61,297 nt of DNA from a virus (taxonomy: Duplodnaviria; Caudoviricetes): positions 1 to 61,297 of the IMG/VR virus record IMGVR_UViG_3300017754_001058. One strand, written 5' to 3'. Shown here piece by piece: positions 1-61,297 of the stretch. How positions within the stretch are numbered: position 1 is the first letter of the stretch; every line of letters starts with the position of its first letter. Under the pieces are notes generated by a model that was given only the letters and a program-made list of their open reading frames with translations, ran no database searches and was not told where the DNA came from. The translations under genes and the position numbers were made by a program.

Positions 1-1
1 A

Positions 2-796
2 ACGCAGCCTACCGCAGCATTTGGCACCAGCGTAACCCCCGGCACCACTGCGGGCACTTATGGCGCATGGGCGCAGGTCGCCACTGCCGCCAACATGGCG
101 CAGGATACTTACGGGGTGTATATCTGCTTCAACTCAGGCAGCACAGCCGCCGCAACACGTAACATTCTGTGCGAGATGGGCGTCGATAACGCGGGCGGCA
201 CTTCCTACGTGTCCGTCATCCCACATTTGCTGGCGGGCAACGCTAGCCCGTACACAACCCCTCCGGGTGGTACTTTCTATTATTTTCCCCTGTACATCAG
301 AGCAGGTTCAACCGTTGCGTTTCGGGCTATGTCCAACAGCGCCACGGCGCTCCGTGTAAGCGTTTACTTCTATGGGCAACCTGCGCGGCCAGATGCCTTG
401 CGCGTTGGTTCCTATGTCGATGCGTTTGGGGTTGATGTTACCAACCGTATTGGGACGGCGATTACCGCTGGTACTACGAGTGAGGGTACGTTTACGCAGC
501 TGGGGTCAGCTACCACGAAACCATATTGGTGGTGGCAGATGGGGTTCAATATCAACAACGCCAATATGAACGCTGCGACTACGCACACTGACATAGCTTC
601 CGGCACCGCCACCAACAGAAGACTGTTGATTGAGAACCAGATTTGGCAGGTTACGTCCGCCGAGCAAATTGGGTGTACGCCTGCAATTATAGAGGCGTAT
701 AAAGAGGTGGCGACGGGGGCCCTGATTTACGGGAGAGCGCAGACGACCGCTACCACGACCGGCACGACGATGATTGCCTACGGGCTAGGGGGTTAA
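2..796 (+). CDS. Putative virion/tail-associated protein, 5'-truncated by the window edge
   Basis: The frame of ORF 95..796 is open from base 2 (TQPTAAFGTSVTPGTTAGTYGAWAQVA...). Thr/Gly-rich, beta-type composition; abuts the next gene. Confidence 0.7.
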   Translation, partial: TQPTAAFGTSVTPGTTAGTYGAWAQVATAANMAQDTYGVYICFNSGSTAAATRNILCEMGVDNAGGTSYVSVIPHLLAGNASPYTTPPGGTFYYFPLYIRAGSTVAFRAMSNSATALRVSVYFYGQPARPDALRVGSYVDAFGVDVTNRIGTAITAGTTSEGTFTQLGSATTKPYWWWQMGFNINNANMNAATTHTDIASGTATNRRLLIENQIWQVTSAEQIGCTPAIIEAYKEVATGALIYGRAQTTATTTGTTMIAYGLGG

Positions 797-797
797 G

Positions 798-1142
798 ATG
801 GCGATTACCGTTGCATACACCGGCACCGCGACCATCGGAACCACCGAGTACTCTCTCGTCAATAGCTCCACGACACTTGCCTCCGTCACGAACGTCGGCG
901 TGTACCAAGTGTTTATCGACGTCTCCACCATGGCCGCCGGGGACGAATATGAAATCAAGATCAAGGAGAAGGTCACCTCCGGGGGCTCGCAGCTAAACAT
1001 CTATACGGCAGTTTTGGACGGTGCGCAGTCAAGCCCGTTCGTCACCCCGACGCTTGTCCTCATGCTGGGGTGGGACGTCACCATGGACAAGCTTACAGGC
1101 ACTGACAGGTCTATCTCTTGGTCCATCCGTAAAGTCGGATAG
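798..1142 (+). CDS. Hypothetical virion protein
   Basis: 114-aa ORF 1 nt after the previous stop; beta-rich; structural operon context. Confidence 0.7.
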   Translation: MAITVAYTGTATIGTTEYSLVNSSTTLASVTNVGVYQVFIDVSTMAAGDEYEIKIKEKVTSGGSQLNIYTAVLDGAQSSPFVTPTLVLMLGWDVTMDKLTGTDRSISWSIRKVG

Positions 1143-1146
1143 ATAA

Positions 1147-4100
1147 ATGAGTTGGTTATACCAACCACTCCTACCTGCATCGGCAGACATCCAAGCTGGC
1201 ACATCAGTATCGGTCAGCGTAACAGGTGTGTCCGCCACAGGTTCAATCGGTGACACCACCGAAACCGTAGGCAATATAGACAACACAGCCCTATTTGGCT
1301 TCTCCGGCTTCTCCGTTGTCCCGTTCTCCGGCCTTGAGGTTATTGCCAGCGGGTCGGTGTCCGTTTCCGTCAACGCCACGGGCGTGTCCGCTACGGGTAC
1401 GCTTGGTGTCGAAGAGGCTCGGGGCAGAGCCAACACAACCCCGACAGGCGTGTCAGCGACTGGTACCGTCGGTACGGTTGCTACCTCGGGCAGAGCCAAC
1501 ACCACCCCGACAGGCGTTTCCGCCACCGGCACGCTCGGTGCCGAAGAGGCTCGGGGTAGAGCTAACACCACTGTTACGGGCGTATCTGCAACGGGTTCGG
1601 TGGGTACGGTAGTCACCACTGCTAGGGCCAACACCACCGCCACTGGCGTGTCAGCGACTGGCGCAATTGGTACGGTATCTATTAGTCTCGGCTACCGGGT
1701 AACCGGCGTATCTGCGACTGGCACCATCGGTGCCGTAACTATAAACGCTAGGGCCAACACGACCCTAACCGGCGTATCTGCGACTGGTACCGTCGGTACG
1801 GTTGCTACCTCGGGCAGAGCCAACACCACCCCGACAGGCGTTTCCGCGACTGGCTCAGTCGGCACCGTAGCCACCTCGGGTAGGGCGAACGTAACCGTAA
1901 CTGGTGTGTCTGCCACTGGCGCAGTCGGCACGGTTGCTGTTTCTGCCCCGAGAACAGTCTCCGTAACTGGCGTGTCAGCAACTGGCGCAGTCGGCACGGT
2001 AGCCACGCGTTCGTCCTATTACGTCACTGGCGTATCTGCGACCGGCACCATCGGTGCCGTAACTATAAACGCTAGGGCCAACACGACCCTTACTGGTGTC
2101 TCAGCCACCGGTACACTCGGTGCCGAAGAGGCTCGGGGTAGGGCTAATACCACTGCAACTGGTGTCTCGGCTACCGGTACAGTCGGCACCGTAGCCATCG
2201 TAGCTAGAGCCAACACGACCCCGACAGGCGTTTCGGCCACTGGCGCAATTGGTACGGTAGCTACCTCGGGTCGGGCTAACGTAACCGTAACTGGTGTTTC
2301 TGCCACTGGGCAGATTGGTGACGTCACCGAAGCGGTGGGCAACGTCGATAATACGATGGTGCTGGGCTTCTCCGGCTTCTCCGTCGTGCCGTTTTCGGGC
2401 GTCGAGACTGCGCAGCTATCGAATACCAATGTCAGCGTAACCGGTGTTTCGGCCACTGGCGCAATTGGCACCGTAGCCACCTCGGGCAGAGCCAACACCA
2501 CCGCGACAGGCGTATCCGCTACAGGTGCCATTGGCACGGTAGCCACCTCAGGTAGAGCTAACACTACCCTCACCGGCGTATCCGCGACTGGCACTGTCGG
2601 CACGGTAGCTATCTCCGTACGTGTCAGCACTGTCGTTACGGGCGTTTCCGCCACAGGTGCCATTGGCACCGTAGCCACCTCGGGTAGAGCTAACACCACC
2701 CCAGTAGGTGTGTCTGCGACTGGCGCTATTGGCATAGTAGCTACCCGTTCGTCCTATTACGCCACTGGGGTATCTGCGACCGGCACCATCGGTACCGTAG
2801 CTGTAAACGCTAAGTCTAATACCACTGTAACCGGTGTTTCCGCCATTGGGTCTATCGGTGACGTCAGTGAAGCTGTCGGTAACGTCGATAATACCATGCT
2901 GCTCGGCTTCTCGGGCTTTGCAGTTGTGCCGTTCTCCGGTGTCGAAACTCCACCACGCAATAACACCAACGTAAGCGTAACCGGTGTTTCGGCCACTGGC
3001 GCAATTGGCACCGTAGCCACCTCGGGTAGAGCTAACACCACTCTAACTGGCGTATCCGCTACAGGTGCAATCGGCACCGTAGCCACCTCGGGTAGAGCTA
3101 ACACCACCCCAGTAGGTGTGTCTGCCACTGGCGCAGTCGGCACGGTAGTTGCCTCCGTAGACGCCAACGCTGTAGTAACCGGTGTTTCCGCCACAGGTGC
3201 CCTTGGCACCGAAGAGGCTCAGGGCAAAGCCAACACCACCCTTACGGGTGTTTCTGCGACCGGCGCAGTTGGCACAGTAGCTACCCGTTCGTCCTATTAC
3301 GTCACCGGCGTTTCGGCTACGGGTGCGGTCGGTACCGTAGCTGTAAATGCTAGAGCCAACACCACACCCACAGGGGTCGTCGGTACCGGACAAATCGGTG
3401 ACGTCAGTGAAGCTGTCGGTAACGTCGATAACACGATGGTACTGGGCTTCTCGCCATTTTCGGCGGTGCCGTTCTCGGGGGTCGAAACACCTCAACGGGA
3501 TAACACGAATGTCGGCGTAACTGGCGTATCCGCTACAGGTGCAATCGGCACCGTAGCCACCTCGGGCAGAGCCAACACTACCCTGACAGGCGTATCCGCC
3601 ACAGGTGCCATTGGCACTGTAGCTGTCCAAGCTAGGGCAAACACTACCGCTACCGGTGTATCCGCTACGGGTGCGGTTGGTGATACGACTGAGGTAGCTA
3701 AGGCTAATGCCGCCGTTACAGGTGTAACGGGTACAGGTGCCCTTGGCACCGAAGAGGCTCAGGGCAAAGCCAACACCACCCTTACGGGTGTTTCTGCGAC
3801 CGGCTTTGTCGGCACGGTCGTGGCGTCCCTTCCTACCGTTGTTTCCGTTACTGGCGTCTCTGCTACGGGTACCCTTGGCACTACGGCAGTTACAGGTAGG
3901 GCCAACACCACCGTAACTGGTGTGTCTGCGACCGGTGCAGTCGGCACCGTATTTGCCGCGATGCAGATGCGCGTGTTCCCGACCGGTGTATCCGCCTCGG
4001 GTTTGGTCGGCACGGTAGCTACCCGTTCGTCCTATTACGCCACTGGTGTATCGGCATCGGGTGCGGTTGGTACGGTAGCCGTAAACGCTAAGGCTAACGT

Positions 4101-6876
4101 AACCCTGACGGGGGTTGTGGGTACTGGCCAGATCGGTGACGTCACCGAAGCGGTTGGCAACGTCGATAACACCATGCTGCTCGGCTTCTCGGGCTTTGCA
4201 GTTGTGCCGTTCTCGGGCGTAGAAGATCGCCAGCGTGATAACACCAACGTCAGCGTAACCGGCGTCTCCGCTTCCGGTGTAATTGGTACTGTAACTACTT
4301 CTGGGCGGGGCGAGGCTGTTGTAACCGGCGTATCTGCGTCGGGTCTGGTTGGCACGGTAGCTACCCAAGGCAAGGCGAATGTTCCGGTCAATGGCGTAGC
4401 CGCAAGCGGCTCGGTTGGTACCGTGTTTGCCGCAATGCAGATGCGGGTGTTCCCGACCGGAGTTTCAGCTTCGGGTGCAGTTGGTACGGTAGCTACTTTC
4501 GCTAAGGCCAATACGACCCTGACGGGCGTTACAGGCACAGGGCAGATCGGTGATGTAACCGAAGCTGTCGGCAATATCGACAACACGGCCCTGCTGGGCT
4601 TCTCTGGCTTCTCAGTCGTTCCGTTCTCCGGTGTCGAAACTCCGCAACGGGATAACACCAACGTCGGCGTTACAGGCGCAGCTGCAACCGGTGCGGTTGG
4701 CACGGTAGCTGTAAACGCTAAGGCCAACACCGTAGTCAACGGTGTCTTTGCGAACGGGCTGCTGGGTACAGTTCAGGTAGGTATCGGAGCCGTTACGAAC
4801 GTAACTGGCGTATCCGCGTCTGCGCTCGTTAACTCCGTCTTCGTAGCTCTTGGTAGGCAGGTTGCTGTTACCGGCGTCTCCGCTGCGGGGGCTATTGGGG
4901 ACACCACTGAGACCGGCAAAGCCAATGTCTTCCCGAACGGTGTCACGGGCACGGGCGAAATCGGGGATGTTACCGAAGCCGTAGGTAACGTCGATAACAC
5001 AGCCCTGCTGGGCTTCTCGGGCTTCTCAGTCGTTCCGTTCTCCGGCGTCGAAACGCCTCAACGGAATAATACCAACGTAGACGTTACGGGGGTGGCAGGC
5101 TCCGGGTTTGTCGGGGACACCACTGAGGTCGGTAAAGCCAATACCGAGCTTACCGGTGTGGTTGCTAACGGGCTGCTGGGCACCGTCCAGTTTAGTCTCG
5201 GCACCAGCGTGCCTGTATCCGGTGTGTCTGCGGCTGGCGCGGTTGGTACTGTATTTGTCGCACTTGGTCAGCAAGTTGCGGTTACCGGCGTAAGCGGTGC
5301 AGGTGCCGTTGGTACGGTAGCCACTTCAGCTAAAGCAAACACTACCCTGACGGGCGTCTTCGCCACAGGGGAGATTGGTGATGTTACCGAAGCCGTAGGC
5401 AACGTAGACAACACAGCCCTGCTGGGCTTTTCTGGCTTCTCAGTTGTTCCGTTCTCCGGGCTTGAGGTCGAAGTCCGCAATAATACAAACGTCGATGTAA
5501 CCGGCGTTTCAGCCAACGGCCTTGTCGGCACTGCCGCCACCAACGTCGAGACCGTCTTTGTCACGGGCGTCTCCGCCACTGGGCAGATCGGGGACGTCAG
5601 CGAAGAAGTCGTCAACGTAGACAACACAGCTCTGCTGGGCTTCTCAGGCTTCTCGGTTGTGCCGTTCTCCGGCATCGAGACACCACAGCGGAATAATATT
5701 TCGGTCACCGGGGTATCGGCTGACGGTCTTGTTAGCACGGTTGCTGTCAGCACTAGGGCAAATACAACCCTAACCGGCGTCTCAGCGACTGGGGCGGTCG
5801 GGACTGTAAATGTTGAGTCCCGCTACTACGTCACTGGGGTATCCGCGACCGGTGCCATCGGTGACGCGACGGTTGTTGCTAAAGCCAACACTACCCTGAC
5901 GGGCGTCGAAGCTACCGGTCAGATTGGGGACGTCAGCGAAGAAGTCGTAAACGTAGATAATACGGCACTGCTTGGCTTCTCGGGCTTCTCAGTCGTACCG
6001 TTCTCCGGGCTTGAGGTCGAAGTCCGCAATAACACCAACGTCAGTGTAACCGGTGTCGAAGGCACCGGGCAAATCGGTACAGCCGATGTTAGCTCTGCAA
6101 CGGTTCTGGATGTTACCGGCGTAGAGGCTGCTGGTGAAGTCGGTAGCGTCACGGTTACGCCTCGTACGTTTGTCCTTGTATCTGGGGTCTCCGCTGCGGC
6201 GTCTGTTGGTGACGTTACCGTCAATGGCGCGGTTATCCTATCCGTTACCGGCGTAGAGGCTGCTGGTGAAGTCAGTAGCGTCACGGTTACGGCTCGTGCG
6301 TTTACCTCCGTATCTGGGGTCTCCGCTGCGGCGTCTGTTGGTACTGTTACCGTCAACGGTAAGGCTATCCTATCCGTTACCGGCGTATCTGCTTCTGGTC
6401 AGATTGGTGATGTCACTAGTCCGGTTGACCAAGTTGTAAACGTCACTGGCGTACAAGCGGACGGGGAGATCGGCACCGTCGAAGTGCCGAAGTGGATTCC
6501 GATTGTACCGGTCCAAGACCCAGACTGGGTACCCGTCAACGATGCTCAGGCGGGTGTGTGGAACGCCGTCGATGACGCGCAGAATGTAAACTGGCAGACC
6601 GTTAACGACTCGCAGATTATAACTTGGACGGCTGTCAACGACAACCAGACACCCAACTGGCAAACTGTTGATGACTCGCAAAGCGTAACTTGGGCTGCTA
6701 TAAACGACAACCAGACGCCCAACTGGCAAGCTGTTGACGACTCGCAAAGCGTAACTTGGTCTGTTATAGATGATAGTCAGACGCCAAGCTGGACCACAGT
6801 GAACGACTCGCAATCTACCACATGGAGCGCTGTAAACGACGGTAACACTGTGGTATGGACCGAGATACCGACATAG
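1147..6876 (+). CDS. Giant Thr/Gly/Val/Ala-rich repeat protein, putative fibre or virion surface protein
   Basis: 1909 aa made of ~22-aa (V/L/P)TGVSATGxxGTV...RANTT repeats, 10 interspersed GFSGFSVVPFSG modules and C-terminal 11-aa Trp repeats. Confidence 0.8.
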   Translation: MSWLYQPLLPASADIQAGTSVSVSVTGVSATGSIGDTTETVGNIDNTALFGFSGFSVVPFSGLEVIASGSVSVSVNATGVSATGTLGVEEARGRANTTPTGVSATGTVGTVATSGRANTTPTGVSATGTLGAEEARGRANTTVTGVSATGSVGTVVTTARANTTATGVSATGAIGTVSISLGYRVTGVSATGTIGAVTINARANTTLTGVSATGTVGTVATSGRANTTPTGVSATGSVGTVATSGRANVTVTGVSATGAVGTVAVSAPRTVSVTGVSATGAVGTVATRSSYYVTGVSATGTIGAVTINARANTTLTGVSATGTLGAEEARGRANTTATGVSATGTVGTVAIVARANTTPTGVSATGAIGTVATSGRANVTVTGVSATGQIGDVTEAVGNVDNTMVLGFSGFSVVPFSGVETAQLSNTNVSVTGVSATGAIGTVATSGRANTTATGVSATGAIGTVATSGRANTTLTGVSATGTVGTVAISVRVSTVVTGVSATGAIGTVATSGRANTTPVGVSATGAIGIVATRSSYYATGVSATGTIGTVAVNAKSNTTVTGVSAIGSIGDVSEAVGNVDNTMLLGFSGFAVVPFSGVETPPRNNTNVSVTGVSATGAIGTVATSGRANTTLTGVSATGAIGTVATSGRANTTPVGVSATGAVGTVVASVDANAVVTGVSATGALGTEEAQGKANTTLTGVSATGAVGTVATRSSYYVTGVSATGAVGTVAVNARANTTPTGVVGTGQIGDVSEAVGNVDNTMVLGFSPFSAVPFSGVETPQRDNTNVGVTGVSATGAIGTVATSGRANTTLTGVSATGAIGTVAVQARANTTATGVSATGAVGDTTEVAKANAAVTGVTGTGALGTEEAQGKANTTLTGVSATGFVGTVVASLPTVVSVTGVSATGTLGTTAVTGRANTTVTGVSATGAVGTVFAAMQMRVFPTGVSASGLVGTVATRSSYYATGVSASGAVGTVAVNAKANVTLTGVVGTGQIGDVTEAVGNVDNTMLLGFSGFAVVPFSGVEDRQRDNTNVSVTGVSASGVIGTVTTSGRGEAVVTGVSASGLVGTVATQGKANVPVNGVAASGSVGTVFAAMQMRVFPTGVSASGAVGTVATFAKANTTLTGVTGTGQIGDVTEAVGNIDNTALLGFSGFSVVPFSGVETPQRDNTNVGVTGAAATGAVGTVAVNAKANTVVNGVFANGLLGTVQVGIGAVTNVTGVSASALVNSVFVALGRQVAVTGVSAAGAIGDTTETGKANVFPNGVTGTGEIGDVTEAVGNVDNTALLGFSGFSVVPFSGVETPQRNNTNVDVTGVAGSGFVGDTTEVGKANTELTGVVANGLLGTVQFSLGTSVPVSGVSAAGAVGTVFVALGQQVAVTGVSGAGAVGTVATSAKANTTLTGVFATGEIGDVTEAVGNVDNTALLGFSGFSVVPFSGLEVEVRNNTNVDVTGVSANGLVGTAATNVETVFVTGVSATGQIGDVSEEVVNVDNTALLGFSGFSVVPFSGIETPQRNNISVTGVSADGLVSTVAVSTRANTTLTGVSATGAVGTVNVESRYYVTGVSATGAIGDATVVAKANTTLTGVEATGQIGDVSEEVVNVDNTALLGFSGFSVVPFSGLEVEVRNNTNVSVTGVEGTGQIGTADVSSATVLDVTGVEAAGEVGSVTVTPRTFVLVSGVSAAASVGDVTVNGAVILSVTGVEAAGEVSSVTVTARAFTSVSGVSAAASVGTVTVNGKAILSVTGVSASGQIGDVTSPVDQVVNVTGVQADGEIGTVEVPKWIPIVPVQDPDWVPVNDAQAGVWNAVDDAQNVNWQTVNDSQIITWTAVNDNQTPNWQTVDDSQSVTWAAINDNQTPNWQAVDDSQSVTWSVIDDSQTPSWTTVNDSQSTTWSAVNDGNTVVWTEIPT
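6490..6873 (+). repeat. 33-bp / 11-aa tandem repeat (W-x-x-V-x-D-x-Q), 12 evenly spaced Trp
   Basis: ...WQTVNDSQIIT WTAVNDNQTPN WQTVDDSQSVT... read from the translation. Confidence 0.9.
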
Positions 6877-6917
6877 AGGACCGAGATGTCTACGGCCTAC
6901 AAACTGAGGAACCTGAT

Positions 6918-7385
6918 GTGAGTTTCTGGGATCGCTTTGAGAGCAAGCGCGACGGTATCGAGGATACGGTCGAGTTCACAATCCGCATCGCCGTGATTAC
7001 GCTGGCCTGCGTTGTGCTGGTCGTCGTAGCCGCACTGGTCATTGGTCTGTTTGCGCCGAACCACATCGTGGACAGCGACAAGGTGTTCGAGATTGTCGGT
7101 CCCGCCTTCAACATGGTGATCGGTGCCTTCGTTGGTCTGCTTGGCGGCCTGAGCCTCAACGCCAACGCGCGTGACGCAAAACCCGAAGAGCCGACCCCGG
7201 TCGAACCTGCGCCGCTACCCACACCACTAATTGCACCTGAGCCTGACGTCGAAGAAGCAAGCGCCGACGACGATGACGACATGGCTCCTTGGGAACGGTA
7301 TCGTAACGACCTGCGCTATGACGCCAATGGCGACGGCGTGGTGGACGAGAGTGATTTCCCTGACTGGCGGAGTGCTGGCAAGTGA
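6918..7385 (+). CDS. Two-TM membrane protein (holin candidate) with a C-terminal EF-hand-like loop
   Basis: GTG start at 6918 after GAGGA; two hydrophobic segments; DANGDGVVDESD near the C-terminus; overlaps the endolysin start (GTGA). Confidence 0.55.
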   Translation: MSFWDRFESKRDGIEDTVEFTIRIAVITLACVVLVVVAALVIGLFAPNHIVDSDKVFEIVGPAFNMVIGAFVGLLGGLSLNANARDAKPEEPTPVEPAPLPTPLIAPEPDVEEASADDDDDMAPWERYRNDLRYDANGDGVVDESDFPDWRSAGK

Positions 7386-7996
7386 GCCTCGTAACGCTCC
7401 AACAGAAGATCGGCGTTACCGCTGACGGTACGTTTGGCCCCGGTACGCTTAAGGCCGCTGCGGCCTACTATAAGCTGAACAAGAACCGCGCTGCCCACTT
7501 CTTCGCCCAGACGGCGCATGAGAGCGGCAACTTCACGGCGTTTAGCGAGAACCTCAACTATGGTGCAAAGGGGCTGCGCGGCATCTTTGGCAAGTATTTT
7601 CCGACAGACGCGATGGCACGGGCGTATGAACGCCAGCCGCAGAAGATCGCCAACCGCGTTTACGCCAGCCGCATGGGCAACAGCGTGGAGGCATCCGGCG
7701 ACGGCTGGAAGTTCCGTGGGCGCGGCGCGCTCCAGTTGACGGGCAAGGCAAACTACCAAGCCTTTGCGGACTACATCGACCGCCCCGACATCATGGACAA
7801 CCCCAACCTTGTGGCTGGCGAACTCTGCTTTGAGTCGGCGCTGTGGTTCTTCGACAAGAACAAGCTGTGGTCGATCTGCGACCAAGGCATCACCGACGCT
7901 GCCATCCTTGCGCTGACCAAGCGCATCAACGGCGGCACCCACGGGTTGGATGATCGCATGGCGAAGACCAAAAAATACGCCGGATGGCCTGCGTGA
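7382..7996 (+). CDS. Endolysin, glycoside hydrolase family 19 (chitinase-like), with a short N-terminal PG-binding-like segment
   Basis: Motifs AHFFAQTAHES, ENLNY, GDGWKFRGRGALQLTGKANY, SALWFF, TKRINGGTHGLDDR; N-terminal LQQKIGVTADGTFGPGT. Confidence 0.92.
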   Translation: MSLVTLQQKIGVTADGTFGPGTLKAAAAYYKLNKNRAAHFFAQTAHESGNFTAFSENLNYGAKGLRGIFGKYFPTDAMARAYERQPQKIANRVYASRMGNSVEASGDGWKFRGRGALQLTGKANYQAFADYIDRPDIMDNPNLVAGELCFESALWFFDKNKLWSICDQGITDAAILALTKRINGGTHGLDDRMAKTKKYAGWPA

Positions 7997-8256
7997 ACGT
8001 GAACTGGGGTGACATCCTAAAGGGTGCCGTACCCATCCTAGTGGCCTGCATCGCGTGGCTGCTGGGGCAAGTGAGCGCGTTTGAAACCCGCTTGACCAAG
8101 ATCGAAGCGGCAATGCCTGTTCTCGTTACACCGGACGGCGTACCTACAGACAGCCCGCTGTCGGCAAGGGCCAGAGCGGAACTGCGTGAACATCTTACCA
8201 GTGAGATTAACGAATTGAAGGTGCGCGTCGGCGTCATCGAAAGCAAAGGTAACTGA
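7993..8256 (+). CDS. Small membrane-anchored coiled-coil protein (lysis cassette)
   Basis: GTG overlaps the endolysin stop; N-terminal hydrophobic helix followed by heptad-like segments. Confidence 0.6.
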   Translation: MNVNWGDILKGAVPILVACIAWLLGQVSAFETRLTKIEAAMPVLVTPDGVPTDSPLSARARAELREHLTSEINELKVRVGVIESKGN

Positions 8257-8257
8257 C

Positions 8258-8449
8258 ATGAGCCTGAAGAAAGCGGCGTTGAACGCAGCGAAGAAAGAAG
8301 CCGAGAAGGTCATCGCCAAGGAGGCGTTCAAGGGCGTCATCGGCACTACGCTGCCGAACGGCAACAAGCCCGGTCTGTCCAAGACCAAGATGACGCTGGG
8401 CGCGCTGGTGTTGGCCATTGCTGGCCTTGTGTTTGAGTACCTGACCTGA
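8258..8449 (+). CDS. Small protein with a C-terminal TM helix
   Basis: 63 aa, 1 nt after the previous stop; TLGALVLAIAGLVFEYL. Confidence 0.6.
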   Translation: MSLKKAALNAAKKEAEKVIAKEAFKGVIGTTLPNGNKPGLSKTKMTLGALVLAIAGLVFEYLT

Positions 8450-8551
8450 CCGCAATCGTGCGCGTATGTCTGCGAAAGCGATTACCTGAAGGGGGTCGTC
8501 AACTAATGTCTACCATGTTAGATACAGACTACGTGTTTCCGAGGTAACGAC

Positions 8552-9775
8552 ATGCCGAGCACTTATAGCAACCTTAAAATCCAGCTGATGTCCACGGGTG
8601 AGAACAACACTACGTGGGGTGATGTTACCAACATCAACCTTGGCACCGCGCTTGAAGAAGCAATCGTCGGTTCGGCGGATGTGACCTTTGCCAGTGCTAA
8701 CGTCACCCTGACCCTTGCGGATAGCAATGTATCTCAGACTGCGCGCAACCTGCGGCTGCGCTGCACCGGTACGACGGGCGGAGCCCGCGACCTCATCGTC
8801 CCCGCCATCGAGAAGGTATATATAGTCCGCAACGACTGCGCGGATACGATTACGGTCAAGAACGCCACTGGCACTGGTGTGGCTGTACCGGCGGGTCAGA
8901 GCATCTGGGTTTTCAACGACGGCACCAACGTGGTGAACGTCGTCACGTACTTGTCCTCACTTACGCTGGGTACGGCGCTCCCCACCGCCTCTGGCGGCAC
9001 TGGGTCTACAGCGACAACCTATTGTAACGTCCAGACGAACGTAACGGGCACACTGCCTATCGCTAACGGCGGCACTGGGTCTGCATCGACAACCTATTGT
9101 AATGTCCAAACGAACGTAACGGGCACACTACCTATCGCTAACGGTGGGACGAACGCCACGACTGCTGCGGATGCGCGCACCGCACTTGGTGCAACCACAC
9201 TTGGCGCAAACGTCTTTACCCTCGCTAACCCCAGCGCAATCACGTTCCCCCGTTTCAACGCGGACAACACGGTCTCTGCGTTGGACGCGGCTGATTTCCG
9301 AACTGCTATCGGCGCTGGGGCCGGGACAGGGACCGTCACTTCGGTCAGCGGCACTGGCTCGGCCAACGGTCTGTCTCTTTCTGGCACGGTTACCAGCACT
9401 GGCAACATCACTCTGAGTGGCAGCGTCACCTCGGTGGCTACAACGGCGACTATCGACGGCGTTATTATTGGCTACCGGAATATTCCCCGCTCCACGACAA
9501 CCACGACGATTGCGGCTACGGACGTTGGGAAGTGCATCGCTGTCACTGCGGGTATCGCTCTCCCTGCTAACACTACTACTTTTGCGGCAGGGGACTCAGT
9601 CTCAATCTACAATAATAGCGATACGGCTATCACGATCACGCAGGGTTCTAGCATCACTCTTTATCTGGCCGGTACGGCTACGACAGGGAATCGCACATTG
9701 GCCCAGCGCGGTATCGCTACAATTTGGTTCAATAGTAATACTGATGCAGTCATTTCCGGTGGGGGAGTCAGCTAA
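8552..9775 (+). CDS. Putative tail fibre protein
   Basis: GAGG RBS; LPIANGGTG repeats, AADARTALG and GTVTSVSG motifs typical of phage fibres; internal duplication TTYCNVQTNVTGTLPIANGGT. Confidence 0.75.
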   Translation: MPSTYSNLKIQLMSTGENNTTWGDVTNINLGTALEEAIVGSADVTFASANVTLTLADSNVSQTARNLRLRCTGTTGGARDLIVPAIEKVYIVRNDCADTITVKNATGTGVAVPAGQSIWVFNDGTNVVNVVTYLSSLTLGTALPTASGGTGSTATTYCNVQTNVTGTLPIANGGTGSASTTYCNVQTNVTGTLPIANGGTNATTAADARTALGATTLGANVFTLANPSAITFPRFNADNTVSALDAADFRTAIGAGAGTGTVTSVSGTGSANGLSLSGTVTSTGNITLSGSVTSVATTATIDGVIIGYRNIPRSTTTTTIAATDVGKCIAVTAGIALPANTTTFAAGDSVSIYNNSDTAITITQGSSITLYLAGTATTGNRTLAQRGIATIWFNSNTDAVISGGGVS

Positions 9776-10392
9776 TGAGTGGTATCCAAATGGCGTTGCT
9801 TGGATCGCGTGGAGGTTTCTCTCCTGTCACCAACACGTACACGTCTGGCACTGGTGCTACTGAAACAGTGCCTACTGGCGCTACGCAGGTTGTTATCACG
9901 GTAGATGGCGGCGGCGGTGCTGGGGGCTTCGACAACGCCGAGCTAGGGGGCGGTGGCGGTGGTGGCGGTCGCGCTGTCAGGACTATTGCGGTGATTGGTG
10001 GCAATACCATGACTTATACGGTCGCCCCCGCTGCCAACGGGCGTGACACTACCGGCACCGGCGCGGCGGGTAGCTCCTCATCCGTATCAGGTACTGTCTC
10101 AGGCGGCTCCGTAAGCATGACCGCCAACGGTGGCGGCGGCGGCGCTTCGTTTACTGGTGGTGCGGGTGGCACAGCTACAGGCGGCACCACTAACACTTCA
10201 GGCTCCGCAGGTAACGACGGAGGAATTGGCGGCGCAGGGGGTGCTGGCGCAAGTGGCGCGGCAGGTGGTGATTACCTCGGAACAATCTCCGGTACGGCTC
10301 CGGGCGGCGGTGGCGGTGGTAGTGGTAGTATCGCAGGAAATGTTACCTCCGGCACGGGTGCGCGCGGCCAAGTTTCGTTTGCTTACACCTAA
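9775..10392 (+). CDS. Glycine-rich tail/fibre-associated protein
   Basis: TAATG coupling; VPTGATQVVITVDGGGG followed by Gly-rich runs. Confidence 0.7.
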   Translation: MSGIQMALLGSRGGFSPVTNTYTSGTGATETVPTGATQVVITVDGGGGAGGFDNAELGGGGGGGGRAVRTIAVIGGNTMTYTVAPAANGRDTTGTGAAGSSSSVSGTVSGGSVSMTANGGGGGASFTGGAGGTATGGTTNTSGSAGNDGGIGGAGGAGASGAAGGDYLGTISGTAPGGGGGGSGSIAGNVTSGTGARGQVSFAYT

Positions 10393-10406
10393 GAGATAGG
10401 TAGCTA

Positions 10407-12323
10407 ATGCCCTTCGTCAAACTCCAGTTTAAGCCGGGTGTGAACCGCGACCAGACCGACTACTCCAACGAGGGCGGCTGGTACGAGTGCGACAAAATTC
10501 GGTTTCGCTCCGGGTACCCGGAGAAGATTGGCGGCTGGGTTAAGTCTACGCCTACTACGTTTGACGGCGTGTGCCGCCAGATGTGGAACTGGATCACCAC
10601 GTTCTCCGACAACCTGCTGGCGATGGGCACGAACGATAAGGTCTATATTGAGAGCGGCGGCTACTTTAACGACATCACACCGTTTACCACTGCGCTAGCA
10701 GGGTCGAACACCTTTGCGGTAACCACTGGTGTTAAGCTCGTCACGGTGACCACCACGACTGCGCTCCCTTCGTGGCTTAATACCGGCGAACCGGTGTTTA
10801 TTGCTGGGTTTGCTTCATCCCTTGGCGGCGTCCCTATTGGTGAGCTGAATGGCGTCCGCACCGTCACTGTGACAGGGGCCAACAGCTTTACGTTCCCGAC
10901 GACGACTACACCCACAACTGCCTCCGTAAGCGGCTCGGGCTATACGGTGCAGGCCGAAATTGAGCCGGGTAATGCCATCTCGGTTACCGGCCTTGGTTGG
11001 GGTGCTGGGACTTGGGGGCGTGCCGCATGGGGGCTTGGGGCTACCGATGGAGGGGTTAAGCTCCCGCAGCGCGACTGGTGGTTTGACAACTTCGATAACG
11101 ACCTCGCGATGAATATCCGCAACGGTCCGGGTTACTGGTGGGTGCGGGGGGTGAACGATGACCCTGTTAATTCTCTGGCTACGCACGCGATAACGCTTCA
11201 AGCTTTGGCAACCTCTGAAGGTAAGGACCCCAACGCTGTCCCGGCGCAAATTATGCAGTTGCTGGTGTCGCAGCAGGACAGACATCTTATCGCCTTTGGC
11301 GCGGTGCCGTTCGGCTCCACCAACGTAGCAGACTTTGACCCCATGCTTATCCGCTGGGCTTCGCAGGATAGCCCCGGTGACTGGACCCCGTCTGAGTTTA
11401 GCTCGGCTGGTGACCTCCGCGTTTCCCGTGGTTCGCGGATCGTTCGTGCGCTTCCAACCCGGCAGGAAGTCTTGGTTTGGACCGACACACACCTCTACAC
11501 GCTCCAGTATCTCGGCACGACGGATGTCTTCGGGCTTCAGGAGTACGCCGACAATATCTCGGTGGCCTCCCCTCGTGCCATGGCTTCGGCAGCTAACGTC
11601 ACCTACTGGATGGGGCAAGACAAGTTCTACATCTACACAGGCCGCATCGAGACGCTACCCTGCACCCTGCGTAACCATGTGTTTAAGAACCTCAACTCCA
11701 ATCAATCCGATCAGATCGTTTGCGGCACCAACGAGCAGTGGAACGAAGTCTGGTGGTTCTACCCAACGGCGGACAGCAGCTACAATAACGCCTATGTCGT
11801 TTTCAACCACCTCGAACAAATTTGGTATTACGGTTCGATTGATCGTACAGCATGGCTTGATACCCCACTGCGTAATTCCCCGCAGGGTGCGAACACTCCT
11901 GTATCAAACACAACAGGGGAAGTAACCGGTGGCGGCTATCTCTACGCCCATGAGAGCGGCACAAACGACGACGCGTTGCCCATGGATAGCTACATCCAGT
12001 CGTCACCTTTTGACATCGGTGACGGGGACAACTTCATGCTCATCCGCCGCATCCTTCCCGACGTTAACTTCGATGGGTCTACAGCGGCTACGCCGGAAGT
12101 AACGCTGACCGTAATCCCACGTAACTTCCCCGGTGGCTCGATCCAATCCGACGCTGCTGATACCCAGCGCGTGATCCAGACTACGGCTAACCAGTATACC
12201 GATCAGGTCTTCATGCGCGCCCGTGCGCGCCAGATGGCGTTTAAGATCAGGTCCCAGAACCTCGGGGTCCAGTGGCAGCTTGGTACGCCGCGCCTTGATG
12301 CTCGGCAGGATGGTTCCCGCTAA
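10407..12323 (+). CDS. Putative tail tubular/nozzle protein (P22 gp10 / tubular-B-like)
   Basis: 638 aa, Trp-rich propeller-like repeats (LIRWASQD, EVWWFYP, RTAW); precedes the ejection proteins. Confidence 0.65.
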   Translation: MPFVKLQFKPGVNRDQTDYSNEGGWYECDKIRFRSGYPEKIGGWVKSTPTTFDGVCRQMWNWITTFSDNLLAMGTNDKVYIESGGYFNDITPFTTALAGSNTFAVTTGVKLVTVTTTTALPSWLNTGEPVFIAGFASSLGGVPIGELNGVRTVTVTGANSFTFPTTTTPTTASVSGSGYTVQAEIEPGNAISVTGLGWGAGTWGRAAWGLGATDGGVKLPQRDWWFDNFDNDLAMNIRNGPGYWWVRGVNDDPVNSLATHAITLQALATSEGKDPNAVPAQIMQLLVSQQDRHLIAFGAVPFGSTNVADFDPMLIRWASQDSPGDWTPSEFSSAGDLRVSRGSRIVRALPTRQEVLVWTDTHLYTLQYLGTTDVFGLQEYADNISVASPRAMASAANVTYWMGQDKFYIYTGRIETLPCTLRNHVFKNLNSNQSDQIVCGTNEQWNEVWWFYPTADSSYNNAYVVFNHLEQIWYYGSIDRTAWLDTPLRNSPQGANTPVSNTTGEVTGGGYLYAHESGTNDDALPMDSYIQSSPFDIGDGDNFMLIRRILPDVNFDGSTAATPEVTLTVIPRNFPGGSIQSDAADTQRVIQTTANQYTDQVFMRARARQMAFKIRSQNLGVQWQLGTPRLDARQDGSR

Positions 12324-12625
12324 TGGCAATGGACAAGTTCCGGTTTCCACCACTGCCTAACCCACCCCCAAGGTGGGACGCACAGTACATGCGGCAGGTC
12401 TTGCGCGTGATGGAGAACTACTTCTCCCAGCTTGACTCACGTACTCCCAACAACGCTGAGAAGTACACGGCCACTACATTCAATGGTATAGCTGCCACGA
12501 AGAACGTGACCACGACAGAGAAGAACGCTCTGACCCCCGACGTTGGCTGGGTTGTTTTCGATACTGACCTCGGAAAGCTTTGTGTATATAATGGGTCTGC
12601 TTGGCAGACTGTGACTTCGACGTAG
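12323..12625 (+). CDS. Hypothetical virion protein
   Basis: TAATG coupling; C-terminal GWVVFDTDLGKLCVYNGSAW fibre-type motif. Confidence 0.7.
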   Translation: MAMDKFRFPPLPNPPPRWDAQYMRQVLRVMENYFSQLDSRTPNNAEKYTATTFNGIAATKNVTTTEKNALTPDVGWVVFDTDLGKLCVYNGSAWQTVTST

Positions 12626-12634
12626 GGAATAACC

Positions 12635-13966
12635 ATGAACCAGCAGATGGCGCAGCATATCCAGTCGCAGGGTCGTAACGGCGACTCTGTGCTTGTGCAT
12701 ATGACCCCCGGTGAGGTTAGTGGTCTTCAACAGCTTGCTATGGCGCATGGCGGCTCTCTTACGATCAACCCTGAGACTGGCCTTCCCGAAGCTAGCTTCC
12801 TGAAGAAGCTGCTCCCGATGATTGCGGGTATTGGTCTCAACTTTATCCTGCCGGGTTCTGGTGCGCTTGTTGGTGCTTTGGGCGGCAAAGCCGCCGCTGC
12901 GGGTATCCTAACTGGTCTGGGTGCAACTGCCGTCACGGGCGACCTCAAGAAAGGTCTGATGGCTGGCCTCGGCGCATACGGCGGCGCTTCGCTTGCTGGT
13001 GGTATCCAAGGTGCCGTTAGCGGCGCGACTGCACCAATTGCCGCTAAAGCTGCAGGTACTGAAGCTGCAAAAGCCGCCGCACAAGAAGGGGTGCAGACTG
13101 CCGCGCAGGGGATCGCGGAGCAGGGCGCTCAAGCTGCCGCTAAAAAGGGTCTGGCGGGTTTCGCACAGGGCTTTGCTAATACAGCTAAGGGCGTACCCCT
13201 TACTGGGGGTCCTGCGGCTACTGGGCTATTCGCTAAGGCTGCTGTCCCCCTTGCTGCGTCCGGTGTGCTCGGCAGTCTCTCAGGGTCTGGAGGGGTGGTA
13301 GCGCCTGATGGTCGGATTGATAACTCGTACCAAGGGCCGCACTTTGCGCAGGATCGGCAGCAGATTTTTGATCCTAACGGTCCGGTGACAAGCAGGCAGC
13401 GTAGGTTCTTCAACGTGGACATGCCTGAAATCCGCAACGCTATGGGTCAGGTTACGCAGCCGGGATCACACACTATCCGAGGTACCCAGATCATGCAGCC
13501 GGTGCTGAACCCGAACGCTAGGAAGGGTCAGCCGATGTACAACTTCGTACCGACTACGTATCAGGGCGGCATCGACCCCACTCCGACTAGCTACACTGGC
13601 TATGCCCGTGGTGGGGAAATCGAACTGGCTGATGGAGCCTTTGTCGTTGATGCGCGCACAGTCTCGGAAATCGGGAACGGCAGCAGTAGTGCTGGTATAG
13701 AAGCCCTTCGTCGCCTTGGGGGTCGCCCTGTTCGCGGCGGCGGTGATGGCGTTAGCGATAGCGTACGTGCTCGTATTGGTAAGCGTCAGCCTGCTCGTGT
13801 TGCTCGGGATGAAGTGATTATACCCGCAGATGCCGTCCGTCGTCTTGGTAAGGGCAATGCTCAACGTGGTGCAGACAAGCTCTACGCTCTTATGAATAAG
13901 GCACATAAGGCGCGTAAGAAAGCAAAACGTGGTCAGGACACCAAGCTGCGCCGTGGGCTGGCGTGA
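12635..13966 (+). CDS. Putative internal virion/ejection protein
   Basis: GRNGDSVLVHM...TINPETGLPEA N-terminus, hydrophobic Ala/Gly region, and two related C-terminal modules (LADGAFVVDARTV..G.G / VARDEVIIPADAV..LG.G). Confidence 0.65.
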   Translation: MNQQMAQHIQSQGRNGDSVLVHMTPGEVSGLQQLAMAHGGSLTINPETGLPEASFLKKLLPMIAGIGLNFILPGSGALVGALGGKAAAAGILTGLGATAVTGDLKKGLMAGLGAYGGASLAGGIQGAVSGATAPIAAKAAGTEAAKAAAQEGVQTAAQGIAEQGAQAAAKKGLAGFAQGFANTAKGVPLTGGPAATGLFAKAAVPLAASGVLGSLSGSGGVVAPDGRIDNSYQGPHFAQDRQQIFDPNGPVTSRQRRFFNVDMPEIRNAMGQVTQPGSHTIRGTQIMQPVLNPNARKGQPMYNFVPTTYQGGIDPTPTSYTGYARGGEIELADGAFVVDARTVSEIGNGSSSAGIEALRRLGGRPVRGGGDGVSDSVRARIGKRQPARVARDEVIIPADAVRRLGKGNAQRGADKLYALMNKAHKARKKAKRGQDTKLRRGLA

Positions 13967-14008
13967 TTTATAAGTGACGCGTTATCGCGCATACGGTAGG
14001 GGTTTGTA

Positions 14009-15124
14009 ATGGCTAAGACGCAAGTCCAAAATATAACGCAGACCACATCGAACATCGGTGCGGCGCAGCTGCCGTACTATAATACCGCGATGCAGACTGC
14101 GCAGGGGTTGCTCACTGCTCAGACGCCCATCTACGACCGTGACCGTATTGCAGGGTTTACCGACCAGCAAAAGAAACTTCAGGGTGAAGTAGCTGGGATG
14201 CAGACGCCGGGTCAGTTTGGCTCGGCTACTAACTTGGCAAATCAGGCGGGACTCGGGGCGCTTGGAGCTGGCAACTATACGCCGGGGCAGTTTAATGCGG
14301 ATCAGGTTAACGCCCCTAACCTCAACTACTTCCAGATGGGTGAAGCTCAGCAGTTTGGTAACGACCAAGCTCAGCAGTACATGTCGCCGTACTTCCAGAA
14401 TGTGCTGGATGTCCAAAAGCGCGTGGCTCAGGAAGACGCTCAGCGCAGTCAGTTGATGCAGAACTTGGGTGCGGCTCGTCAGGGTACATACGGTGGTAGC
14501 CGTCAGCTACTTGCTGGTCTTACCCGTGAGCGCGACCTTAGCCAGCAGATGGGCGACATTCAGGCCAAGGGCCTCCAGTCTGCCTACGAAAATGCGCAGC
14601 AACAGTTTGAACGTGACCGTCTTGCGGGCTTCAACGTCAACAACGCTAACCTCAACGCAGCGTTGGGTGTGCAAACCTTGGGGGCTAACACAGGTCTTCA
14701 GGCAGCGCTTGCTAACCAGCAGTACGGCTTTGAGGCGCAGAAAGCTGCAGAGCAGTCGCGTCAGTTCGGTGCTGACGTTGGGCTTAGGGGCTATGAGACT
14801 GCGGGTAACATGGCCCAGACCCTTACCAATATTGGTTCGGCCCAGCAGCAGGCGGATGCACAGCGTCTGGCAATGCAGCAATCGACGGCGGCGCAGGAGC
14901 AGGCGCTCCAGCAGCAGATGATGGACCTCGACTACGGGGACTTCATGGAAGCGAAAAACGACCCGTATAAGCGTATTCAGCAATACATGAACATCCTGAG
15001 TGGTGTGCCGCAGGCTATGAACACTACGGCAACGACGACCGCACCGGCACCGGGGCTGGCACAACAGATCATGGGTACGGGGCTTGCGGCGGCTGGCGCG
15101 TATAAGACTTTCACGGGGTCGTAA
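14009..15124 (+). CDS. Putative DNA ejection protein (Gln/Ala-rich)
   Basis: QQYMSPY, GTYGGSRQ, Gln/Ala helices, C-terminal GTGLAAAGAY; podoviral ejectosome position. Confidence 0.65.
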   Translation: MAKTQVQNITQTTSNIGAAQLPYYNTAMQTAQGLLTAQTPIYDRDRIAGFTDQQKKLQGEVAGMQTPGQFGSATNLANQAGLGALGAGNYTPGQFNADQVNAPNLNYFQMGEAQQFGNDQAQQYMSPYFQNVLDVQKRVAQEDAQRSQLMQNLGAARQGTYGGSRQLLAGLTRERDLSQQMGDIQAKGLQSAYENAQQQFERDRLAGFNVNNANLNAALGVQTLGANTGLQAALANQQYGFEAQKAAEQSRQFGADVGLRGYETAGNMAQTLTNIGSAQQQADAQRLAMQQSTAAQEQALQQQMMDLDYGDFMEAKNDPYKRIQQYMNILSGVPQAMNTTATTTAPAPGLAQQIMGTGLAAAGAYKTFTGS

Positions 15125-15126
15125 CG

Positions 15127-16437
15127 ATGGAAACTAAACCGTTCAGCATCCAGTCTCCTGAAGCGATTGCCAAGGAGTACGGTGGCAACAAGCAGAAGAT
15201 TGCTCAGGCCATGCAGATGGGGATCGTTGACCCCACTGCGGGTACGCTGGCCGGTATGTTCATCGACCGGATGCGCTCCGCAGCGCAGCAGGAACAGGCA
15301 CCGCAGCAGACTGTTGCTCAGCAGATTATGGCCCCGCAGCCCACACCTGCTCCTCCTGCTCCCCCTATGGGCGCTCCCCCCGCTGGTCTTGGTGCTACGC
15401 CAGAAGCAGCACAGATGATGGCTCCCCCGATGGAGCAGGCTATGGGTATGGCCGAAGGCGGCATGGTGCCGCCCTACATGGCTGGCGGTGGTCTAACCGA
15501 CCTGCCAGTGCCTGATGATATGTTCGACGAACCCCACGACGGCAGCTATGCTGGCGGCGGGATCGTTGCGTTTGCTGCGGGTACGCCGCGTGGAGTGAAG
15601 GCTGCCAAAGCAAAGACACCCGAAGAGTTGGCGGTTGAAGCCAAAGCCAAATCACCTAAGAGCCTCTACGGCAACTATGAAAATCCCGAAGCGCAGCGGG
15701 AGTATATCGAGTCTATATACAAGCCGGAGCGTGAAGCCAGTACCTCTCTTATAGACAGGCTTAAGGGTGCCGGTAGCCCTGAGGAAATGAAGCGCCGCGA
15801 GAACGAGGACATCGGTTCTTTCCTTATGAACTTCGGTGGCAATTTGGCGAGCAAGGCAGGACCTTTTCTATCAGCAGCGGGTGAGTCTCTTGTGGCCACC
15901 ACTCCCCTCCTGCGCGAAAGCGCTAAAGAGCGTCGGGCTGACCAGATGGACGCGCTTAAAACCATGGCTGCTCAGGAAGGGCTTAACAATAAGGAAGCCC
16001 TCGACCTGTACAAGCTGGTGCAGGAGGGCACTAACAAGTACGGCGAGTTTGATGTTGCGCGCCTTACCCGTGAGCAGCAAGAACGACTCGCGCTCCTTCA
16101 AGAGAAGGGTGCAAACTTTAGGGCACGTATGCAGGCTGCTACCAGCATGTATAATGCTGATAAGGGTTACCAAGGGCAGGTGGACGCCGCTGCTCTTAAT
16201 CTCGGTAAGCAAGGCATTGAGATTAGGAAACTTGCTATCAAATCAGTGGACGATAAGATCGGTCCGGGCGGCGATCTTCAGCCACAGTATCTTGATGCAC
16301 TAGAAAAGGGTACAGGCGCTGCTTACCGATCAAGGTTGATTACAGAAGCTGTAGCTGAGATTTCAGATGGCCTTGGTGTAGGCGGCGGTGGCGACGCAGG
16401 TGTTATACGCTACGGCGCGGACGGTAAGAGGATTTAA
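15127..16437 (+). CDS. Putative internal virion protein
   Basis: 436 aa, Pro/Gln linker, MAEGG/MAGGG/YAGGG motifs, helical C-half. Confidence 0.65.
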   Translation: METKPFSIQSPEAIAKEYGGNKQKIAQAMQMGIVDPTAGTLAGMFIDRMRSAAQQEQAPQQTVAQQIMAPQPTPAPPAPPMGAPPAGLGATPEAAQMMAPPMEQAMGMAEGGMVPPYMAGGGLTDLPVPDDMFDEPHDGSYAGGGIVAFAAGTPRGVKAAKAKTPEELAVEAKAKSPKSLYGNYENPEAQREYIESIYKPEREASTSLIDRLKGAGSPEEMKRRENEDIGSFLMNFGGNLASKAGPFLSAAGESLVATTPLLRESAKERRADQMDALKTMAAQEGLNNKEALDLYKLVQEGTNKYGEFDVARLTREQQERLALLQEKGANFRARMQAATSMYNADKGYQGQVDAAALNLGKQGIEIRKLAIKSVDDKIGPGGDLQPQYLDALEKGTGAAYRSRLITEAVAEISDGLGVGGGGDAGVIRYGADGKRI

Positions 16438-16438
16438 C

Positions 16439-19400
16439 ATGCCAATCCGTGCCCAATCGGCTGACGGTAAAATCCACGAGTTCCCAGACGGCACATCACC
16501 AAGCGTAATTGACAGGGTTATGTTTGACTACGCCAAGTCAATTCCTGCTGCTCGCCCTGCACCTACACCTACACCTACACTTACACCTGCTGCTGTGAAG
16601 CCGGGGGCAGAAGCGCCGAATGCGCTTGAGAAGATGGGGTCGCTTGGTTCGCTTGCCGCGTCGGCTGCGGATGTCCCCCTCTCTGCTATTGCTGGGTTGG
16701 CTGGGAGCAGTAAGACTTTCACCGACTTGTTTGGTGCTGACAACGTAGCGTCTAAGGCGCTCGACGATGTTTCTCGTTTGGCTTCGGAGTGGAAATCCTC
16801 TGGGGCGCGTCAGGACGCCAAAGACGCCGCACGAGTGCAGAAGGAAGCCGAAGGCAAGGGTATCTGGGAAGAAGTTAAGGCCGCAGCCAAGGCGTTCACC
16901 TATTCTCCGCTGGAAACTACGGCCAGCGTTCTAGGCTCCTCGGTCCCCTACGCTGCGACAGCTTTGGGCGCTGCTGCTCTTGCTCCTGCATCGGGAGGCG
17001 CAAGCCTCGCCGCATTGTACGGTACGGTAGGCGCTGCTGCGTCTGGTGCCGCTTCCGGCGCGGGTATGATTAAGGGCGACATCTACGACGCTCTGTACTC
17101 TGCGGCGCGAGAAAAAGGTGTCCCTGAAGAGCGAGCAAGGGCTGCTGCAGAGAAGGCGCAGGAGTACGTTGGTCCTAACACCGACCAGATCGCACTGGGT
17201 AGTTTGCTTGGCGCTGCTGCGGCAGCAACCGGTCTTTCGCGTCAGGCTCTGAGTGTAGTTGTCCGCAATGCTGAACGAAAACTCCTGAAGACCGTTACCG
17301 AGAGAACGGGCCGGAAGAGTATTGTTCGAGGTGTCGCACAGGGTGCTCTGGAAGAAGCTATCCCTGAAGCCACACAGGCGGGGCAGGAGCGCTACGCACA
17401 GAATGTTGCCCTTAAGCGGGCTGGGTATGATGTAGACCCGTTGGCTGGCGTTGCTGGTCAAGCAGCATTTGAAGGTCTCGCTTCGCTTATTCCCGGTGGG
17501 TTTGGCGGTGGTAAAGCCGCTGCCACGGAAAATCTAAGCGGGGTACCGCTTCCTCAGAGTAAAGAGCAGATCAAAGCTGAGCGCGAACTGGCGCGGCAGG
17601 CGAAAGCTGCGGGCATCGACCTCGATGAAGAGTCGATTGGCGCTACTTATAATGCGCTTGTGACTAAGCTCGTAGCTGAAGGCATGCCTGAGAGTGAGGC
17701 ACTGATTAAAGCTAGCTCTCTCCTGCCCAGTATTATTGGTGTTCCCGCTAGTGACCTTGGGGAAGTCCCTACCGCAGGTGCAGCAAAGCCTGCGCCTACG
17801 GTCCGTGTGGCTGACGTCACCCCCTCACCTTCCAAAGCCGAGCCTACACGGGCACCGTTGCAGGAAGTTACTCCTGACAAGCTGGCGGAGACGCTGCCCA
17901 CCATCGACGCCGCCTTTACAGAAAACGCAGAGGATTTTGCGGCTGAATATGATGGCGTCACCGAGCTTACGCCCGAAGTCCGCAACGCTGCTGCGGAGCT
18001 TGTCGTCTCGTCAGGTATCGACCCGATTGATGCTATTGGTAGTGTGCTTGAGAGCGCTCAACGCGCTGCGGCTAAACCTATCACTGCGCCTGTAACTCCC
18101 TCGGTAGACGAAGCTGCGGTAGCCCCCGTTGCCGACGCTATTAAGCAGGCTGCTGCCCCTACGGATACTGCTACCCCCTCACTGGCTGAGACGGCAGCGC
18201 GCGATACGGGTATTACTGAAGCCCCCGTGGAGACGCTCGAAGAAGCGATAGCCGATGTCACCCCTGCGCCCGTTGAGGAAGCTGCACCGGTAGTCGAAGA
18301 AGCCACGCCTGCGCCTGTTGAACAAGCGGTGGCTGAGCCTACGCCCGTTGCACCTGAAGCTGCGCCGGAAGCCCCTCCACAGAAAACCATCATCGTCGTG
18401 CATGGTGGCTCTAACTTTGAGGGTATTGACCCTAAGTATTTTGGTACCGGAGAGCCGGGTAACATCCGCCCTCTGGGGAACGGTCTGTACGGCTATGTTA
18501 TTGACAGCACCAACACAGACGAGATTGCAAAGGCGGTTGAGTTTGCTCGCCGCTACGCAGAGAAGTATGGCCGGGGTAATAAAGCCGTCCATGCCTTTCA
18601 GCTTGATGTTGAAGGCGCACGCACCGGGTTTAACGGTCAAGTTATTGAGTCCCTACAGGGTGCGGTCGGCCCTGAACTCCAACGGTATTATGAGACTGCG
18701 GATGCGCGGGATGCTCTACCTGTGGGTTCTCCTGAACGTAAAGCGGCTCAGGCCGAGTTTGAGAAAGCCTACGAGGCCCTCAAAAAAATCCCCGAAGCTA
18801 TGCGTTTCGAACGCCTACCCGTTGGCCTCACTGAAGTCGGTGTAACCGATACTGGGCGTCTGAAACGCATCGGGAAAATCGGTATTGAGCAGTCGGACGC
18901 TGAACTCGTAAAGATCATTCAGGACGCACTTGGGGTCTCTGAAACCCAACAGGAAGCGGTAGCCGAAGAAGAGCTTGCTGCTGAAGAAGCAGTGGTAGAA
19001 GAAGCGGCGGCTGAGCCTGAGGTGGACCCGTACGATACGGCGCTGTACGCTATCGAGGAAGCTTTTTGGGCTACAGACGAAGATGGTAACCCACAACCTG
19101 AGATCGACAAAAAAGCGTATGACCTACTTATCTTGAACGTAGAGAATAAGCTTAACACCCCCGAAAAAATTCTTGCTGGGCTTCAGAAGGCTAAGGCTAG
19201 TTTTGGCGAGCAGCTATTTAACCAACGCTACCGCCCCGGCACTAAAACTACGGGTATCCCACTTGCAGACGCACAAGCTGCTGTAAGCGGGGTGGCTAAG
19301 GGTATCGGGGCTACCCCCAATGTGGTGCAGTCGTTTGACGACCTACCCCCGGAAGCCCAACAGCAAGCGCGGGCAGACGGCGCAACAGACGCGGCAGGTA

Positions 19401-22400
19401 TCGTCACTGCTGACGGTCAAGTGCATCTTATCGCTGACAAACTCGCAGATGCTGCTGATGCGGTGGCTACTCTGTACCATGAGGTCTTGGGACATCTGGG
19501 TTTGGCGAAGTTGTTCCGTAGCAGGCTCGATACCCGCCTTAAGGAGATGTACCGGGGTAACAAGAAGCTGCGTGATGACGTCGATGCGTTCATCGCGGAA
19601 AACCCTGACGCATACCCCAACGACCCTGACCCACTTGCTCGTGCAGTAGAGGAAATCCTCGCGCAGCGGTCTGAGGGTGGTAAGATCGAAGCTAGCCTGC
19701 TGGCTAAGATCGCCGGGGTCATCAAGGACATCGGTCGCCGCATCGGCATTAAGTCAGACTTCAGTGATGCTGAGATTGGGTCGATCCTCTCGCGTGCTCA
19801 CGATATGGCTATTAACGGTACGCAGGAAGGTAAAACCGGCCAACGCTACGCCCGCAAAAAGAAGACCGGTCCGGGTAAGGAAGTGCAGCGGGCAGAGCAG
19901 ATGCTTGCCCGTTCGCGTAACCCCGGCAACCTCAACCAAGCTACTTCGACCATCATGAAGGTGAAGCGGAGCGGTCGCCGCCTGCAGAACCTGATGAACA
20001 TCATTCCGGGCGTCATCACGACCAAGCGCGGTCGGTTTATGCTGCAGTTTCTTACCCCTGCGGATGTAGGTAGGTTGGCGAAGCGCCAGTCAAACGCTCT
20101 TGGGATGCGTCTCGATAAGGTAGCGCTGGCTATGTCGGAGATGCGTAAAGCCCGCACTACGATGCAGGCTACGCTGCAGCAGCAGACGTATCGTTGGAAC
20201 AAGTTCAATGTGCGTTTCAAGGCGGGCGGTCGTATATTGTCAGACCTGATTAACCTCGGTACCCTGTACAATATCGACTGGCGTCGTGCGGACAATGTTC
20301 GCGACTTCATTGCGCAGGACGACAAGATCAGAGAGATCATCGCGGACCCCAAGCTAGGGCAGCGCGCTAAGGATAACCGCATCAAAGCCCGCACTGAGTT
20401 GGCCGAAATGGTCTACGCGCGTCGGGACGCTCTTATGCGTCCCGAAAACGGTAAGGGTGAAGGTCTCAAAATCTTCGACATGGCTGCTAAAGCCTACCGG
20501 GGAACCTTCGACCGCCAGCTTGCGGGTGTGTTGGCGCGTATCAACAACTCCTCTTTGTCTCCTACCCGCAAGGCTGCTGCTACTAAGCAGGTGAAGGCCA
20601 TGTTTGCAGAGGCAGAAAAGATCGGTCTCTACTTCCCGCTTGGGCGTGAGGGCGACTACTGGATGCGCGTCGGTCAGGGTAAGAACCGCGAGTACCAGCA
20701 GTTTGTGAGTCAGATTGATCGCGACCTCGCCCTGCGTGAGCGCTACGACGAGATGGTCGAGAACGGCGAGAAGCGCCCATACGACGAGATTATCCGCTCC
20801 GGTGAACTCCGCTTCGGTGACAATGCAAATACGCTGCAGGATGATGTCGTAGAAAACGACCCTACCCGTATGCTACAGGGTATGCTCAACGAACTGGATG
20901 CCGGTAACATCACAGACCTCAAGGCTGTCAAAGAACAGCTTACCCAGATGTACCTGCAAACGATGCCAAAGGCGGCACAGGCTGCTGCTATGCAGCGGCG
21001 CGAGGGCATTTCGGGTTTCACAGCCAACACTCTGCGCACTTTTGCTACCACTCAGAGCGCAGCGGCTAATCGCCTTGCTCGTCTGGAGCACGGGGATACC
21101 ATTCGTAACAATCTGGCTGCAGCCTACGCTCTTATCCAGAATGATCCCGAGCAGGATCAGTTGAAGCCCTATGTAGATCAGTTCGCTGAGTTTGCCGGTC
21201 GCCAGCTAGCGCCCGCTCAAGGTGATCCTTGGATGGAGTCTATCGCTAACTTCGCGAACCGAGCTACGTTCCTGTACATGATGACCAGCCTCAAGACGGC
21301 TATCATCCAACCCCTGCAGCTTTCGACCACGGGTATGTCGGCACTTGTCCGTGAGTACGGGGCAAATGCTCCCGCGCTAGCCTTCCGTAACATGACCCGC
21401 TTCTATAAGCTGCTGGGTACGTCGAAGCTCGATGAGGATGGTAACGTCATCACCAAGTGGGGCCAGCCGTCTATGAACGACGGTGGCTACATCAACGACG
21501 AGCCTGATCCTGAAATGCAGGGTTTCCTCAAGTTTCTGTGGAACGGCGGTAACGACCGGGGAGCGTTTGCTACCAACTTTACCGGCGATATCTCTGGTGA
21601 CCGGCAGGGGGATTTCGGCGTCTACGATAACGTGGTGCTTGAAGCGACCCGCAAGACCCTTGGCTTCGTGCACAACTTCATGACGGGTGCGGGCTTCCAT
21701 ACTGAGCGCATTTCGCGTGAAGTGATGTTCATGTCAGCCGGTGTGCTTGAGTATAAGAAGCTGCGTAAAGCTGGTGTCAGCCCAGCGGATGCTGCCAAGC
21801 GCGCAGAGCAGAAGGCTGCGGACCTTACTCTCGAAACCCTGTTCGACTACAATGTGGACGCAAAGCCGATGGTGGCTCGTGGTCCGGTGGGGCGTGTCGT
21901 TTTCCAGTTCGCCACCTTCACGATGAACATGTCTTCGATGCTCATCAGGAACTTCTACAACGCTGTGAGCCTTAAGTCGTCGCTGCGGGAGCGCCGTGAC
22001 GCTTCGATCCTATTCTTCGGCACGATGGCTACCACCTTCATGTGGGCAGGTGCCACTGGTCTGCCGTTGTACACCATGTTCATGGGATTGGCTGATGTCG
22101 CCCGTGAACTGTTCCGCCCACTGCTCGAAGATGATGACGAAGACCCGCGTATGTATGACGCTGAGTCTGGTAACCCATTGGCTTACGCTAGCATGGACCT
22201 CTGGTTCCGTCAGTGGTTCCTACCGAATATGCTGGGCGGCGGGGAGTCTCAGCGCGCTGTGGAGATGGGGCCAATCTCAGCGGCTACCGACATCAACTTT
22301 AGTGCGCCCTTGTCGCTTAACGACATGTTCTTCCGCGACGAGCAGCCTGCGGATAACGTAGCCGATGCTGTCGAGAACCTGCTCATGCGTACCGGTATGG

Positions 22401-22972
22401 GTGCTGCTGGCGGTGCGGTTAAGCAGGTCACGCAGGGTATCGACTTCATGCTTGCAGGTGACGGCCAACGTGCGGCTGAAAAGCTGATGCCGTACAACTT
22501 CCTACGCCAACCTCTTATCGCCCGTCGACTTCAGGAGGAGGGTTACATTACTCCTAAGGGCGTAGAGCTTAAACCCGCAGAGTTTTACACTGCGGGTAAA
22601 GTAATCGCACAGGGGGCTGGTTTCGGGTCCACCGAGGTCGCAGAGGCGCAGAAGCGCAACATCCTGTTCTCCCGTGCTACCGATAAGGTTGATACCGTTA
22701 GGGGCAAGGTCATGCGCGCCTACGGGGATGCATACCTCAAATACCTGACGAAGCCGACTGCCGAGAACCGTACTACTCTCGAAAAAGCTGACGAGCAGTA
22801 CAACGAGTACAACATGGAGTACGGTCTCATCAATCCGATCACCGTTGAGCAGATGCAGCAGTCGGTCCAGTCTCGTGCCGAGGACCGCGAAGCGGCCAGA
22901 CAGCTTGGCGGTATCCAGACGGATAAGAAGAACCGTGTGCTGGCTCAGGACATGCTGCAGCAGGGCCAATAA
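16439..22972 (+). CDS. Very large internal virion protein of polyvalent-protein type
   Basis: ATG at 16439, 1 nt after the previous stop (MPIRAQSADGKIHEFPDGT); contains HGGSNF..GTGE..GNGLY, LYHEVLGHLGL...EEILA and YFPLGREGDY motifs. Confidence 0.75.
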   Translation: MPIRAQSADGKIHEFPDGTSPSVIDRVMFDYAKSIPAARPAPTPTPTLTPAAVKPGAEAPNALEKMGSLGSLAASAADVPLSAIAGLAGSSKTFTDLFGADNVASKALDDVSRLASEWKSSGARQDAKDAARVQKEAEGKGIWEEVKAAAKAFTYSPLETTASVLGSSVPYAATALGAAALAPASGGASLAALYGTVGAAASGAASGAGMIKGDIYDALYSAAREKGVPEERARAAAEKAQEYVGPNTDQIALGSLLGAAAAATGLSRQALSVVVRNAERKLLKTVTERTGRKSIVRGVAQGALEEAIPEATQAGQERYAQNVALKRAGYDVDPLAGVAGQAAFEGLASLIPGGFGGGKAAATENLSGVPLPQSKEQIKAERELARQAKAAGIDLDEESIGATYNALVTKLVAEGMPESEALIKASSLLPSIIGVPASDLGEVPTAGAAKPAPTVRVADVTPSPSKAEPTRAPLQEVTPDKLAETLPTIDAAFTENAEDFAAEYDGVTELTPEVRNAAAELVVSSGIDPIDAIGSVLESAQRAAAKPITAPVTPSVDEAAVAPVADAIKQAAAPTDTATPSLAETAARDTGITEAPVETLEEAIADVTPAPVEEAAPVVEEATPAPVEQAVAEPTPVAPEAAPEAPPQKTIIVVHGGSNFEGIDPKYFGTGEPGNIRPLGNGLYGYVIDSTNTDEIAKAVEFARRYAEKYGRGNKAVHAFQLDVEGARTGFNGQVIESLQGAVGPELQRYYETADARDALPVGSPERKAAQAEFEKAYEALKKIPEAMRFERLPVGLTEVGVTDTGRLKRIGKIGIEQSDAELVKIIQDALGVSETQQEAVAEEELAAEEAVVEEAAAEPEVDPYDTALYAIEEAFWATDEDGNPQPEIDKKAYDLLILNVENKLNTPEKILAGLQKAKASFGEQLFNQRYRPGTKTTGIPLADAQAAVSGVAKGIGATPNVVQSFDDLPPEAQQQARADGATDAAGIVTADGQVHLIADKLADAADAVATLYHEVLGHLGLAKLFRSRLDTRLKEMYRGNKKLRDDVDAFIAENPDAYPNDPDPLARAVEEILAQRSEGGKIEASLLAKIAGVIKDIGRRIGIKSDFSDAEIGSILSRAHDMAINGTQEGKTGQRYARKKKTGPGKEVQRAEQMLARSRNPGNLNQATSTIMKVKRSGRRLQNLMNIIPGVITTKRGRFMLQFLTPADVGRLAKRQSNALGMRLDKVALAMSEMRKARTTMQATLQQQTYRWNKFNVRFKAGGRILSDLINLGTLYNIDWRRADNVRDFIAQDDKIREIIADPKLGQRAKDNRIKARTELAEMVYARRDALMRPENGKGEGLKIFDMAAKAYRGTFDRQLAGVLARINNSSLSPTRKAAATKQVKAMFAEAEKIGLYFPLGREGDYWMRVGQGKNREYQQFVSQIDRDLALRERYDEMVENGEKRPYDEIIRSGELRFGDNANTLQDDVVENDPTRMLQGMLNELDAGNITDLKAVKEQLTQMYLQTMPKAAQAAAMQRREGISGFTANTLRTFATTQSAAANRLARLEHGDTIRNNLAAAYALIQNDPEQDQLKPYVDQFAEFAGRQLAPAQGDPWMESIANFANRATFLYMMTSLKTAIIQPLQLSTTGMSALVREYGANAPALAFRNMTRFYKLLGTSKLDEDGNVITKWGQPSMNDGGYINDEPDPEMQGFLKFLWNGGNDRGAFATNFTGDISGDRQGDFGVYDNVVLEATRKTLGFVHNFMTGAGFHTERISREVMFMSAGVLEYKKLRKAGVSPADAAKRAEQKAADLTLETLFDYNVDAKPMVARGPVGRVVFQFATFTMNMSSMLIRNFYNAVSLKSSLRERRDASILFFGTMATTFMWAGATGLPLYTMFMGLADVARELFRPLLEDDDEDPRMYDAESGNPLAYASMDLWFRQWFLPNMLGGGESQRAVEMGPISAATDINFSAPLSLNDMFFRDEQPADNVADAVENLLMRTGMGAAGGAVKQVTQGIDFMLAGDGQRAAEKLMPYNFLRQPLIARRLQEEGYITPKGVELKPAEFYTAGKVIAQGAGFGSTEVAEAQKRNILFSRATDKVDTVRGKVMRAYGDAYLKYLTKPTAENRTTLEKADEQYNEYNMEYGLINPITVEQMQQSVQSRAEDREAARQLGGIQTDKKNRVLAQDMLQQGQ

Positions 22973-23004
22973 AAAGCCCCCCAGTTGGTGCAAACTGGGG
23001 GGCT
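22971..23004 (-). terminator. Intrinsic terminator between the convergent late and replication operons
   Basis: 12-bp stem AGCCCCCCAGTT/AACTGGGGGGCT; the A5 on + gives a U-tract on the - strand. Confidence 0.85.
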
Positions 23005-23057
23005 AGTGGTACGCGGAGCACCGTGGAAGGAGCAAACTTCCTGAGACAGTGTGATAC

Positions 23058-23252
23058 TCACTGACGCCAGATACGTAAACCCCTAATTCCGTCGTGGATC
23101 ACGACTTTCATCAAGATTTTTATCCGTAGGCGTCCGCAGACGTCCGCTACGCTCCGCTTCGCTGCCTCAGTGTCGAGGCAGGGGAAGAACATCGACCTGC
23201 CTCTTTTGAAGGCCCGCCAGTCGATGTCGTAATCAATCCCCTGTACTCTCAC
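23058..23252 (-). CDS. Hypothetical protein
   Basis: GTG start at 23252 overlapping the primase end; MRVQGIDYDIDW...GIRGLRIWRQ. Confidence 0.65.
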   Translation of the reverse strand: MRVQGIDYDIDWRAFKRGRSMFFPCLDTEAAKRSVADVCGRLRIKILMKVVIHDGIRGLRIWRQ

Positions 23253-26088
23253 TGGTCTGCTCCGCACTGTCGATGCCCACGAGGTCGCCAATGTTGAGGA
23301 AGCCGCTCACAGACGTATCGAATACCAGTGAGTAGACGCCCGGTGTGATGACCTTCATGCCCTTCGACAGCCGCTTCACCTCAGGCTTGAGGAAGATACC
23401 CTGCTTCTTAAGCTGGTTCAGGGTCTCTTTGTAGTTGATCTGTGTGTCAACGCAGTCGTTCTTGAAGTGCTTCGCAGCGATGTACATGCGGTGGGTATCT
23501 GGCTCGTAGCGCACCAGCAACTCGCCCTTAGGCTCCAACTGCGGCAGCATCGGCATCTGGGTGCGCCGGTCCACGTTGTCGTTCACAACGAGGATGTTCT
23601 GCATGTGGCGGTTCAGGTAATCCCCAATGATGGTCGCAAGGTCGGTAGCTGGTGGCTGCACATCTTCACGCAGGACCAACAGCATCTGGGTAGCCCACTT
23701 GTAGATACGCCGCATATCCCAGTCGATCAGGCCAAGCTCCTTGGCGATCAGGCCACCAGTGATGTTCGCTGCGATGACAGCAGACCAGAACCGTTCACGC
23801 TGCGTCAGCTTGAGTTCGCGGTCCAGCTTGGCTTGGATGTGCTTGAACGTCTCGATCACTTCCTGCTTCTTCTTGAGCAGGTAGGAAGCGTAGATTACCC
23901 CTGCGTGACCGTAGTTGCCGAACAACTGGTGGTCGAACATCTGCTTCGCATAGTCCACCTCAAGGACGTCGGAGTAGTCGATCTTATACTCCAGCATACG
24001 CATCATCTCACCATCCGGCGTAGCCTTTGCCTTAATGAGCTTCTCGTAGAAGGATGCGTTCGAGGAGCAGAGGCTGATCGTCTGCCACCGTGTGTTGTTC
24101 ACCCGCAGCTTGTTGCCGCTGGCTTCCATGCGCTCCTTACCCTTACCGTTAGCCATTGCGTAGGCGAAGTCGGAGAAGGCCAGTGGGGCCATGTTGGTAA
24201 CTTCATCCACCGTGTAGGGCAGGTGGTTGTACACGCCGAGACGCATGATGCTGGCGTTCACTGTGTCCTGTGGGGTCGTGCAGAGGTGCTTGGGGTGGCC
24301 CCAGACGCTGTTGCACATGTGCAGAATGGTGGTCTTACCCGTGCCTGAGTGTGGGTGGATGACGTTGATGATGGCACCGCTCTGACCTGAGAAGCGCAGT
24401 AGAGGGGCACCGAAGGCAGTAAGCGCAGCAAACGCATTACCCTCAAGCCCTTCACGCCCGTAGATGTTGAACACTTCCTTCCACTTTTCGAGGGTCCCCA
24501 CGGCACCCATGTGCGTGGCAATCTGTTCAGTGGTTGACGAAGGGGGGCTGTAGAACACGCCCTCCACGGTGACTTCCTTGTCACCTACGATGAACTTGCT
24601 GTCGTTGTCGGCCCAGCCGAATTGGAGTCTCATGAGTTCCGCCTTTGGTCCATATTGAAAGGTGCTGATTGTCGAGATTAGATAATCACAGATAAGGTCG
24701 AAGCGCTTCGGGCCAACCATCACGCCTTCGCCTGACAGGATTTTGCGCAGCTCCGCCTTGTCCGTGACCTTGCTGTTAGGGATGATGAACTCCTTCACAC
24801 CGTCGCTGGGTGTGTGCAGCCGGATCACCACAACATCGCGCTGCACAGGGTCGTGCATCCGCTTCAACACGTAGAGGTCGTGCTGGTAGACAAAGACCGG
24901 GTCGCCTTCGTCCTTGAAGGGTTCCCGCCAGATGCCGCCTTCCTTGCCGCGATAGAACGGCTTCGGGTACTCTGGGATGGTAATCACCTCCATTTCGCCT
25001 GTGCGTTCGTTAAGCAACTCCATCGTGCGATCTGCAACGGTGGCTCGGGGAACTGTCATCCCAAGGGTAATGGGGTTCTTGATCTTCCCGAGGTGAGGGC
25101 ACCCGGCGCAGCCACCGGGGTTGTTCCGTTCAAAGGTAACACAGTTATGTGGCTGCTCGATGTGAGCGATCTTCTGTACCGTCTTAGCGGGGTCGTAGTC
25201 AGGATGCTGGTTCGACAGTAGGTGGATGGACTTGTCTGCGTCGTCGCAAAACTTCGCTACGGACAGAGCGTCGAACCACCGAGGCTCAGGTATAGTCGTC
25301 TGGTTCTGGTAGCAGTCCAGAAGCTGTTGACACCCGTCCCCCTTGGCACTGCGCGTCATGATACGCTTGAAGCTCTTGCCGATGCTATCCTGCAGCGATT
25401 TGCCCAGAGCAGTGAGCGGGCGCTTCGCTGGAAGTGGCTCGGTTGTGAGTTGCTTGACGCCTAGCAAGGTCACGAAGACCTCAAAGGGGGTCGGCTTACC
25501 TTCGTGTACTACAGATACTGCGCTAGCCGGATTGTCTTTGAAGTTTAGGGTCCCCGGTATACGGAGCACCCGCGACACCTCGAAGACCGATGGATCGACG
25601 TAGAGATCGTGGGTTACACAGAGTTCGCGCAGCCGCGCAGCGACAGGCTCCCACTGCTCCCGAGTCACTTCTTCAACCAACGGCCAGTATACGTGCAGCC
25701 CGCGCCCTGAGTTAACGAGGATGGGCTTGGGTAGGCCGATGGTCTGACAAAACTTCTGTAGGGCGGCTAAGCCCGAAGCTTGGTCGATATAGCCATCCGG
25801 CCTGTTGGTTTTCGGGTTTACTACTGCCTTGGTAGGTCCGCAGTCGATGTCCAGCCAGAAAGACTTAATGGCTTTGACGTTGCTCTTCTTCCGGCCTGAT
25901 CCGTCAGTGTACTTCGCTACACCGAAGAAAACATTCCGCTCCTGTTGCACCATCAAAGCGGCAATTTCGTCTACTTCCTCGCGGGTCTCCACGAGATACT
26001 GTCTGATGTTATCGACGCCCTTGATACCAAGCACGGCAAACCATCCTGAGGATGGCTGTACAGCGTTCAAGAGGTCAAAATGTGTCAT
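23233..26088 (-). CDS. DNA primase (AEP/RepB-like) fused to DUF927 and a P-loop helicase-like domain
   Basis: FWLDIDCG, VNSGRGLHVYW and RVLRIPGTLNFK primase motifs; Cys cluster HNC...GGCAGCPH; QFGW, SGTGKTT and DEVTN in the C-half. Confidence 0.85.
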   Translation of the reverse strand: MTHFDLLNAVQPSSGWFAVLGIKGVDNIRQYLVETREEVDEIAALMVQQERNVFFGVAKYTDGSGRKKSNVKAIKSFWLDIDCGPTKAVVNPKTNRPDGYIDQASGLAALQKFCQTIGLPKPILVNSGRGLHVYWPLVEEVTREQWEPVAARLRELCVTHDLYVDPSVFEVSRVLRIPGTLNFKDNPASAVSVVHEGKPTPFEVFVTLLGVKQLTTEPLPAKRPLTALGKSLQDSIGKSFKRIMTRSAKGDGCQQLLDCYQNQTTIPEPRWFDALSVAKFCDDADKSIHLLSNQHPDYDPAKTVQKIAHIEQPHNCVTFERNNPGGCAGCPHLGKIKNPITLGMTVPRATVADRTMELLNERTGEMEVITIPEYPKPFYRGKEGGIWREPFKDEGDPVFVYQHDLYVLKRMHDPVQRDVVVIRLHTPSDGVKEFIIPNSKVTDKAELRKILSGEGVMVGPKRFDLICDYLISTISTFQYGPKAELMRLQFGWADNDSKFIVGDKEVTVEGVFYSPPSSTTEQIATHMGAVGTLEKWKEVFNIYGREGLEGNAFAALTAFGAPLLRFSGQSGAIINVIHPHSGTGKTTILHMCNSVWGHPKHLCTTPQDTVNASIMRLGVYNHLPYTVDEVTNMAPLAFSDFAYAMANGKGKERMEASGNKLRVNNTRWQTISLCSSNASFYEKLIKAKATPDGEMMRMLEYKIDYSDVLEVDYAKQMFDHQLFGNYGHAGVIYASYLLKKKQEVIETFKHIQAKLDRELKLTQRERFWSAVIAANITGGLIAKELGLIDWDMRRIYKWATQMLLVLREDVQPPATDLATIIGDYLNRHMQNILVVNDNVDRRTQMPMLPQLEPKGELLVRYEPDTHRMYIAAKHFKNDCVDTQINYKETLNQLKKQGIFLKPEVKRLSKGMKVITPGVYSLVFDTSVSGFLNIGDLVGIDSAEQTSESTGD

Positions 26089-26147
26089 GTGTACCAGTCA
26101 GCGAAAGCCACCCTCCGCATATGATTTAATACCGGCAGGCGTATGCC

Positions 26148-26378
26148 CTATTCGAACTGCGCGATGTAGGACTCGACCAAGGAGACCAGTGCTGGCTGCG
26201 GGTTAGTTGTCCCCACGAACCAATTGTACACCGTCTGGCGAGTAACCCCCATCCGCTGCGCTACCACCGTAACCGGGACGTTGTGCTTAACGCACACCCG
26301 CCCGAGGCGGACACCCAGCAATCTGCTGGGTGCCCTCCGGTTAAGATCACGCAAGCGCAGGCTGTAGCCTTGCGACAT
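26148..26378 (-). CDS. HTH DNA-binding protein (Cro/XRE-like)
   Basis: VTVVAQRMGVTRQTVYNWFVG helix-turn-helix. Confidence 0.8.
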   Translation of the reverse strand: MSQGYSLRLRDLNRRAPSRLLGVRLGRVCVKHNVPVTVVAQRMGVTRQTVYNWFVGTTNPQPALVSLVESYIAQFE

Positions 26379-26380
26379 AC

Positions 26381-27304
26381 TTAGTCCTCGTCGTCACCCC
26401 AAGCGTTCACGATGGACGCAAGGTCACCGCTCACCGCAGGGGCTTCTTCGGTGGCAGGCTTTGCGCTGCGCTTCACAGGCTCGACCACAGGCTCAAACAC
26501 TGCATCTTCCGCATCATCCGGCTCGTCGGAACGAGTGACAACAGGAGCGGGCTTAGGTGCTTCCTGCTTAGGTGCAGGCTTCGCACCGTCAGTGGCAGCA
26601 ACGGTAAGCTGCACGTACTTCTTGGTTTCGGGGTCGGCCTGTGCCGCCACAACCAGTGCATACTCTTCGTCGGTGATGCCGCGCATCGGGGTGAACAGCA
26701 GTTCCATGCTGGCAGCGTTCAGGTCGTAGCTGATGTTGGTAACAACCGTGTCAGGGCTTTCGCCGTTACCCAGAAGGTACTTCACGTAGCTTTCGAACGG
26801 ATGCACGTTGCCGTTGCCCTTACCAAAGAGCGACTTGGCGGGCACGTTGAACTGGTAGACTTCACCGGTCGGGTCACCCGCGATCAGGATAGCGATACGG
26901 CGCTGGAAGCGGCAAGCGCGACCACCGTTATCACCGGAACCCTTCACGTTCTTCGGGCAATCAGCGCAGTTGGAGTGCTGCTTGTTAGTGGCAGCAGCTT
27001 CAGGCTTATCACCGAGGTTCGACCAGCAGTCAGGCAGCGAAGCCTTGGCATTGGGGTCGTACTTACCAGCGTAGTACGTGCGGCTGACCTTGGGCAGCGC
27101 GTCAACGATGATGGCATTGAACTCGCCACGGATGGCGTTGCCGATCTGCTCACCGTTAATCATGCGCTTGAAGGTGCCGTTGGTGTTGGTGGCGATGCGG
27201 CGCATGTTGTTGGTGGCAGCGAGTGTCTTGGCGAGGCCGGTAAGCTCCCGCTTCGATGCAGTCGAGACTGCACCTGCCTGCTTGAAGATGGTGAGATTGC
27301 TCAT
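26381..27304 (-). CDS. Putative ssDNA-binding/recombination protein
   Basis: PDCWS...CADCP..KGSG..GRAC Cys motif, acidic C-tail WGDDED, replication-module position. Confidence 0.55.
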   Translation of the reverse strand: MSNLTIFKQAGAVSTASKRELTGLAKTLAATNNMRRIATNTNGTFKRMINGEQIGNAIRGEFNAIIVDALPKVSRTYYAGKYDPNAKASLPDCWSNLGDKPEAAATNKQHSNCADCPKNVKGSGDNGGRACRFQRRIAILIAGDPTGEVYQFNVPAKSLFGKGNGNVHPFESYVKYLLGNGESPDTVVTNISYDLNAASMELLFTPMRGITDEEYALVVAAQADPETKKYVQLTVAATDGAKPAPKQEAPKPAPVVTRSDEPDDAEDAVFEPVVEPVKRSAKPATEEAPAVSGDLASIVNAWGDDED

Positions 27305-27313
27305 GTTTTCCTC

Positions 27314-27721
27314 TTACTTGTTAGTCGGTTTGCGAACTTGGATAACGTACTTGCGGTCGCACTGCAGGCCAGCCGGAAAGGCTTCGGGGTTCTCTTGCAG
27401 GAACTGCTTCATGTTGCCGTTGTGGATGCGCTGCTCCAAGAGTTGCGGCACATCATTTTCCTTGATGAAGCGGTACATCGTTTCCCAGTCGCTAGTCCAG
27501 TAGCGGGCATTGATACGTCGGCTAATCGTACCACTGGGGGTCTTGATGCTGTCGGCGTTCTGCTCGTTGCAGATGTCCAGCAGCTTGTTACCCACGATGT
27601 CGAGTTGGCTTTTGAGGGCAGTTATCGCTTCCTTGTGCTGCTCCTCTTTCTCGTCGATGGCGTCCCGGATTTTCCGGTAGACTGCCACCATGTCACTGAC
27701 AGGTAGTTCGGTCTCGGTCAT
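27314..27721 (-). CDS. Hypothetical protein (N-terminal coiled coil)
   Basis: AAGGAGCAA RBS then ATG at 27721; SIKTPSGT, DWE, LLEQRI. Confidence 0.75.
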   Translation of the reverse strand: MTETELPVSDMVAVYRKIRDAIDEKEEQHKEAITALKSQLDIVGNKLLDICNEQNADSIKTPSGTISRRINARYWTSDWETMYRFIKENDVPQLLEQRIHNGNMKQFLQENPEAFPAGLQCDRKYVIQVRKPTNK

Positions 27722-27749
27722 AGTTGCTCCTTCGCCCTGAGGCCCCACT

Positions 27750-27777
27750 AGAATATCCTAACATTATACAGTGTCAA
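27750..27777 (-). promoter_or_regulatory. Putative sigma70-type promoter
   Basis: - strand TTGACA-N16-TATTCT; the first 17 bp (TTGACACTGTATAATGT) are identical to the site at 37434-37450. Confidence 0.65.
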
Positions 27778-29339
27778 GATATATCCGTAGTGATTTGCCG
27801 ATAGAGGTCGATAATTTTCTCGTGGTTGGTGATGTTGTGCTGCAGCATGTGGTAGAGCTTAGCCTCTACGTCACTACCCCGAATGTGGACGACGGTCATG
27901 TTGTTCTTCTGCCCCGGACGGTTGATGCGGGCATTGGCTTGCAGGTAGGTCTCCACGCTCGTCACAGGTGCGTACCAGATAACAGTGTTAGCTGCCGTCA
28001 GCGTCAGCCCGTGCGATGCAGCCTGTGGCTGGATGATAAGCACATGCGGGTCCTTGCGGGTCTGGAACTCCTGCACGATCTCACTGCGCCGGTTCACCGG
28101 CACCTTGCCGTTAATCACGTCGCAAGAGATGCCTTCCTTCTCTAGCCTCTCACGCAATAGCTGGATGGTATGTGTGAAGGGCACGAAGACCAGCACCTTG
28201 TGGCTACTCTCCTCGATCACTTCCAGCACAGCCGTCAGGCGGTTGCTGACATCGAACTCGATCACCTCGCCAGTGTCCGAATAGACCGCACCACCGCTGA
28301 TCTGGAGCAGCTTGTTGATCTTGGTAGCCGCGTTGACCGCGCTGACCTCCTCACCCGCTGCCTCGAACAGCATCTCATCCTTAAGCATCTTGTAGTAGGA
28401 CATCTGCATCTTGGTGAGCGGGGCTTCGCGCTCCATGTAGGTGACATCAGGCAGGTCGAGGCAGTCCTTCTTCTCGAACCGGATGGCAGGCTGCAGCACC
28501 CTATGCACGATGCTCTCTGCCTGAGGCTTCGCTGCCCATTTGAACTGGGTGACCTTGTACATGACCTGATCCCGGAACGAGCCGTAGTACTTGGGGCAGT
28601 TGTCGGGATTGACCAGCTTGGCTAGGCCGTAGGCGTCCAAGGGTGATTGTGCTGCTGGCGTACCAGTAAGCATCCATAGGCGCGGCTTGGTGGCGTTGAC
28701 GATGCGGTTCAGCACCTTCCAACGGTTAGTCTGTGCGTTCTTGTAGGCGCTAGCCTCGTCTACCACGATCAGGTCGAAGCCACCGTTGAGGATAGCCTCT
28801 TCCACCACAGCCAGCCCATCGAAGTTCAAGATGACGAACTCGTTGCCAGCGTTGACGATCTTCTCACGCTGCTTAGACGTACCGTGCGCCACGCTGCACG
28901 AACGGTGCATGGCGAAGGTGAACAAGTCCTGCTGCCAAGCGGCCTTCATGATGGATAATGGGCAGAGGACAAGGACGCGCTTAATCTCGCCCAGCTTCAT
29001 CAGATAGTCCGCAGCCCAGATAACCGAAGCGGTCTTACCCGTACCCTGCTCGTTGAAGCAAAACGCCTTGTCGTTGAGGGTAAGGAAGGAGGCAGTCTCC
29101 TTCTGGTGATCGAACGGCTTATGCTTGCCCGTCCACTTGTACCGTCCCTTGATCGGTGAGGGTGGGTTGGCCACGCCAAGCCCCATAAGTGCCTTGGTCT
29201 CCTTGAGACCCCACTTCACTGCTACTTCGTACGTATCCCCATCCCGCTTATATACCGCGCTCTTCTTGATGTTGTCGGTTATGATTTTGGGTTCGGTCGT
29301 TTTGACGAGTAGCACCTTATCGTCAACACTTTGCATCAC
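27774..29339 (-). CDS. SNF2-family (SF2) helicase
   Basis: EQGTGKT, VVDEAS, LTGTP, HGLTLTAA, QANARINRPGQ. Confidence 0.92.
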   Translation of the reverse strand: MMQSVDDKVLLVKTTEPKIITDNIKKSAVYKRDGDTYEVAVKWGLKETKALMGLGVANPPSPIKGRYKWTGKHKPFDHQKETASFLTLNDKAFCFNEQGTGKTASVIWAADYLMKLGEIKRVLVLCPLSIMKAAWQQDLFTFAMHRSCSVAHGTSKQREKIVNAGNEFVILNFDGLAVVEEAILNGGFDLIVVDEASAYKNAQTNRWKVLNRIVNATKPRLWMLTGTPAAQSPLDAYGLAKLVNPDNCPKYYGSFRDQVMYKVTQFKWAAKPQAESIVHRVLQPAIRFEKKDCLDLPDVTYMEREAPLTKMQMSYYKMLKDEMLFEAAGEEVSAVNAATKINKLLQISGGAVYSDTGEVIEFDVSNRLTAVLEVIEESSHKVLVFVPFTHTIQLLRERLEKEGISCDVINGKVPVNRRSEIVQEFQTRKDPHVLIIQPQAASHGLTLTAANTVIWYAPVTSVETYLQANARINRPGQKNNMTVVHIRGSDVEAKLYHMLQHNITNHEKIIDLYRQITTDIS

Positions 29340-29629
29340 TTTTTCCGTTCTCGTTTGCTGATTTCTGACACCAGATTGTGGTTGCTGTCCCGCTTGAAGG
29401 AGCGATTAGCCGACGCGCTCTCGACGCGCACACCGTGCTTGTTACTACCACCCTTATCGAAGGCTACCTTGTGGGCGACATCCTTGCCGTCACCCTTGCT
29501 GACCTTGCCTTCCTTCATCAGTTTCCGGCGCGCGGCGTTGCGCGCAGCGCGGTTTTTCTTCTGCTCGGGGCTAGCTTGGTACTTGGCAGCGTTCTCGTAC
29601 TTGCGGTCGGCCTTGTTCTTGTAAGGCAT
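29336..29629 (-). CDS. HNH-like endonuclease
   Basis: GDGKDVAHK...GGSN...SANRS with a basic N-terminus. Confidence 0.7.
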   Translation of the reverse strand: MPYKNKADRKYENAAKYQASPEQKKNRAARNAARRKLMKEGKVSKGDGKDVAHKVAFDKGGSNKHGVRVESASANRSFKRDSNHNLVSEISKRERKK

Positions 29630-29631
29630 CG

Positions 29632-30300
29632 TTACCTCCTCGGGCGGTGATGCTCACACTTTACCACAGGGCACCACCCACACAAAGGGCCAGACTTGGG
29701 GTTCCAGACGCCGTTCTCAATGGCGGCCTCAAGCCGATCTAGCTGTTCGTTGAATACCGATAGGTACTGTGTCTTCTCCGTTATCAGGTGAGTCTTTCTG
29801 GGAAACTCGTTGCTAACCACGTAGGCCAAACCGGACTTGATCTTCTTCACCTCGGGGAAGTGTACGAAGATGGCACCCGCCATCAGGTCAAGCTGCTTCA
29901 TGTCCGCATACTTAGCGTTCTTGCCTGTTTTGTAGTCGATCATGTGAGCGATCTCGCCGTTCACGATCAGCAAATCTACGATCCCACGCCACCACACGTC
30001 CTTGGCGAAGAAACCGCAAGGCTCGTAGCCTTTGTCCGTAATGCGCACACCCAGCTTCAACTCGGTGTGCTTCTCACCCGGAAAGTTAGCCAGCACTTCC
30101 ACTACGCTAGCATACTGTTTGAACTTAGGCGGGATGGGTGTGCCATCCTTGATGAACAACTCGGCGGCTGAGTGGAAGTCGGTCCCGTACTGCGCAGCTT
30201 CCCCCGGCTCGTCCTTAACGTCCTTGACCACCTTCAGGTGGAAGTACTTCTTCGGACATTGCTCAAAGGTCTTTATGCTACTGTAGGACCAAGCGGTCAT
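29632..30300 (-). CDS. PD-(D/E)XK exonuclease (Cas4/RecB-like)
   Basis: WSYSS...CP, GTDFH, GIVDL, IDYKTGK, QL, C-terminal CGWCP..C. Confidence 0.88.
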   Translation of the reverse strand: MTAWSYSSIKTFEQCPKKYFHLKVVKDVKDEPGEAAQYGTDFHSAAELFIKDGTPIPPKFKQYASVVEVLANFPGEKHTELKLGVRITDKGYEPCGFFAKDVWWRGIVDLLIVNGEIAHMIDYKTGKNAKYADMKQLDLMAGAIFVHFPEVKKIKSGLAYVVSNEFPRKTHLITEKTQYLSVFNEQLDRLEAAIENGVWNPKSGPLCGWCPVVKCEHHRPRR

Positions 30301-30509
30301 AATGCTTCCTTTATCTGCCGTGCTGTGTTGCGCACTTGGGCTATGGTGTTGAGCAGAGAGCGGCGTTCTCCCTCCTGCCTCCTACCGCGAGGGTATATAC
30401 CCACAAGGCGTCCAGCCAGCTTCACCTTATTGTGTTTCGTGCCCTCTTCAACCCCCCAAGGGAGGCCCGTCTTATCTAGGGCCTCCCGCAATTCCGCTGG
30501 CAGTCTCAT
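30297..30509 (-). CDS. Small hypothetical protein, possible HicA-like fold
   Basis: Coupled ORF; W.VEEGTKHNKV...R..LN..AQVR pattern. Confidence 0.55.
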   Translation of the reverse strand: MRLPAELREALDKTGLPWGVEEGTKHNKVKLAGRLVGIYPRGRRQEGERRSLLNTIAQVRNTARQIKEAL

Positions 30510-30766
30510 TGGGATTGCTCGACTAGCCGCTTACCGAAAAACTCCACCTTTTCGGCTTCGTACAACAAGGTTGACCCCGGCTTACCTCCCCCCTGCCGTA
30601 GCGCAGCGCGCCGCCAGATAGCTTTGAAGGCGTTCCCCTCGGCGTAGTTCATATCCAACGCCTCGATGATGTCGTTACACTCGGCGGTATAGGCGTCTCC
30701 ACCGCTAGTCGGGCGCTCGACGCGCATCTTGTAGTAGTCGCTACTACCTCCGGTCAGTTTGGTCAT
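30506..30766 (-). CDS. DUF3310-like protein (T7 gp1.7-related)
   Basis: ECNDIIEAL.MNYAEGNAFKAIWR motif. Confidence 0.65.
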   Translation of the reverse strand: MTKLTGGSSDYYKMRVERPTSGGDAYTAECNDIIEALDMNYAEGNAFKAIWRRAALRQGGGKPGSTLLYEAEKVEFFGKRLVEQSQ

Positions 30767-31548
30767 TTCAGGTTGCCACCGCTCTTGAGGATGTCCCCGT
30801 CATACGTATACGTGCCGGTGTGGCTCAGGTGGATAAAGGGGTTGGCATGAACTTCGCCGCCGTGCTTCCGCCACAGCTCACAGAAGTGGTAGTCCTCCGA
30901 CAGAAGGGCCCCGCTCTTGTCGATACTGGTAGCGAAATACTCATGGGTGAGGGGCTTAACGTACTCACCCGTATCTGGGTCTCGGAAAGATGACACTCGG
31001 TAGGTCGGCACATGCGGTGCAAGATGCTCGAACACCCCCCGCTTGATGAGCATGAAGCCGGTGCCACCATGGCGGACCTCGATACAGCCACTCTCGTCAG
31101 TGTGCGCGTCCGCGCTACCAACCATGTTGAACACGAAGGCCCCAGCGTGATGCTCCAGTTCATCCATCTTGCCTGCGCTTGCAGCGCGCTTGACGCTATC
31201 CCAGTTCACTTCCTTCTTGGGGTAGATGCCGCAAGCGATGTCCTTATCGGTGGCCATAAGCTGTGCCACTGCATCCCCAGAGAAGCCGATATCGGCGTCG
31301 ATGAACATCAGGTAGTCGTGGCCGCTCTCAATGAAGATACGCGCCAGCTCGTTACGGGCGCGAGTGATAAGGCTCTCGTTGGTGATCTGACACCAAACCA
31401 CATGCACACCCAGTTCACGCATCTTGGCGACCGTGAAGAGTAGCCCCTGCACATACGCACCTGTACACATACCACCGTACATGGGGGTAGCGATCATCAG
31501 GCTCGGGCGCTTGGTCTCGACCGGTTTCACTTTGATTTCGTCACTCAC
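30763..31548 (-). CDS. GT-A fold glycosyltransferase-like protein
   Basis: IATPMYGG, ESLITRARN, LMFIDADI (DxD), GTGFMLIKR, SEDYHFC, LSHTG. Confidence 0.8.
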   Translation of the reverse strand: MSDEIKVKPVETKRPSLMIATPMYGGMCTGAYVQGLLFTVAKMRELGVHVVWCQITNESLITRARNELARIFIESGHDYLMFIDADIGFSGDAVAQLMATDKDIACGIYPKKEVNWDSVKRAASAGKMDELEHHAGAFVFNMVGSADAHTDESGCIEVRHGGTGFMLIKRGVFEHLAPHVPTYRVSSFRDPDTGEYVKPLTHEYFATSIDKSGALLSEDYHFCELWRKHGGEVHANPFIHLSHTGTYTYDGDILKSGGNLK

Positions 31549-31733
31549 TTACCTTGCTCCCTCTTCTTAAAGTCGTAGATTTGCCGCTGTGCCGACGCGA
31601 TGGTCACGTCGAACGCCTTAGCGATGTCCTCGAACTTGATACCTGCTACGTACATATCCCAGACCGTTTGCCGTTTCTCAGGCGTCCAGAAACCCTCCGG
31701 TTTAGCCTTGTGTCTGACGATGTGTCGGGTCAC
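31545..31733 (-). CDS. Small HTH protein
   Basis: WTPE...GIKFEDIAKAFDVT. Confidence 0.65.
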   Translation of the reverse strand: MTRHIVRHKAKPEGFWTPEKRQTVWDMYVAGIKFEDIAKAFDVTIASAQRQIYDFKKREQGK

Positions 31734-32311
31734 TTTTTCCTCACTACGAGTTGGTACCCAACATGGATGATCGTCGCCGTTTCACCGAAAATGTTGGTGA
31801 AGGCGTCGATTGCGATCTTGGGGCGGCGCAGCGCATCGCGAGGGTTACCCCACATATAATCGTCGAACACCATCAGCCCCCCTTGCTTCAACAGCGGCCA
31901 CGCCATGCAGGCGTCGGTCAGCACGTCAGGCGCTTGGTGACTCCCGTCGATGTAGATGAAGTCATACTTTTCCTCGGCTGCGATACACGCCGCCAACTCA
32001 TCAACCGACTTGCCCTGTCGGACAGATAGGCCACAGGCTTTCTTGCTCTGGAGAAGCTGCATATTGTGGGTGAACCGCTCTTCCACGGTTCCCATATCTT
32101 CGTTCCCGTGTTCTTCGCCGCCTTCCCAAGTGTCGATGCAGGTGATGTTGCCACCCCCTTCCATCATGTTCTCGACGATCCAGACAGTGCTGCGACCTTC
32201 GAACGAACCAATCTCAAGGAACGACTTCCGTTCCGGCAACAGCGGGATAAGCTGGTTCCAGACCTCCGGTGCCCATGCGAACCAGTCTTTAGTGAATTGA
32301 TATTCGGTCAT
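31730..32311 (-). CDS. Class I SAM-dependent methyltransferase (Methyltransf_24-like)
   Basis: LEIGSFEGRS, CIDTW, DFIYIDGSH, LKQGGLMVFDDY. Confidence 0.9.
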   Translation of the reverse strand: MTEYQFTKDWFAWAPEVWNQLIPLLPERKSFLEIGSFEGRSTVWIVENMMEGGGNITCIDTWEGGEEHGNEDMGTVEERFTHNMQLLQSKKACGLSVRQGKSVDELAACIAAEEKYDFIYIDGSHQAPDVLTDACMAWPLLKQGGLMVFDDYMWGNPRDALRRPKIAIDAFTNIFGETATIIHVGYQLVVRKK

Positions 32312-32784
32312 TTCTTGATTCCCAGTGGTTGGTTAAGTTGGTTGAGCAAATCTGGCGGGTAGCCGGTCATCATCGGTTGCTGCTGAGCGTAGACATCTTG
32401 TAGTTGTTGGTTCAGCATCTTCTGTGCGTCCCTCTGCATATCGCTCACCTTCTGGATTCCGGTCCCCTGCGCTGTCAGTGGGTACGCCTTCCCTTTCCCT
32501 GCGCTCAATTGCTGAAGGGTTTTCAACTGTTCTTCCCGCTGACGTTCTTCTTCTGCGCGGCGCTCAGGGCCGGTAAGCAGTTCATCCATTACCCACTCAT
32601 GGATTTCGCCTAGACGGATGTCCCGCATTGCTGCGTTGAGCGCTGTCTTTTCGGCCTCATTCCCATATTCAAGTATACCCTCTACAAAGCCTCCCCAGCG
32701 GTTTGTGCCACGCGTAAACTCTTCAGGGTGACTCTCCATCCGCTTGAGTAGCAGTCGGGTGACTGCGTGTAGTTCATCCGCCAT
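32308..32784 (-). CDS. Hypothetical protein
   Basis: 158-aa coupled ORF; LLLKRMESHPEEF. Confidence 0.7.
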   Translation of the reverse strand: MADELHAVTRLLLKRMESHPEEFTRGTNRWGGFVEGILEYGNEAEKTALNAAMRDIRLGEIHEWVMDELLTGPERRAEEERQREEQLKTLQQLSAGKGKAYPLTAQGTGIQKVSDMQRDAQKMLNQQLQDVYAQQQPMMTGYPPDLLNQLNQPLGIKK

Positions 32785-33088
32785 TGCGTGCTTCCTTTTT
32801 TATCTCTCGGTCTCGTTTAGCCACGATTTGCCGTACACGCTCTTTAGTTATGCCGTACCTATCGCCTATCGCTTGTAGCGTAGCGCCTTCTTCTTTGCGC
32901 TCACGCCATATAGCTTTACGGCGACTAGCACCGTCGTTCCCAAACTCTTTCCATACTGCTGCCCTTCTTGCGCTACGCGCTTCGTCATCGGCGCACTGTT
33001 TCTGGTATCGCTCTTCCGCCTCCGATAATCTTTGGCTCCACTCTTCATCAGATATGGGGCTAGACCACCAGTCTGGGTCACCCGCCAT
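32774..33088 (-). CDS. Protein with a sigma70 region-4-like HTH
   Basis: GATLQAIGDRYGITKERVRQI resembles the RpoD region 4.2 pattern TLEEVG..F.VTRERIRQI; AAGGAGCAA RBS. Confidence 0.75.
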   Translation of the reverse strand: MAGDPDWWSSPISDEEWSQRLSEAEERYQKQCADDEARSARRAAVWKEFGNDGASRRKAIWRERKEEGATLQAIGDRYGITKERVRQIVAKRDREIKKEARNGG

Positions 33089-33614
33089 TGCTTGCTCCTT
33101 CTATGCTCTGTAACTCTCGGCTCTCCAGCCAATCTATTAACTGCCAGCCAGTGATATATCTGTTCAACCGCCCAGCCTTTGGACTTGGTATAAGCACGAC
33201 TGCCAAGTTACCCGCTTCGATTTCGCGGTTTAGTATCGCTGTCGAAAGACCCAGCGCAGCGGCTGCGTCGGTAGGCTTATAGAGCATCGCGTAGTGCTGC
33301 ACTCGACGTGTCAACGTAGTACGGGCTTCCTCGGCGCGATCTTCTGTTACCTTGGCTAGCCTAGACTCCTTCTTGGGTTTGCGTAGATGGATGTTATATC
33401 TAGGACCTTCAGTCTGGACTGCCGTAACTTCAGCTACCATCGCCTCCCTACGGTTAGGGAAGTACTCGATAGTGATATTAGCAATCTGGTCAGTCCATCC
33501 AGAAACTGCACTATGCTGCTTGGTGCGGATTAGGGGGCGGAAGCTGATACCTACGTAGAGCAACGCGCCATCAGCATCAAAGTGCCGGTACAGAGCGCAC
33601 TTTCTATCCGCCAT
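33078..33614 (-). CDS. GIY-YIG-like nuclease with a C-terminal HTH
   Basis: LYRHFD..G.LLYVGIS...R..QH...AE..AV..E.P.YN; C-terminal DAAAALGLS...IEAGNL. Confidence 0.7.
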   Translation of the reverse strand: MADRKCALYRHFDADGALLYVGISFRPLIRTKQHSAVSGWTDQIANITIEYFPNRREAMVAEVTAVQTEGPRYNIHLRKPKKESRLAKVTEDRAEEARTTLTRRVQHYAMLYKPTDAAAALGLSTAILNREIEAGNLAVVLIPSPKAGRLNRYITGWQLIDWLESRELQSIEGASNGG

Positions 33615-35421
33615 AGCTCTTCCCCATCTTGCTCTCACAGTTAAGTGGCAGGCCCTCGGCCCACTTTGGTTTGATCCTCATGCACTCCTCGACAAAGGCG
33701 CGGCCCTCCGCTGCATCTGCATCTGGTACGATAGACCCAACAGCGTCATGCACGGTCATAGCGACCTTCTGGCGGCGAGAAATCATCAGCATCTGCTCAC
33801 CGATAATGATGCGGGCCAGTGCCTGACAGACGTTCTCGATCAGCTTCCCGCCGTAGAGACGGTTAGGGATAACCGCTCGGCCCTTCTTCTGGTCGTAGAC
33901 GAACTCACGCCGACCTTTGTCACCCGTCACTGCTCGCAGGTTAGGGTACTTTAGGTATAGCCCGTTAGGGAGACGGATACCGAAGGCGTTGACCAAGACC
34001 ACACCCTCCTTACCCAACGGCGAAGTCGTGCCGCTAAGTAGGGCGGCGATGGCATCTTGCCCCTCCTGCCATAGGCCAGTGATCTTGGGGTAGGTATCAC
34101 GGTACACGTTGATGATGAACTCGCAGGTGGGTGGGCTAAGGTCCACGCCGAAGGTCTTAAGCTGCGCTTGGAACTTCTTGGCACCCATGCCGTAACCCGC
34201 GCCAAGGATGGTAGTTTTACCCACAAAACGCTCGGCGTCCGTCACATCCTCAATCGACTTACTGTAGATGCGCGAAGCCATGATCTTATAAACGTCCTCA
34301 CCGTTAGTGAAGGCATCCACTAGGTCATCCTGCCCAGCCAGCCACGCCAAGGTGCGCGCTTCGATCTGACTACTGTCGCAGTCGATGAAGGTATAACCCT
34401 CAGGTGCCTTGATGGCCTTCTTGAGTGGCGACTTGCGCGGCAGGTTCTGCATGTTCACCTTGTCGTCACCACCCCAGCGGCCTGTATGGGCAGCGTAGTA
34501 GCGCAAGGGGATCGGCAGTGTGCCACGGTCAGCGATGTTGATGAACCGCTCGGTGCGTGTCTCTTCGAGGGTAGACTTTACCCCTAGCCGCGCAGCGACA
34601 ATGGCTTGCACCATCGGGTTGTCATGATCCAGCAGTTCCTTGAACGCCTCGTCACTCTTGGCGAAGGCGTAGGTCTCCTTACCCGTCGTAAGGCTAACCT
34701 TCATCGGCACGTCCACCCCATGAAACTCAAGCAGCGAAGCCAGCTTGGGGTTACTCATCAGGTCGGCCTTCTCGTAGTTGAGCTTACTCATAAGCTCCGC
34801 TTTGGCGGCCTGTACGCGGATGATGTGGTCGTTGAGGATGTCCTTATCCAACCGCAGCACAGGCTCACTGAACATGCGGATCGTCAGGTCCACCAGCCGC
34901 TGCTCTAGCATAGGGAACTTAGGTGCCATGCACTCGAACAGCTTGAGCGTCAGGTCGCAGTCGTTGCTGCAGTAGTCCCCATACACCGCTAGCTCTCCGG
35001 GCGTGAAGTCGATGCGCCGTTTGCCCAGCGCGTTAAGCACCTCGGTGCCTTTCTCGCCCACGCCATAGAACTCGGCCAGCGCCTTGAGGCTAACCCCCGT
35101 CTCGTTGCCATGTAGCGCACGAGCCATAGACAGCGTGTCAGCGATGCGCTTCGGGCGGATGTCGAAGTGCCAGTTGAGGATAGCCATGTCGAACAAGGCG
35201 TTGTGAGCCAGCGCGATGGCGTTGTCCCAGTCGAACTGGTCGAGCCACTTCTTCGTAGCCGCCTTAGTCCCACTGAACCACTGCGCGTCGCCGGTACCGA
35301 CCTTTACGGATACGCCGATAACCTCAAAACGAGGATCGCGGATATACTCCTCCGTTGTTATCTTGGAGAGGCTATACGCAGGGTCGTAGTAGGTTTCGAA
35401 GTCGATGGTGATTAACTGCAT
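33604..35421 (-). CDS. DNA polymerase family A with a 3'-5' exonuclease domain
   Basis: IDFET, AHNALFD, YC.ND (exonuclease); HTGRW, NMQNLP, DSSQIEAR, RFVGKTTILGAGYG, TVHD (polymerase). Confidence 0.95.
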   Translation of the reverse strand: MQLITIDFETYYDPAYSLSKITTEEYIRDPRFEVIGVSVKVGTGDAQWFSGTKAATKKWLDQFDWDNAIALAHNALFDMAILNWHFDIRPKRIADTLSMARALHGNETGVSLKALAEFYGVGEKGTEVLNALGKRRIDFTPGELAVYGDYCSNDCDLTLKLFECMAPKFPMLEQRLVDLTIRMFSEPVLRLDKDILNDHIIRVQAAKAELMSKLNYEKADLMSNPKLASLLEFHGVDVPMKVSLTTGKETYAFAKSDEAFKELLDHDNPMVQAIVAARLGVKSTLEETRTERFINIADRGTLPIPLRYYAAHTGRWGGDDKVNMQNLPRKSPLKKAIKAPEGYTFIDCDSSQIEARTLAWLAGQDDLVDAFTNGEDVYKIMASRIYSKSIEDVTDAERFVGKTTILGAGYGMGAKKFQAQLKTFGVDLSPPTCEFIINVYRDTYPKITGLWQEGQDAIAALLSGTTSPLGKEGVVLVNAFGIRLPNGLYLKYPNLRAVTGDKGRREFVYDQKKGRAVIPNRLYGGKLIENVCQALARIIIGEQMLMISRRQKVAMTVHDAVGSIVPDADAAEGRAFVEECMRIKPKWAEGLPLNCESKMGKSYGG

Positions 35422-35714
35422 TTTGGTGGTTCCAGTTTAGCCAGTGTGCGCCGCATGGTGGCGTAAGCCCCCAGTTCATCGACAGCTTCAACTCGGTGGA
35501 TGTCGTAGGTTCCGTGCCGCGAGACCTTTACGCCCGTCACGGACCACGGCTCTACCTTAACGATTTCGAAGGGGTGGTCAGGGTCTGTTCCGGTGAGTGC
35601 TACATGCACAGCCCATGTCTCCCTAAGCTCCCTTTCCAACCCCTCTATTGTGTCGATGATCTGCTGCGCGGTGAGCGGTTCTGAATACTTCTTCGATGAC
35701 AGTTCTCCGGTCAT
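35412..35714 (-). CDS. Hypothetical protein (AxDELxA motif)
   Basis: Coupled ORF; RVEAVDELGAY. Confidence 0.65.
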   Translation of the reverse strand: MTGELSSKKYSEPLTAQQIIDTIEGLERELRETWAVHVALTGTDPDHPFEIVKVEPWSVTGVKVSRHGTYDIHRVEAVDELGAYATMRRTLAKLEPPKCS

Positions 35715-35965
35715 TGCTTGTCCTCGGCTACCACCTCGACGGTGATCTTGCAGGTGAACCCGTCGCTGAACTTGACCGACCGCTCGACCATTTTGGTTTC
35801 ACCGCCTGCGGCTAGGTCAGCACAGAGGCAGAGCAGCACATCTTTGGTCACATCTTTGACAGCCTTGATCGGATGCAGATGCTTCTCATGCGTCAGCCAT
35901 ATGGTGCCGTCTTCGCTCTTGGCACGTATGTGGAAGTGCTTGGGATTGAGAATTACTTTTGTCAT
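35711..35965 (-). CDS. Hypothetical protein
   Basis: GGAGG RBS; ATGA coupling at both ends. Confidence 0.65.
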   Translation of the reverse strand: MTKVILNPKHFHIRAKSEDGTIWLTHEKHLHPIKAVKDVTKDVLLCLCADLAAGGETKMVERSVKFSDGFTCKITVEVVAEDKQ

Positions 35966-36159
35966 GGCTGTGCCTCCTGTGCGCGATCACTCACCATAAT
36001 GGTGCCGGTCTTTGGGTAGCCTGACCGGCGAAGGCTTAGAAAGCGCAAGGAGTCACTCGCGCGCACCCGGCATAGGCTTCTCATCCAACGCCGAGAAGAT
36101 TCTACGCCATACGCCTGCTTCTCCGCAAGGCTTTGTGAGGTGATCCGGTTATTGGTCAT
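35962..36159 (-). CDS. Hypothetical protein
   Basis: ATGA coupling; start reassigned to ATG 36159. Confidence 0.5.
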   Translation of the reverse strand: MTNNRITSQSLAEKQAYGVESSRRWMRSLCRVRASDSLRFLSLRRSGYPKTGTIMVSDRAQEAQP

Positions 36160-36383
36160 TTCACACCTGCCTTGGCATATTCCAGCGCACCCAGTAGCCG
36201 CCAACGGTCTTGGAAATTGCCATAGCTCTCAAAGCCGCGCGCTTCCCGGTCGTTGAATACCACTACGATATCGAGGATTTCGTTCCGCTCCATGCGATCT
36301 GCCAAATCACGCAAGTACGCAGCGGCCTCCTTGTTCAACTCAACCCGCTCAGGGTCAACGGCGTTGATGATCTTCATGGTCAT
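36156..36383 (-). CDS. Hypothetical protein
   Basis: ATGA coupling; C-terminal LLGALEYAK. Confidence 0.65.
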   Translation of the reverse strand: MTMKIINAVDPERVELNKEAAAYLRDLADRMERNEILDIVVVFNDREARGFESYGNFQDRWRLLGALEYAKAGVK

Positions 36384-36457
36384 TTACCTGTCACCAGTAT
36401 GTAGATTGTTACCACGATCAGTGTGACCACCGTCCAGAAAAGAAGCGGGTCGGTCAT
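36380..36457 (-). CDS. 25-aa single-TM peptide (not in the ORF track)
   Basis: MTDPLLFWTVVTLIVVTIYILVTGK; AAGGAG RBS; ATGA overlaps on both sides. Confidence 0.6.
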   Translation of the reverse strand: MTDPLLFWTVVTLIVVTIYILVTGK

Positions 36458-36621
36458 CGCCCCTGCTCCTTCGGGTTACGCTGGGTGTCTGCGCCTTTTG
36501 CCTGCCAGAGGTGTCCTCTGGCCTTGTCGCTCATGTAGATGCGCTCGGTCTTCCCATCGGGAAAGAGACGCCAGAACCTACGGTTGTGGATGATTACCTT
36601 TGAGTTGTCGGGCTTGCTCAT
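36454..36621 (-). CDS. Small hypothetical protein (not in the ORF track)
   Basis: MSKPDNSKVIIHNRRFWRLFPDGKTERIY...; stop overlaps the next start. Confidence 0.55.
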   Translation of the reverse strand: MSKPDNSKVIIHNRRFWRLFPDGKTERIYMSDKARGHLWQAKGADTQRNPKEQGR

Positions 36622-36721
36622 ATCTGTGTTCTACTTCCCATACGGCGGCGTCGATGACGGCCATCCAACCAAGGACAACGGCGGTGGCTATAATTACGCA
36701 CCAAGCCACCGCCCTCGCCAT
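36578..36721 (-). CDS. Small TM peptide (not in the ORF track)
   Basis: [24 protein letters not shown]...; TGATG coupling and GAGGA RBS. Confidence 0.5.
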   Translation of the reverse strand: MARAVAWCVIIATAVVLGWMAVIDAAVWEVEHRYEQARQLKGNHPQP

Positions 36722-37101
36722 CACTCGTTTTCCTCTAAAGGTATCGTGCTGGGCATCAGATTGGCGATACGCTGCAATTCCAGCACAGCTTCAGCGTAAA
36801 CTACCTTGGCGGTGCGGATGCGCGCCATTGCATGGGTCAGCTCCTCTTCAACGCTAAGGGAAGGCGTCTTGCGCAACTCAAGTCCAAACAAATCCAACAA
36901 CTCCTTCACTTCATGCAGGCTTTTGCGCCCGAAATTAGGGATGCGAAGGAGTTCAGATTCCGACTTAGCTACAAGGTCACGAAGGGTGTGGATGTTCTCG
37001 TTGAAAAAGCAGTTGATCGGGCGCACGGAGAACTCTAGCTCATCCACCCCAACGTCCAACGGGTTACGATCACCTAGCATGGTTTTAATCCACGGGGTCA
37101 T
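36721..37101 (-). CDS. Stand-alone RNA polymerase alpha subunit C-terminal domain homologue
   Basis: [14 protein letters not shown]...[26 protein letters not shown]...GL.L aligns by eye with the RpoA CTD; AAAGGAG RBS before ATG 37101. Confidence 0.9.
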
Positions 37102-37103
37102 TA

Positions 37104-37403
37104 TTAAGCTCCTTTCAGTTTGCGGATAAGTCCCGACACCATGTCCCAATTGGTCTCATCCACTATAACAGCCACACCGCCCGCTTGGCGGATGGTCTCA
37201 ATCTCTCGGATTTGAAGGGCGGTGGCCTTGTTACCGCCCGCCTTGCACTCGATAGCCAGAAACTTCCCTGCTACGCAGCAAACGATGTCGGGGACACCGC
37301 TCCGTCCATACCCATGCGTAGCAGGGAAGAAGTAGTAGACACCCTCATCACGGAGGACTTTGACTACCTTGGCTTTGACCTTGCCTTCGGGGGTGAGTGC
37401 CAT
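37104..37403 (-). CDS. VRR-NUC domain nuclease
   Basis: [28 protein letters not shown]. Confidence 0.88.
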
Positions 37404-37422
37404 GGGTTGCTCCTTGTTGGCC

Positions 37423-37450
37423 ATCGTACCATTACATTATACAGTGTCAA
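37423..37450 (-). promoter_or_regulatory. Putative sigma70-type promoter
   Basis: - strand TTGACA-N16-TACGAT; shares TTGACACTGTATAATGT with 27761-27777. Confidence 0.7.
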
Positions 37451-37476
37451 ACGGAAAGTGCGATGGCCTAACAGTG

Positions 37477-37650
37477 TTAGCCTGAGTTGTTCTGCATGAA
37501 CTCGATCAGCGCAGCGCGCATCAAGGGTGTGCGCCCTTCGAAGTGATCCACCACCTTCTGCGGTAGTCGGATGGCTACCAGCTTCATGCTCTCGCGCTTC
37601 ACCTTGTTGGGGCCACGCTGCCCCCGATAGCGTTTAGGTTCTTCGGTCAT
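37477..37650 (-). CDS. 57-aa ribbon-helix-helix (BrnA/CopG-like) protein (not in the ORF track)
   Basis: MTEEPKRYRGQRGPNKVKRESMKLVAIRLPQKVVDHFEGRTPLMRAALIEFMQNNSG; AAGGAG RBS; ATGA coupling. Confidence 0.7.
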   Translation of the reverse strand: MTEEPKRYRGQRGPNKVKRESMKLVAIRLPQKVVDHFEGRTPLMRAALIEFMQNNSG

Positions 37651-38519
37651 GATGCTGCTCCTTGGTTAGCCGACACAAAAAACTTATCCTTGCCCACACG
37701 AGCGCCTTGGCCCTCTACATACTCATTGACACCGACCATCTTGAGGATACCCACCGCCCGCTTGATGTGGGGTGGCAAGTGGTCTGTGTCGAAGATGCTT
37801 ACGATTCCGTTGATAACCACGATATACTCGTCACCACGGATCAGCACGGTAGCGCCTTCGGTGCCGCCCATGGCGTTGTTAATCTCTCTCGTAGCCCTGA
37901 GCGCGGCGTAGGCTTCCTCCATACCATCTAGTGATGTCGGGCTTATCCCTACGTCGATAGCCGTCTGTTTCATGTGACCCCAGTTGTTCATGGTGTAGGC
38001 CACCACGAAAGCATTCATCACTTCGAACTTCCGTTCGAATGTCCTCCTATTCATAAAGGCCAGCGTCTCTACAGCGTCCCGAGACTGAGACACTGCCTCC
38101 TTCACCAGTTCGCCAATGCTAGGGCCACGGAAGTTCTTCACGACCAGCTTGAACGCCTTCTGTACGTTAGTGGTGGAAGTGTACGCCCCACGTACCCTAG
38201 CGTCCGCCATGCGTTCGTTGTCGATGCAGATGACATCGCCACGGGAATGGTAGGTCTTCCATATGGAGCCTAGATGGGTGTTACCTTCGTAGACCCGGAA
38301 GTGAGGGACGATATGCTCACCACCCACATTACCGGGCCAGCGCCGGTTCGACACGAACTTCCACCTAGGCCGCGCCTCGGCCAGCCGCTTAATCAGCGGG
38401 AACAGCATCGAAGCGGTCTTGGTATTTTCAGCCGTGGCCGACGATGCGCGGCTCTTCGGTATCTCAAACAGGATGTTGGGCAGTTCCAACGGTATGTAGT
38501 CGTTCTCGATGTCATTCAC
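37647..38519 (-). CDS. Hypothetical protein
   Basis: GTG start at 38519 after GGGAG; ~290 aa. Confidence 0.7.
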   Translation of the reverse strand: MNDIENDYIPLELPNILFEIPKSRASSATAENTKTASMLFPLIKRLAEARPRWKFVSNRRWPGNVGGEHIVPHFRVYEGNTHLGSIWKTYHSRGDVICIDNERMADARVRGAYTSTTNVQKAFKLVVKNFRGPSIGELVKEAVSQSRDAVETLAFMNRRTFERKFEVMNAFVVAYTMNNWGHMKQTAIDVGISPTSLDGMEEAYAALRATREINNAMGGTEGATVLIRGDEYIVVINGIVSIFDTDHLPPHIKRAVGILKMVGVNEYVEGQGARVGKDKFFVSANQGAAS

Positions 38520-38715
38520 GGTGCATCTCCCTTGCTTTTTTCCAAGCATCGAGCGCGTCGATGGCTTCGATAATGTCGGTGTTGCTGGTTCTGATATTGG
38601 GGTGGAAGTGTCCGTTACGGGTGATAAACTCCTCGTAAGGCTCGACCCTAACAATGTTAGTCTTGCAGTCGGCCACGTCATACTCGAAGGAGACTACCCA
38701 CCGCTGCCCCCTCAC
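38512..38715 (-). CDS. Hypothetical protein (AxD[EA]LxA motif)
   Basis: GTGA coupling; IIEAIDALDAW. Confidence 0.6.
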   Translation of the reverse strand: MRGQRWVVSFEYDVADCKTNIVRVEPYEEFITRNGHFHPNIRTSNTDIIEAIDALDAWKKAREMHRE

Positions 38716-39566
38716 CAGTCGTACCCCTTGAGGATGCCATCGAGCTTGCCCTTGAGGTTGGCACGGGTCACCTCGTCATCCTTGATGTCCTCGATGTCGA
38801 TGCCGACCATCGCTACCTCTAGCTGCCTACGTGCAGCTTCCAGCTTGGGGTCCTTGGCCACGTTGAGGTGAGTGAGCATGGCGCACATCTCCTGCGCGTT
38901 GGTGACGAACGTGTCGTGCCACCGCTTCTTGGTGTCGTCGTCGCTCTCGGTCAGCTTGGCAGACATAGCACCCAGCATCTTGTGAAGCTGGTCCCACGGG
39001 GTACGCATAGCCTCGGCCAGACGGTCATTGAACGCCGACTCGTAGCTCTGCGCCATCTCAAGTATGTCCTGCTTTGGCAGGTCCAGACGGAAGTCGCCGC
39101 TCTCCGGCACAGGTGAGAACACCATACGATAGCCGAACTTCTCGCGTACTGCGTTGGCGCTCGGGTAGTCGCTCTGATCGAACAGCGTACCCATGTAGTT
39201 GCTAGCGGTCTGCACCAGCGCGGGATAGTTCCCGATGAACGCATCGACCATTTGGTTAAACGTGTCGCGCCGGATGTTGGCCTCTGCCTTGTAGTCAAGG
39301 AACAAGCTAGTCGGCAGCAGCCTCGCACCCTTGTCAGCCCACGGCAGGGTGCGAGTGTTGTGCCACAGGCGACAGCCTGCAGCGTAGTCGGCAATCTCCT
39401 TGCGGGCCGACGTGCCAGCCATCAGGTTCTTGCGCACCTGCGCTGCATCGCCTGACGTTGCGCCGTTAGAGGTAAGCACACCCTCGGTGGCCCCCTTGTC
39501 CAGCTTGTTGGCGGTCCACACGGATATGTTCATCTCAACGAGAACAGCGGATGATGTGATGCTCAT
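38712..39566 (-). CDS. DUF3150-like protein
   Basis: LV..NISVWT..KLD, TLPW.D.G.RLLP, F...DYP, P.P..GDFR, L..LNV..DP; lies near the AAA/VWA genes. Confidence 0.6.
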   Translation of the reverse strand: MSITSSAVLVEMNISVWTANKLDKGATEGVLTSNGATSGDAAQVRKNLMAGTSARKEIADYAAGCRLWHNTRTLPWADKGARLLPTSLFLDYKAEANIRRDTFNQMVDAFIGNYPALVQTASNYMGTLFDQSDYPSANAVREKFGYRMVFSPVPESGDFRLDLPKQDILEMAQSYESAFNDRLAEAMRTPWDQLHKMLGAMSAKLTESDDDTKKRWHDTFVTNAQEMCAMLTHLNVAKDPKLEAARRQLEVAMVGIDIEDIKDDEVTRANLKGKLDGILKGYDW

Positions 39567-39618
39567 GGGTAGTTGCTCCTAGGTTGTTAGGTGTAGTTGT
39601 CCGGTCTGCTATCCGGTA

Positions 39619-39870
39619 TTAATTGTCTTGGGGTTTACCAGCCAGCTTGGCCACTCGGTACAATGTGTCGGGCAGTAACTGGATGGTCATGTTGTCATCA
39701 CCATTCATCTCTTGGCTCCAGACGTGATACGAGGTCGTTGTGGGCGTGGCTTTGTAGTCCCTCTTGGCCTGATACAGCTCGGCCTTACCCATGATTTCCA
39801 ATATGTTAACGGCATCGCTGACGTCCATCACGTAGTTGTTGTAGCCTATGCGTATGAGTGCTTTACCCAT
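39619..39870 (-). CDS. Hypothetical protein
   Basis: GAGGAG RBS before ATG 39870. Confidence 0.7.
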   Translation of the reverse strand: MGKALIRIGYNNYVMDVSDAVNILEIMGKAELYQAKRDYKATPTTTSYHVWSQEMNGDDNMTIQLLPDTLYRVAKLAGKPQDN

Positions 39871-39883
39871 TGGATTTCTCCTC

Positions 39884-41116
39884 TCAATTGTCTTTGATGT
39901 GAACCGTTTTACCCACGGGGGCAGTGATCTTGCTGCCACGATACGAGTTGCAAACCACCCACATGATGGGTGCATCCCAATCTGAACCCCAGTCATAGAT
40001 TTCCCCGTCAGTCAGCATGATGATGCACTCTGGCTCGATCTTGTTGGTCTTGAGGTAGTGCATCATGGCGCGGGGGTCCGTGCCACCGCCACCCTTCGGC
40101 TTGGTCGAGCTAACAATGTTAGCCATGTCGTTCTCGTCGTAGGTCTCATGGGCTGCAACGTGTGCGTCCCAGTAGATGAGGTCGATCTTCTCGGGGCGAA
40201 CGTCTTCGGCAATGGACTTCACCTCGGACAAGAAGCGGTTGATCTCCTTGCCGCTGATCGAACCTGATGTGTCTACGCCGATAGCCAGAGAGCCGACACG
40301 CTCACCGATCATGGTGGGCATGTAGGTGTCAGAGCCAAGGAACCGACGATTGACACGCCGCCACGATGACGTGTCGCGGGCGTTGCAGATGGACTTGACG
40401 AACTCACGCAGCACCTCACGCCAGTCGATCTGCGGTTCAAGCAGGTCGCCCAGTTCGCGGGACATGTTGCCAGCCTTGTTGCCGATAGCCTTCTTCTCGG
40501 CCATCATGCCTTGGCGGATGGCTTGGTCGATCTCGCGCTCAAGCTCCTTCTTCTCCTCGGGGCTGAGACCCTTGGCACCATCCCAGTCGTGGTCGTCGAA
40601 GCCTTCGCCGCCTTCGCCTTCACCCTCGCCGCCTTTGCCGCCATTCTCTTGCTGCTCTTGCTTGAGTATGTCGAACACCTGCTTGGCGTTCATGCCACGG
40701 AAGCGCGCGTCGAAGCACCCGATGCGCTCACCCTTGGGGTCGCGCGGGAACGCCGCCCACTGCTCGGTCGGGTCGCTGTCCACGATCATCAGGTTGATGA
40801 CGTAATCACAGGCCATGTTGGCGAGGCGCTTGTCAGCATCCCACAGCTTGCGCCAGATAGTCAGGTGACGCAGCGCCTTGTGCATGTTCTCGTGCAGGAT
40901 GACGAAGGCCAACTCCTTGTCGGTCAGGCCCTTGATGAACTCGCGGCCATACATCTCGTCGCGCCCGTTGGTGCAAGCGGTGGGGATGTCGTCTGATATC
41001 TCGGTCTTGCCCACCATCATGATGCCAGACCACAGCGCGAACTTGGGGTTGCGCATCAGGTCGATCTTGACCTTCTTCAGCTTGCGCTCAACCTTGTCTT
41101 TCTGTTCAGCTAACAT
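39884..41116 (-). CDS. Metallopeptidase-like domain plus VWA domain (DUF2201-type)
   Basis: TACTNG, LHENMH (HExxH), ANMACDYVIN, VDTSGS (MIDAS), GGGGTD, LTDG. Confidence 0.88.
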   Translation of the reverse strand: MLAEQKDKVERKLKKVKIDLMRNPKFALWSGIMMVGKTEISDDIPTACTNGRDEMYGREFIKGLTDKELAFVILHENMHKALRHLTIWRKLWDADKRLANMACDYVINLMIVDSDPTEQWAAFPRDPKGERIGCFDARFRGMNAKQVFDILKQEQQENGGKGGEGEGEGGEGFDDHDWDGAKGLSPEEKKELEREIDQAIRQGMMAEKKAIGNKAGNMSRELGDLLEPQIDWREVLREFVKSICNARDTSSWRRVNRRFLGSDTYMPTMIGERVGSLAIGVDTSGSISGKEINRFLSEVKSIAEDVRPEKIDLIYWDAHVAAHETYDENDMANIVSSTKPKGGGGTDPRAMMHYLKTNKIEPECIIMLTDGEIYDWGSDWDAPIMWVVCNSYRGSKITAPVGKTVHIKDN

Positions 41117-41345
41117 TGTTAGTTGCTCCTCGTTGAAGTTCTTTGATCTGCTTGAATACGTCTAACTCGTCCTTGGCCCACATCTTGACGTCATGCGGCC
41201 AACCATTGATCCACAGCGTCACCACCCAGACCATCGGGTCCTTGGGTGACCGCTTCATCACATCGAGTTCTACCTTCTTGCCACGTAGGGACGGGGGCGG
41301 CGTCAGATTACGCCGCCTGTTCCGGTTCATAATATCCCTACTCAC
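41106..41345 (-). CDS. Hypothetical protein (AxDEL motif)
   Basis: GTGA coupling; KMWAKDELDVF. Confidence 0.6.
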   Translation of the reverse strand: MSRDIMNRNRRRNLTPPPSLRGKKVELDVMKRSPKDPMVWVVTLWINGWPHDVKMWAKDELDVFKQIKELQRGATNNVS

Positions 41346-42433
41346 AGCAGGTCTTCGTTCTGCTCCAGCCAGTCAGCGAACGCCTTGTTGGTGAAGGCCA
41401 TCGGTTGCTTTGCTGCGTTGGAACACAGGTTGATGGCGAAGCAAGCCTGCCACTCGCTGTCGAACCGCTCCATGTACTGCATGAACGGGGTCAGCGACTG
41501 CTTATCGACCTTCTGGATGGCACCGAACACAAGCACTGCAGATGCGCCAGCAGACGTAGGTATCTGTGCCGACTTGGGCGCAGCGAGGATGCTCTCCCAC
41601 GACGGAAGCTGATCTTGGTAGTCGATGAACGCCTGCATATCGCGGGCTGCAGACTCACCGATACAGCCCTTGAGCGCAGCGATGGTAGCCTCCGGCCCGT
41701 TCGCATCACGCTGGCTAACAATGTTAGAGGCGATAGCGAGTGAGCGCGGCGAGACGTAGGCAGTCTGCATCTTCTTGGGGTTGTAGATGTAGGGGTTGTC
41801 GCCTTGGCTCTCGTCTGTGTAGCTGGCAAGGGCCTGCGGGAATTGCCGCACCCATGCCATGACAACGGGGTCGATACCGTTGTTGACTGCCCACTCAAGC
41901 CACTGCGTATCGTCGGGTTTAGAGACTGTTATTTCTACAATCCTATTCCGAGTGTGCGCCTTCATGTTATCCCCTACGGCGTCAGTCGTAAGGTTGCCGG
42001 TCATGAAGATGATGGAGCGGTCAGCGTCATCTTCGACTCCCTCGTCGATGAACAAGTCGCCAAGGCGCGGGGCCGTCACCTCCAGCAGCGGGTGCAGCAT
42101 GTTCTTGATAGGCTCCATACCTTTGGTGAACTCGTCGAGCATGATGATGACGGGCTTGCCCTCATGCAGTCGGAACCGCGCGTTGGGATAATAGCGGGTG
42201 GTGCGCGTCTCGTGGTCGATCACAGGCATGGCGATGTCGCCAAGGTCCATGTTGGGTACGTCCATGTATGCTGCGTTATGGGTAGAGGCCAGCTTCTTGG
42301 CGATGAACGAGAGCATGGTGGACTTGCCGATGCCGGGTTCGCCACGGACAAGGAACCGAACCTTGGGGTTGGTCATGATGAGGGTGGCAGCTTGCTTGAG
42401 GCTCACGGTCGAGCCGAAGTTGATCGTGGTCAT
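41342..42433 (-). CDS. AAA+ ATPase (MoxR-like)
   Basis: Walker A GEPGIGKS, Walker B IMLDE, TGN, RNR, SPRS. Confidence 0.9.
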   Translation of the reverse strand: MTTINFGSTVSLKQAATLIMTNPKVRFLVRGEPGIGKSTMLSFIAKKLASTHNAAYMDVPNMDLGDIAMPVIDHETRTTRYYPNARFRLHEGKPVIIMLDEFTKGMEPIKNMLHPLLEVTAPRLGDLFIDEGVEDDADRSIIFMTGNLTTDAVGDNMKAHTRNRIVEITVSKPDDTQWLEWAVNNGIDPVVMAWVRQFPQALASYTDESQGDNPYIYNPKKMQTAYVSPRSLAIASNIVSQRDANGPEATIAALKGCIGESAARDMQAFIDYQDQLPSWESILAAPKSAQIPTSAGASAVLVFGAIQKVDKQSLTPFMQYMERFDSEWQACFAINLCSNAAKQPMAFTNKAFADWLEQNEDLL

Positions 42434-42544
42434 GGTAGTCGTTGCTCCTTATGGATAGCTTAGAACCAGCTAACACTGTTAGTATGGACTCGGACACACT
42501 AGTAAAACTTAAGCCATTGCACCGACTCAAGATTTACTCTTATA

Positions 42545-42573
42545 GTTGTATAGCATTGTTATGCCCATGTCAA
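42545..42573 (-). promoter_or_regulatory. Putative promoter upstream of the AAA operon
   Basis: - strand TTGACA-N17-TACAAC (TATACA 2 nt earlier); the spacer contains CATAACAATG, as at 47091-47119. Confidence 0.6.
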
Positions 42574-42619
42574 GGCATTTTGGCCGAGGGTTCGACCAAG
42601 AGGGTGGGGCCTAAGCCCC

Positions 42620-43465
42620 TTAGAAAAGCCCCCTGAACTTATCGACCGCCAACACGCCGGGAGGCATGGTGACCGCCTCAAGCATCTCGTCACGGTGATG
42701 GCGCAGCATAACCTTCTCGAACTGAGCGATGGGGTCGGCAGGGCCGTACCAAGCACTGCGCCCGTGCCAAGCGAGGTTGACCATCGCCTTGTAGTGGTCT
42801 TCCCTGTCGCTGCTTAGAGCCAAGGCGATTATCTGCTCTGTCGTGAGATACTTAACCAGATCGCGGTCTTGCTCAATCCGACCATCCGCGCCCAGCAGCT
42901 TCTTGATGTTCTTCACATACTTGAAGAACGCAGCGTACTTGGCCCGCACCGTCTTCGCCCCCGTGCGGTTCTTCTTGTGGACAACGCACGGCTTCGGGTT
43001 GGTGAAGGTGTAGGGTGCCAAGCTAACATTGTTAGGGTCGTGCTTGAAGATGTTGTCCTTGCGGGCGTGAAGCAGGTGATGGCCATGTGCCCCATCTCTC
43101 CCACTCCACCACATCGTCGTGCCCTGATAGGAGCTGAACCACAGGGGCAGCACGGCGTTGAGGTATGCGCGTGTGCTGTTGCTCTCATGGCCACCCTGCC
43201 TGACGATGACAGTTCCGTCTGGCTGCCACCGCACGATGTCGGTGTTGTAGAGGCGGACCACGATGTCTTGGTTTTCTTTTCTTATGGTCGCGTAGGTCTT
43301 CTTCCTGTCCCCGAGTGGCTTGCACTCAGGGGTGCGCCCACGGATGGGTTTGATTTCTGCCTCCCAGCGGACTGCTTCTGCGTAGGTGCGCAGCACCGAC
43401 ACGTCGATGGGGTTTGCTCCAAAAGACACTAGTGTTCTCCTTGTTCCGGCTACGTCCGTAGCCAT
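42620..43465 (-). CDS. Hypothetical early protein
   Basis: 281-aa ORF co-oriented with the early operon; start uncertain. Confidence 0.7.
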   Translation of the reverse strand: MATDVAGTRRTLVSFGANPIDVSVLRTYAEAVRWEAEIKPIRGRTPECKPLGDRKKTYATIRKENQDIVVRLYNTDIVRWQPDGTVIVRQGGHESNSTRAYLNAVLPLWFSSYQGTTMWWSGRDGAHGHHLLHARKDNIFKHDPNNVSLAPYTFTNPKPCVVHKKNRTGAKTVRAKYAAFFKYVKNIKKLLGADGRIEQDRDLVKYLTTEQIIALALSSDREDHYKAMVNLAWHGRSAWYGPADPIAQFEKVMLRHHRDEMLEAVTMPPGVLAVDKFRGLF

Positions 43466-43493
43466 AGTTATTTGGCCGCTTAGTTGTTAGGCG

Positions 43494-43685
43494 TCATGCC
43501 ACACCCCTCACATCGTTACGCACATGCCACTCGCGGAATAGAAACTTCCCGCGCCGCCTACCGTATTCGAGGCAAGCCTCGCTCAGTTGAGGTTCGAGTG
43601 CATTGAGTTCGTTGCGTAGCTTATCCACCTTCTTGAGTAGGCGGATGGTCTCTTTGTCCGCACGCGGGTCAGGCTTAGCTAACAT
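43494..43685 (-). CDS. Hypothetical protein
   Basis: GAGGAGG RBS; ATG lies inside palindrome 43679. Confidence 0.65.
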   Translation of the reverse strand: MLAKPDPRADKETIRLLKKVDKLRNELNALEPQLSEACLEYGRRRGKFLFREWHVRNDVRGVA

Positions 43686-43687
43686 TG

Positions 43688-43879
43688 TTAGTCCTCCTCG
43701 CTGCTGTTCTGTTTGGGGGACACTTCGTTGAGGATCGCCTTGGCATGGACGCGCACGGCAAAGAGCCGTGTCTCCAACGCAGCGATGTGGTTGACCACCT
43801 TACGCAGTAGCTTCTTGTCATCAGGGTGTTCGCAGTTGTCCCGCAGGTCGCGCAGGTCTGCCTTGTCTTGTTGGTTCAC
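43688..43879 (-). CDS. Hypothetical protein
   Basis: GAGGAGCAA RBS; stop lies inside palindrome 43679. Confidence 0.65.
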   Translation of the reverse strand: MNQQDKADLRDLRDNCEHPDDKKLLRKVVNHIAALETRLFAVRVHAKAILNEVSPKQNSSEED

Positions 43880-43891
43880 GGTCGTTGCTCC

Positions 43892-44077
43892 TCAGTTGCT
43901 ATCCCAGTGATGGTAGCCATCACTGGTTGTTTCGGTCTCGGCCCTCTTCTCCTCGGCCCGCTCTACCAGCGTAGCCGCAAGGTCACGCCAATCTACTTCG
44001 CTGTCTGTGCCGTACTTCGCCCAGCGTTTCAGCCCCTCCCAATCGAGGGTGCGGAAATAACTACGATCTTTCTTCAT
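43892..44077 (-). CDS. Hypothetical protein
   Basis: AAGGAGCA RBS. Confidence 0.65.
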   Translation of the reverse strand: MKKDRSYFRTLDWEGLKRWAKYGTDSEVDWRDLAATLVERAEEKRAETETTSDGYHHWDSN

Positions 44078-44095
44078 TGGTCTGCTCCTTCTTGG

Positions 44096-44308
44096 TTAAA
44101 TGGTATCGTCACCGTAGCCGTCACCTCCATCACCTTCCGTGTTGCCGTAGCCCTCACCGTCGCCCCAGCCACAGCCGTGGCCGCCACCGTAGACGGAGCC
44201 GTTGCCGATGCCACAACCGTAGCCGTCCCCGATGCTATAATCGAAGCCGTAGCCAGTGTAGAACTCCCCATCTGGTACGAGCTTAGCCCAGAGGTACTCA
44301 CCAATCAT
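44096..44308 (-). CDS. Gly-X repeat peptide, paralogue 2
   Basis: GGAGG RBS, ATG 44308; MIGEYLWAKLVPDGEFYTGYG followed by a G-x-G-x core. Confidence 0.65.
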   Translation of the reverse strand: MIGEYLWAKLVPDGEFYTGYGFDYSIGDGYGCGIGNGSVYGGGHGCGWGDGEGYGNTEGDGGDGYGDDTI

Positions 44309-44591
44309 TTGAGCCTCCATTGCCATCTTCGTCGCCGGATTGGCTGTCGCCCCAGCCATCACCAAAGTTACTAGTCTCGCCACCCCCGTAGCCGTTGCCG
44401 TCGTTGGTACCGGCACCATAACCATAACCATAACCCTCGCCGTAGCCGGAGCCGTTGCCGTAGCCCCAGCCATCACCGTTGCCGTAGCTGTTGTGGTAGT
44501 CACCGTAGCCAGTGGCGAACTCCCCTTCGGGTATGAGCTTAGCCCAGAGGTGGGTAGGGGCAGCACCAACGCTGCCCCCGTTGTCACTCAC
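44298..44591 (-). CDS. Gly-X repeat peptide, paralogue 1
   Basis: GTGA coupling; HLWAKLIPEGEFATGYG followed by GNGDGWGYGNGSGYGEGYGYG. Confidence 0.65.
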   Translation of the reverse strand: MSDNGGSVGAAPTHLWAKLIPEGEFATGYGDYHNSYGNGDGWGYGNGSGYGEGYGYGYGAGTNDGNGYGGGETSNFGDGWGDSQSGDEDGNGGSNDW

Positions 44592-44857
44592 CACGCTGGC
44601 CACTTGTCATCATCGCATGGGATGAGGGCGATCATCGCCACTGGCACGACGGTCACCAGCGGTGCCGGGTCATCCAGCACGGTCTCTTTGGTCGGGCCTT
44701 TGACCAGTTGGTTGAGGCCGCGCTCCGTACCCCAACGGCGCACAGTGCGGGCGTTGTGCAGATGGTAGAAGTCACCATCGAACGTGATGCTCTTGGCTAC
44801 CCACACATGGCCAGCACTGGCGACTACGAGGGTCGTACCCCAAGTTCTGTTGTTCAT
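44588..44857 (-). CDS. Small beta-rich protein (DUF6948-like)
   Basis: AAGGAGCAA RBS; LVVASAGHVW...L.NAR.VRRWGT..GL.QL..GP. Confidence 0.6.
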   Translation of the reverse strand: MNNRTWGTTLVVASAGHVWVAKSITFDGDFYHLHNARTVRRWGTERGLNQLVKGPTKETVLDDPAPLVTVVPVAMIALIPCDDDKWPAW

Positions 44858-44876
44858 GGTCGTTGCTCCTTGCTTC

Positions 44877-45224
44877 TTAGTTCTTGGTCTTGCGCTTGAT
44901 GCTGGGACGCCCCCGCTTACGCATCTTGACGCCCACCTCCAGCAGACGGTTGCGCACGTGGGTTGGCGAGTGGCCCGTGATCCTGCCCACCTGCTCAAGA
45001 CTGTAGCCTGTGGCATACAGGGTGATGAACCTATCCAACTTCAGTTCTTCTGTCGTCGGGGCTTTGTATGTCTCTTCGCGTGTCTCTTCGCGTGTCTCTT
45101 CGCGCAGTAGCTCTGCATACTTGCGCCCGTCAGCTTCCACCTTGCCCCGGACATACCAGCCAAGGCCGTAGCCGCCTACCCACGCAGCCGCGCCGATCAG
45201 ACCCATGATCGTTCCAGTATCCAT
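44877..45224 (-). CDS. Membrane-anchored HTH protein
   Basis: N-terminal TM; REET x3; LYATGYSLEQVGRITGHSPTHVRNRL..GV..RKRGRP. Confidence 0.7.
   Translation of the reverse strand: MDTGTIMGLIGAAAWVGGYGLGWYVRGKVEADGRKYAELLREETREETREETYKAPTTEELKLDRFITLYATGYSLEQVGRITGHSPTHVRNRLLEVGVKMRKRGRPSIKRKTKN
45069..45104. repeat. 12-bp tandem repeat x3 (TGTCTCTTCGCG), in frame
   Basis: Read directly from the sequence. Confidence 0.9.
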
Positions 45225-45248
45225 TGTTCTTCTCCTTCTCTAACAGTG

Positions 45249-45452
45249 TTAGTCTTGCACGAACTCGTAAGCCACTTGGCCTGCCTGTTGCTCTTCATAG
45301 GCGGCGAACTCGGTGCCATCCGTGAAGTGCAGGCGGATGCCTTCACCGGGCCACGGCTCATCGTTCTTGAAGGCGGGTTTGGCCACGAACTCCCACTTAG
45401 CGATGGTCTTACCTACCAGCGTATCCAGCAGGGATATCAGTTCTTCATCCAT
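45249..45452 (-). CDS. Hypothetical protein
   Basis: GAAGGAGAAGAACAATG start; stop inside palindrome 45240. Confidence 0.7.
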   Translation of the reverse strand: MDEELISLLDTLVGKTIAKWEFVAKPAFKNDEPWPGEGIRLHFTDGTEFAAYEEQQAGQVAYEFVQD

Positions 45453-45476
45453 TGTTCTTCTCCTTCCCTAACAATG

Positions 45477-45788
45477 TTAGCTTGGTTCTTGCCCCCTGAG
45501 CCACCGCTGCAGGTTGGTGAACGCACCCAGTTCATCGACGGCGTTGGTGTAGAATTGCGCGCCATCGTTGGGGTAGTGCTTACGCACGTAGGCCCATGTG
45601 TTATCGGGGTGCAGCGGTTTCCACGCTATGTCGAGGTTCCACGTCCAATCATCATGGACGCAGCCCTCTAGGGTCTCGATGAACATGATACCTAAGGGGC
45701 CGTTGTGCGGGTCTGCTTCCTTACGGTGATGGATTTTGAGTTCCTCGACGTTCAAGTCTGAGTCGAGGTTTATCTTCCACTCGTGCAT
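45477..45788 (-). CDS. Hypothetical protein (AxDELxA motif)
   Basis: AAGGAGCAA RBS; TNAVDELGAF; stop inside palindrome 45468. Confidence 0.65.
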   Translation of the reverse strand: MHEWKINLDSDLNVEELKIHHRKEADPHNGPLGIMFIETLEGCVHDDWTWNLDIAWKPLHPDNTWAYVRKHYPNDGAQFYTNAVDELGAFTNLQRWLRGQEPS

Positions 45789-45813
45789 CAGCCTTGCTCC
45801 TTCCTTGCTTGGG

Positions 45814-46026
45814 TCACGAAACCCAGACGAAGCGGTAGCCGGTGTAACGGCGCAGGCCCACTTCAAGGTTGATGTAGTCCTCACTCACGGTGCGCGCACC
45901 GGGGAGCCCATCACTGAACTGCCACTCGGTGCAGCCCAGCGCGGACTCAGGCCATACGCCATCGTCAACTTGAGCCTGCGTGACGGGACATCCTTTCACT
46001 ACCCATACGGTGTCACCAGTAATCAT
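45814..46026 (-). CDS. Hypothetical protein
   Basis: TGATG coupling; GAGGA RBS. Confidence 0.55.
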   Translation of the reverse strand: MITGDTVWVVKGCPVTQAQVDDGVWPESALGCTEWQFSDGLPGARTVSEDYINLEVGLRRYTGYRFVWVS

Positions 46027-46220
46027 CAGCTTGTCCTCTTGGGGTTTAACTGCGCTAGTTCTGCGCGGTTGGTGATGAGCATGTAGTTGCTCTTGTTTAT
46101 GGGTGCGCTGCACCATTGCACCTGCTTAGCTGCGTGTTCACCGCATGGGAGACAAGTGCGGTAGCCTAACGCTAACCGGGCAGGGGGGTAGACGTCACCG
46201 CAGGATACGCACTTAGCCAT
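46026..46220 (-). CDS. DksA/TraR-type C4 zinc-finger protein
   Basis: CVSCGDVYPPARLALGYRTCLPC; GGGAGCAA RBS. Confidence 0.7.
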   Translation of the reverse strand: MAKCVSCGDVYPPARLALGYRTCLPCGEHAAKQVQWCSAPINKSNYMLITNRAELAQLNPKRTS

Positions 46221-46365
46221 TGTCTTGCTCCCGCCCGCAGAACTCATCCCACAACTCCTTGGGGATGCTGATGGTGACGTTGTCCTCGAACTCGGCAATC
46301 ACTTCAGCCTCGTTGAGTATGTCCTCTGCCAATGCTTGGCGGGCTTGGTCGTTCATGTGTCCCAT
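46213..46365 (-). CDS. Small acidic hypothetical protein (not in the ORF track)
   Basis: AAGGAGCAA RBS; MGHMNDQARQALAEDILNEAEVIAEFEDNVTISIPKELWDEF... Confidence 0.6.
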   Translation of the reverse strand: MGHMNDQARQALAEDILNEAEVIAEFEDNVTISIPKELWDEFCGREQDNG

Positions 46366-46389
46366 TGTCTTGCTCCTTCTCTAACAGTG

Positions 46390-46542
46390 TTAGGCTTCGT
46401 GGGGATCGAGGTGGGCGAGGATGCGCTCCCGCACATCGCGGGGTTCGCGCTCCAGCACATCCATAAGTGCATGAAGCAGGGTGTTGTCCGTCCAGCCGCG
46501 CTCGTCGGCTATCGTCCAAGCAGAGTTGAAGAAGCTGCCCAT
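46390..46542 (-). CDS. Small hypothetical protein
   Basis: GGGGAG RBS; stop inside palindrome 46381. Confidence 0.55.
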   Translation of the reverse strand: MGSFFNSAWTIADERGWTDNTLLHALMDVLEREPRDVRERILAHLDPHEA

Positions 46543-46609
46543 GCTCACTCCCCCTGCCCGAAGGTGGCGATGTAGGTCGCCGTGCTCTTGATCCACATGA
46601 TGAACTGCT

Positions 46610-46720
46610 TCACTTGCCCTCCTCCTGCATCTTGTCGTGTAGGTTGCGCTCTGCCTGCTCGTTGAGCCAAGCGATGTATTCTTCGAGGTCGATCTGGTCG
46701 TCCTTGGTTTGCTCTAACAT
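46610..46720 (-). CDS. 36-aa acidic peptide (not in the ORF track)
   Basis: AAGGAGGAG RBS; ATG inside palindrome 46714; MLEQTKDDQIDLEEYIAWLNEQAERNLHDKMQEEGK. Confidence 0.55.
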   Translation of the reverse strand: MLEQTKDDQIDLEEYIAWLNEQAERNLHDKMQEEGK

Positions 46721-46734
46721 TGTTAGGCTCCTCC

Positions 46735-46998
46735 TTATACCAGCCAGTAGCGGCGCAGGGCTTCGAGCGTGGCGGTGTTGTCGCTCATGTCGAGAGAGCC
46801 AATGGCATGACCCAGCGCGATGGAGCGGGCATCCAGCACATCATCAGGCACACCGAGGTCATCACGCAGGTCAGCGGCGAGTGCGTCGGTGGTGAGTTCG
46901 ACACAGGCGCGCAGCGTGTTGGTCATCGGGGCGATACGCCCCTCAAGCACAGTGCGCAGGGTGAGGTTGGTGACGTGGGAGAAATCGGTATTCATCAT
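46735..46998 (-). CDS. Hypothetical early protein
   Basis: AGGAGCAA RBS directly after palindrome 47010. Confidence 0.65.
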   Translation of the reverse strand: MMNTDFSHVTNLTLRTVLEGRIAPMTNTLRACVELTTDALAADLRDDLGVPDDVLDARSIALGHAIGSLDMSDNTATLEALRRYWLV

Positions 46999-47090
46999 CT
47001 TGCTCCTACCTAACAATGTTAGGCTTTTGTATGCCGTGCCATCCAGCACGGGCTTGGTTGCGGCTAAGCTGGTCTTGCTCGCCTATTATT

Positions 47091-47119
47091 ACCATACTAC
47101 ATTGTTATGTCCGTGTCAA
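47091..47119 (-). promoter_or_regulatory. Putative early promoter
   Basis: - strand TTGACA-N17-TATGGT; spacer CGGACATAACAATGTAG. Confidence 0.7.
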
Positions 47120-47189
47120 GTGATCTTGGCTGGAGGTGCGACCGGAAGGCGGACGAGTGAGGCGCAGACGGTGGGCGGGAGGGGCAACA

Positions 47190-47500
47190 GGGTTGTAAGG
47201 GAAAAGGGTGCTTTGTAAGACGGATGTTAGGAAAGCGCCTTACAAAAGGGAGGTCGGAAAACCCTTTGAAACGAGTGTGTTGTGTGTTGTTGTATTGTAT
47301 TGTTATAATGTAAGTAGAAAAAACAAGTATAACCGACTCTGTGGGATTCGTGCATCTGCACTTGCCGGAGGGCCAAAGCGAAAACTCAAAAAGGGATCGT
47401 TCTCTAAAAACGCCCTTACAATATAACAATGCTTACATTGCTTGAAAACAAAGGAATGTTATGCTTACAACCGCTACCACCAAAGTCTTACGTCATAACA
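47190..47500. other. AT-rich non-coding region with repeated CTTACA/TGTAAG hexamers, candidate origin
   Basis: About 7 copies in both orientations around AT-rich tracts (47280-47330, 47400-47470). Confidence 0.45.
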
Positions 47501-47572
47501 TTGTTAGCCAGCCGCCAGCCGCTTAGTCAATACGGTGCTAGGAACTATCATAAAGTGCCTTGACGCAGGCCC

Positions 47573-47602
47573 AAAAAAACCCCATGCACGAAGTGCATGG
47601 GG
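47573..47602 (-). terminator. Intrinsic terminator after gene 47672..48220
   Basis: 10-bp perfect stem CCCCATGCAC/GTGCATGGGG plus U7 on the - strand. Confidence 0.9.
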
Positions 47603-47671
47603 GTCGAGGCGGGGAGCCGAGGGGCCGGGAGGGCGGGGGGAACCTAACATTGTTAGGCTCCCCCTCTTGCG

Positions 47672-48220
47672 TTAGGCGATAGCGGCCACGTCAATGCCCA
47701 GAGCCTTGAGGGCGGCGGTGATGTGAACCTGCGCAGCCTGCACCTTGGCGGGCAAGTCGCCGCCTTGCTTGTCGTTGAACTTGTAGAGGGCGGTCAATTC
47801 CTCGATGTTGCGCAGCATGGCGGAGCGAGGGGCAGGGCCAGCGCCGTCGGACTCTTCCGCTTCCGGTGCGACAGGGGTGCCGTCGAGAGTAGCCTTGCCG
47901 CTAGGTGCCAAGCCATTGCGCAGGTTCCGGCCATAGTCACAGATACGCTTGTAGGGAACGCTAGGGTTAGTGTGGCCAGCCTTGCGGAACGCTTCATACA
48001 GTTCACCCTTGAGAACCTTGAGCGCCTTAGCGTTATCGCTCTTTTCAGTGGGTGCCATGTCGAACCATGCAAAGCCCATCAACAGATTGAACTTGGCGGC
48101 GATACGAATGTGGCTTCCGTATACCTTGCCAGTCGCTTCAACCATGTCGGTCAGGATAGTGGCAAGCGGAGTAGCGGCAACGTCAATGTTCACGCCTTCG
48201 ACAGTGGTGATGGTGGTCAT
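47672..48220 (-). CDS. Hypothetical protein, monocistronic first gene of the early arm
   Basis: AAGGA RBS; own terminator; flanked by palindromes 47644 and 48357. Confidence 0.8.
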   Translation of the reverse strand: MTTITTVEGVNIDVAATPLATILTDMVEATGKVYGSHIRIAAKFNLLMGFAWFDMAPTEKSDNAKALKVLKGELYEAFRKAGHTNPSVPYKRICDYGRNLRNGLAPSGKATLDGTPVAPEAEESDGAGPAPRSAMLRNIEELTALYKFNDKQGGDLPAKVQAAQVHITAALKALGIDVAAIA

Positions 48221-48741
48221 AGAATAGTCCTTCGGTATGCCGCACTATCCAGTGCGGGCTTGGGTTGCATCGGGGCGGCCAGTCCGTCTCGATGAACAAT
48301 TTATCTCCCATTACGCTGCTAGATGCAAGGAAAATCGATCGATACCGGCCAAAAATCTAACAATGTTAGCCTATGTCCCCTGTTTGTTCTCAAAAATAGG
48401 GGGTGGGGTCGAATGTTCCCTATCTGTTCCCCCACCCTAGGGCCACCCCCCTTGGCAGGGGCTTCGGAGTCCCAACGCCGCATACATAGTGTTTTGCTCA
48501 GTCAATCACGTTCCCCCAAGTTTCGACCCCCCACCCCCCTCTTTTTTCCCACCGAACGCCCGCCACCTCGTCCACAGAGAGACCCCCCGTCACTTTTTGC
48601 TTGGGTCCCCTACCCCCGGGGGGTATAAAAATTAGGGGGTGAGATGCCTCGGTAGTCACTGGGGCTTTAGCTGGCCAGCACTCACCCCTTTACAACTACT
48701 CTCCTACACTGTTACACAGCACGTCTGCTCCCCCAAACCGG

Positions 48742-49347
48742 ATGCTGCGCTACATGCCCGTCGTTAAAGTCGAACCCACAGATGAGTTCCCAATCCCGTA
48801 CGATTGGACCGACGAGGAAACCGCGAACTTCGCTGATGAGCTTGCAGTAGCGGGCGGCACCGCAGAGTTGATGGCCCATCTGGGCACCCCCATCGAAGTA
48901 TCCCCCGAGGATCACGAGCGCGAGAAGAAGCTGCTCGAAGCGGTGGTGAAGAAGCAGGACAAAGAGCCGTTGCAGAGGGTGAACACGGCGTACGCTGCCG
49001 CTGCCTTCCTGCGCACCTACGGACAGTCGATGGCGTTGGATGCGAACCAAGCGCGGTCTGCTATTACCCACAAGCTGATGGAGATCGCCAACTGCGGCGA
49101 CACTAAGTTCGAGCTAAAGGCGCTGGAACTGCTCGGCAAGCACTCGGACATTGGCCTGTTCACCAACAAGTCTGAGATCAACATCAACTATAATAGCCCT
49201 GAGGCGCTCGAAAACGCCATCAAGGAGCGCGTGAAGCGGCTGCTGAACGCAGACATCATTGACGTGACCCCGCTAGGTCGTGATTTGGATGAGGAGCTTG
49301 GCATCGCTGAGTTGCCGGAAGACGACGAAGACGGGGAAGACGAGTGA
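48742..49347 (+). CDS. Putative terminase small subunit
   Basis: Directly upstream of and overlapping terL; LKALELLGK..DIGLF; start could be 48754. Confidence 0.65.
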   Translation: MLRYMPVVKVEPTDEFPIPYDWTDEETANFADELAVAGGTAELMAHLGTPIEVSPEDHEREKKLLEAVVKKQDKEPLQRVNTAYAAAAFLRTYGQSMALDANQARSAITHKLMEIANCGDTKFELKALELLGKHSDIGLFTNKSEININYNSPEALENAIKERVKRLLNADIIDVTPLGRDLDEELGIAELPEDDEDGEDE

Positions 49348-50867
49348 ACCTCGACTCCATCTCACTCAAAGATATCCCGACAATATTGCCACAGCTATCC
49401 CTAGCAGAGCAGGAGCTACTGTTAGCGCAGCTTGAGAAGCTCGAAGAGCTTAAGGGCAAGAAGCTGGCGCAAGAGAAGTTCCTCGCGTTCGTCAATCAGG
49501 TCTGGCCGACGTTCATCAGTGGTCGGCACCATGCGCGGATGGCCGAGGCGTTCGAGCGCGTGGCTAACGGCACCTGTAAGCGCCTCATCATCAACATGCC
49601 GCCCCGGCATACTAAGTCAGAGTTCGCCAGTTACCTGCTACCTGCGTGGTTCCTAGGCAAGTTCCCTCACAAGAAGGTCATTCAGGCGTCTCACACTGCT
49701 GAGCTTGCGGTGGGCTTTGGGAGAAAAGTTAGAAACTTGGTAGACACTGATGTCTACCGGAAGCTCTTCCCCGACCTTAACTTGGCCTCGGACTCCAAGG
49801 CGGCTGGCCGATGGAACACAAGCAAGGGCGGGGATTACTTCGCTATCGGTATCGGCGGTGCCGTGACCGGTAAGGGTGCCGACGTGCTCATTATCGACGA
49901 TCCGCACTCCGAACAGGAAGCGGCGTTGGCCGAAATCAACCCAGATATCTACGACAAGACATACGAATGGTATACCTCGGGGCCGCGTCAGCGTCTCCAG
50001 CCGGGTGGGGCCATCGTCATCGTGATGACTCGTTGGTCAAAGCGTGACCTGACGGGGCAGGTGCTGAAGTCAGCAGCACAACGCGGTGGTGATGAGTGGG
50101 AAGTGATCGAGTTTCCTGCGATCCTCCCATCCGGGAACCCCTTGTGGCCTGAATTTTGGTCGATGAAGGAGCTTCAAGCGCTCAAAGAGGAGCTGCCCAA
50201 CTCCAAATGGATGGCGCAGTATCAGCAGGCCCCGACATCCGACACTTCGGCCATCATCAAGCGTGAATGGTGGCAGACATGGGACCGGGAGACCCCACCG
50301 CAGTGCGACTTTGTCCTACAAAGCTGGGATACGGCCTTCGAAAAGACGCAGCGGGCCGACTATTCGGCGCTTACTACGTGGGGTGTGTTCTACCAAGCCG
50401 ATGATAACGGCATGGAACAGGCCAATATCATCCTTCTCAACGCGTTCCGGGACCGTATGGAGTTCCCTGCGCTTAAGCGCACAGCCGTTGAGGAGTGGAA
50501 GGAGTGGGAGCCAGACAGCGTCATTATCGAAAAGAAGGCGTCGGGTGCGCCTTTGATCTACGAAATGCGGGCGATGGGTATTCCAGTGCAGGAGTTTACT
50601 CCGTCACGGGGGAACGACAAGATCAGTCGTTTGAACGCTGTCTCCGACCTGTTTGCGTCTGGACGGGTATGGGCACCTGCCACTCACTGGGCCGAGGAAG
50701 TGATTGAAGAAGTGGCGTCCTTTCCGGGCGGTGAGCATGATGACTATGTCGATAGCACTTCCTTAGCCCTAATGCGTTTCAGGCAAGGCGGGTACATCAC
50801 GACTAACCTCGACGAGCCAGACGATATTGTGTATTTTAAGAGCCGTAAGCACCAAGGATACTACTGA
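49344..50867 (+). CDS. terL: Terminase large subunit
   Basis: INMPPRHTKS, IIDDPH, VMTRW, QYQQ.P, SWDTA, IEKKASG, HDDYVDS. Confidence 0.95.
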   Translation: MNLDSISLKDIPTILPQLSLAEQELLLAQLEKLEELKGKKLAQEKFLAFVNQVWPTFISGRHHARMAEAFERVANGTCKRLIINMPPRHTKSEFASYLLPAWFLGKFPHKKVIQASHTAELAVGFGRKVRNLVDTDVYRKLFPDLNLASDSKAAGRWNTSKGGDYFAIGIGGAVTGKGADVLIIDDPHSEQEAALAEINPDIYDKTYEWYTSGPRQRLQPGGAIVIVMTRWSKRDLTGQVLKSAAQRGGDEWEVIEFPAILPSGNPLWPEFWSMKELQALKEELPNSKWMAQYQQAPTSDTSAIIKREWWQTWDRETPPQCDFVLQSWDTAFEKTQRADYSALTTWGVFYQADDNGMEQANIILLNAFRDRMEFPALKRTAVEEWKEWEPDSVIIEKKASGAPLIYEMRAMGIPVQEFTPSRGNDKISRLNAVSDLFASGRVWAPATHWAEEVIEEVASFPGGEHDDYVDSTSLALMRFRQGGYITTNLDEPDDIVYFKSRKHQGYY

Positions 50868-53380
50868 TGGCCGTCGATAAAGCTCTTAATCAAGCCCCGA
50901 TGGGGTTGGATAGCTCGTTTGCCTCCGGCATGATGCGGGGTGTGAACGCCCCGGATGACGATATTGAGATCGAAATCGAGGACCCTAAAGAGGTTACCAT
51001 TCGCGCGGGCGACATGGAGATCGAGATCGACCCCGATGCAGGGGAAAACGACGAGTTTAATGAGAACTTGGCGGAAACCCTCGACGAGAGTCAGCTTACA
51101 GAGCTTGCCGGTAACCTGATCGGTGAGTTTGAAGAGGACATTTCCAGCCGTAAAGACTGGATGCAGACCTATGTAGACGGTCTGGACCTGCTTGGGATGA
51201 AAATTGACGACCGGACCGAGCCTTGGCCCGGTGCTTGCGGTATCTACCACCCGATGCTGGCGGAGGCTCTGGTCAAGTTCCAAGCTGAGACCATGATGGA
51301 GACGTTCCCGGCTGCAGGGCCGGTGCGGACCGAGATTATCGGCAAGGAAACGCCCGAGAAGAAAGACGCTGCGCGGCGCGTCCAAGATGACATGAACTAC
51401 CAGTTGACCGATGTGATGGTCGAGTATCGCCCGGAACATGAGCGGATGCTGTGGGGGTTGGGCCTCGCAGGTAATGCGTTCAAGAAGGTGTACTACGACC
51501 CATCGCTCGGTCGTCAGGCTGCAATGTACGTGCCCGCCGAGGACGTCGTTGTACCCTACGGCGCGTCCAGTTTGGAAGTTTCTGGGCGCGTCACCCATGT
51601 GATGCGGAAGACCCCGAACGAGATGGCCAAACTGCAGGCCGCTGGGTTCTACCGTGATGTCGAGCTTGAAGACCCTGTCGATAGCCTCGATGAAGTCGAG
51701 AAGGCCATTGCCGAGAAGATGGGCTTCCGCGCATCGACCGATGACCGGTACAAGCTGCTGGAAATGCAGGTTGATTTGGTCCTGCCTGATGACAAGTTCA
51801 CCAAGGACGAGTCAGAAGCTGAGATCGCTGTTCCGTACATCGTCACTCTGGAAAAGGGTACGAGTACGATCCTCGCTATCCGCCGAAACTGGGACCCCGA
51901 TGATGACCTCAAAAAGAAGCGCAATCACTTCGTCCATTACGCGTACATTCCGGGATTTGGTTTCTACGCTTTCGGCCTTATTCATCTTATTGGTGCTTTT
52001 GCTAAGTCTGGTACCAGTCTTATTCGCCAGTTGGTTGATGCTGGCACTCTGTCAAATCTACCGGGTGGCTTTAAGACTAAGGGGCTAAGGGTTAAGGGCG
52101 ATGACACGCCCATCGCCCCGGCTGAGTGGCGTGACGTCGATGTGGCGTCAGGTACGATGCGCGACAACATCATGCCGCTGCCGTACAAAGAACCAAGTCA
52201 GGTTCTGTATTCGCTCCTCAACACCATCGTAGAGGAAGGCCGCCGCTTCGCTGGCGCTGCTGACATGAAGATCAGCGATATGTCGGCTAATGCCCCGGTG
52301 GGCACGACGCTGGCTATCCTTGAGCGCACACTCAAGACGATGTCGGCTGTTCAGGCGCGCGTCCACTACTCGATGAAGCAGGAGTTCAAGCTCCTGAAGG
52401 GTATCATTCGAGACTATACGCCACCGACGTATAGCTACGAGCCGGAAGAGGGCGGTCGTAGGGCCAAGCAGGGCGACTACGACATGGTCACGGTCATCCC
52501 CGTGTCGGACCCCAACGCTGCCACCATGGCGCAGAAGATCGTGCAGTACCAAGCTGTGCTGCAGTTGGCGCAGGGTGCTCCGCAGATTTACGACATGCCG
52601 TACCTGCACCGCCAGATGTTGGACGTGCTGGGTATCAAGAACGCCCAGAAACTCGTCCCGCTGAAGGACGACGAGGATATGAAGCCGCGCGACCCGGTGT
52701 CCGAGAACATGGACGTCATCAACGGGAAGCCGGTCAAGGCGTTCATCTACCAAGATCATGAGGCTCACATCACGGTTCACATGGCCGCGATGCAGGACCC
52801 GAAGATGGCCCAGTTGATGGGTCAGAACCCCAACGCCCAGATGATGCAGGCTGCTATGCAGGCGCACATTAACGAGCACTTGGCGTTCTCGTACCGCAAA
52901 CAGATCGAAGAGCAGGCGGGTGTCCCGCTGCCGCCGCCCAATGCTGAGATGTCGCCCGACATTGAGCTCCAGATTTCGCGTCTGTCCGCCGCAGCAGCGC
53001 AGCAGCTTCTGCAGAAAAACCAAGGGGAAGCCGCACAGCAGCAGGCCCAGCAGATGCAGCAGGACCCCATCGTCCAGATGCAGATGCAAGAGCTTGAGAT
53101 CAAGAAAGGCGAGCTTGAGCTTAAGAAGCAGAAAATGCAGATCGACGCTGCTGAGAAGACCGACCGCATCGAGCTTGAAGAGAAGCGCATCGCTGCTCAG
53201 GCTGAGATCGCAGGGATGCAGGTTGGTGCCAAGATGGCGACCGACAAGGCCAATCTGTCTGCCAAACAGCAGGAAGCAGGGCTTCGGATGGGCATCGAGG
53301 TGGCGCGCAGCCAGATGGAGAGCGCACTCCGCGCGAACCAGAGTAATACCTCTCCGAAAGAGCAAACTAAGGAACAATAA
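50867..53380 (+). CDS. Portal protein (P22-like, long Gln-rich C-terminal barrel)
   Basis: Follows terL; MNYQL, G.AFKKVYYD, GFYAFGL, DAGTLSN, coiled-coil C-terminus. Confidence 0.88.
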   Translation: MAVDKALNQAPMGLDSSFASGMMRGVNAPDDDIEIEIEDPKEVTIRAGDMEIEIDPDAGENDEFNENLAETLDESQLTELAGNLIGEFEEDISSRKDWMQTYVDGLDLLGMKIDDRTEPWPGACGIYHPMLAEALVKFQAETMMETFPAAGPVRTEIIGKETPEKKDAARRVQDDMNYQLTDVMVEYRPEHERMLWGLGLAGNAFKKVYYDPSLGRQAAMYVPAEDVVVPYGASSLEVSGRVTHVMRKTPNEMAKLQAAGFYRDVELEDPVDSLDEVEKAIAEKMGFRASTDDRYKLLEMQVDLVLPDDKFTKDESEAEIAVPYIVTLEKGTSTILAIRRNWDPDDDLKKKRNHFVHYAYIPGFGFYAFGLIHLIGAFAKSGTSLIRQLVDAGTLSNLPGGFKTKGLRVKGDDTPIAPAEWRDVDVASGTMRDNIMPLPYKEPSQVLYSLLNTIVEEGRRFAGAADMKISDMSANAPVGTTLAILERTLKTMSAVQARVHYSMKQEFKLLKGIIRDYTPPTYSYEPEEGGRRAKQGDYDMVTVIPVSDPNAATMAQKIVQYQAVLQLAQGAPQIYDMPYLHRQMLDVLGIKNAQKLVPLKDDEDMKPRDPVSENMDVINGKPVKAFIYQDHEAHITVHMAAMQDPKMAQLMGQNPNAQMMQAAMQAHINEHLAFSYRKQIEEQAGVPLPPPNAEMSPDIELQISRLSAAAAQQLLQKNQGEAAQQQAQQMQQDPIVQMQMQELEIKKGELELKKQKMQIDAAEKTDRIELEEKRIAAQAEIAGMQVGAKMATDKANLSAKQQEAGLRMGIEVARSQMESALRANQSNTSPKEQTKEQ

Positions 53381-53574
53381 TGAGTATCGACCTGCTAAAG
53401 TACCTCTCAAACAAGGTACAAGAAGAGCTTAAAGTCATCGAGGCAGATACGGCCATGGGTAAGGCCAAAGACTTCGGTGACTATAAGTACGCCTGCGGCA
53501 TTTATCGCGGTTTGCTGATGGCGAATAACCTCATCGTAGAAACCGCGCAACGAATGGAACAAGATGATGACTGA
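53380..53574 (+). CDS. Hypothetical head-module protein
   Basis: TAATG coupling; DYKYACG...GL. Confidence 0.75.
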   Translation: MSIDLLKYLSNKVQEELKVIEADTAMGKAKDFGDYKYACGIYRGLLMANNLIVETAQRMEQDDD

Positions 53575-54001
53575 GATTATTGGCGCGTCCAAACCCGCGC
53601 TTGTTAACCTCCACGGCAAACCTATCGTAGCAAAACCCGCAGAACCGGAAGTCCCGGTCGCAGATCGAGCCACACAGCTTCCTGACCCTTCCGGCTATCG
53701 CATCCTGTGCGCTATCCCCGAAGTGGAAGAGAAGACCGCTGGTGGCCTGTACAAAGCCGATGAAACCATGAAGTACGAAGAGCTTACCACGCCGGTACTG
53801 TTCGTCATCAAGCTTGGTCCTGACGCCTACGCAGACGAGCGCAAGTTCCCGTCTGGTCCTTGGTGCAAGGAAGGCGACTTCATCCTCACGCGCCCACATG
53901 CGGGTAGTCGTGTGAAAATTCATGGCCGCGAGTTCCGTCTCATCAATGATGACTCGGTCGAAGCGGTTGTTGAAGACCCCCGTGGGATCGCTCGCGGGTA
54001 A
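53564..54001 (+). CDS. GroES/Cpn10-like co-chaperonin
   Basis: P.GYRIL...EEKTAGGLY...V.KLGPDAY...WCKEGD...G.EFRLINDD.V.AVV. Confidence 0.8.
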   Translation: MMTEIIGASKPALVNLHGKPIVAKPAEPEVPVADRATQLPDPSGYRILCAIPEVEEKTAGGLYKADETMKYEELTTPVLFVIKLGPDAYADERKFPSGPWCKEGDFILTRPHAGSRVKIHGREFRLINDDSVEAVVEDPRGIARG

Positions 54002-54028
54002 AAACGGGTAACCGTACAAAGGAGAGAC

Positions 54029-54955
54029 GTGATGGCTACACAGCCAAGTGACGACGACTTCCAGTGGGAAGTCGAGGACGACGCGGACAAGCCGAGTATT
54101 GAGATTGAAGACGATACCCCGGAGGCCGACCGAGGCCGTGCGCCGATGCCGAAGGAGATCGTTGAAGAGCTTGAGGCTGACGAACTCGAAGAATACTCCG
54201 AGAAGGTCAAAACTCGTCTCAAGCAGATGAAGAAGGTCTGGCACGACGAGCGCCGCGAGAAGGAGCGGTACCAGCGTGAAAACAACGAGGCTTTGGCCGC
54301 CGCCCGTGCAGCGCTGGAAGAGAACCGCAAGCTGAAAGCTTCGCTCTCTGAAGGTGAGCAGAACCTCGTCGGTAGTTATAAACAGGCGGCTGAGCTTGAA
54401 CTTCAAGATGCCCGCCGTGCTTATAAAGATGCGTACGAAGCAGGTGACTCTGATCGCGTTATTGAAGCGCAGGAGAAGCTCACTGCTGTACAATATAAGC
54501 TTCAGCGGCTTGAAGGCTATAGACCTACTTTACAAGCTCCAGAAGAAGAGGTACAAACCCCTCAACAGCAGGTCCAAGTTCCTACGTTGGACCCCAAAAC
54601 GACTGCGTGGCAAGAGCGCAATACGTGGTGGGGAGTTGACCCGGAGATGACGGCCTCTGCTCTTGGGCTTCACCAGAAGCTGGAGAGAGAACGTGGTCCA
54701 CAGTTTGTGGGCACCGACGAATACTGGCAGACCATCGACAAAACGATGAGTCGGCGCTTCCCCGAGTACTTCGGGGAGTCAGAGAAGCAAGTTTCGGACA
54801 CTCCGAAGCCCAAATCTGCGCCCGTGGTTGCACCAGCTTCGCGCAGCACATCCTCCAAAAAGATCGTGTTGAAACAGTCCCAACTTACAATCGCTAAGAA
54901 ACTGGGTCTTACCCCTGAGCAATATGCTCGGGAAGTTATGAAGATGGAGCGTTAA
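54029..54955 (+). CDS. Putative capsid scaffolding protein
   Basis: Acidic coiled coil; C-terminal IAKKLGLTPEQYA; upstream of the capsid gene. Confidence 0.75.
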   Translation: MMATQPSDDDFQWEVEDDADKPSIEIEDDTPEADRGRAPMPKEIVEELEADELEEYSEKVKTRLKQMKKVWHDERREKERYQRENNEALAAARAALEENRKLKASLSEGEQNLVGSYKQAAELELQDARRAYKDAYEAGDSDRVIEAQEKLTAVQYKLQRLEGYRPTLQAPEEEVQTPQQQVQVPTLDPKTTAWQERNTWWGVDPEMTASALGLHQKLERERGPQFVGTDEYWQTIDKTMSRRFPEYFGESEKQVSDTPKPKSAPVVAPASRSTSSKKIVLKQSQLTIAKKLGLTPEQYAREVMKMER

Positions 54956-54957
54956 TC

Positions 54958-55437
54958 ATGGCACAGAATAAGCTTATGGATGAACTGAACGAGGCCGATG
55001 TGGCGCGTGCGCCCCGTCAAAGTCGTGAAGATACAATGCGTGTTCAGTCTTGGGCCCCAGCTTCAACGCTGCCTGAGCCTGACAAGCAGCCGGGTTATGC
55101 CTATCGTTGGGTTCGCGTGTCGACCCTGAGCGAGAAGGACCCCCGGAACATTTCGGCCAAGCTGCGCGAAGGATGGGAGCCCGTTAGCATTAACGAGCAA
55201 CCGCAGTTCAAGCTGATGGTCGATCCCGACAGCCGCTTCAAAGACAACGTCGAAGTCGCAGGGTTGCTGCTTTGCAAAGCCCCGATGGAACTGATGCGCC
55301 AGCGTAAGTCTTATTACTCTGGTAAAAATCAGTCCCAGATGGAGTCAGTGGACAACAACTTTATGCGCGAGAGCGATGCTCGTATGCCTCTCTTCCGCGA
55401 GAAGAAGTCATCGACATCATTTGGCAAAGGCAGATAA
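54958..55437 (+). CDS. Hypothetical head-module protein
   Basis: PG..YRWVR, LREGWEPV, GLLLCK. Confidence 0.75.
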   Translation: MAQNKLMDELNEADVARAPRQSREDTMRVQSWAPASTLPEPDKQPGYAYRWVRVSTLSEKDPRNISAKLREGWEPVSINEQPQFKLMVDPDSRFKDNVEVAGLLLCKAPMELMRQRKSYYSGKNQSQMESVDNNFMRESDARMPLFREKKSSTSFGKGR

Positions 55438-55449
55438 CAGGAGCTAATT

Positions 55450-56049
55450 ATGGCTTATCCCGCTGTTGAAGCCCCCTACGGGCTTCTCCCGATTAACCTC
55501 ATCGGCGGCCAAGTGTTCGCCGGTTCTACCCGTCAGATTCCGATTGTTTCGGCCTCGGCAACCGCCATTTTCTATGGTGACCTTGTCCGTCTGGCTGACA
55601 CTGGTACGGTGACCAAGGATACTGGTACGAGCGCGGCCACTCCGGTGGGCGTGTTCCTCGGTTGCACCTACACCGATCCGGTGTACGGCAAGACCTTCCG
55701 CCAGTTCTACCCCGGCGCTGTCACCGCTTCGGACATCATGGCTTACGTGTTGGACGACCCGGATGCGTTGTTCAAGGTTGCTGTCGTGTCTTCGGGCACC
55801 ACCATTAGCTTCGTTAACCGTACTGCGGTCGGTAACAACGCTGTTCTGGTGCAGAACTCTGGCAGCACGGCCACTGGTAACAGCCGCGTGGCTGTTAGCT
55901 CGACGACCAACACCATTTCAACGTGGCCGGTTCGTATCATCGACGTGGTGCCTGAAACCGCTCAGGCTGCTAACCCCGGCAACTTCACGGAAGTTATCGT
56001 GAAGTGGAATCAGGGTATGCACCAGTATCTCAACCCCACCGGCGTATAA
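55450..56049 (+). CDS. Putative capsid decoration/minor head protein
   Basis: AGGAG RBS; GVFLGCTYTDP, V.DDPD; directly before the MCP. Confidence 0.65.
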   Translation: MAYPAVEAPYGLLPINLIGGQVFAGSTRQIPIVSASATAIFYGDLVRLADTGTVTKDTGTSAATPVGVFLGCTYTDPVYGKTFRQFYPGAVTASDIMAYVLDDPDALFKVAVVSSGTTISFVNRTAVGNNAVLVQNSGSTATGNSRVAVSSTTNTISTWPVRIIDVVPETAQAANPGNFTEVIVKWNQGMHQYLNPTGV

Positions 56050-56061
56050 GGAGACTGAACA

Positions 56062-56973
56062 ATGGCAATTTCACGCGCACAGCTTCTTAAGGAGCTTCTG
56101 CCGGGTCTGAACGCCCTGTTCGGCCTCGAATATGCACGCTACGGCGAAGAGCATAAGCAAATCTTTGAAACGGAAAGCTCCGAGCGTTCGTTCGAAGAAG
56201 AAACCAAGCTCTCGGGCTTCTCGGCTGCGCCGGTGAAGAACGAAGGTTCGGCTATCGCTTATGACAACGCGCAGGAAGCTTGGACGGCTCGCTACAATCA
56301 CGAGACGATTGCCCTCGGGTTCTCGCTGACTGAAGAAGCCATCGAAGACAACCTGTACGACTCGTTGTCGGCTCGCTACACCAAGGCACTTGCTCGTGCC
56401 ATGGCGTACACCAAGCAGACCAAGGCTGCGGCTGTCCTGAACAACGGCTTCGACTCCGATTATCCCGGTGGCGATGGCGTGGCTCTGTTCTCGGCTTCGC
56501 ACCCGTTGGTTGGTGGTGGTAGCAACTCGAACATCCCCAGCACTGCGGCTGACCTCAACGAAACCTCGCTTGAGGCTGCGGTCATTCAGATTGCTGCGTG
56601 GACTGACGAGCGTAACCTGCTGATTGCGGCTAAGCCGAAGAAGCTGGTTGTTCCGCCGAGCCTGATGTTCGTTGCGACCCGACTGCTGGAGACTGAACTC
56701 CGCGTGTCGACCGCCGACAACGACATCAACGCCATCAAGTCGAACGGCTCCATCCCTGAAGGGTACACGGTCAACCACTTCCTGACCGACCCGGACGCAT
56801 GGTTCCTGACGACCGATGTGCCGAACGGTCTGAAGCACTTTGTTCGTACGCCGCTGGCGCAGAGCATGGATGGTGACTTCGACACCGGCAACGTCCGCTA
56901 CAAGAGCCGTGAGCGCTATAGCTTCGGCTGGTCGGACCCGCTGGGTATGTACGGCTCCGAAGGCGCTGCCTAA
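56062..56973 (+). CDS. Major capsid protein (Mu gpT-like, HK97 fold)
   Basis: MAISRAQLLKELLPGLNALFG, GGDGVALFSASHP, P.KLVVPP, FDTGN.RYK.RERYSFGWSDP; strong RBS and codon bias. Confidence 0.9.
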   Translation: MAISRAQLLKELLPGLNALFGLEYARYGEEHKQIFETESSERSFEEETKLSGFSAAPVKNEGSAIAYDNAQEAWTARYNHETIALGFSLTEEAIEDNLYDSLSARYTKALARAMAYTKQTKAAAVLNNGFDSDYPGGDGVALFSASHPLVGGGSNSNIPSTAADLNETSLEAAVIQIAAWTDERNLLIAAKPKKLVVPPSLMFVATRLLETELRVSTADNDINAIKSNGSIPEGYTVNHFLTDPDAWFLTTDVPNGLKHFVRTPLAQSMDGDFDTGNVRYKSRERYSFGWSDPLGMYGSEGAA

Positions 56974-57002
56974 GCTAAGTCCTAGGGAAGTTTAGGGCTT
57001 CG

Positions 57003-57037
57003 AGACCCCCCGGCGAGAGTCGGGGGGTCTTTTCTTT
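57003..57037 (+). terminator. Intrinsic terminator after the MCP
   Basis: AGACCCCCCGGC-GAGA-GTCGGGGGGTCT followed by TTTCTTT. Confidence 0.88.
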
Positions 57038-57065
57038 GTGGTGAGAGCGTGATACATATACGCCA

Positions 57066-57140
57066 CTAGGTATTTAACCCGTGCCGACTGTCCTAGCAGA
57101 CGTAGTAGCGACGGTATGGGTATGTGCTACTACACGGAGA
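57066..57140 (+). ncRNA. Structured, doubly pseudoknotted RNA, probably the Mu-gpT-DE motif
   Basis: Helices: 57066-70/57092-96 (CTAGG/CCTAG), 57077-86/57112-21 (10 bp, 2 GU), 57088-90/57097-99, 57102-09/57126-33 (8 bp perfect). The name rests on its position downstream of a Mu-gpT-like gene, not on an alignment. Confidence 0.65.
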
Positions 57141-57146
57141 TAAACG

Positions 57147-57527
57147 ATGGCGAATACCACTTTTTCGGGTCCCGTACGCTCACTGGGCGGCTTCCAGACG
57201 ATTACCGTCGCTGACGGCACTGGCACAGAGACCATCACCGCCACCTTCGGTACGGCTACCTCGGTTACTTCTCTGGCGGCGACCACGGTATCGGCAACTG
57301 GCAACGTCACAGCCGACAGCGCTACTGCGCTTGTCGCTGGCGGCGCTTCTGCGTTTATCGCAACCAACACGGCTGTCGGCATGGGTGTGTATGTCGGTTC
57401 AGGCGCTCCGACTGTGGCTGCTGCCAAGGGTTCGATCTACCTGCGCAGCGATGGTAGCTCGACGTCGACCCGTCTGTACGTCTCGGATGGCGGCACCACT
57501 TGGATCGCCGTAACCACCGCGTCGTAA
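57147..57527 (+). CDS. Hypothetical virion protein
   Basis: GGAGA RBS; MANTTFSGPVRS; GSGAPT...KGSIYLR.DG...LYV. Confidence 0.75.
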   Translation: MANTTFSGPVRSLGGFQTITVADGTGTETITATFGTATSVTSLAATTVSATGNVTADSATALVAGGASAFIATNTAVGMGVYVGSGAPTVAAAKGSIYLRSDGSSTSTRLYVSDGGTTWIAVTTAS

Positions 57528-57551
57528 TAGCTCGATAGGAGGGCCACCCCT

Positions 57552-58028
57552 ATGGGTATGCAATACGATGTCAAATCCCAACACCGGTCTACTTCAGGTG
57601 TTATATACGGTTCCCGCACCCGTCTGAAGGGGGCTATCCTCTCCGCTAACGCAGCTGCGGCAGCGAGGAACGTCCTTTTCATGGACAATAATCCGCAAGC
57701 GGGTACGTATAATATCGTATCCACTACGATGACGGTTACGGTGGCGAATAGTCTCGTTGCTGGTGATACGGTATGGATGGATTTCACCAGCGGTAGCGGC
57801 GTGGACGGCGAGTACACCGTTCTTACGGCTAATGCCACTTCCTTCACGGTTACTACGGCGGCATCTGGTACGGGTAACGTGAATGTCTACATGACCGTCT
57901 TGCTGGAAGCCGATAGCTATAACGCTGTGGCGTATTCTATCCTTGTTCCCGGCGAAGGCATCCTTGCTGACAATGGGATTTACGTGGGATTGCCCGCTAA
58001 CATAACTGTTACAGCCTTCTACGGGTGA
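57552..58028 (+). CDS. Hypothetical virion protein
   Basis: AGGAGG RBS; C-terminal VPGEGIL...GIYV...TAFYG. Confidence 0.75.
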   Translation: MGMQYDVKSQHRSTSGVIYGSRTRLKGAILSANAAAAARNVLFMDNNPQAGTYNIVSTTMTVTVANSLVAGDTVWMDFTSGSGVDGEYTVLTANATSFTVTTAASGTGNVNVYMTVLLEADSYNAVAYSILVPGEGILADNGIYVGLPANITVTAFYG

Positions 58029-58031
58029 CCT

Positions 58032-58766
58032 ATGCAAGCAGTCAAAGGCTTCGATATGGCGGGGAAAGGGGTCTTCATCGGCCTCCCCGCCTACGACTTT
58101 AAGGTCTCCTTGAAGCTTGCGGTCTCGCTTGCTCGCTTCGCGCAGCTGGCCCCTAAGCACGGTATCGACATCAACATCGGCAGCATCTGTGGTTGCTCGG
58201 TGGTCTCTCGGGCGCGCAACCTGCTGGTGCAGGACCTGCTGGAGTCGGACTCTGACTACCTGATGTTCATCGACAGCGACATCAACTTCGAGCCTGAAGA
58301 CATCCTGCGCCTGATGGCGTGGGCGCAGGACCCCAAGAAGGGCATCGTGGCGGGTGTCCCCCGCGTCCGCGACGTCAACAAAACCTACATCGCAGACCTC
58401 GACTATGACCAGAATGGCGAGCTGACGATGAATGGCATGGGGCTTGTTCGGGCTACGCGCGTAGCTACAGCGTTTATGCTGATTCAGCGTAACGTCATCG
58501 AGACCATGATCGCCGCGCACCCGGAGTGGAAGTACTACGACAAGCGCTGCGAAAAAACGGTCCCGGCCCTGTTCGACTTCAAACTCACCGATGAGGGGTA
58601 CATGGGCGAGGACTTCCTGTTCTGCGACCGTGCCCGTGAGCTTGGCTTTGAGGTGTGGGTCGACCCGACCATCAGCCTCGGCCACATGGGTGTGCAGGAG
58701 TACACTGGTAACTTTGGGGACGATGTCCTCTACCCGATGTTCGTTCCGCAGAAGGATGTGGCATAA
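58032..58766 (+). CDS. GT-A fold glycosyltransferase-like protein (second copy, late operon)
   Basis: IGLPAYD, SVVSRARN, LMFIDSDI, ATAFMLIQR, GEDFLFC, LGHMG. Confidence 0.8.
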   Translation: MQAVKGFDMAGKGVFIGLPAYDFKVSLKLAVSLARFAQLAPKHGIDINIGSICGCSVVSRARNLLVQDLLESDSDYLMFIDSDINFEPEDILRLMAWAQDPKKGIVAGVPRVRDVNKTYIADLDYDQNGELTMNGMGLVRATRVATAFMLIQRNVIETMIAAHPEWKYYDKRCEKTVPALFDFKLTDEGYMGEDFLFCDRARELGFEVWVDPTISLGHMGVQEYTGNFGDDVLYPMFVPQKDVA

Positions 58767-59644
58767 TGATGAAGAAACGCAAATTTGGTTCTGGTGGTTC
58801 AACGAAGCGCCCCATGCCGACCCCGGCAGACCGTGCCGCCTCCAAGGCGCAGGATGCGATGCTGAAGAAGGTAACGCCTACGAAGAGCGAAGCTAAGACC
58901 CTCGCCTCCGCTGCGCGTGCGTCCAAGAACCAGAACGCCATGAAGGGGTACGCCAAGGGCGGTAAGGTGAAGCCAATCAATATCGACATGAAGGGTTTGG
59001 AAGAAGCCTCTCGACCGAAGGCTTCGCTGCCGAAAGCTGACCTCGAAGCCAAAGGGGCAGAAGCACGTAAAGCGAACGCTGCTCAGGCCAAGGAAGCGAA
59101 GAAGCAATCGTTCCGCGATGCCTTCGCTGCTGCGCGTAAGCGTGGGGATAAGACCTTTTCATGGAATGGCGGTAGCTACGGCACCCAGATGGCGGGTGAG
59201 AAGCCGAAGGCCAAATCGAAGGCCGAGTCGAGCAATCCTTTTAACCCGAAGACGTCTCTGAAGAGTATTGCGCGAAACACCGATACGAACAATGCGAAGC
59301 TGTCGGATGCTCAAATGGAGCGTTACCAGAAGGGTCTCGATACTGACGCCGACCGTAGCCTCGCGGCTATGAGAGCCGCTCAGCGCGCTAAGGATGCCAA
59401 AACCGAAGCTACTCAGAAGCAGTACGACGCTGATGCTGACCGCAGTCTCGCCGCTATCAAAGCTGCTAAAGACAAACCACGTTTTTCTTTGGATACAGCG
59501 GGCTTGGGTCGAGCAACTACGGCTGGCCTTTCAGAGGCCGCAAAGCGTGGAGCGATGAAGGCAACAGGTATGAAGAAGGGCGGCTCAGTCACTCGTGGCG
59601 ATGGCATCACCAAGAAGGGCAAGACCAAAGGAAAGATGGTCTAA
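58766..59644 (+). CDS. Lys/Ala-rich basic protein
   Basis: TAATG coupling; SFRDAFAAARKRGDKTFSWNG.SY.T module; duplicated DADRSLAA. Confidence 0.75.
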   Translation: MMKKRKFGSGGSTKRPMPTPADRAASKAQDAMLKKVTPTKSEAKTLASAARASKNQNAMKGYAKGGKVKPINIDMKGLEEASRPKASLPKADLEAKGAEARKANAAQAKEAKKQSFRDAFAAARKRGDKTFSWNGGSYGTQMAGEKPKAKSKAESSNPFNPKTSLKSIARNTDTNNAKLSDAQMERYQKGLDTDADRSLAAMRAAQRAKDAKTEATQKQYDADADRSLAAIKAAKDKPRFSLDTAGLGRATTAGLSEAAKRGAMKATGMKKGGSVTRGDGITKKGKTKGKMV

Positions 59645-59898
59645 TGGCTAAAACCCCGGCTTGGACGCGTAAGGAAGGCAAGTCCGAAAAGGGCGGGCTG
59701 AACGCCAAGGGGCGTGCATCCTACAACAAAGCCAATCCGGGGAAGCCGGGGCTTAAGGCCCCGCAACCTGAAGGCGGTCCTCGGAAGAAGTCCTTCTGTG
59801 CCCGGATGTCGGGTATGAAGAAGAAACTGACGTCATCCAAGACCGCGAACGACCCGAACAGCCGTATCAACAAATCCCTCCGCGCGTGGAAATGCTGA
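59644..59898 (+). CDS. Small basic protein (DUF6321-like)
   Basis: GGLNAKGRASY...RKKSFCARM.G...SRINKSLRAWKC. Confidence 0.7.
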   Translation: MAKTPAWTRKEGKSEKGGLNAKGRASYNKANPGKPGLKAPQPEGGPRKKSFCARMSGMKKKLTSSKTANDPNSRINKSLRAWKC

Positions 59899-59899
59899 C

Positions 59900-60073
59900 A
59901 TGACTGACAACCATGACATGACGAAAAGCCTACTGGACGCTGTCTCAGTGGTGACTGTCGTCGGGACTATAATGGATATGCTTCCGGCAGTTGCCGCCTT
60001 GTTCACCATCATCTGGACCGGCATTCGTATCTATGAGACAGATACGGTGCAAAAACTCCTCGGAAGGGACTGA
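59900..60073 (+). CDS. 57-aa membrane protein (not in the ORF track), possible holin-like
   Basis: MTDNHDMTKSLLDAVSVVTVVGTIMDMLPAVAALFTIIWTGIRIYETDTVQKLLGRD; 1-nt gaps to both neighbours. Confidence 0.7.
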   Translation: MTDNHDMTKSLLDAVSVVTVVGTIMDMLPAVAALFTIIWTGIRIYETDTVQKLLGRD

Positions 60074-60074
60074 C

Positions 60075-60314
60075 ATGCCTAGCAAGACCCCCAAGCAGAA
60101 GAGCTTCATGGCCGCTGTGGCCAACAACCCCAAGTTCGCCAAGAAGGTGGGCGTGGCTTCCAAAGTCGGTAAGGAGTTTGAGATGAAGGATAAGAAGGCA
60201 AAGCCGAAGAAATTCGCCAAGGGTGGCTCCATCGACGGTTGCGCTGCCAAGGGCAAAACCAAAGGTACGATGGTTAAGATGGCCATGGGCGGCAAGACGA
60301 AGGGCTGCATGTAA
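60075..60314 (+). CDS. Small Lys-rich protein
   Basis: Start reassigned to ATG 60075; KQKSFMAAVANNPKFAKKVGV. Confidence 0.75.
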   Translation: MPSKTPKQKSFMAAVANNPKFAKKVGVASKVGKEFEMKDKKAKPKKFAKGGSIDGCAAKGKTKGTMVKMAMGGKTKGCM

Positions 60315-60592
60315 TGCGACCGAGTCGGGGTATGGGTGCCGTAGCGGCGTCCAAGATGCCAAAGGCGAAGACTATTCGTCGGAAGGACAACCCCGACAAG
60401 GTCACCATGTACGCCAAGGGCGGTAAGGTTAAGGCGAAACGCATGGCTGAAGGTGGTAGCGCCAAGGATGAGTGCTACTCCAAGGTCAAGTCGCGCTACA
60501 AAGTCTTTCCTTCCGCCTACGCCTCCGGTGCTATCTCTAAGTGCCGCAAGGTCGGTGCCAAGAACTGGGGTAACAAAGGTGGCAGTTCGTAA
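60314..60592 (+). CDS. Small Lys-rich protein
   Basis: MRPSRGMG; CYSKVKSRYKVFPSAYASG...CRK. Confidence 0.75.
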   Translation: MRPSRGMGAVAASKMPKAKTIRRKDNPDKVTMYAKGGKVKAKRMAEGGSAKDECYSKVKSRYKVFPSAYASGAISKCRKVGAKNWGNKGGSS

Positions 60593-60854
60593 AACCGAGA
60601 AAGGCGCTTCGCTCAAGCGTTGGTTTCAAGAGGACTGGAAGGACGTCCGTACGGGTAAAGCCTGCGGGCGTCAGCCGGGTGAGAAACGCGGTACACCTTA
60701 TTGTAGACCTAGTAAGCGTATTTCTGATAAGACCCCCAAGACGTCGTCGGAGATGACTCCAACGGAGAAGAAGACGCGTATCGCTCAGAAGAAGCGGTTG
60801 GGGCAACCTCCGGGTGCGCCTAAGCGTGTACAGGCAGCGCGGAGACAGAAATGA
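60579..60854 (+). CDS. Small basic protein
   Basis: GTG 60579; LKRWFQEDWKDV.TGK.CGR...PYCRP. Confidence 0.7.
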   Translation: MAVRKTEKGASLKRWFQEDWKDVRTGKACGRQPGEKRGTPYCRPSKRISDKTPKTSSEMTPTEKKTRIAQKKRLGQPPGAPKRVQAARRQK

Positions 60855-61297
60855 CCACCAGCGGCACCGCTACGTTCGACCTTAACCTGAACGAGCTGTT
60901 CGAAGAAGCCTTCGAGCGGTGCGGTGCCGAGATGCGTACGGGCTACGACTTCCGCACGGCGCGGCGCAGCCTGAACCTGCTGACGATTGAGTGGGCCAAC
61001 CGGGGTATAAACCTGTGGACTCTTGAGCAGGGGTCGATCCCCATGGTGCAGGGGCAGATCACCTATGACCTGCCTGCAGGTACAATTGACCTTCTGGAGC
61101 AAGTTATCCGCACCAACGCAGGTTCGGGTCCGAACCAGATCGACATCAACATTACCCGGATCAGCGCCGATACCTACATGACGATCCCGAACAAGAACGC
61201 GCAGGGGCGGCCCACTCAGGGGGGGTTCAACAGTCAGTCGGGCTGGACCTATCCCCCGGGTGGACGCCCAGGAGGGACGATCACCACCACAGGCGTG
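60851..61297 (+). CDS. Putative head-tail adaptor / tubular-A-like protein, 3'-truncated
   Basis: ATGA coupling, GGAGA RBS; MTTSGTATFDL...EEAFERCG...TARRSLNLL..EWANRGINLWT; open to the window end. Confidence 0.7.
   Translation, partial: MTTSGTATFDLNLNELFEEAFERCGAEMRTGYDFRTARRSLNLLTIEWANRGINLWTLEQGSIPMVQGQITYDLPAGTIDLLEQVIRTNAGSGPNQIDINITRISADTYMTIPNKNAQGRPTQGGFNSQSGWTYPPGGRPGGTITTTGV

Follow-up and report, generated by a model that had tools for sequence, protein, structure and literature searches.

A phage-encoded, stand-alone homologue of the RNA polymerase alpha C-terminal domain carrying a conserved C-terminal helix

[quoted passage not shown] The question is raised by a small gene in an uncultured freshwater phage, known from an IMG/VR virus record that is taken here in full (61,297 b, an estimated 98% complete, GC ~0.57, no tRNAs) and that we refer to as the window. 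The initial annotation had placed a 126-aa ORF at 36721–37101. This ORF is real and lies on the minus strand, a detail previously left unstated; its product is called P0001 below. The features on which the following argument draws are:

32774..33088, minus strand: sigma-70 region-4-like protein P0275, 104 aa (Pfam Sigma70_r4), a tentative partner of P0001
36578..36724, minus strand: 48-aa hydrophobic ORF, downstream neighbour, its start codon overlapping the stop of the alpha-CTD gene (GTGATG)
36721..37101, minus strand: alpha-CTD gene, 126 aa, stop codon counted in; start ATG at 37101, stop TGA at 36721–36723
36760..36852, minus strand: family-specific C-terminal helix, residues 84–114 (AlphaFold2 and family conservation)
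36871..37059, minus strand: alpha-CTD domain proper, residues 15–77 (Pfam, BLASTP, Foldseek)
37060..37101, minus strand: N-terminal segment, residues 1–14, with a short predicted helix at residues 3–9
37104..37424, minus strand: Hjc/VRR-NUC-type Holliday-junction resolvase-like nuclease, upstream neighbour, 2 nt from the alpha-CTD gene
37109..37115, minus strand: Shine–Dalgarno-like AAAGGAG, 7 nt before the ATG of the alpha-CTD gene

The AAAGGAG motif is invariant across four aligned phages. A longer reading of the ORF, starting at TTG and yielding 142 aa, is unsupported, since close homologues share both the ATG-equivalent Met and the length of 126 aa. Within the protein family described below, M1, L9 and R12 of the N-terminal segment are at least 90% conserved. 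Given the overlap of stop and start codons, the alpha-CTD gene and the 48-aa hydrophobic ORF, which has relatives in phages L002–L004, are probably translationally coupled.

The resemblance of the core of P0001 to the RpoA CTD, originally noted from the sequence, is borne out by the HMM search. The Pfam profile RNA_pol_A_CTD (PF03118) matched residues 13–69 (profile positions 9–65 of 67) with an E-value of 2.8e-21 and 75.4 bits, the gathering cut-off being 23.8, and a six-frame search of the whole record placed the match at 36895–37065 (76.1 bits). BLASTP aligned residues 19–76, without gaps and with 52% identity, to residues 257–314 of E. coli RpoA (from NC_000913). The DNA contacts of the alpha-CTD, known as the ‘265 determinant’, are R265, N268, C269, G296, K298 and S299. 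All six are identical in P0001, where they correspond to R27, N30, C31, G58, K60 and S61, and the strings SVRPINC and NFGRKS are both present; the mapping thereby confirms the retention of R265, N268, G296, K298 and S299 that had been proposed. E261 of the E. coli alpha-CTD is an acidic residue that contacts sigma region 4; its equivalent is E23, and D258/D259 are matched by D20/E21.

Comparisons with known structures gave the same picture. In a phmmer search of the PDB, P0001 matched 54 distinct sequences, every one of them an RNAP alpha subunit (RpoA); the best were those of Caulobacter crescentus (9zum, 1.2e-16; 7ye1, 1.9e-15), which outscored those of Mycobacterium, Bacillus and E. coli by ~10 bits. 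AlphaFold2 models built with 17 or 98 family sequences had a mean pLDDT of 81.4 or 84.5 and a pTM of 0.53 or 0.57, respectively, with helices predicted at residues 3–9, 26–34, 40–44, 48–52, 59–71 and 84–114. Four of these (26–34, 40–44, 48–52 and 59–71) constitute the alpha-CTD domain, and pLDDT reaches 91–95 over residues 11–70. The best Foldseek match of the model was 9zum, a Caulobacter alpha-CTD on AT-rich DNA (E 8e-8, TM 0.8 by target), and the top 50 PDB matches were all RNAP alpha chains, including the one in the ternary structure 3n97. The model thus has the compact helical (HhH)2-type fold of the alpha-CTD. A RuvA-domain-II-type or generic HhH repair module was considered and rejected, as the secondary Pfam match to HHH_5 scored 17.8 bits, under its cut-off of 27 and far from the value for PF03118, and all PDB sequence matches were to RpoA.

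The remainder of the subunit is indeed missing, as the initial annotation had stated: the alpha-NTD profiles PF01000 and PF01193 gave no match in P0001 or anywhere in the 61,297-b record, and were recovered in 14 of 14 controls. Since the alpha-NTD is lacking, P0001 cannot enter RNAP. With only 126 aa and neither the N-terminal dimerisation/assembly domain nor the linker, it does not qualify as an RpoA orthologue. Nor is it a cellular rpoA gene, there being no ribosomal-protein/rpoA/rplQ setting; its neighbours are tailed-phage genes. P0001 is a true stand-alone alpha-CTD homologue encoded by a phage.

Is the protein maintained as such? A word-indexed search found 12 further proteins of 126–131 aa that are 69–84% identical to P0001. 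Of 4,790 candidates in a subsequent profile search, 931 proteins reached E≤1e-5; of the best 120 of these 931, 98 were kept (at least 80% query cover, 118–141 aa) and 22 domain-only matches were left out. The resulting alpha-CTD-plus-helix family, which we call type A, comprises at least 98 protein clusters of 118–141 aa, and the longest contigs of its members group at 60–62 kb. Database names of the relatives are ‘hypothetical protein’ or evident mis-labels, and some relatives in the profile search carry a precomputed Pfam tag, PF26169. Across the 98 members, the equivalents of R265 and of the sigma-contacting acidic residue E261 are each kept in 97, that of G296 in all 98, that of N294 in 96 and that of C269 in 82. 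Position 298 is K or R in 95 (62 and 33) and position 299 S or T in 91 (73 and 18). The N268 equivalent is more variable, being Asn in just 63 members and His in 24.

Nei–Gojobori estimates against three related phages gave a dN/dS of 0.16–0.22 for residues 18–77 and of 0.5–1.6 for the tail. The latter range reflects an unusually low dS in the tail (0.11–0.17) together with lineage-specific replacements at conserved positions: P0001 deviates from the family at L88, T97, V101, L109 and N114, positions that are otherwise 88–97% conserved. The gene is clearly under selection, and the tail has drifted in the phage of the window. Pseudogenisation, which would have undermined the original proposal, is contradicted by the low dN/dS of the domain and by an ORF that is intact in all 98 clusters.

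The tail itself consists of a lower-confidence linker followed by a helix (residues 84–114/115, pLDDT ~88). The helix that had been postulated is therefore present in the AlphaFold2 model, but it measures 31–32 residues rather than ~35. Its supposed amphipathicity is weakly supported: a heptad pattern can be seen, its a positions occupied by L/I/Y/L/M and its d positions by Ala, and one face is small/hydrophobic and another basic, but the hydrophobic moment is not significant (z 1.2–1.5, reached by 7–13% of shuffles). Across the 98 members, the helix is conserved on nearly all faces, and no other part of the protein is conserved as well: A91 and A105 are found in all 98, R96 in 97, A98, Y102 and Q110 in 96, A97 in 95, and the basic residues R94, K99 and R111 in 94 each. 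A complex prediction for two copies of P0001 with the family alignment scored 0.02 relative to a mark of 0.42, in a run made without controls, a value that weighs neither for nor against a dimer. Pfam, PHROGs, a protein-atlas search and hhalign against the type-B proteins introduced below detected no relatives of the tail outside the family; in PHROGs the best E-values for P0001 were only 0.13 and 0.27, and the atlas search with residues 78–126 returned no usable feature match, its structure rows being single helices.

In all six phages examined that carry the type-A gene (the window, L002/L116, L003/L117, L004/L118, L005/L119 and L125), it is immediately preceded by the resolvase-like gene, with polA downstream. 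L144 and L145, with polA 65–69% and resolvase 67–71% identical, have no alpha-CTD gene after the resolvase; directly after polA they encode another alpha-CTD ORF of ~133–145 aa, type B, which has an insertion within the domain and a C-terminal helix of its own and which in L145 is preceded by an adjacent 72-aa sigma-4-like ORF. The tails of the two types are not detectably related, as hhalign aligned the domain alone (13–90 of type A with 4–85 of type B). Whole-record searches of five near-complete clade genomes (the window and four further records that are 97–100% complete) found exactly one alpha-CTD-plus-helix gene, of type A or B, in each genome at least 97% complete. The function looks like one that has been kept by displacement across the clade, and a gene that is always kept yet exchanged suggests a needed function rather than a passenger. 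In one other metagenome run, contigs bridge the type-A locus with 106 different letters where positions 36675–37171 would be; these joins are weak evidence for relatives, type-B or gene-less, that carry no gene at this position. In a second run, from another study, the stretch recurs with two differences, neither inside the alpha-CTD ORF; a relationship between that run and the source sample is possible. Among the listed sequencing runs that contain the stretch, none is of RNA.

Detached alpha-CTDs are not confined to this clade. Two IMG/VR scans found 31 and 41 loci, four of them common to both. From these, 63 non-type-A ORFs were extracted, 59 of them distinct (49–297 aa, median 153), none being a full RpoA; after a 49-aa fragment was dropped, 58 ORFs of 85–297 aa remained. 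PF03118 was matched by 57 of the 58 at E≤1e-3. Sigma70_r4 was fused to the alpha-CTD in nine of the 58 (best E 3.5e-16), with both domain orders represented; Sigma70_r4_2 occurred in four and HTH_26 in two, alongside other HTH families and one RHH. Sequence-specific DNA-binding HTH modules were the only recurrent fusion partners, and not one of the 58 ORFs carried an enzymatic, replication or recombination domain. The plan of an alpha-CTD with a long C-terminal helix recurs in several unrelated phage families. More broadly, detached or repeated alpha-CTD proteins gave 9,821 representative matches at E≤1e-3; databases label the detached copies ‘DNA-directed RNA polymerase subunit alpha C-terminal domain-containing protein’. 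Our search of the open full-text literature turned up no paper that describes alpha-CTD proteins encoded by phages or standing alone, or that examines their function.

The genomic setting bears on when and with what P0001 might act. The plus strand of the record carries terminase, portal, major head and ejection-protein genes; the minus-strand block encodes a primase/helicase, a helicase, a PD-(D/E)XK nuclease, DNA polymerase A, the resolvase, a DUF2201 metallopeptidase/VWA protein and an AAA ATPase. The alpha-CTD gene lies ~10 kb inside this replication and recombination block, between the resolvase-like nuclease and the DNA polymerase, and the genes that come first after the AT-rich control region (~47.1–47.5 kb) do not include it. 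A promoter and terminator scan of 30–48 kb gave counts no higher than those of shuffled sequence (seven promoters found, 9.0 expected), and a conserved promoter motif preceded by an A-tract did not emerge. A TTGACA-16-TACGAT arrangement at 37450–37423, upstream of the resolvase gene, was dismissed as promoter evidence in view of this result. The phage probably depends on the host RNAP, since neither an RNAP of its own nor a sigma region 2 could be recognised in the record; the T7-type RNAP profile PF00940 had no match in the record, but its control gave none either. P0275 is a sigma region-4-like protein by its match to Sigma70_r4 (33 bits, cut-off 24.1) and has weak PDB matches to RpoD region 4 (E 0.004–0.008). 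Its gene is separate from the alpha-CTD gene, 3.6 kb away, and such a gene occurs in only three of the six type-A phages, being missing from the other three and from the complete genome G001. A partnership of P0001 and P0275, put forward here tentatively, would accordingly be optional, and the link is drawn solely from fusion or adjacency of sigma region 4 and alpha-CTD in other phages.

Among cultured phages the surroundings are sparse. A megablast search with 15 kb found no match, and the nearest isolates by DNA polymerase are Rhizobium phages (37% identity) and Pseudomonas KPP25-like phages (36%). P0001 found 21 records of cultured phages by tblastn, none covering 80% or more of the query; the annotated best matches are host-type rpoA genes within records filed as phage, and the only annotated gene of an isolated phage is gp23 of Ruegeria phage vB_RpoS-V16 (34%, E 8e-4).

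Where might the domain have come from? The best cellular matches over residues 19–76 are 60–66% identical, and 63 of the best 80 genome loci belong to Alphaproteobacteria, the others including Acidobacteriota and Nitrospirota; this set is biased, since the pattern used for the cellular scan itself demanded FGRK[ST]. The proposed likeness of NFGRKS to alphaproteobacterial RpoA holds in so far as Caulobacter provides the best PDB matches and Alphaproteobacteria most of the loci, but it is not exclusive, as Acidobacteriota and others share FGRKS/T. In a quick IQ-TREE analysis of the domain (62 columns, 124 rows), cellular copies group together (SH-aLRT 89) on very short branches and phage copies fall outside on long ones, the end branch of P0001 being 0.25 as compared with a cellular median of 0.057. 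Detached phage copies evolve much faster than RpoA. With deep placement unsettled (six starred of 93 branches) and phage copies outside on long branches, no donor can be named, and the phylogeny does not establish an alphaproteobacterial origin; an alphaproteobacterial host or donor is nonetheless plausible from the sequence likeness.

Any functional account has to start from what was observed for P0001: the homology and fold of an alpha-CTD, contact residues that are kept, purifying selection, and retention throughout the clade. The protein is most likely a promoter-upstream DNA-binding mimic, acting in trans and competing with or redirecting the host RNAP, as its sequence suggests. For its DNA binding, its target and the outcome of its action, we infer the following course. 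P0001 would bind the minor groove of A/T-rich, UP-element-like DNA and would display the acidic patch by which the alpha-CTD touches sigma region 4. As it has no alpha-NTD and hence does not assemble into RNAP, it would act outside the enzyme, in trans, at promoter-upstream DNA, and the C-terminal helix might replace the role of the missing NTD through oligomerisation or partner docking. UP elements and the sigma-4 surface would be contested between P0001 and the alpha-CTDs of the polymerase, perhaps with activators as further competitors, such that UP- or activator-dependent host promoters would be damped during infection.

Competition with the host alpha-CTDs as a decoy or occluder is thus a serious possibility, though one we place somewhat short of probable. 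It draws on the family-wide retention of the DNA contacts, of which a pure protein decoy would have no need, and on the identity of the domain (PF03118, Foldseek, phmmer), the absence of an alpha-NTD, the low dN/dS of the domain, the lack of a phage RNAP or sigma region 2 and the clade-wide retention. Fusion partners of the HTH and sigma-4 kind also favour it; together with P0275, the nine fusions to sigma region 4 point towards promoter biology as the context, by analogy with other phages, and do not tell a decoy from an adaptor. On the other hand, an isolated alpha-CTD binds DNA weakly, and the gene sits deep in the replication block rather than first after the control region. The N268 equivalent is Asn in fewer than two thirds of the family, the tail of the window phage departs from that of its relatives with a raised dN/dS, some relatives may lack the gene at this site, and the sigma-4-like gene is present in only half of the type-A phages. 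Precedent for an attack on alpha is provided by T4 Alt/ModA (PMC2988021) and phiKMV Rac (PMC7552054).

The same retained residues, both those contacting DNA and that of the E261 type, would also suit a positive role, in which the tail would dock P0001 on the host RNAP or on a phage HTH protein such as P0275, and the extra alpha-CTD would read A/T-rich DNA upstream of middle or late phage promoters and so activate them. A tail conserved on nearly all faces is what a buried docking helix would show, and sigma region 4 and alpha-CTD do occur in one ORF, in either order, in adjacent genes in L145 and, with P0275, within the phage of the window. We nevertheless regard such an adaptor as rather doubtful: the candidate partner is itself tentative and is missing from three type-A phages and from G001, and the promoter scan, with fewer hits than expected, uncovered no motif with an upstream A-tract. 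Unlikely, in our estimation, is a general minor-groove DNA-binding accessory of (HhH)2 type that would serve replication, recombination or the organisation of phage DNA with no direct role at RNAP, perhaps working with the Hjc-like resolvase or the DNA polymerase or countering host silencers of A/T-rich DNA. The constant position after the resolvase-like gene and before polA, the vicinity of polA in type B as well, the nuclease, polymerase, helicase and primase neighbours and the weak secondary match to HHH_5 would fit this account, but the six type-A phages form one clade, so that their synteny may reflect inheritance alone. Moreover, it is the alpha-CTD of RpoA that P0001 matches in sequence (52–66% identity), rather than HhH modules of the RuvA type or of polymerases; the sigma-contacting acidic residue is almost invariant, and fusions in other phages involve HTH or sigma-4 modules to the exclusion of replication and recombination domains. 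Finally, several lineage-specific replacements in the tail and the related contigs that seem to lack the gene at this site might hint at a gene without function that is simply carried along, or at a captured host rpoA in decay. With an intact ORF of conserved length in 98 clusters, strong constraint on the domain, a conserved Shine–Dalgarno site and one copy in every near-complete genome of the clade, this is most improbable.

Phage strategies against host transcription are known in which RNAP subunits are modified, cleaved or bound. A structural copy of an RNAP domain, if that is what competition or redirection by P0001 amounts to, would embody a different principle, namely mimicry of the promoter-reading module of the polymerase. 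It is tempting to speculate that free-standing alpha-CTDs, joined to a docking helix or to a sigma region-4 module in this clade and in many unrelated phages, represent an undescribed class of host-takeover factors that rebuild the UP/-35-binding face without the enzyme and thereby occupy or re-label promoters; P0001 and P0275 would then be a two-piece version. This generalisation, based on analogy between phages, is possible but stays on the doubtful side. The alpha-CTD domain is textbook knowledge, and detached copies are already labelled in databases by domain name. What is new is that at least 98 clusters make up a distinct family whose tail is conserved, that the clade has kept such a gene through displacement, and that fusions in other phages connect it with sigma region 4. 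Being small, abundant in metagenomes and present in every near-complete genome of the clade, the family offers a tractable test case for the action of a free alpha-CTD in cells and for the large population of detached or repeated alpha-CTD proteins, and P0001 might become a tool for probing UP-element- or activator-dependent transcription in Alphaproteobacteria.

How does P0001 compare with known systems? It resembles the alpha-CTD of RpoA (reference structures 9zum for Caulobacter and 1lb2, 3n4m and 3n97 for E. coli) in sequence, with 52% identity to the E. coli and 60–66% to alphaproteobacterial proteins, in fold, in its DNA contacts and in the E261-type residue. It differs in being phage-encoded, faster-evolving and untethered to an alpha-NTD, and in possessing two extras that RpoA lacks, the 14-residue N-terminal segment and the conserved 31-residue C-terminal helix. 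With other stand-alone phage alpha-CTDs it shares the combination of a detached domain with a lineage-specific extra module; the type-A family stands apart from them by a C-terminal helix that has no detectable homology to the type-B tail and by its restriction to one clade of ~60–62 kb phages. The sigma region 4/alpha-CTD/UP-(-35) DNA ternary complex (PDB 3n97) may offer a further parallel, both protein modules being encoded by the phage as P0001 and P0275. Unlike the fused sigma-4/alpha-CTD proteins of other phages, these two are separate genes that co-occur in three of six type-A phages. T4 Alt and ModA ADP-ribosylate R265 of alpha, abolishing UP-element and CRP contacts (PMC2988021), and phiKMV Rac causes cleavage of alpha (PMC7552054). 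Alt/ModA and phiKMV-like Rac would act on the very host node proposed for P0001, that is, the alpha-CTD/UP-element/activator contacts. These proteins are enzymes that modify the host subunit, however, whereas P0001, unrelated to them in sequence and fold, is a structural copy of the domain that they target.

The two parts of the gene for the stand-alone alpha-CTD protein P0001 differ in synonymous divergence when compared with three related phages: dS is 0.41–0.61 in the domain-coding part and 3–4 times lower (0.11–0.17) in the part encoding the C-terminal tail (window 36721–36870), where about 100 nt of DNA are almost without change. At the DNA level, the resolvase gene next door is conserved to a similar degree in its 5′ half. 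Recombination mosaicism or a constraint acting at the nucleotide level is a possible cause of the low tail dS.

Two same-clade viral contigs carry a gene of a second 'alpha-CTD plus helix' type, non-orthologous to that of P0001 and located after polA, and the window itself has two ORFs downstream of polA, the sigma-like one being the more distal:

L144, 3947–4372: alpha-CTD plus helix gene of the second type
L145, 3763–4372: alpha-CTD plus helix gene of the second type
Window 33078–33638, minus strand: 186-aa ORF between polA and the P0275 gene, with GIY-YIG and HTH_17 matches, both weak
Window 32774–33088, minus strand: P0275, a stand-alone sigma-70 region-4-like protein of 104 aa (Pfam Sigma70_r4, 33 bits; matches to RpoD region 4 in the PDB are weak)

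The domain encoded by the L144/L145-type gene contains an insertion of ~20–25 residues, and relatives of this gene occur in L016, L019 and L022–L026. In L145, it adjoins a 72-aa sigma-4-like ORF. A sigma-4-like gene of the P0275 type is present in L005/L119, L125 and L145 and is missing from some other members of the clade. Since in the related phage L003 the conserved gene that comes next lies immediately after polA, the 186-aa ORF looks like an insertion of the homing-endonuclease type.

Elsewhere in the window, the replication block includes a gene pair that is kept in related phages, and two very large ORFs lie on the plus strand:

39884–42433, minus strand: DUF2201 metallopeptidase/VWA-like protein and AAA (MoxR-like) ATPase
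1147–6876, plus strand: 1,909-aa ORF
16388–22972, plus strand: 2,194-aa ORF, the C-terminal third of which matches a DarB-like antirestriction PHROG (E 2.8e-26)

Searches of Pfam, PHROG and PDB returned zero sequence matches for the 1,909-aa product, which may be a very divergent virion enzyme. A/T-rich stretches cluster at only one place in the genome (47084–47602). This region contains minus-strand sigma-70-like promoter matches and a strong terminator-like hairpin (47602–47580), and is probably the divergent early control region.

Alpha-CTDs and HTHs strongly resembling sigma region 4.2 are also joined within single phage ORFs, in both domain orders (L140/L141, 297 aa, with an additional N-terminal Cro/C1-type HTH; L153/L156, 221 aa; L032, L128, L149 and L150). 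The search of representative proteins gave 9,821 alpha-CTD matches at E ≤ 1e-3, topped by proteins of 800–1,000 aa with 11–13 tandem alpha-CTD-like stretches (P0022, P0029, P0035 and others). Repeated, detached alpha-CTDs make up a big uncharacterised protein population. A cultured roseophage has a protein with a weakly alpha-CTD-like N-terminus (34% identity, E 8e-4):

L115, 5923–6789: Ruegeria phage vB_RpoS-V16 gp23, 288 aa

This protein is annotated as 'pyrophosphatase' in RefSeq and as 'HTH-domain containing protein' in GenBank.

What the first reader, a model, noticed from the sequence alone, without database searches (positions are those of the whole stretch)
37468..48369. Fifteen copies of a 13-bp palindrome CTAACANTGTTAG blanket the early region: a candidate operator/roadblock array
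Seen: perfect copies start at 37468, 38648, 40110, 41110, 41715, 42470, 43023, 43679, 45240, 45468, 46381, 46714, 47010, 47644 and 48357, with one-mismatch copies at 47495 and 27979. Scanning by eye I saw none in either late operon. Twelve fixed bases would occur about 0.004 times by chance in 61 kb. Four copies sit inside coding sequence (38648, 40110, 41715, 43023, encoding TNIVR, ANIVS, SNIVS, PNNVS), so selection acts on the nucleotide sequence itself. The central base is free. Inference: binding sites for a dimeric protein that coats or silences the whole early arm, analogous to mycobacteriophage L5/Bxb1 stoperators but symmetric. Alternatively they mark first-injected DNA for protection or positioning.
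Basis: partly seen in the sequence, partly recalled or inferred. Interest (0 to 1): 0.9.

Follow-up and report, generated by a model that had tools for sequence, protein, structure and literature searches.

The report
Palindrome array across phage early genes
A freshwater phage carries 15 exact copies of a 13-base palindrome only in its early genes, relatives carry their own versions at the same places, and it is most likely a set of docking sites for a fast-evolving phage regulator of early gene expression.

Summary
There are 15 exact CTAACANTGTTAG copies, all within 37468-48369, against 0 in 100 shuffles. The window is a whole 61.3-kb phage genome.

The sites are functional and conserved:
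- The array recurs in IMG/VR relatives, each lineage with its own palindrome. The same half-site occurs with spacers of 0, 1, 2 or 3, and other lineages have quite different arms.
- In four near-complete relatives the array is again confined to the early region.
- A cultured relative, Rhizobium phage RHph_TM3_14A, has 20 copies of TTACC-N6-GGTAA.
- In-gene copies are held by codon choice. The ATPase peptide SNIV(R/S) spells the motif in 11 of 11 spacer-1 genomes and in 0 of 5 others with the same peptide.
- Early sigma70-like promoters are typically followed by a copy about 50 nt downstream (33 of 72 promoter-like hits).

Best reading (about 0.42): operators or roadblocks for a dimeric phage protein that limits early transcription. 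The top candidate is the first early gene, with a predicted homodimer.

Main rival (about 0.33): an RNA hairpin element. One copy caps a stem that covaries between relatives.

It is a symmetric, early-arm-restricted variant of known phage repeat arrays. The binding protein and the mechanism are unproven.

The parts
48357..48369 (.). Motif copy 1. Lies 28 nt upstream of the -35 of the predicted gene-1 promoter P1.
   Evidence: The same placement, 9-35 nt upstream of the -35, is seen in L002, L003, L032, L006 and L028.
48300..48328 (-). P1, a predicted sigma70-like promoter of gene 1: TTGCAT-N17-GATAAA.
   Evidence: Homologous promoters in relatives: TTGACA-N17-TATAAT in L006, TTGCAA-N18-TATATT in L003.
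47672..48220 (-). Gene 1, 182 aa, the first early gene. An orphan helical protein and the best candidate for the motif-binding factor.
   Evidence: No Pfam or PHROG hit. AF2 pLDDT 86 with no fold match. Homodimer ipSAE 0.81 against a best control of 0.00. All 31 loci found through this family carry TAACA...TGTTA copies.
47636..47664 (-). Extended 29-nt hairpin with motif copy 2 (47644-47656) at its apex, directly after the gene-1 stop codon.
   Evidence: Folds at -23.1 kcal/mol, z -6.8. Of 12 predicted pairs, 5 show compensatory changes across 5 genomes.
47570..47602 (-). Intrinsic terminator CCCCATGCAC..GTGCATGGGG followed by T7.
   Evidence: Conserved in L002 and L003.
47495..47507 (.). One-mismatch copy (sense CTAACAATGTTAT) in the 650-nt non-coding stretch.
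47091..47119 (-). P2 promoter, TTGACA-N17-TATGGT. A degenerate copy, ATAACAATGTAGT (47108-47096), lies in its spacer.
47010..47022 (.). Motif copy 3, centred about +68 from the predicted P2 start site, immediately 5' of the Shine-Dalgarno (SD) sequence and the ATG at 46998.
46714..46726 (.). Motif copy 4. The ATG inside it is a likely start codon, with the SD sequence AAGGAGG upstream.
46381..46393 (.). Motif copy 5. Its TAA is the stop of the upstream ORF, and an SD sequence follows directly.
45468..45480 (.). Motif copy 6. Its TAA is the stop of the upstream ORF, and an SD sequence follows directly.
45240..45252 (.). Motif copy 7. Its TAA is the stop of the upstream ORF, and an SD sequence follows directly.
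43679..43691 (.). Motif copy 8. Its TAA is the stop of the upstream ORF and its ATG is the start of the next.
43023..43035 (.). Motif copy 9, inside the 281-aa gene (42620-43465), encoding PNNVS in a variable loop or indel.
42539..42573 (-). Promoter-like region upstream of the ATPase gene. A degenerate copy, ATAACAATGCTAT (42562-42550), lies in its spacer.
   Evidence: Homologous promoters in L002 and L003.
42470..42482 (.). Motif copy 10, in the 5' leader of the MoxR-like ATPase gene.
41715..41727 (.). Motif copy 11, inside the ATPase gene (41342-42433), encoding SNIVS.
   Evidence: In 11 of 11 spacer-1 genomes the codons spell the motif. In 0 of 5 other genomes with the same peptide do they.
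41110..41122 (.). Motif copy 12. Its ATG is the start codon of the DUF2201/VWA gene (39884-41116).
   Evidence: copies at the VWA start in L002 and L003.
40110..40122 (.). Motif copy 13, inside the VWA gene, encoding ANIVS.
   Evidence: Conserved base for base in 8 of 8 spacer-1 genomes down to 64% protein identity (two of them with A in place of the first C), with no indel against the other lineages.
38648..38660 (.). Motif copy 14, reading TNIVR in the 67-aa ORF 38715..38512.
37477..37650 (-). 57-aa RHH-like protein with a basic N-terminal arm, the last gene of the early unit. Its stop codon lies in copy 15.
   Evidence: Membership of the RHH family is inconclusive.
37468..37480 (.). Motif copy 15, the last one, lying 17 nt upstream of the -35 of P3.
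37423..37450 (-). P3 promoter, TTGACA-N16-TACGAT, in front of the Hjc-like resolvase and replication module.
   Evidence: Conserved in relatives, with the last copy centred -56 to -93 from the start site.
27979..27991 (.). One-mismatch copy inside the SNF2 helicase gene.
   Evidence: A copy at the equivalent distance in complete relative G001, position 62488, with the same central base.

Best explanation
The 13-bp palindromes are cis-acting recognition sites for a sequence-specific phage protein that evolves quickly and binds double-stranded DNA as a symmetric dimer. The sites sit about 50 bp downstream of each early sigma70-type promoter, at gene junctions, and inside long genes, so that no gap exceeds about 1.6 kb. 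They also sit at both borders of the early unit. A bound protein would block or slow host RNA polymerase and so limit or shut off the whole early arm. That would make this a symmetric, lytic-phage counterpart of operator-plus-stoperator silencing.

The most likely binder is the product of the first early gene (47672-48220), a dimeric orphan protein. That would make the circuit self-limiting.

Shown: the sites exist, are selected as nucleotide sequence, are lineage-specific, are confined to the early arm, and have a fixed geometry relative to promoters. Inferred: DNA-level binding, which protein binds, and repression as the outcome.
For: 1. Non-random and confined to the early arm. The window has 15 copies against 0 expected. 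In relatives the counts are 13 of 14 within 9.4 kb of 66.5 kb, 9 of 9 within 8.9 kb of 62.9 kb, 5 of 5 within 6.4 kb of 64.9 kb, and 16 of 16 within 11.6 kb of 61.4 kb.

2. Nucleotide-level selection inside genes. The ATPase peptide SNIV(R/S) is written TCT AAC ATT GTT AGN in 11 of 11 spacer-1 genomes. In 5 of 5 other genomes the same peptide uses other codons. The VWA site is identical in 8 of 8 spacer-1 genomes and absent in 14 of 14 others, with no indel. In-gene sites argue for a function that does not depend on translation start sites.

3. Dyad symmetry reaches the centre, at positions that could not pair in a hairpin. Examples are A.T with spacers 0-2, C.G in CCCAC-W-GTGGG, C..G in GTGAC-NN-GTCAC, and A.T in AAGTA-S-TACTT.

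4. Spacer length is fixed within a genome: 17 of 17, 23 of 23, 19 of 19 and 16 of 16 in representative genomes. Four loci show mixtures (L036, L040, L026, L079), as do L095 and L115.

5. Variants of the outermost pair are one-sided (A..G 34, C..T 17, G..G 12) far more often than compensated (A..T 5). There is no G.U-over-A.C bias in the stems: 19 against 13 (summed).

6. Operator-like positions. Copies lie inside the promoter spacer, overlapping the extended -10, in L028 (twice) and L036. Copies lie just upstream of the -35 of P1 and P3 in many genomes: 14 promoter hits have a copy centred -56 to -93. Of 72 promoter-like hits, 33 have a copy centred +32 to +98.

7. The cultured relative RHph_TM3_14A has TTACC-N6-GGTAA, whose half-sites lie about one helical turn apart, 20 times.

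8. Candidate binder. The gene-1 family occupies the first early position and diverges fast. It is absent from L020, the one close relative without an array. All 31 loci found through it carry TAACA...TGTTA copies. The homodimer score is 0.81 against a best control of 0.00. That mark was reached by 20 of 30 proteins solved as pairs of one chain and 1 of 23 solved as single chains. The runs agree in at least 92% of contacts, and the partner's pLDDT is at least 82.

9. The standard RNA hairpin is weak: -2.2 kcal/mol, z -1.05.
Against: - The copy after gene 1 lies at the apex of a 12-bp stem with 5 compensatory pairs in 5 genomes. That is selection for a folded strand, not for a duplex site.
- Distant lineages have 12- to 13-nt arms around free 3- to 6-nt (one 13-nt) loops, conserved A.A internal loops, and a 6:1 orientation bias.
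- The basal GGACA/TGTCC arms occur with spacers of 1 and of about 19-20.
- Across spacers 0-3 the conserved part always equals a 5-bp stem plus a 3-4 nt loop.
- The centre is A-rich on the sense strand in the spacer-2 and spacer-3 groups: AA 76 against TT 20, AAA 8 against TTT 0.
- The usual position is in the 5' leader right before the SD sequence, where a translational operator would sit. An operator at about +50 is unusual for repression of initiation.
- Half-site spacing changes by 0-3 bp between related lineages, and L036 mixes two spacings. That is awkward for a rigid dimer.
- No DNA-binding fold was recognised in gene 1.
- The link between gene 1 and the array is confounded by shared ancestry. 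The loss case is a single lineage (L020).
Confidence: 0.42

Rival explanations
1. The element works as an RNA hairpin in the early transcripts: a 5-bp stem with a 3-4 nt loop in this genome, longer in other lineages. A lineage-specific phage RNA-binding protein or nuclease would recognise it and act next to ribosome-binding sites and between cistrons. The outcome could be translational repression, mRNA processing or decay, or loading of an antitermination factor in the manner of a nut site.
For: - The hairpin after gene 1 covaries: 5 of 12 pairs are compensated and 1 of 60 cells is broken.
- The conserved part always equals a 5-bp stem across spacers 0-3. The spacer-0 lineage adds an outer C-G in 7 of 8 sites, and the outer pair is weakest with spacer 3.
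- Long-arm lineages fold at -11 to -13 kcal/mol with free loops.
- The architecture is promoter, then a 30-80 nt leader, then the element, then the SD sequence, in many lineages.
- In the spacer-2 group 66 of 103 sites have a start codon inside the motif or within 45 nt downstream.
- The centre is A-rich on the sense strand.
- Asymmetric elements show a 6:1 orientation bias.
Against: - Complementarity extends to bases that cannot pair, in at least 4 independent arm families.
- Changes at the outer pair are not compensated: 63 one-sided against 5 compensated.
- There is no wobble bias: G.U 19 against A.C 13.
- Ordinary copies fold no better than shuffles: -2.2 kcal/mol, z -1.05.
- Some copies are probably not transcribed. 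They lie upstream of P1 and P3, or inside promoter spacers in L028 and L036.
- The in-gene copies are translated through. That does not suit a translational operator or a nut-type site.
Confidence: 0.33
2. The repeats are mainly recombination junctions or mobile regulatory cassettes, like the PeSLs of T4-type phages. They would let small early genes be swapped between co-infecting phages. Any regulatory role would be secondary.
For: - The early region is hypervariable. Of 31 ORF calls queried (some overlapping), 12 had no tblastn hit in any of the 80 loci, 9 of them in the variable stretch 47000-43900.
- One indel after gene 1 is flanked by two copies in L002. The homology ends lie 13 and 12 nt from motif centres.
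- The same kind of event was reported for the Cluster O repeats (PMC4351075, section 8 read).
- PeSLs are composite promoter/terminator motifs that mediate indels (PMC4122927, abstract read).
Against: - Only 2 of 34 homology-block ends lie within 15 nt of a motif centre, against about 4.4% expected by chance.
- Copies inside conserved core genes are kept by codon choice.
- 13 bp is short for homologous exchange.
- Wholesale replacement of the motif between lineages points to a co-evolving reader.
Confidence: 0.08
3. The sites are read as extruded single-stranded DNA hairpins. They could be promoters for a hairpin-specific polymerase as in phage N4 (recalled from memory), or priming or replication signals.
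For: - The stem and loop sizes resemble the N4 early-promoter hairpins (recalled, from no call).
- The MoxR-like ATPase and VWA gene pair is shared with N4-like phages.
- One copy sits in a covarying stem.
Against: - Strong consensus sigma70 promoters precede the early genes.
- No RNA polymerase was found in the 50 proteins scanned against Pfam and/or PHROGs.
- Some copies overlap start codons or lie 2-3 nt from the SD sequence, so transcripts starting just downstream of them would lack a ribosome-binding site.
- The central base varies.
Confidence: 0.05
4. The sites are bound by a host transcription factor or nucleoid protein that the phage exploits.
For: A palindrome with an A/T centre is typical of bacterial regulator sites. 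No phage binder has been identified.
Against: - Close relatives differ in spacer (0, 1, 2 or 3), and more distant ones have unrelated arms.
- L020 lacks the array entirely.
- Such variation would require a different host factor for each lineage.
- Host genomes were not searched.
Confidence: 0.05

Closest known systems
17-bp dyad repeats of Cluster O mycobacteriophages (TGTTCGG-NNN-CCGAACA; PMC4351075, abstract and section 8 read)
   Same: - Dozens of invariant inverted-repeat arms around a short A/T-rich centre.
- Mostly in short intergenic gaps or near gene starts, with some copies inside genes.
- A slight tendency for the A-rich centre to lie on the sense strand.
- Indels flanked by copies.
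- The authors suggest a dimeric binding protein and leave the function unknown.
   Different: - The Cluster O repeats are spread throughout the genome, though the intergenic ones are concentrated in one arm. Here all exact copies lie in the early arm.
- In Cluster O only 4 of 34 sites are near promoters. Here early promoters are typically followed by a copy near +50.
- The phage clade and the motif are unrelated.
- Here a series of lineage-specific replacements is documented.
Operators and stoperators of Cluster A mycobacteriophages (L5 and relatives; PMC9283540, abstract and passages read)
   Same: - More than 20 13-mer sites in promoters and in short intergenic spaces.
- Proposed to stop initiation and elongation and so silence whole operons.
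   Different: - Stoperators are asymmetric, depend on orientation, are bound by a monomeric two-domain immunity repressor of a temperate phage, and are found throughout the genome.
- Here the sites are symmetric and confined to the early arm.
- No integrase or immunity repressor was seen in the 50 proteins scanned.
PeSL cassettes of T4-type phages (PMC4122927, abstract read; PMC2839356, search listing only)
   Same: - A repeated early-promoter plus stem-loop module in front of small, variable early genes.
- Implicated in indels.
   Different: - PeSLs are larger composite terminator/promoter units in hyperplastic regions.
- Here the conserved unit is 13 bp, also lies inside core genes, and shows little enrichment at homology breakpoints.
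Lambda nut/boxB hairpins and the N antiterminator (recalled from memory, from no call)
   Same: - A 5-bp stem with a small A-rich loop a few tens of nt downstream of early promoters.
- The first early gene is followed by a terminator.
   Different: - Lambda has two nut sites, not 15.
- No boxA-like element or arginine-rich N-like protein was identified.
- Copies occur inside translated genes and upstream of promoters.
KorB operators of plasmid RK2 and the conserved inverted repeats of Streptomyces phage phiC31 (both recalled from memory; the phiC31 literature search returned nothing relevant)
   Same: About a dozen or more short palindromic operators dispersed over a replicon and bound by one global regulator.
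   Different: - No ParB/KorB-like protein or phiC31-type repressor was detected here.

Membership tests
Cluster A stoperators | Asymmetric 13-mer whose orientation follows the direction of transcription | tested here: not met
   The motif is a perfect palindrome. Definition taken from PMC9283540.
Cluster A stoperators | Bound by a monomeric immunity repressor (HTH plus a second domain) of a temperate phage | tested here: not met
   No relative of such a repressor and no integrase was found among the 50 proteins scanned. The scan did not cover the whole proteome.
Cluster A stoperators | Many sites in promoters and short intergenic spaces of transcribed operons | tested here: met
Cluster A stoperators | Sites stop transcription elongation | not testable with these tools
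   Needs reporter or run-off assays.
Phage dyad-symmetric repeat arrays of unknown function (Cluster O type) | Tens of copies of invariant inverted arms around a short variable A/T-rich centre, absent by chance expectation | tested here: met
   compared with PMC4351075 section 8.
Phage dyad-symmetric repeat arrays of unknown function (Cluster O type) | Positions conserved among related genomes, in both intergenic and in-gene locations | tested here: met
PeSL cassettes | Composite early promoter plus stem-loop or terminator, repeated in variable regions | tested here: inconclusive
   The module promoter, then leader, then palindrome is repeated. However, the palindrome also occurs without a promoter and inside core genes.
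PeSL cassettes | Indel ends coincide with the repeats | tested here: inconclusive
   There is one clear case after gene 1. Overall 2 of 34 block ends lie within 15 nt of a motif centre. HSP ends are only a crude measure of breakpoints.
nut/boxB-type antitermination sites | RNA hairpin in the leader of each early operon, upstream of terminators, bound by a small arginine-rich antiterminator | tested here: inconclusive
   The leader position is met and a terminator follows gene 1. No N-like protein was found. In-gene copies and copies upstream of promoters do not fit.
Ribbon-helix-helix proteins (37477-37650) | Beta-alpha-alpha topology with a family sequence signature | tested here: inconclusive
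   The model has helices at 31-37 and 42-54 after an extended segment, but pLDDT is only 65.5. Only weak single-member Pfam hits were found, to CcdA (0.026) and BrnA (0.038). There was no significant PDB match.
Cro/C1-type HTH (26148-26378) | Pfam HTH_3 above the gathering score | tested here: met
   25.3 bits against a cut-off of 23, E 1.6e-5.

The most novel reading that the evidence does not exclude
A large, mostly uncultured clade of about 60-kb phages carries a modular brake on its early operons. The brake consists of an orphan dimeric protein with no known fold, encoded by the first early gene, and an array of its palindromic sites placed about 50 nt after every early promoter, at cistron junctions and inside long genes. 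Protein and sites re-specify together between lineages: arms are replaced and the spacer steps through 0, 1, 2 and 3. The same element may act both as a DNA operator and as an RNA hairpin. This would be a symmetric stoperator-like system in lytic phages and a natural library of orthogonal protein/site pairs.
Probability: 0.25. Interest if true: 0.8.

Novelty: new variant of a known kind. Interest (0 to 1): 0.62.

Why it matters
Arrays of short dyad repeats have been seen in a few phage groups, but their function is unsolved. This case adds what those lacked.
- It provides a deep comparative series: dozens of lineages with swapped arms and spacers of 0 to 3.
- It provides proof of nucleotide-level selection. 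Identical peptides spell the motif only in genomes that use that motif.
- It shows a fixed geometry relative to promoters.
- It yields a short list of candidate readers, with two of the obvious ones excluded.
- It identifies a cultured relative, Rhizobium phage RHph_TM3_14A, that has its own array. The question can therefore be tested at the bench.

If the pairing of protein and site is confirmed, it would explain how these phages time or limit early expression using host polymerase alone. It could also supply many orthogonal regulator/operator pairs.

Tried and rejected
- Nucleotide search of the early region against the phage collection: no match.
- Rfam, whole window, gathering thresholds: 0 matches.
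- Literature search for the motif strings: 13 papers held at least one of the strings and 11 were listed; none of those listed is relevant. Search for RHph phages plus palindromes: nothing relevant. The phiC31 search returned irrelevant papers. I therefore found the motif in print nowhere within these searches.
- Sequencing runs: no RNA holder is listed. The holders are freshwater and other metagenome DNA runs.
It is present in 5 of 5 near-complete relatives, but the recognition helix (S/T)R(Q/M)TVY(N/Q/S)WF is nearly invariant across lineages with unrelated palindromes.
The presumed DNA-facing strand residues differ within the spacer-1 group (A/L, P/Y, N/H, S/H). L020 keeps nearly the same strand as L028, yet has no TAACA-N(0-7)-TGTTA copy and only one at N8.
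- Sigma70_r4/Mor-like 32774-33088: not conserved in relatives.
- The HTH_58-like 44877-45224 has no relative in the loci.
- The 344-aa (37647-38681) and 284-aa (38712-39566, DUF3150-like per the atlas) proteins do not track the motif class. There was no PDB or PHROG match.
- Gene-1 fold: no meaningful match. The best Foldseek PDB E-value was 2.5, VIA-align Z was at most 6.0, and the best BFVD E-value was 1.1. The only named atlas lead is DUF3102 at 0.85.
- The first early protein of RHph_TM3_14A against the gene-1 profile: no similarity.
- Promoter scan of RHph_TM3_14A: not above shuffles, 12 against 9.9.
- Pseudomonas phage KPP25: no palindrome array in the 38.8 kb examined.
- A -10-like element at a fixed distance downstream of the motif (the MotA-box idea): not seen in the position counts.
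- Extension of the stem at ordinary copies: flank pair 2 is Watson-Crick in only 88 of 277 sites.
- Breakpoint test for recombination: 2 of 34.
- Rows dropped before counts: sites within 40 nt of a locus end and sites with identical 25-nt flanks were removed. Loci with fewer than 5 copies were left out. Many loci are close relatives, so site counts are not independent events.

Full report
**1. Observation**

All copies lie between 37468 and 48369. In 100 dinucleotide-preserving shuffles the mean was 0.00. Allowing one mismatch adds only 27979 and 47495 (0.08 expected). On the sense strand both carry the same change, a final T in place of G.

The window is a complete 61,297-base virus record. 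Two freshwater metagenome runs hold 94-96% of its sampled words.

**2. Genome context**

Genes on the - strand run from 48220 down to 23233.
- First come many small ORFs without known families.
- Then come a MoxR-like ATPase (41342-42433) and a DUF2201 metallopeptidase/VWA protein (39884-41116).
- Two conserved unknowns follow, then an Hjc-like resolvase (37104-37424).
- The replication set comes last: family A polymerase, PD-(D/E)XK nuclease, SNF2 helicase and DUF927 primase-helicase.

The + strand holds terminase, portal and virion genes.

The array therefore covers one arm: the first 11 kb of the leftward transcription units. Sigma70-like promoters bound and subdivide this arm:
- P2 at 47119-47091 and P3 at 37450-37423.
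- A weaker P1 at 48328-48300, read by eye.
- A promoter-like region at 42573-42539.

A strong intrinsic terminator follows gene 1 at 47602-47570.

**3. Position of the copies**

Positions were read on the sense strand.
- The motif's TAA is the stop codon of the upstream ORF at 46381, 45468, 45240, 43679 and 37468.
- Its central NTG is a plausible start codon at 46714, 43679 and 41110. The last of these is the start of the VWA gene.
- A Shine-Dalgarno (SD) sequence follows within 2-3 nt at 47010, 46381, 45468 and 45240.
- Four copies lie inside ORFs, all in the frame xCT AAC ANT GTT AGx.
- Two copies lie just upstream of a -35: 48357 before P1 and 37468 before P3.

The largest gap between neighbouring exact copies is 1561 bp.

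**4. Relatives**

A search of IMG/VR with the VWA protein gave 103 relatives, of which 80 loci were kept. The exact 13-mer is present in 18 of the 80. Apart from single copies in L010 and L031, these are the loci whose VWA protein is at least 64% identical.

Most other loci have their own repeated palindrome in the same region:

| Lineage | Repeated palindrome |
|---|---|
| VWA identity 57-62% | CTAACA-NN-TGTTAG |
| L028/L029 | TAACA-NNN-TGTTA |
| L010 | TAAC-NNN-GTTA |
| L030 | TTAGTGAC-NN-GTCACTAA |
| L079 | AGCGGACA-W-TGTCCGCT |
| L071/L073 | TTTCCCAC-W-GTGGGAAA |
| L049 | GTTAAGTA-S-TACTTAAC |
| L036 | TAAACA-N1-2-TGTTTA |
| L034, L038 and kin | GGACAAAGTGTCA-NNN-TGACACTTTGTCC |
| L055/L046 | GGACAAACTTAG-N6-CTAAGAATGTCC |
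| L077 | GGACAAAGTTAY-N5-GTAACTTTGTCC |
| L041 and kin | CGACA-N3/4-TGTCG with A-rich internal loops |

A second search, with the gene-1 family, found 31 loci, and all 31 carry TAACA...TGTTA copies.
- 26 have spacer 1 only. One of these, a truncated locus, has a single copy.
- 2 have spacer 0 only (7 and 8 copies).
- 1 has spacer 2 only.
- 2 are mixed.
- At least five of the 31 loci lie on contigs already seen in the first search.

L020 (62% VWA identity) has no array at all.

In four near-complete relatives the lineage's palindrome is again confined to one region of 6-12 kb.

The nearest cultured phage is Rhizobium phage RHph_TM3_14A (polymerase 37% identical). It has the same gene order and 20 copies of TTACC-N6-GGTAA across its non-structural arm. 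Pseudomonas phage KPP25 has no such array.

**5. Selection on the nucleotides**

The ATPase peptide SNIV(R/S) is conserved in nearly all lineages. All 11 spacer-1 genomes examined write it TCT AAC ATT GTT AGN, which spells the motif. The 5 genomes of other motif classes with the same peptide use TCG/AGC/TCC, GTA/GTC/GTG and CGN/AAG instead.

The VWA site is identical in 8 of 8 spacer-1 genomes, although the neighbouring codons differ. It aligns without an indel to GDIINS, ANIINS and similar peptides in 14 other genomes.

The site in the 281-aa gene lies in a loop present only in the four closest genomes.

The in-gene copies are therefore created and kept by selection, not by insertion of a mobile element.

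**6. Geometry relative to promoters**

I scanned 24 genomes for strong sigma70-like promoters near the arrays, which gave 72 hits.
- 33 hits have the nearest copy centred +32 to +98 from the predicted start site, mostly +48 to +60.
- 14 hits have it centred -56 to -93. These are P1-type promoters and the promoter before the resolvase and replication module.
- 3 hits have it centred at -16, inside the spacer and overlapping an extended -10 (L028 twice, L036 once).

One search shows the same module in lineages with unrelated palindromes: promoter, then a 30-80 nt leader, then the palindrome, then the SD sequence and start codon.

In the window, P2 and the ATPase promoter also carry degenerate copies in their spacers.

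**7. DNA site or folded strand?**

For a duplex site read by a symmetric dimer:
- Symmetry continues to bases that cannot pair in a hairpin, in at least four independent arm families.
- Spacer length is fixed within nearly every genome.
- The outermost pair varies on one side only (63 cases) far more often than with compensation (5 cases).
- There is no G.U-over-A.C bias: 19 against 13.
- Some copies are probably untranscribed, and some are translated through.
- The ordinary RNA hairpin folds at only -2.2 kcal/mol.

For a folded strand:
- The copy after gene 1 caps a 12-pair stem (-23.1 kcal/mol). Its extension differs in each of five genomes yet stays paired: 5 pairs show double changes and 1 of 60 cells is broken. 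The other 4 of the 9 genomes aligned have no such extension there.
- The conserved part is always a 5-bp stem with a 3-4 nt loop across spacers 0-3.
- Distant lineages have long arms, free loops and conserved A.A internal loops, mostly in one orientation.
- The centre is A-rich on the sense strand in two groups.
- The usual site is next to the ribosome-binding site.

I weigh the symmetry, the fixed spacing, and the in-gene and promoter-embedded copies slightly more heavily. I commit to the operator/roadblock reading at 0.42 and put the RNA-hairpin reading at 0.33. The two are not exclusive. A palindromic operator is also a hairpin in the transcript, and the stem built around the copy after gene 1 may use that.

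**8. Which protein reads the motif?**

*The Cro/C1-type HTH protein (26148-26378)* is present in 5 of 5 near-complete relatives.

*The RHH-like protein (37477-37650)* occurs in the 31 loci of the TAACA groups, and also in L020 and L010. Two points count against it:
- Its presumed DNA-facing residues vary within the spacer-1 group.
- L020 keeps nearly the same strand as L028 yet has no array.

*Gene 1 (47672-48220)* is the first early gene and is flanked by copies.
- Its family diverges fast. The spacer-1 and spacer-3 groups share one family. The spacer-2 group has a remote homologue at the same place (hhalign probability 66%, E 5.7e-5).
- Distant lineages have a family of about 200-230 aa at the same place, often in two copies.
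- L020 and L030 have unrelated singletons there.
- The model has a four-helix N-terminal domain, a disordered linker and a C-terminal helical hairpin (pLDDT 86).
- No fold match was found.
- A symmetric homodimer is predicted. The score is 0.81 against a best control of 0.00. The mark was reached by 20 of 30 proteins solved as pairs of one chain and 1 of 23 solved as single chains. The runs agree in at least 92% of contacts, and the partner's pLDDT is at least 82.

This makes gene 1 the best candidate, by position, co-variation and dimer prediction only. Nothing shows that it binds nucleic acid.

**9. Comparison with known systems**

The closest described analogue is the 17-bp dyad repeat of Cluster O mycobacteriophages. 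It has 34 copies, invariant arms and an A/T-rich centre. It is often intergenic, some indels are flanked by copies, and its function is unknown (PMC4351075, section 8 read).

The Cluster A operator/stoperator system offers the closest mechanism. Its defining features, asymmetric oriented sites and a monomeric immunity repressor (PMC9283540, passages read), are not met here.

PeSL cassettes share the repeated promoter plus stem-loop logic (PMC4122927, abstract read). The breakpoint test gave only 2 of 34.

Lambda nut sites, KorB operators and the phiC31 inverted repeats are comparisons from memory only.

**10. Verdict**

The finding is real, clearly functional, and conserved as a principle across a large phage clade. 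It is a new variant of a known but unexplained kind of phage repeat array. An RNA-level role is a serious rival.

Supplementary files of papers were not seen and are unlikely to bear on these claims.

Noticed in passing
window 36721-37101 (-): A free-standing 126-aa homologue of the C-terminal domain of the RNA polymerase alpha subunit (Pfam RNA_pol_A_CTD, E 2.8e-21). It lies just after P3 and is present only in the 4 closest loci. A phage-encoded alpha-CTD decoy or adaptor would be unusual.
   Followed up: partly
window 46026-46247 (-): A 73-aa C4 zinc-ribbon protein in the early array. It has a weak Zn_ribbon_15 hit and is conserved in 32 of 80 loci. By its sequence pattern it looks like a TraR/DksA-type factor that binds RNA polymerase; that reading comes from memory.
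   Followed up: no
window 47023-47671: About 650 nt without a convincing ORF, between the gene-1 terminator and P2. It holds an A/C-rich tract and repeated TGTAAGCAT-like words. There is no Rfam match. It could be an origin or a non-coding RNA.
   Followed up: no
window 48370-48740: The divergent non-coding region has G-rich and C-rich runs and repeated GAACAAAC-like words. These are conserved in L002, L003 and L032. It may be a packaging site or the genome end.
   Followed up: no
window 1147-6876 (+) and 16388-22972 (+): Two giant proteins of 1909 aa and 2194 aa. The first has no PHROG or Pfam hit. The second matches DarB-like antirestriction families only in its last 800 residues.
   Followed up: no
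window 32774-33088 (-); L073:12045-12842, L075:7887-8684, L016:9176-9880: A 104-aa protein consisting only of sigma70 region 4, also Mor-like. Some relatives instead carry 234-265-aa sigma-like proteins.
   Followed up: partly
window 44096-44587 (-): A 163-aa ORF with a T/A/V/M-rich low-complexity N-terminal half and a G/Y/D-rich tail. It has no family hit and may not be a real gene.
   Followed up: no
L020 (whole locus): A relative with 62% VWA identity that has lost the palindrome array. It keeps consensus promoters and a conserved leader word, GAAGTTAGGGAGTT. It is a natural loss case for comparison.
   Followed up: partly
L086:30610-33693 (MN988472.1): The 1027-aa protein annotated 'putative integrase' in Rhizobium phage RHph_TM3_14A sits where the window has its DUF927 primase-helicase. 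The annotation is probably wrong.
   Followed up: no
L092 and L093: In the spacer-0 lineage the palindrome is CCTAACATGTTAGG in 7 of 8 sites, one pair longer on the outside than in the window.
   Followed up: partly
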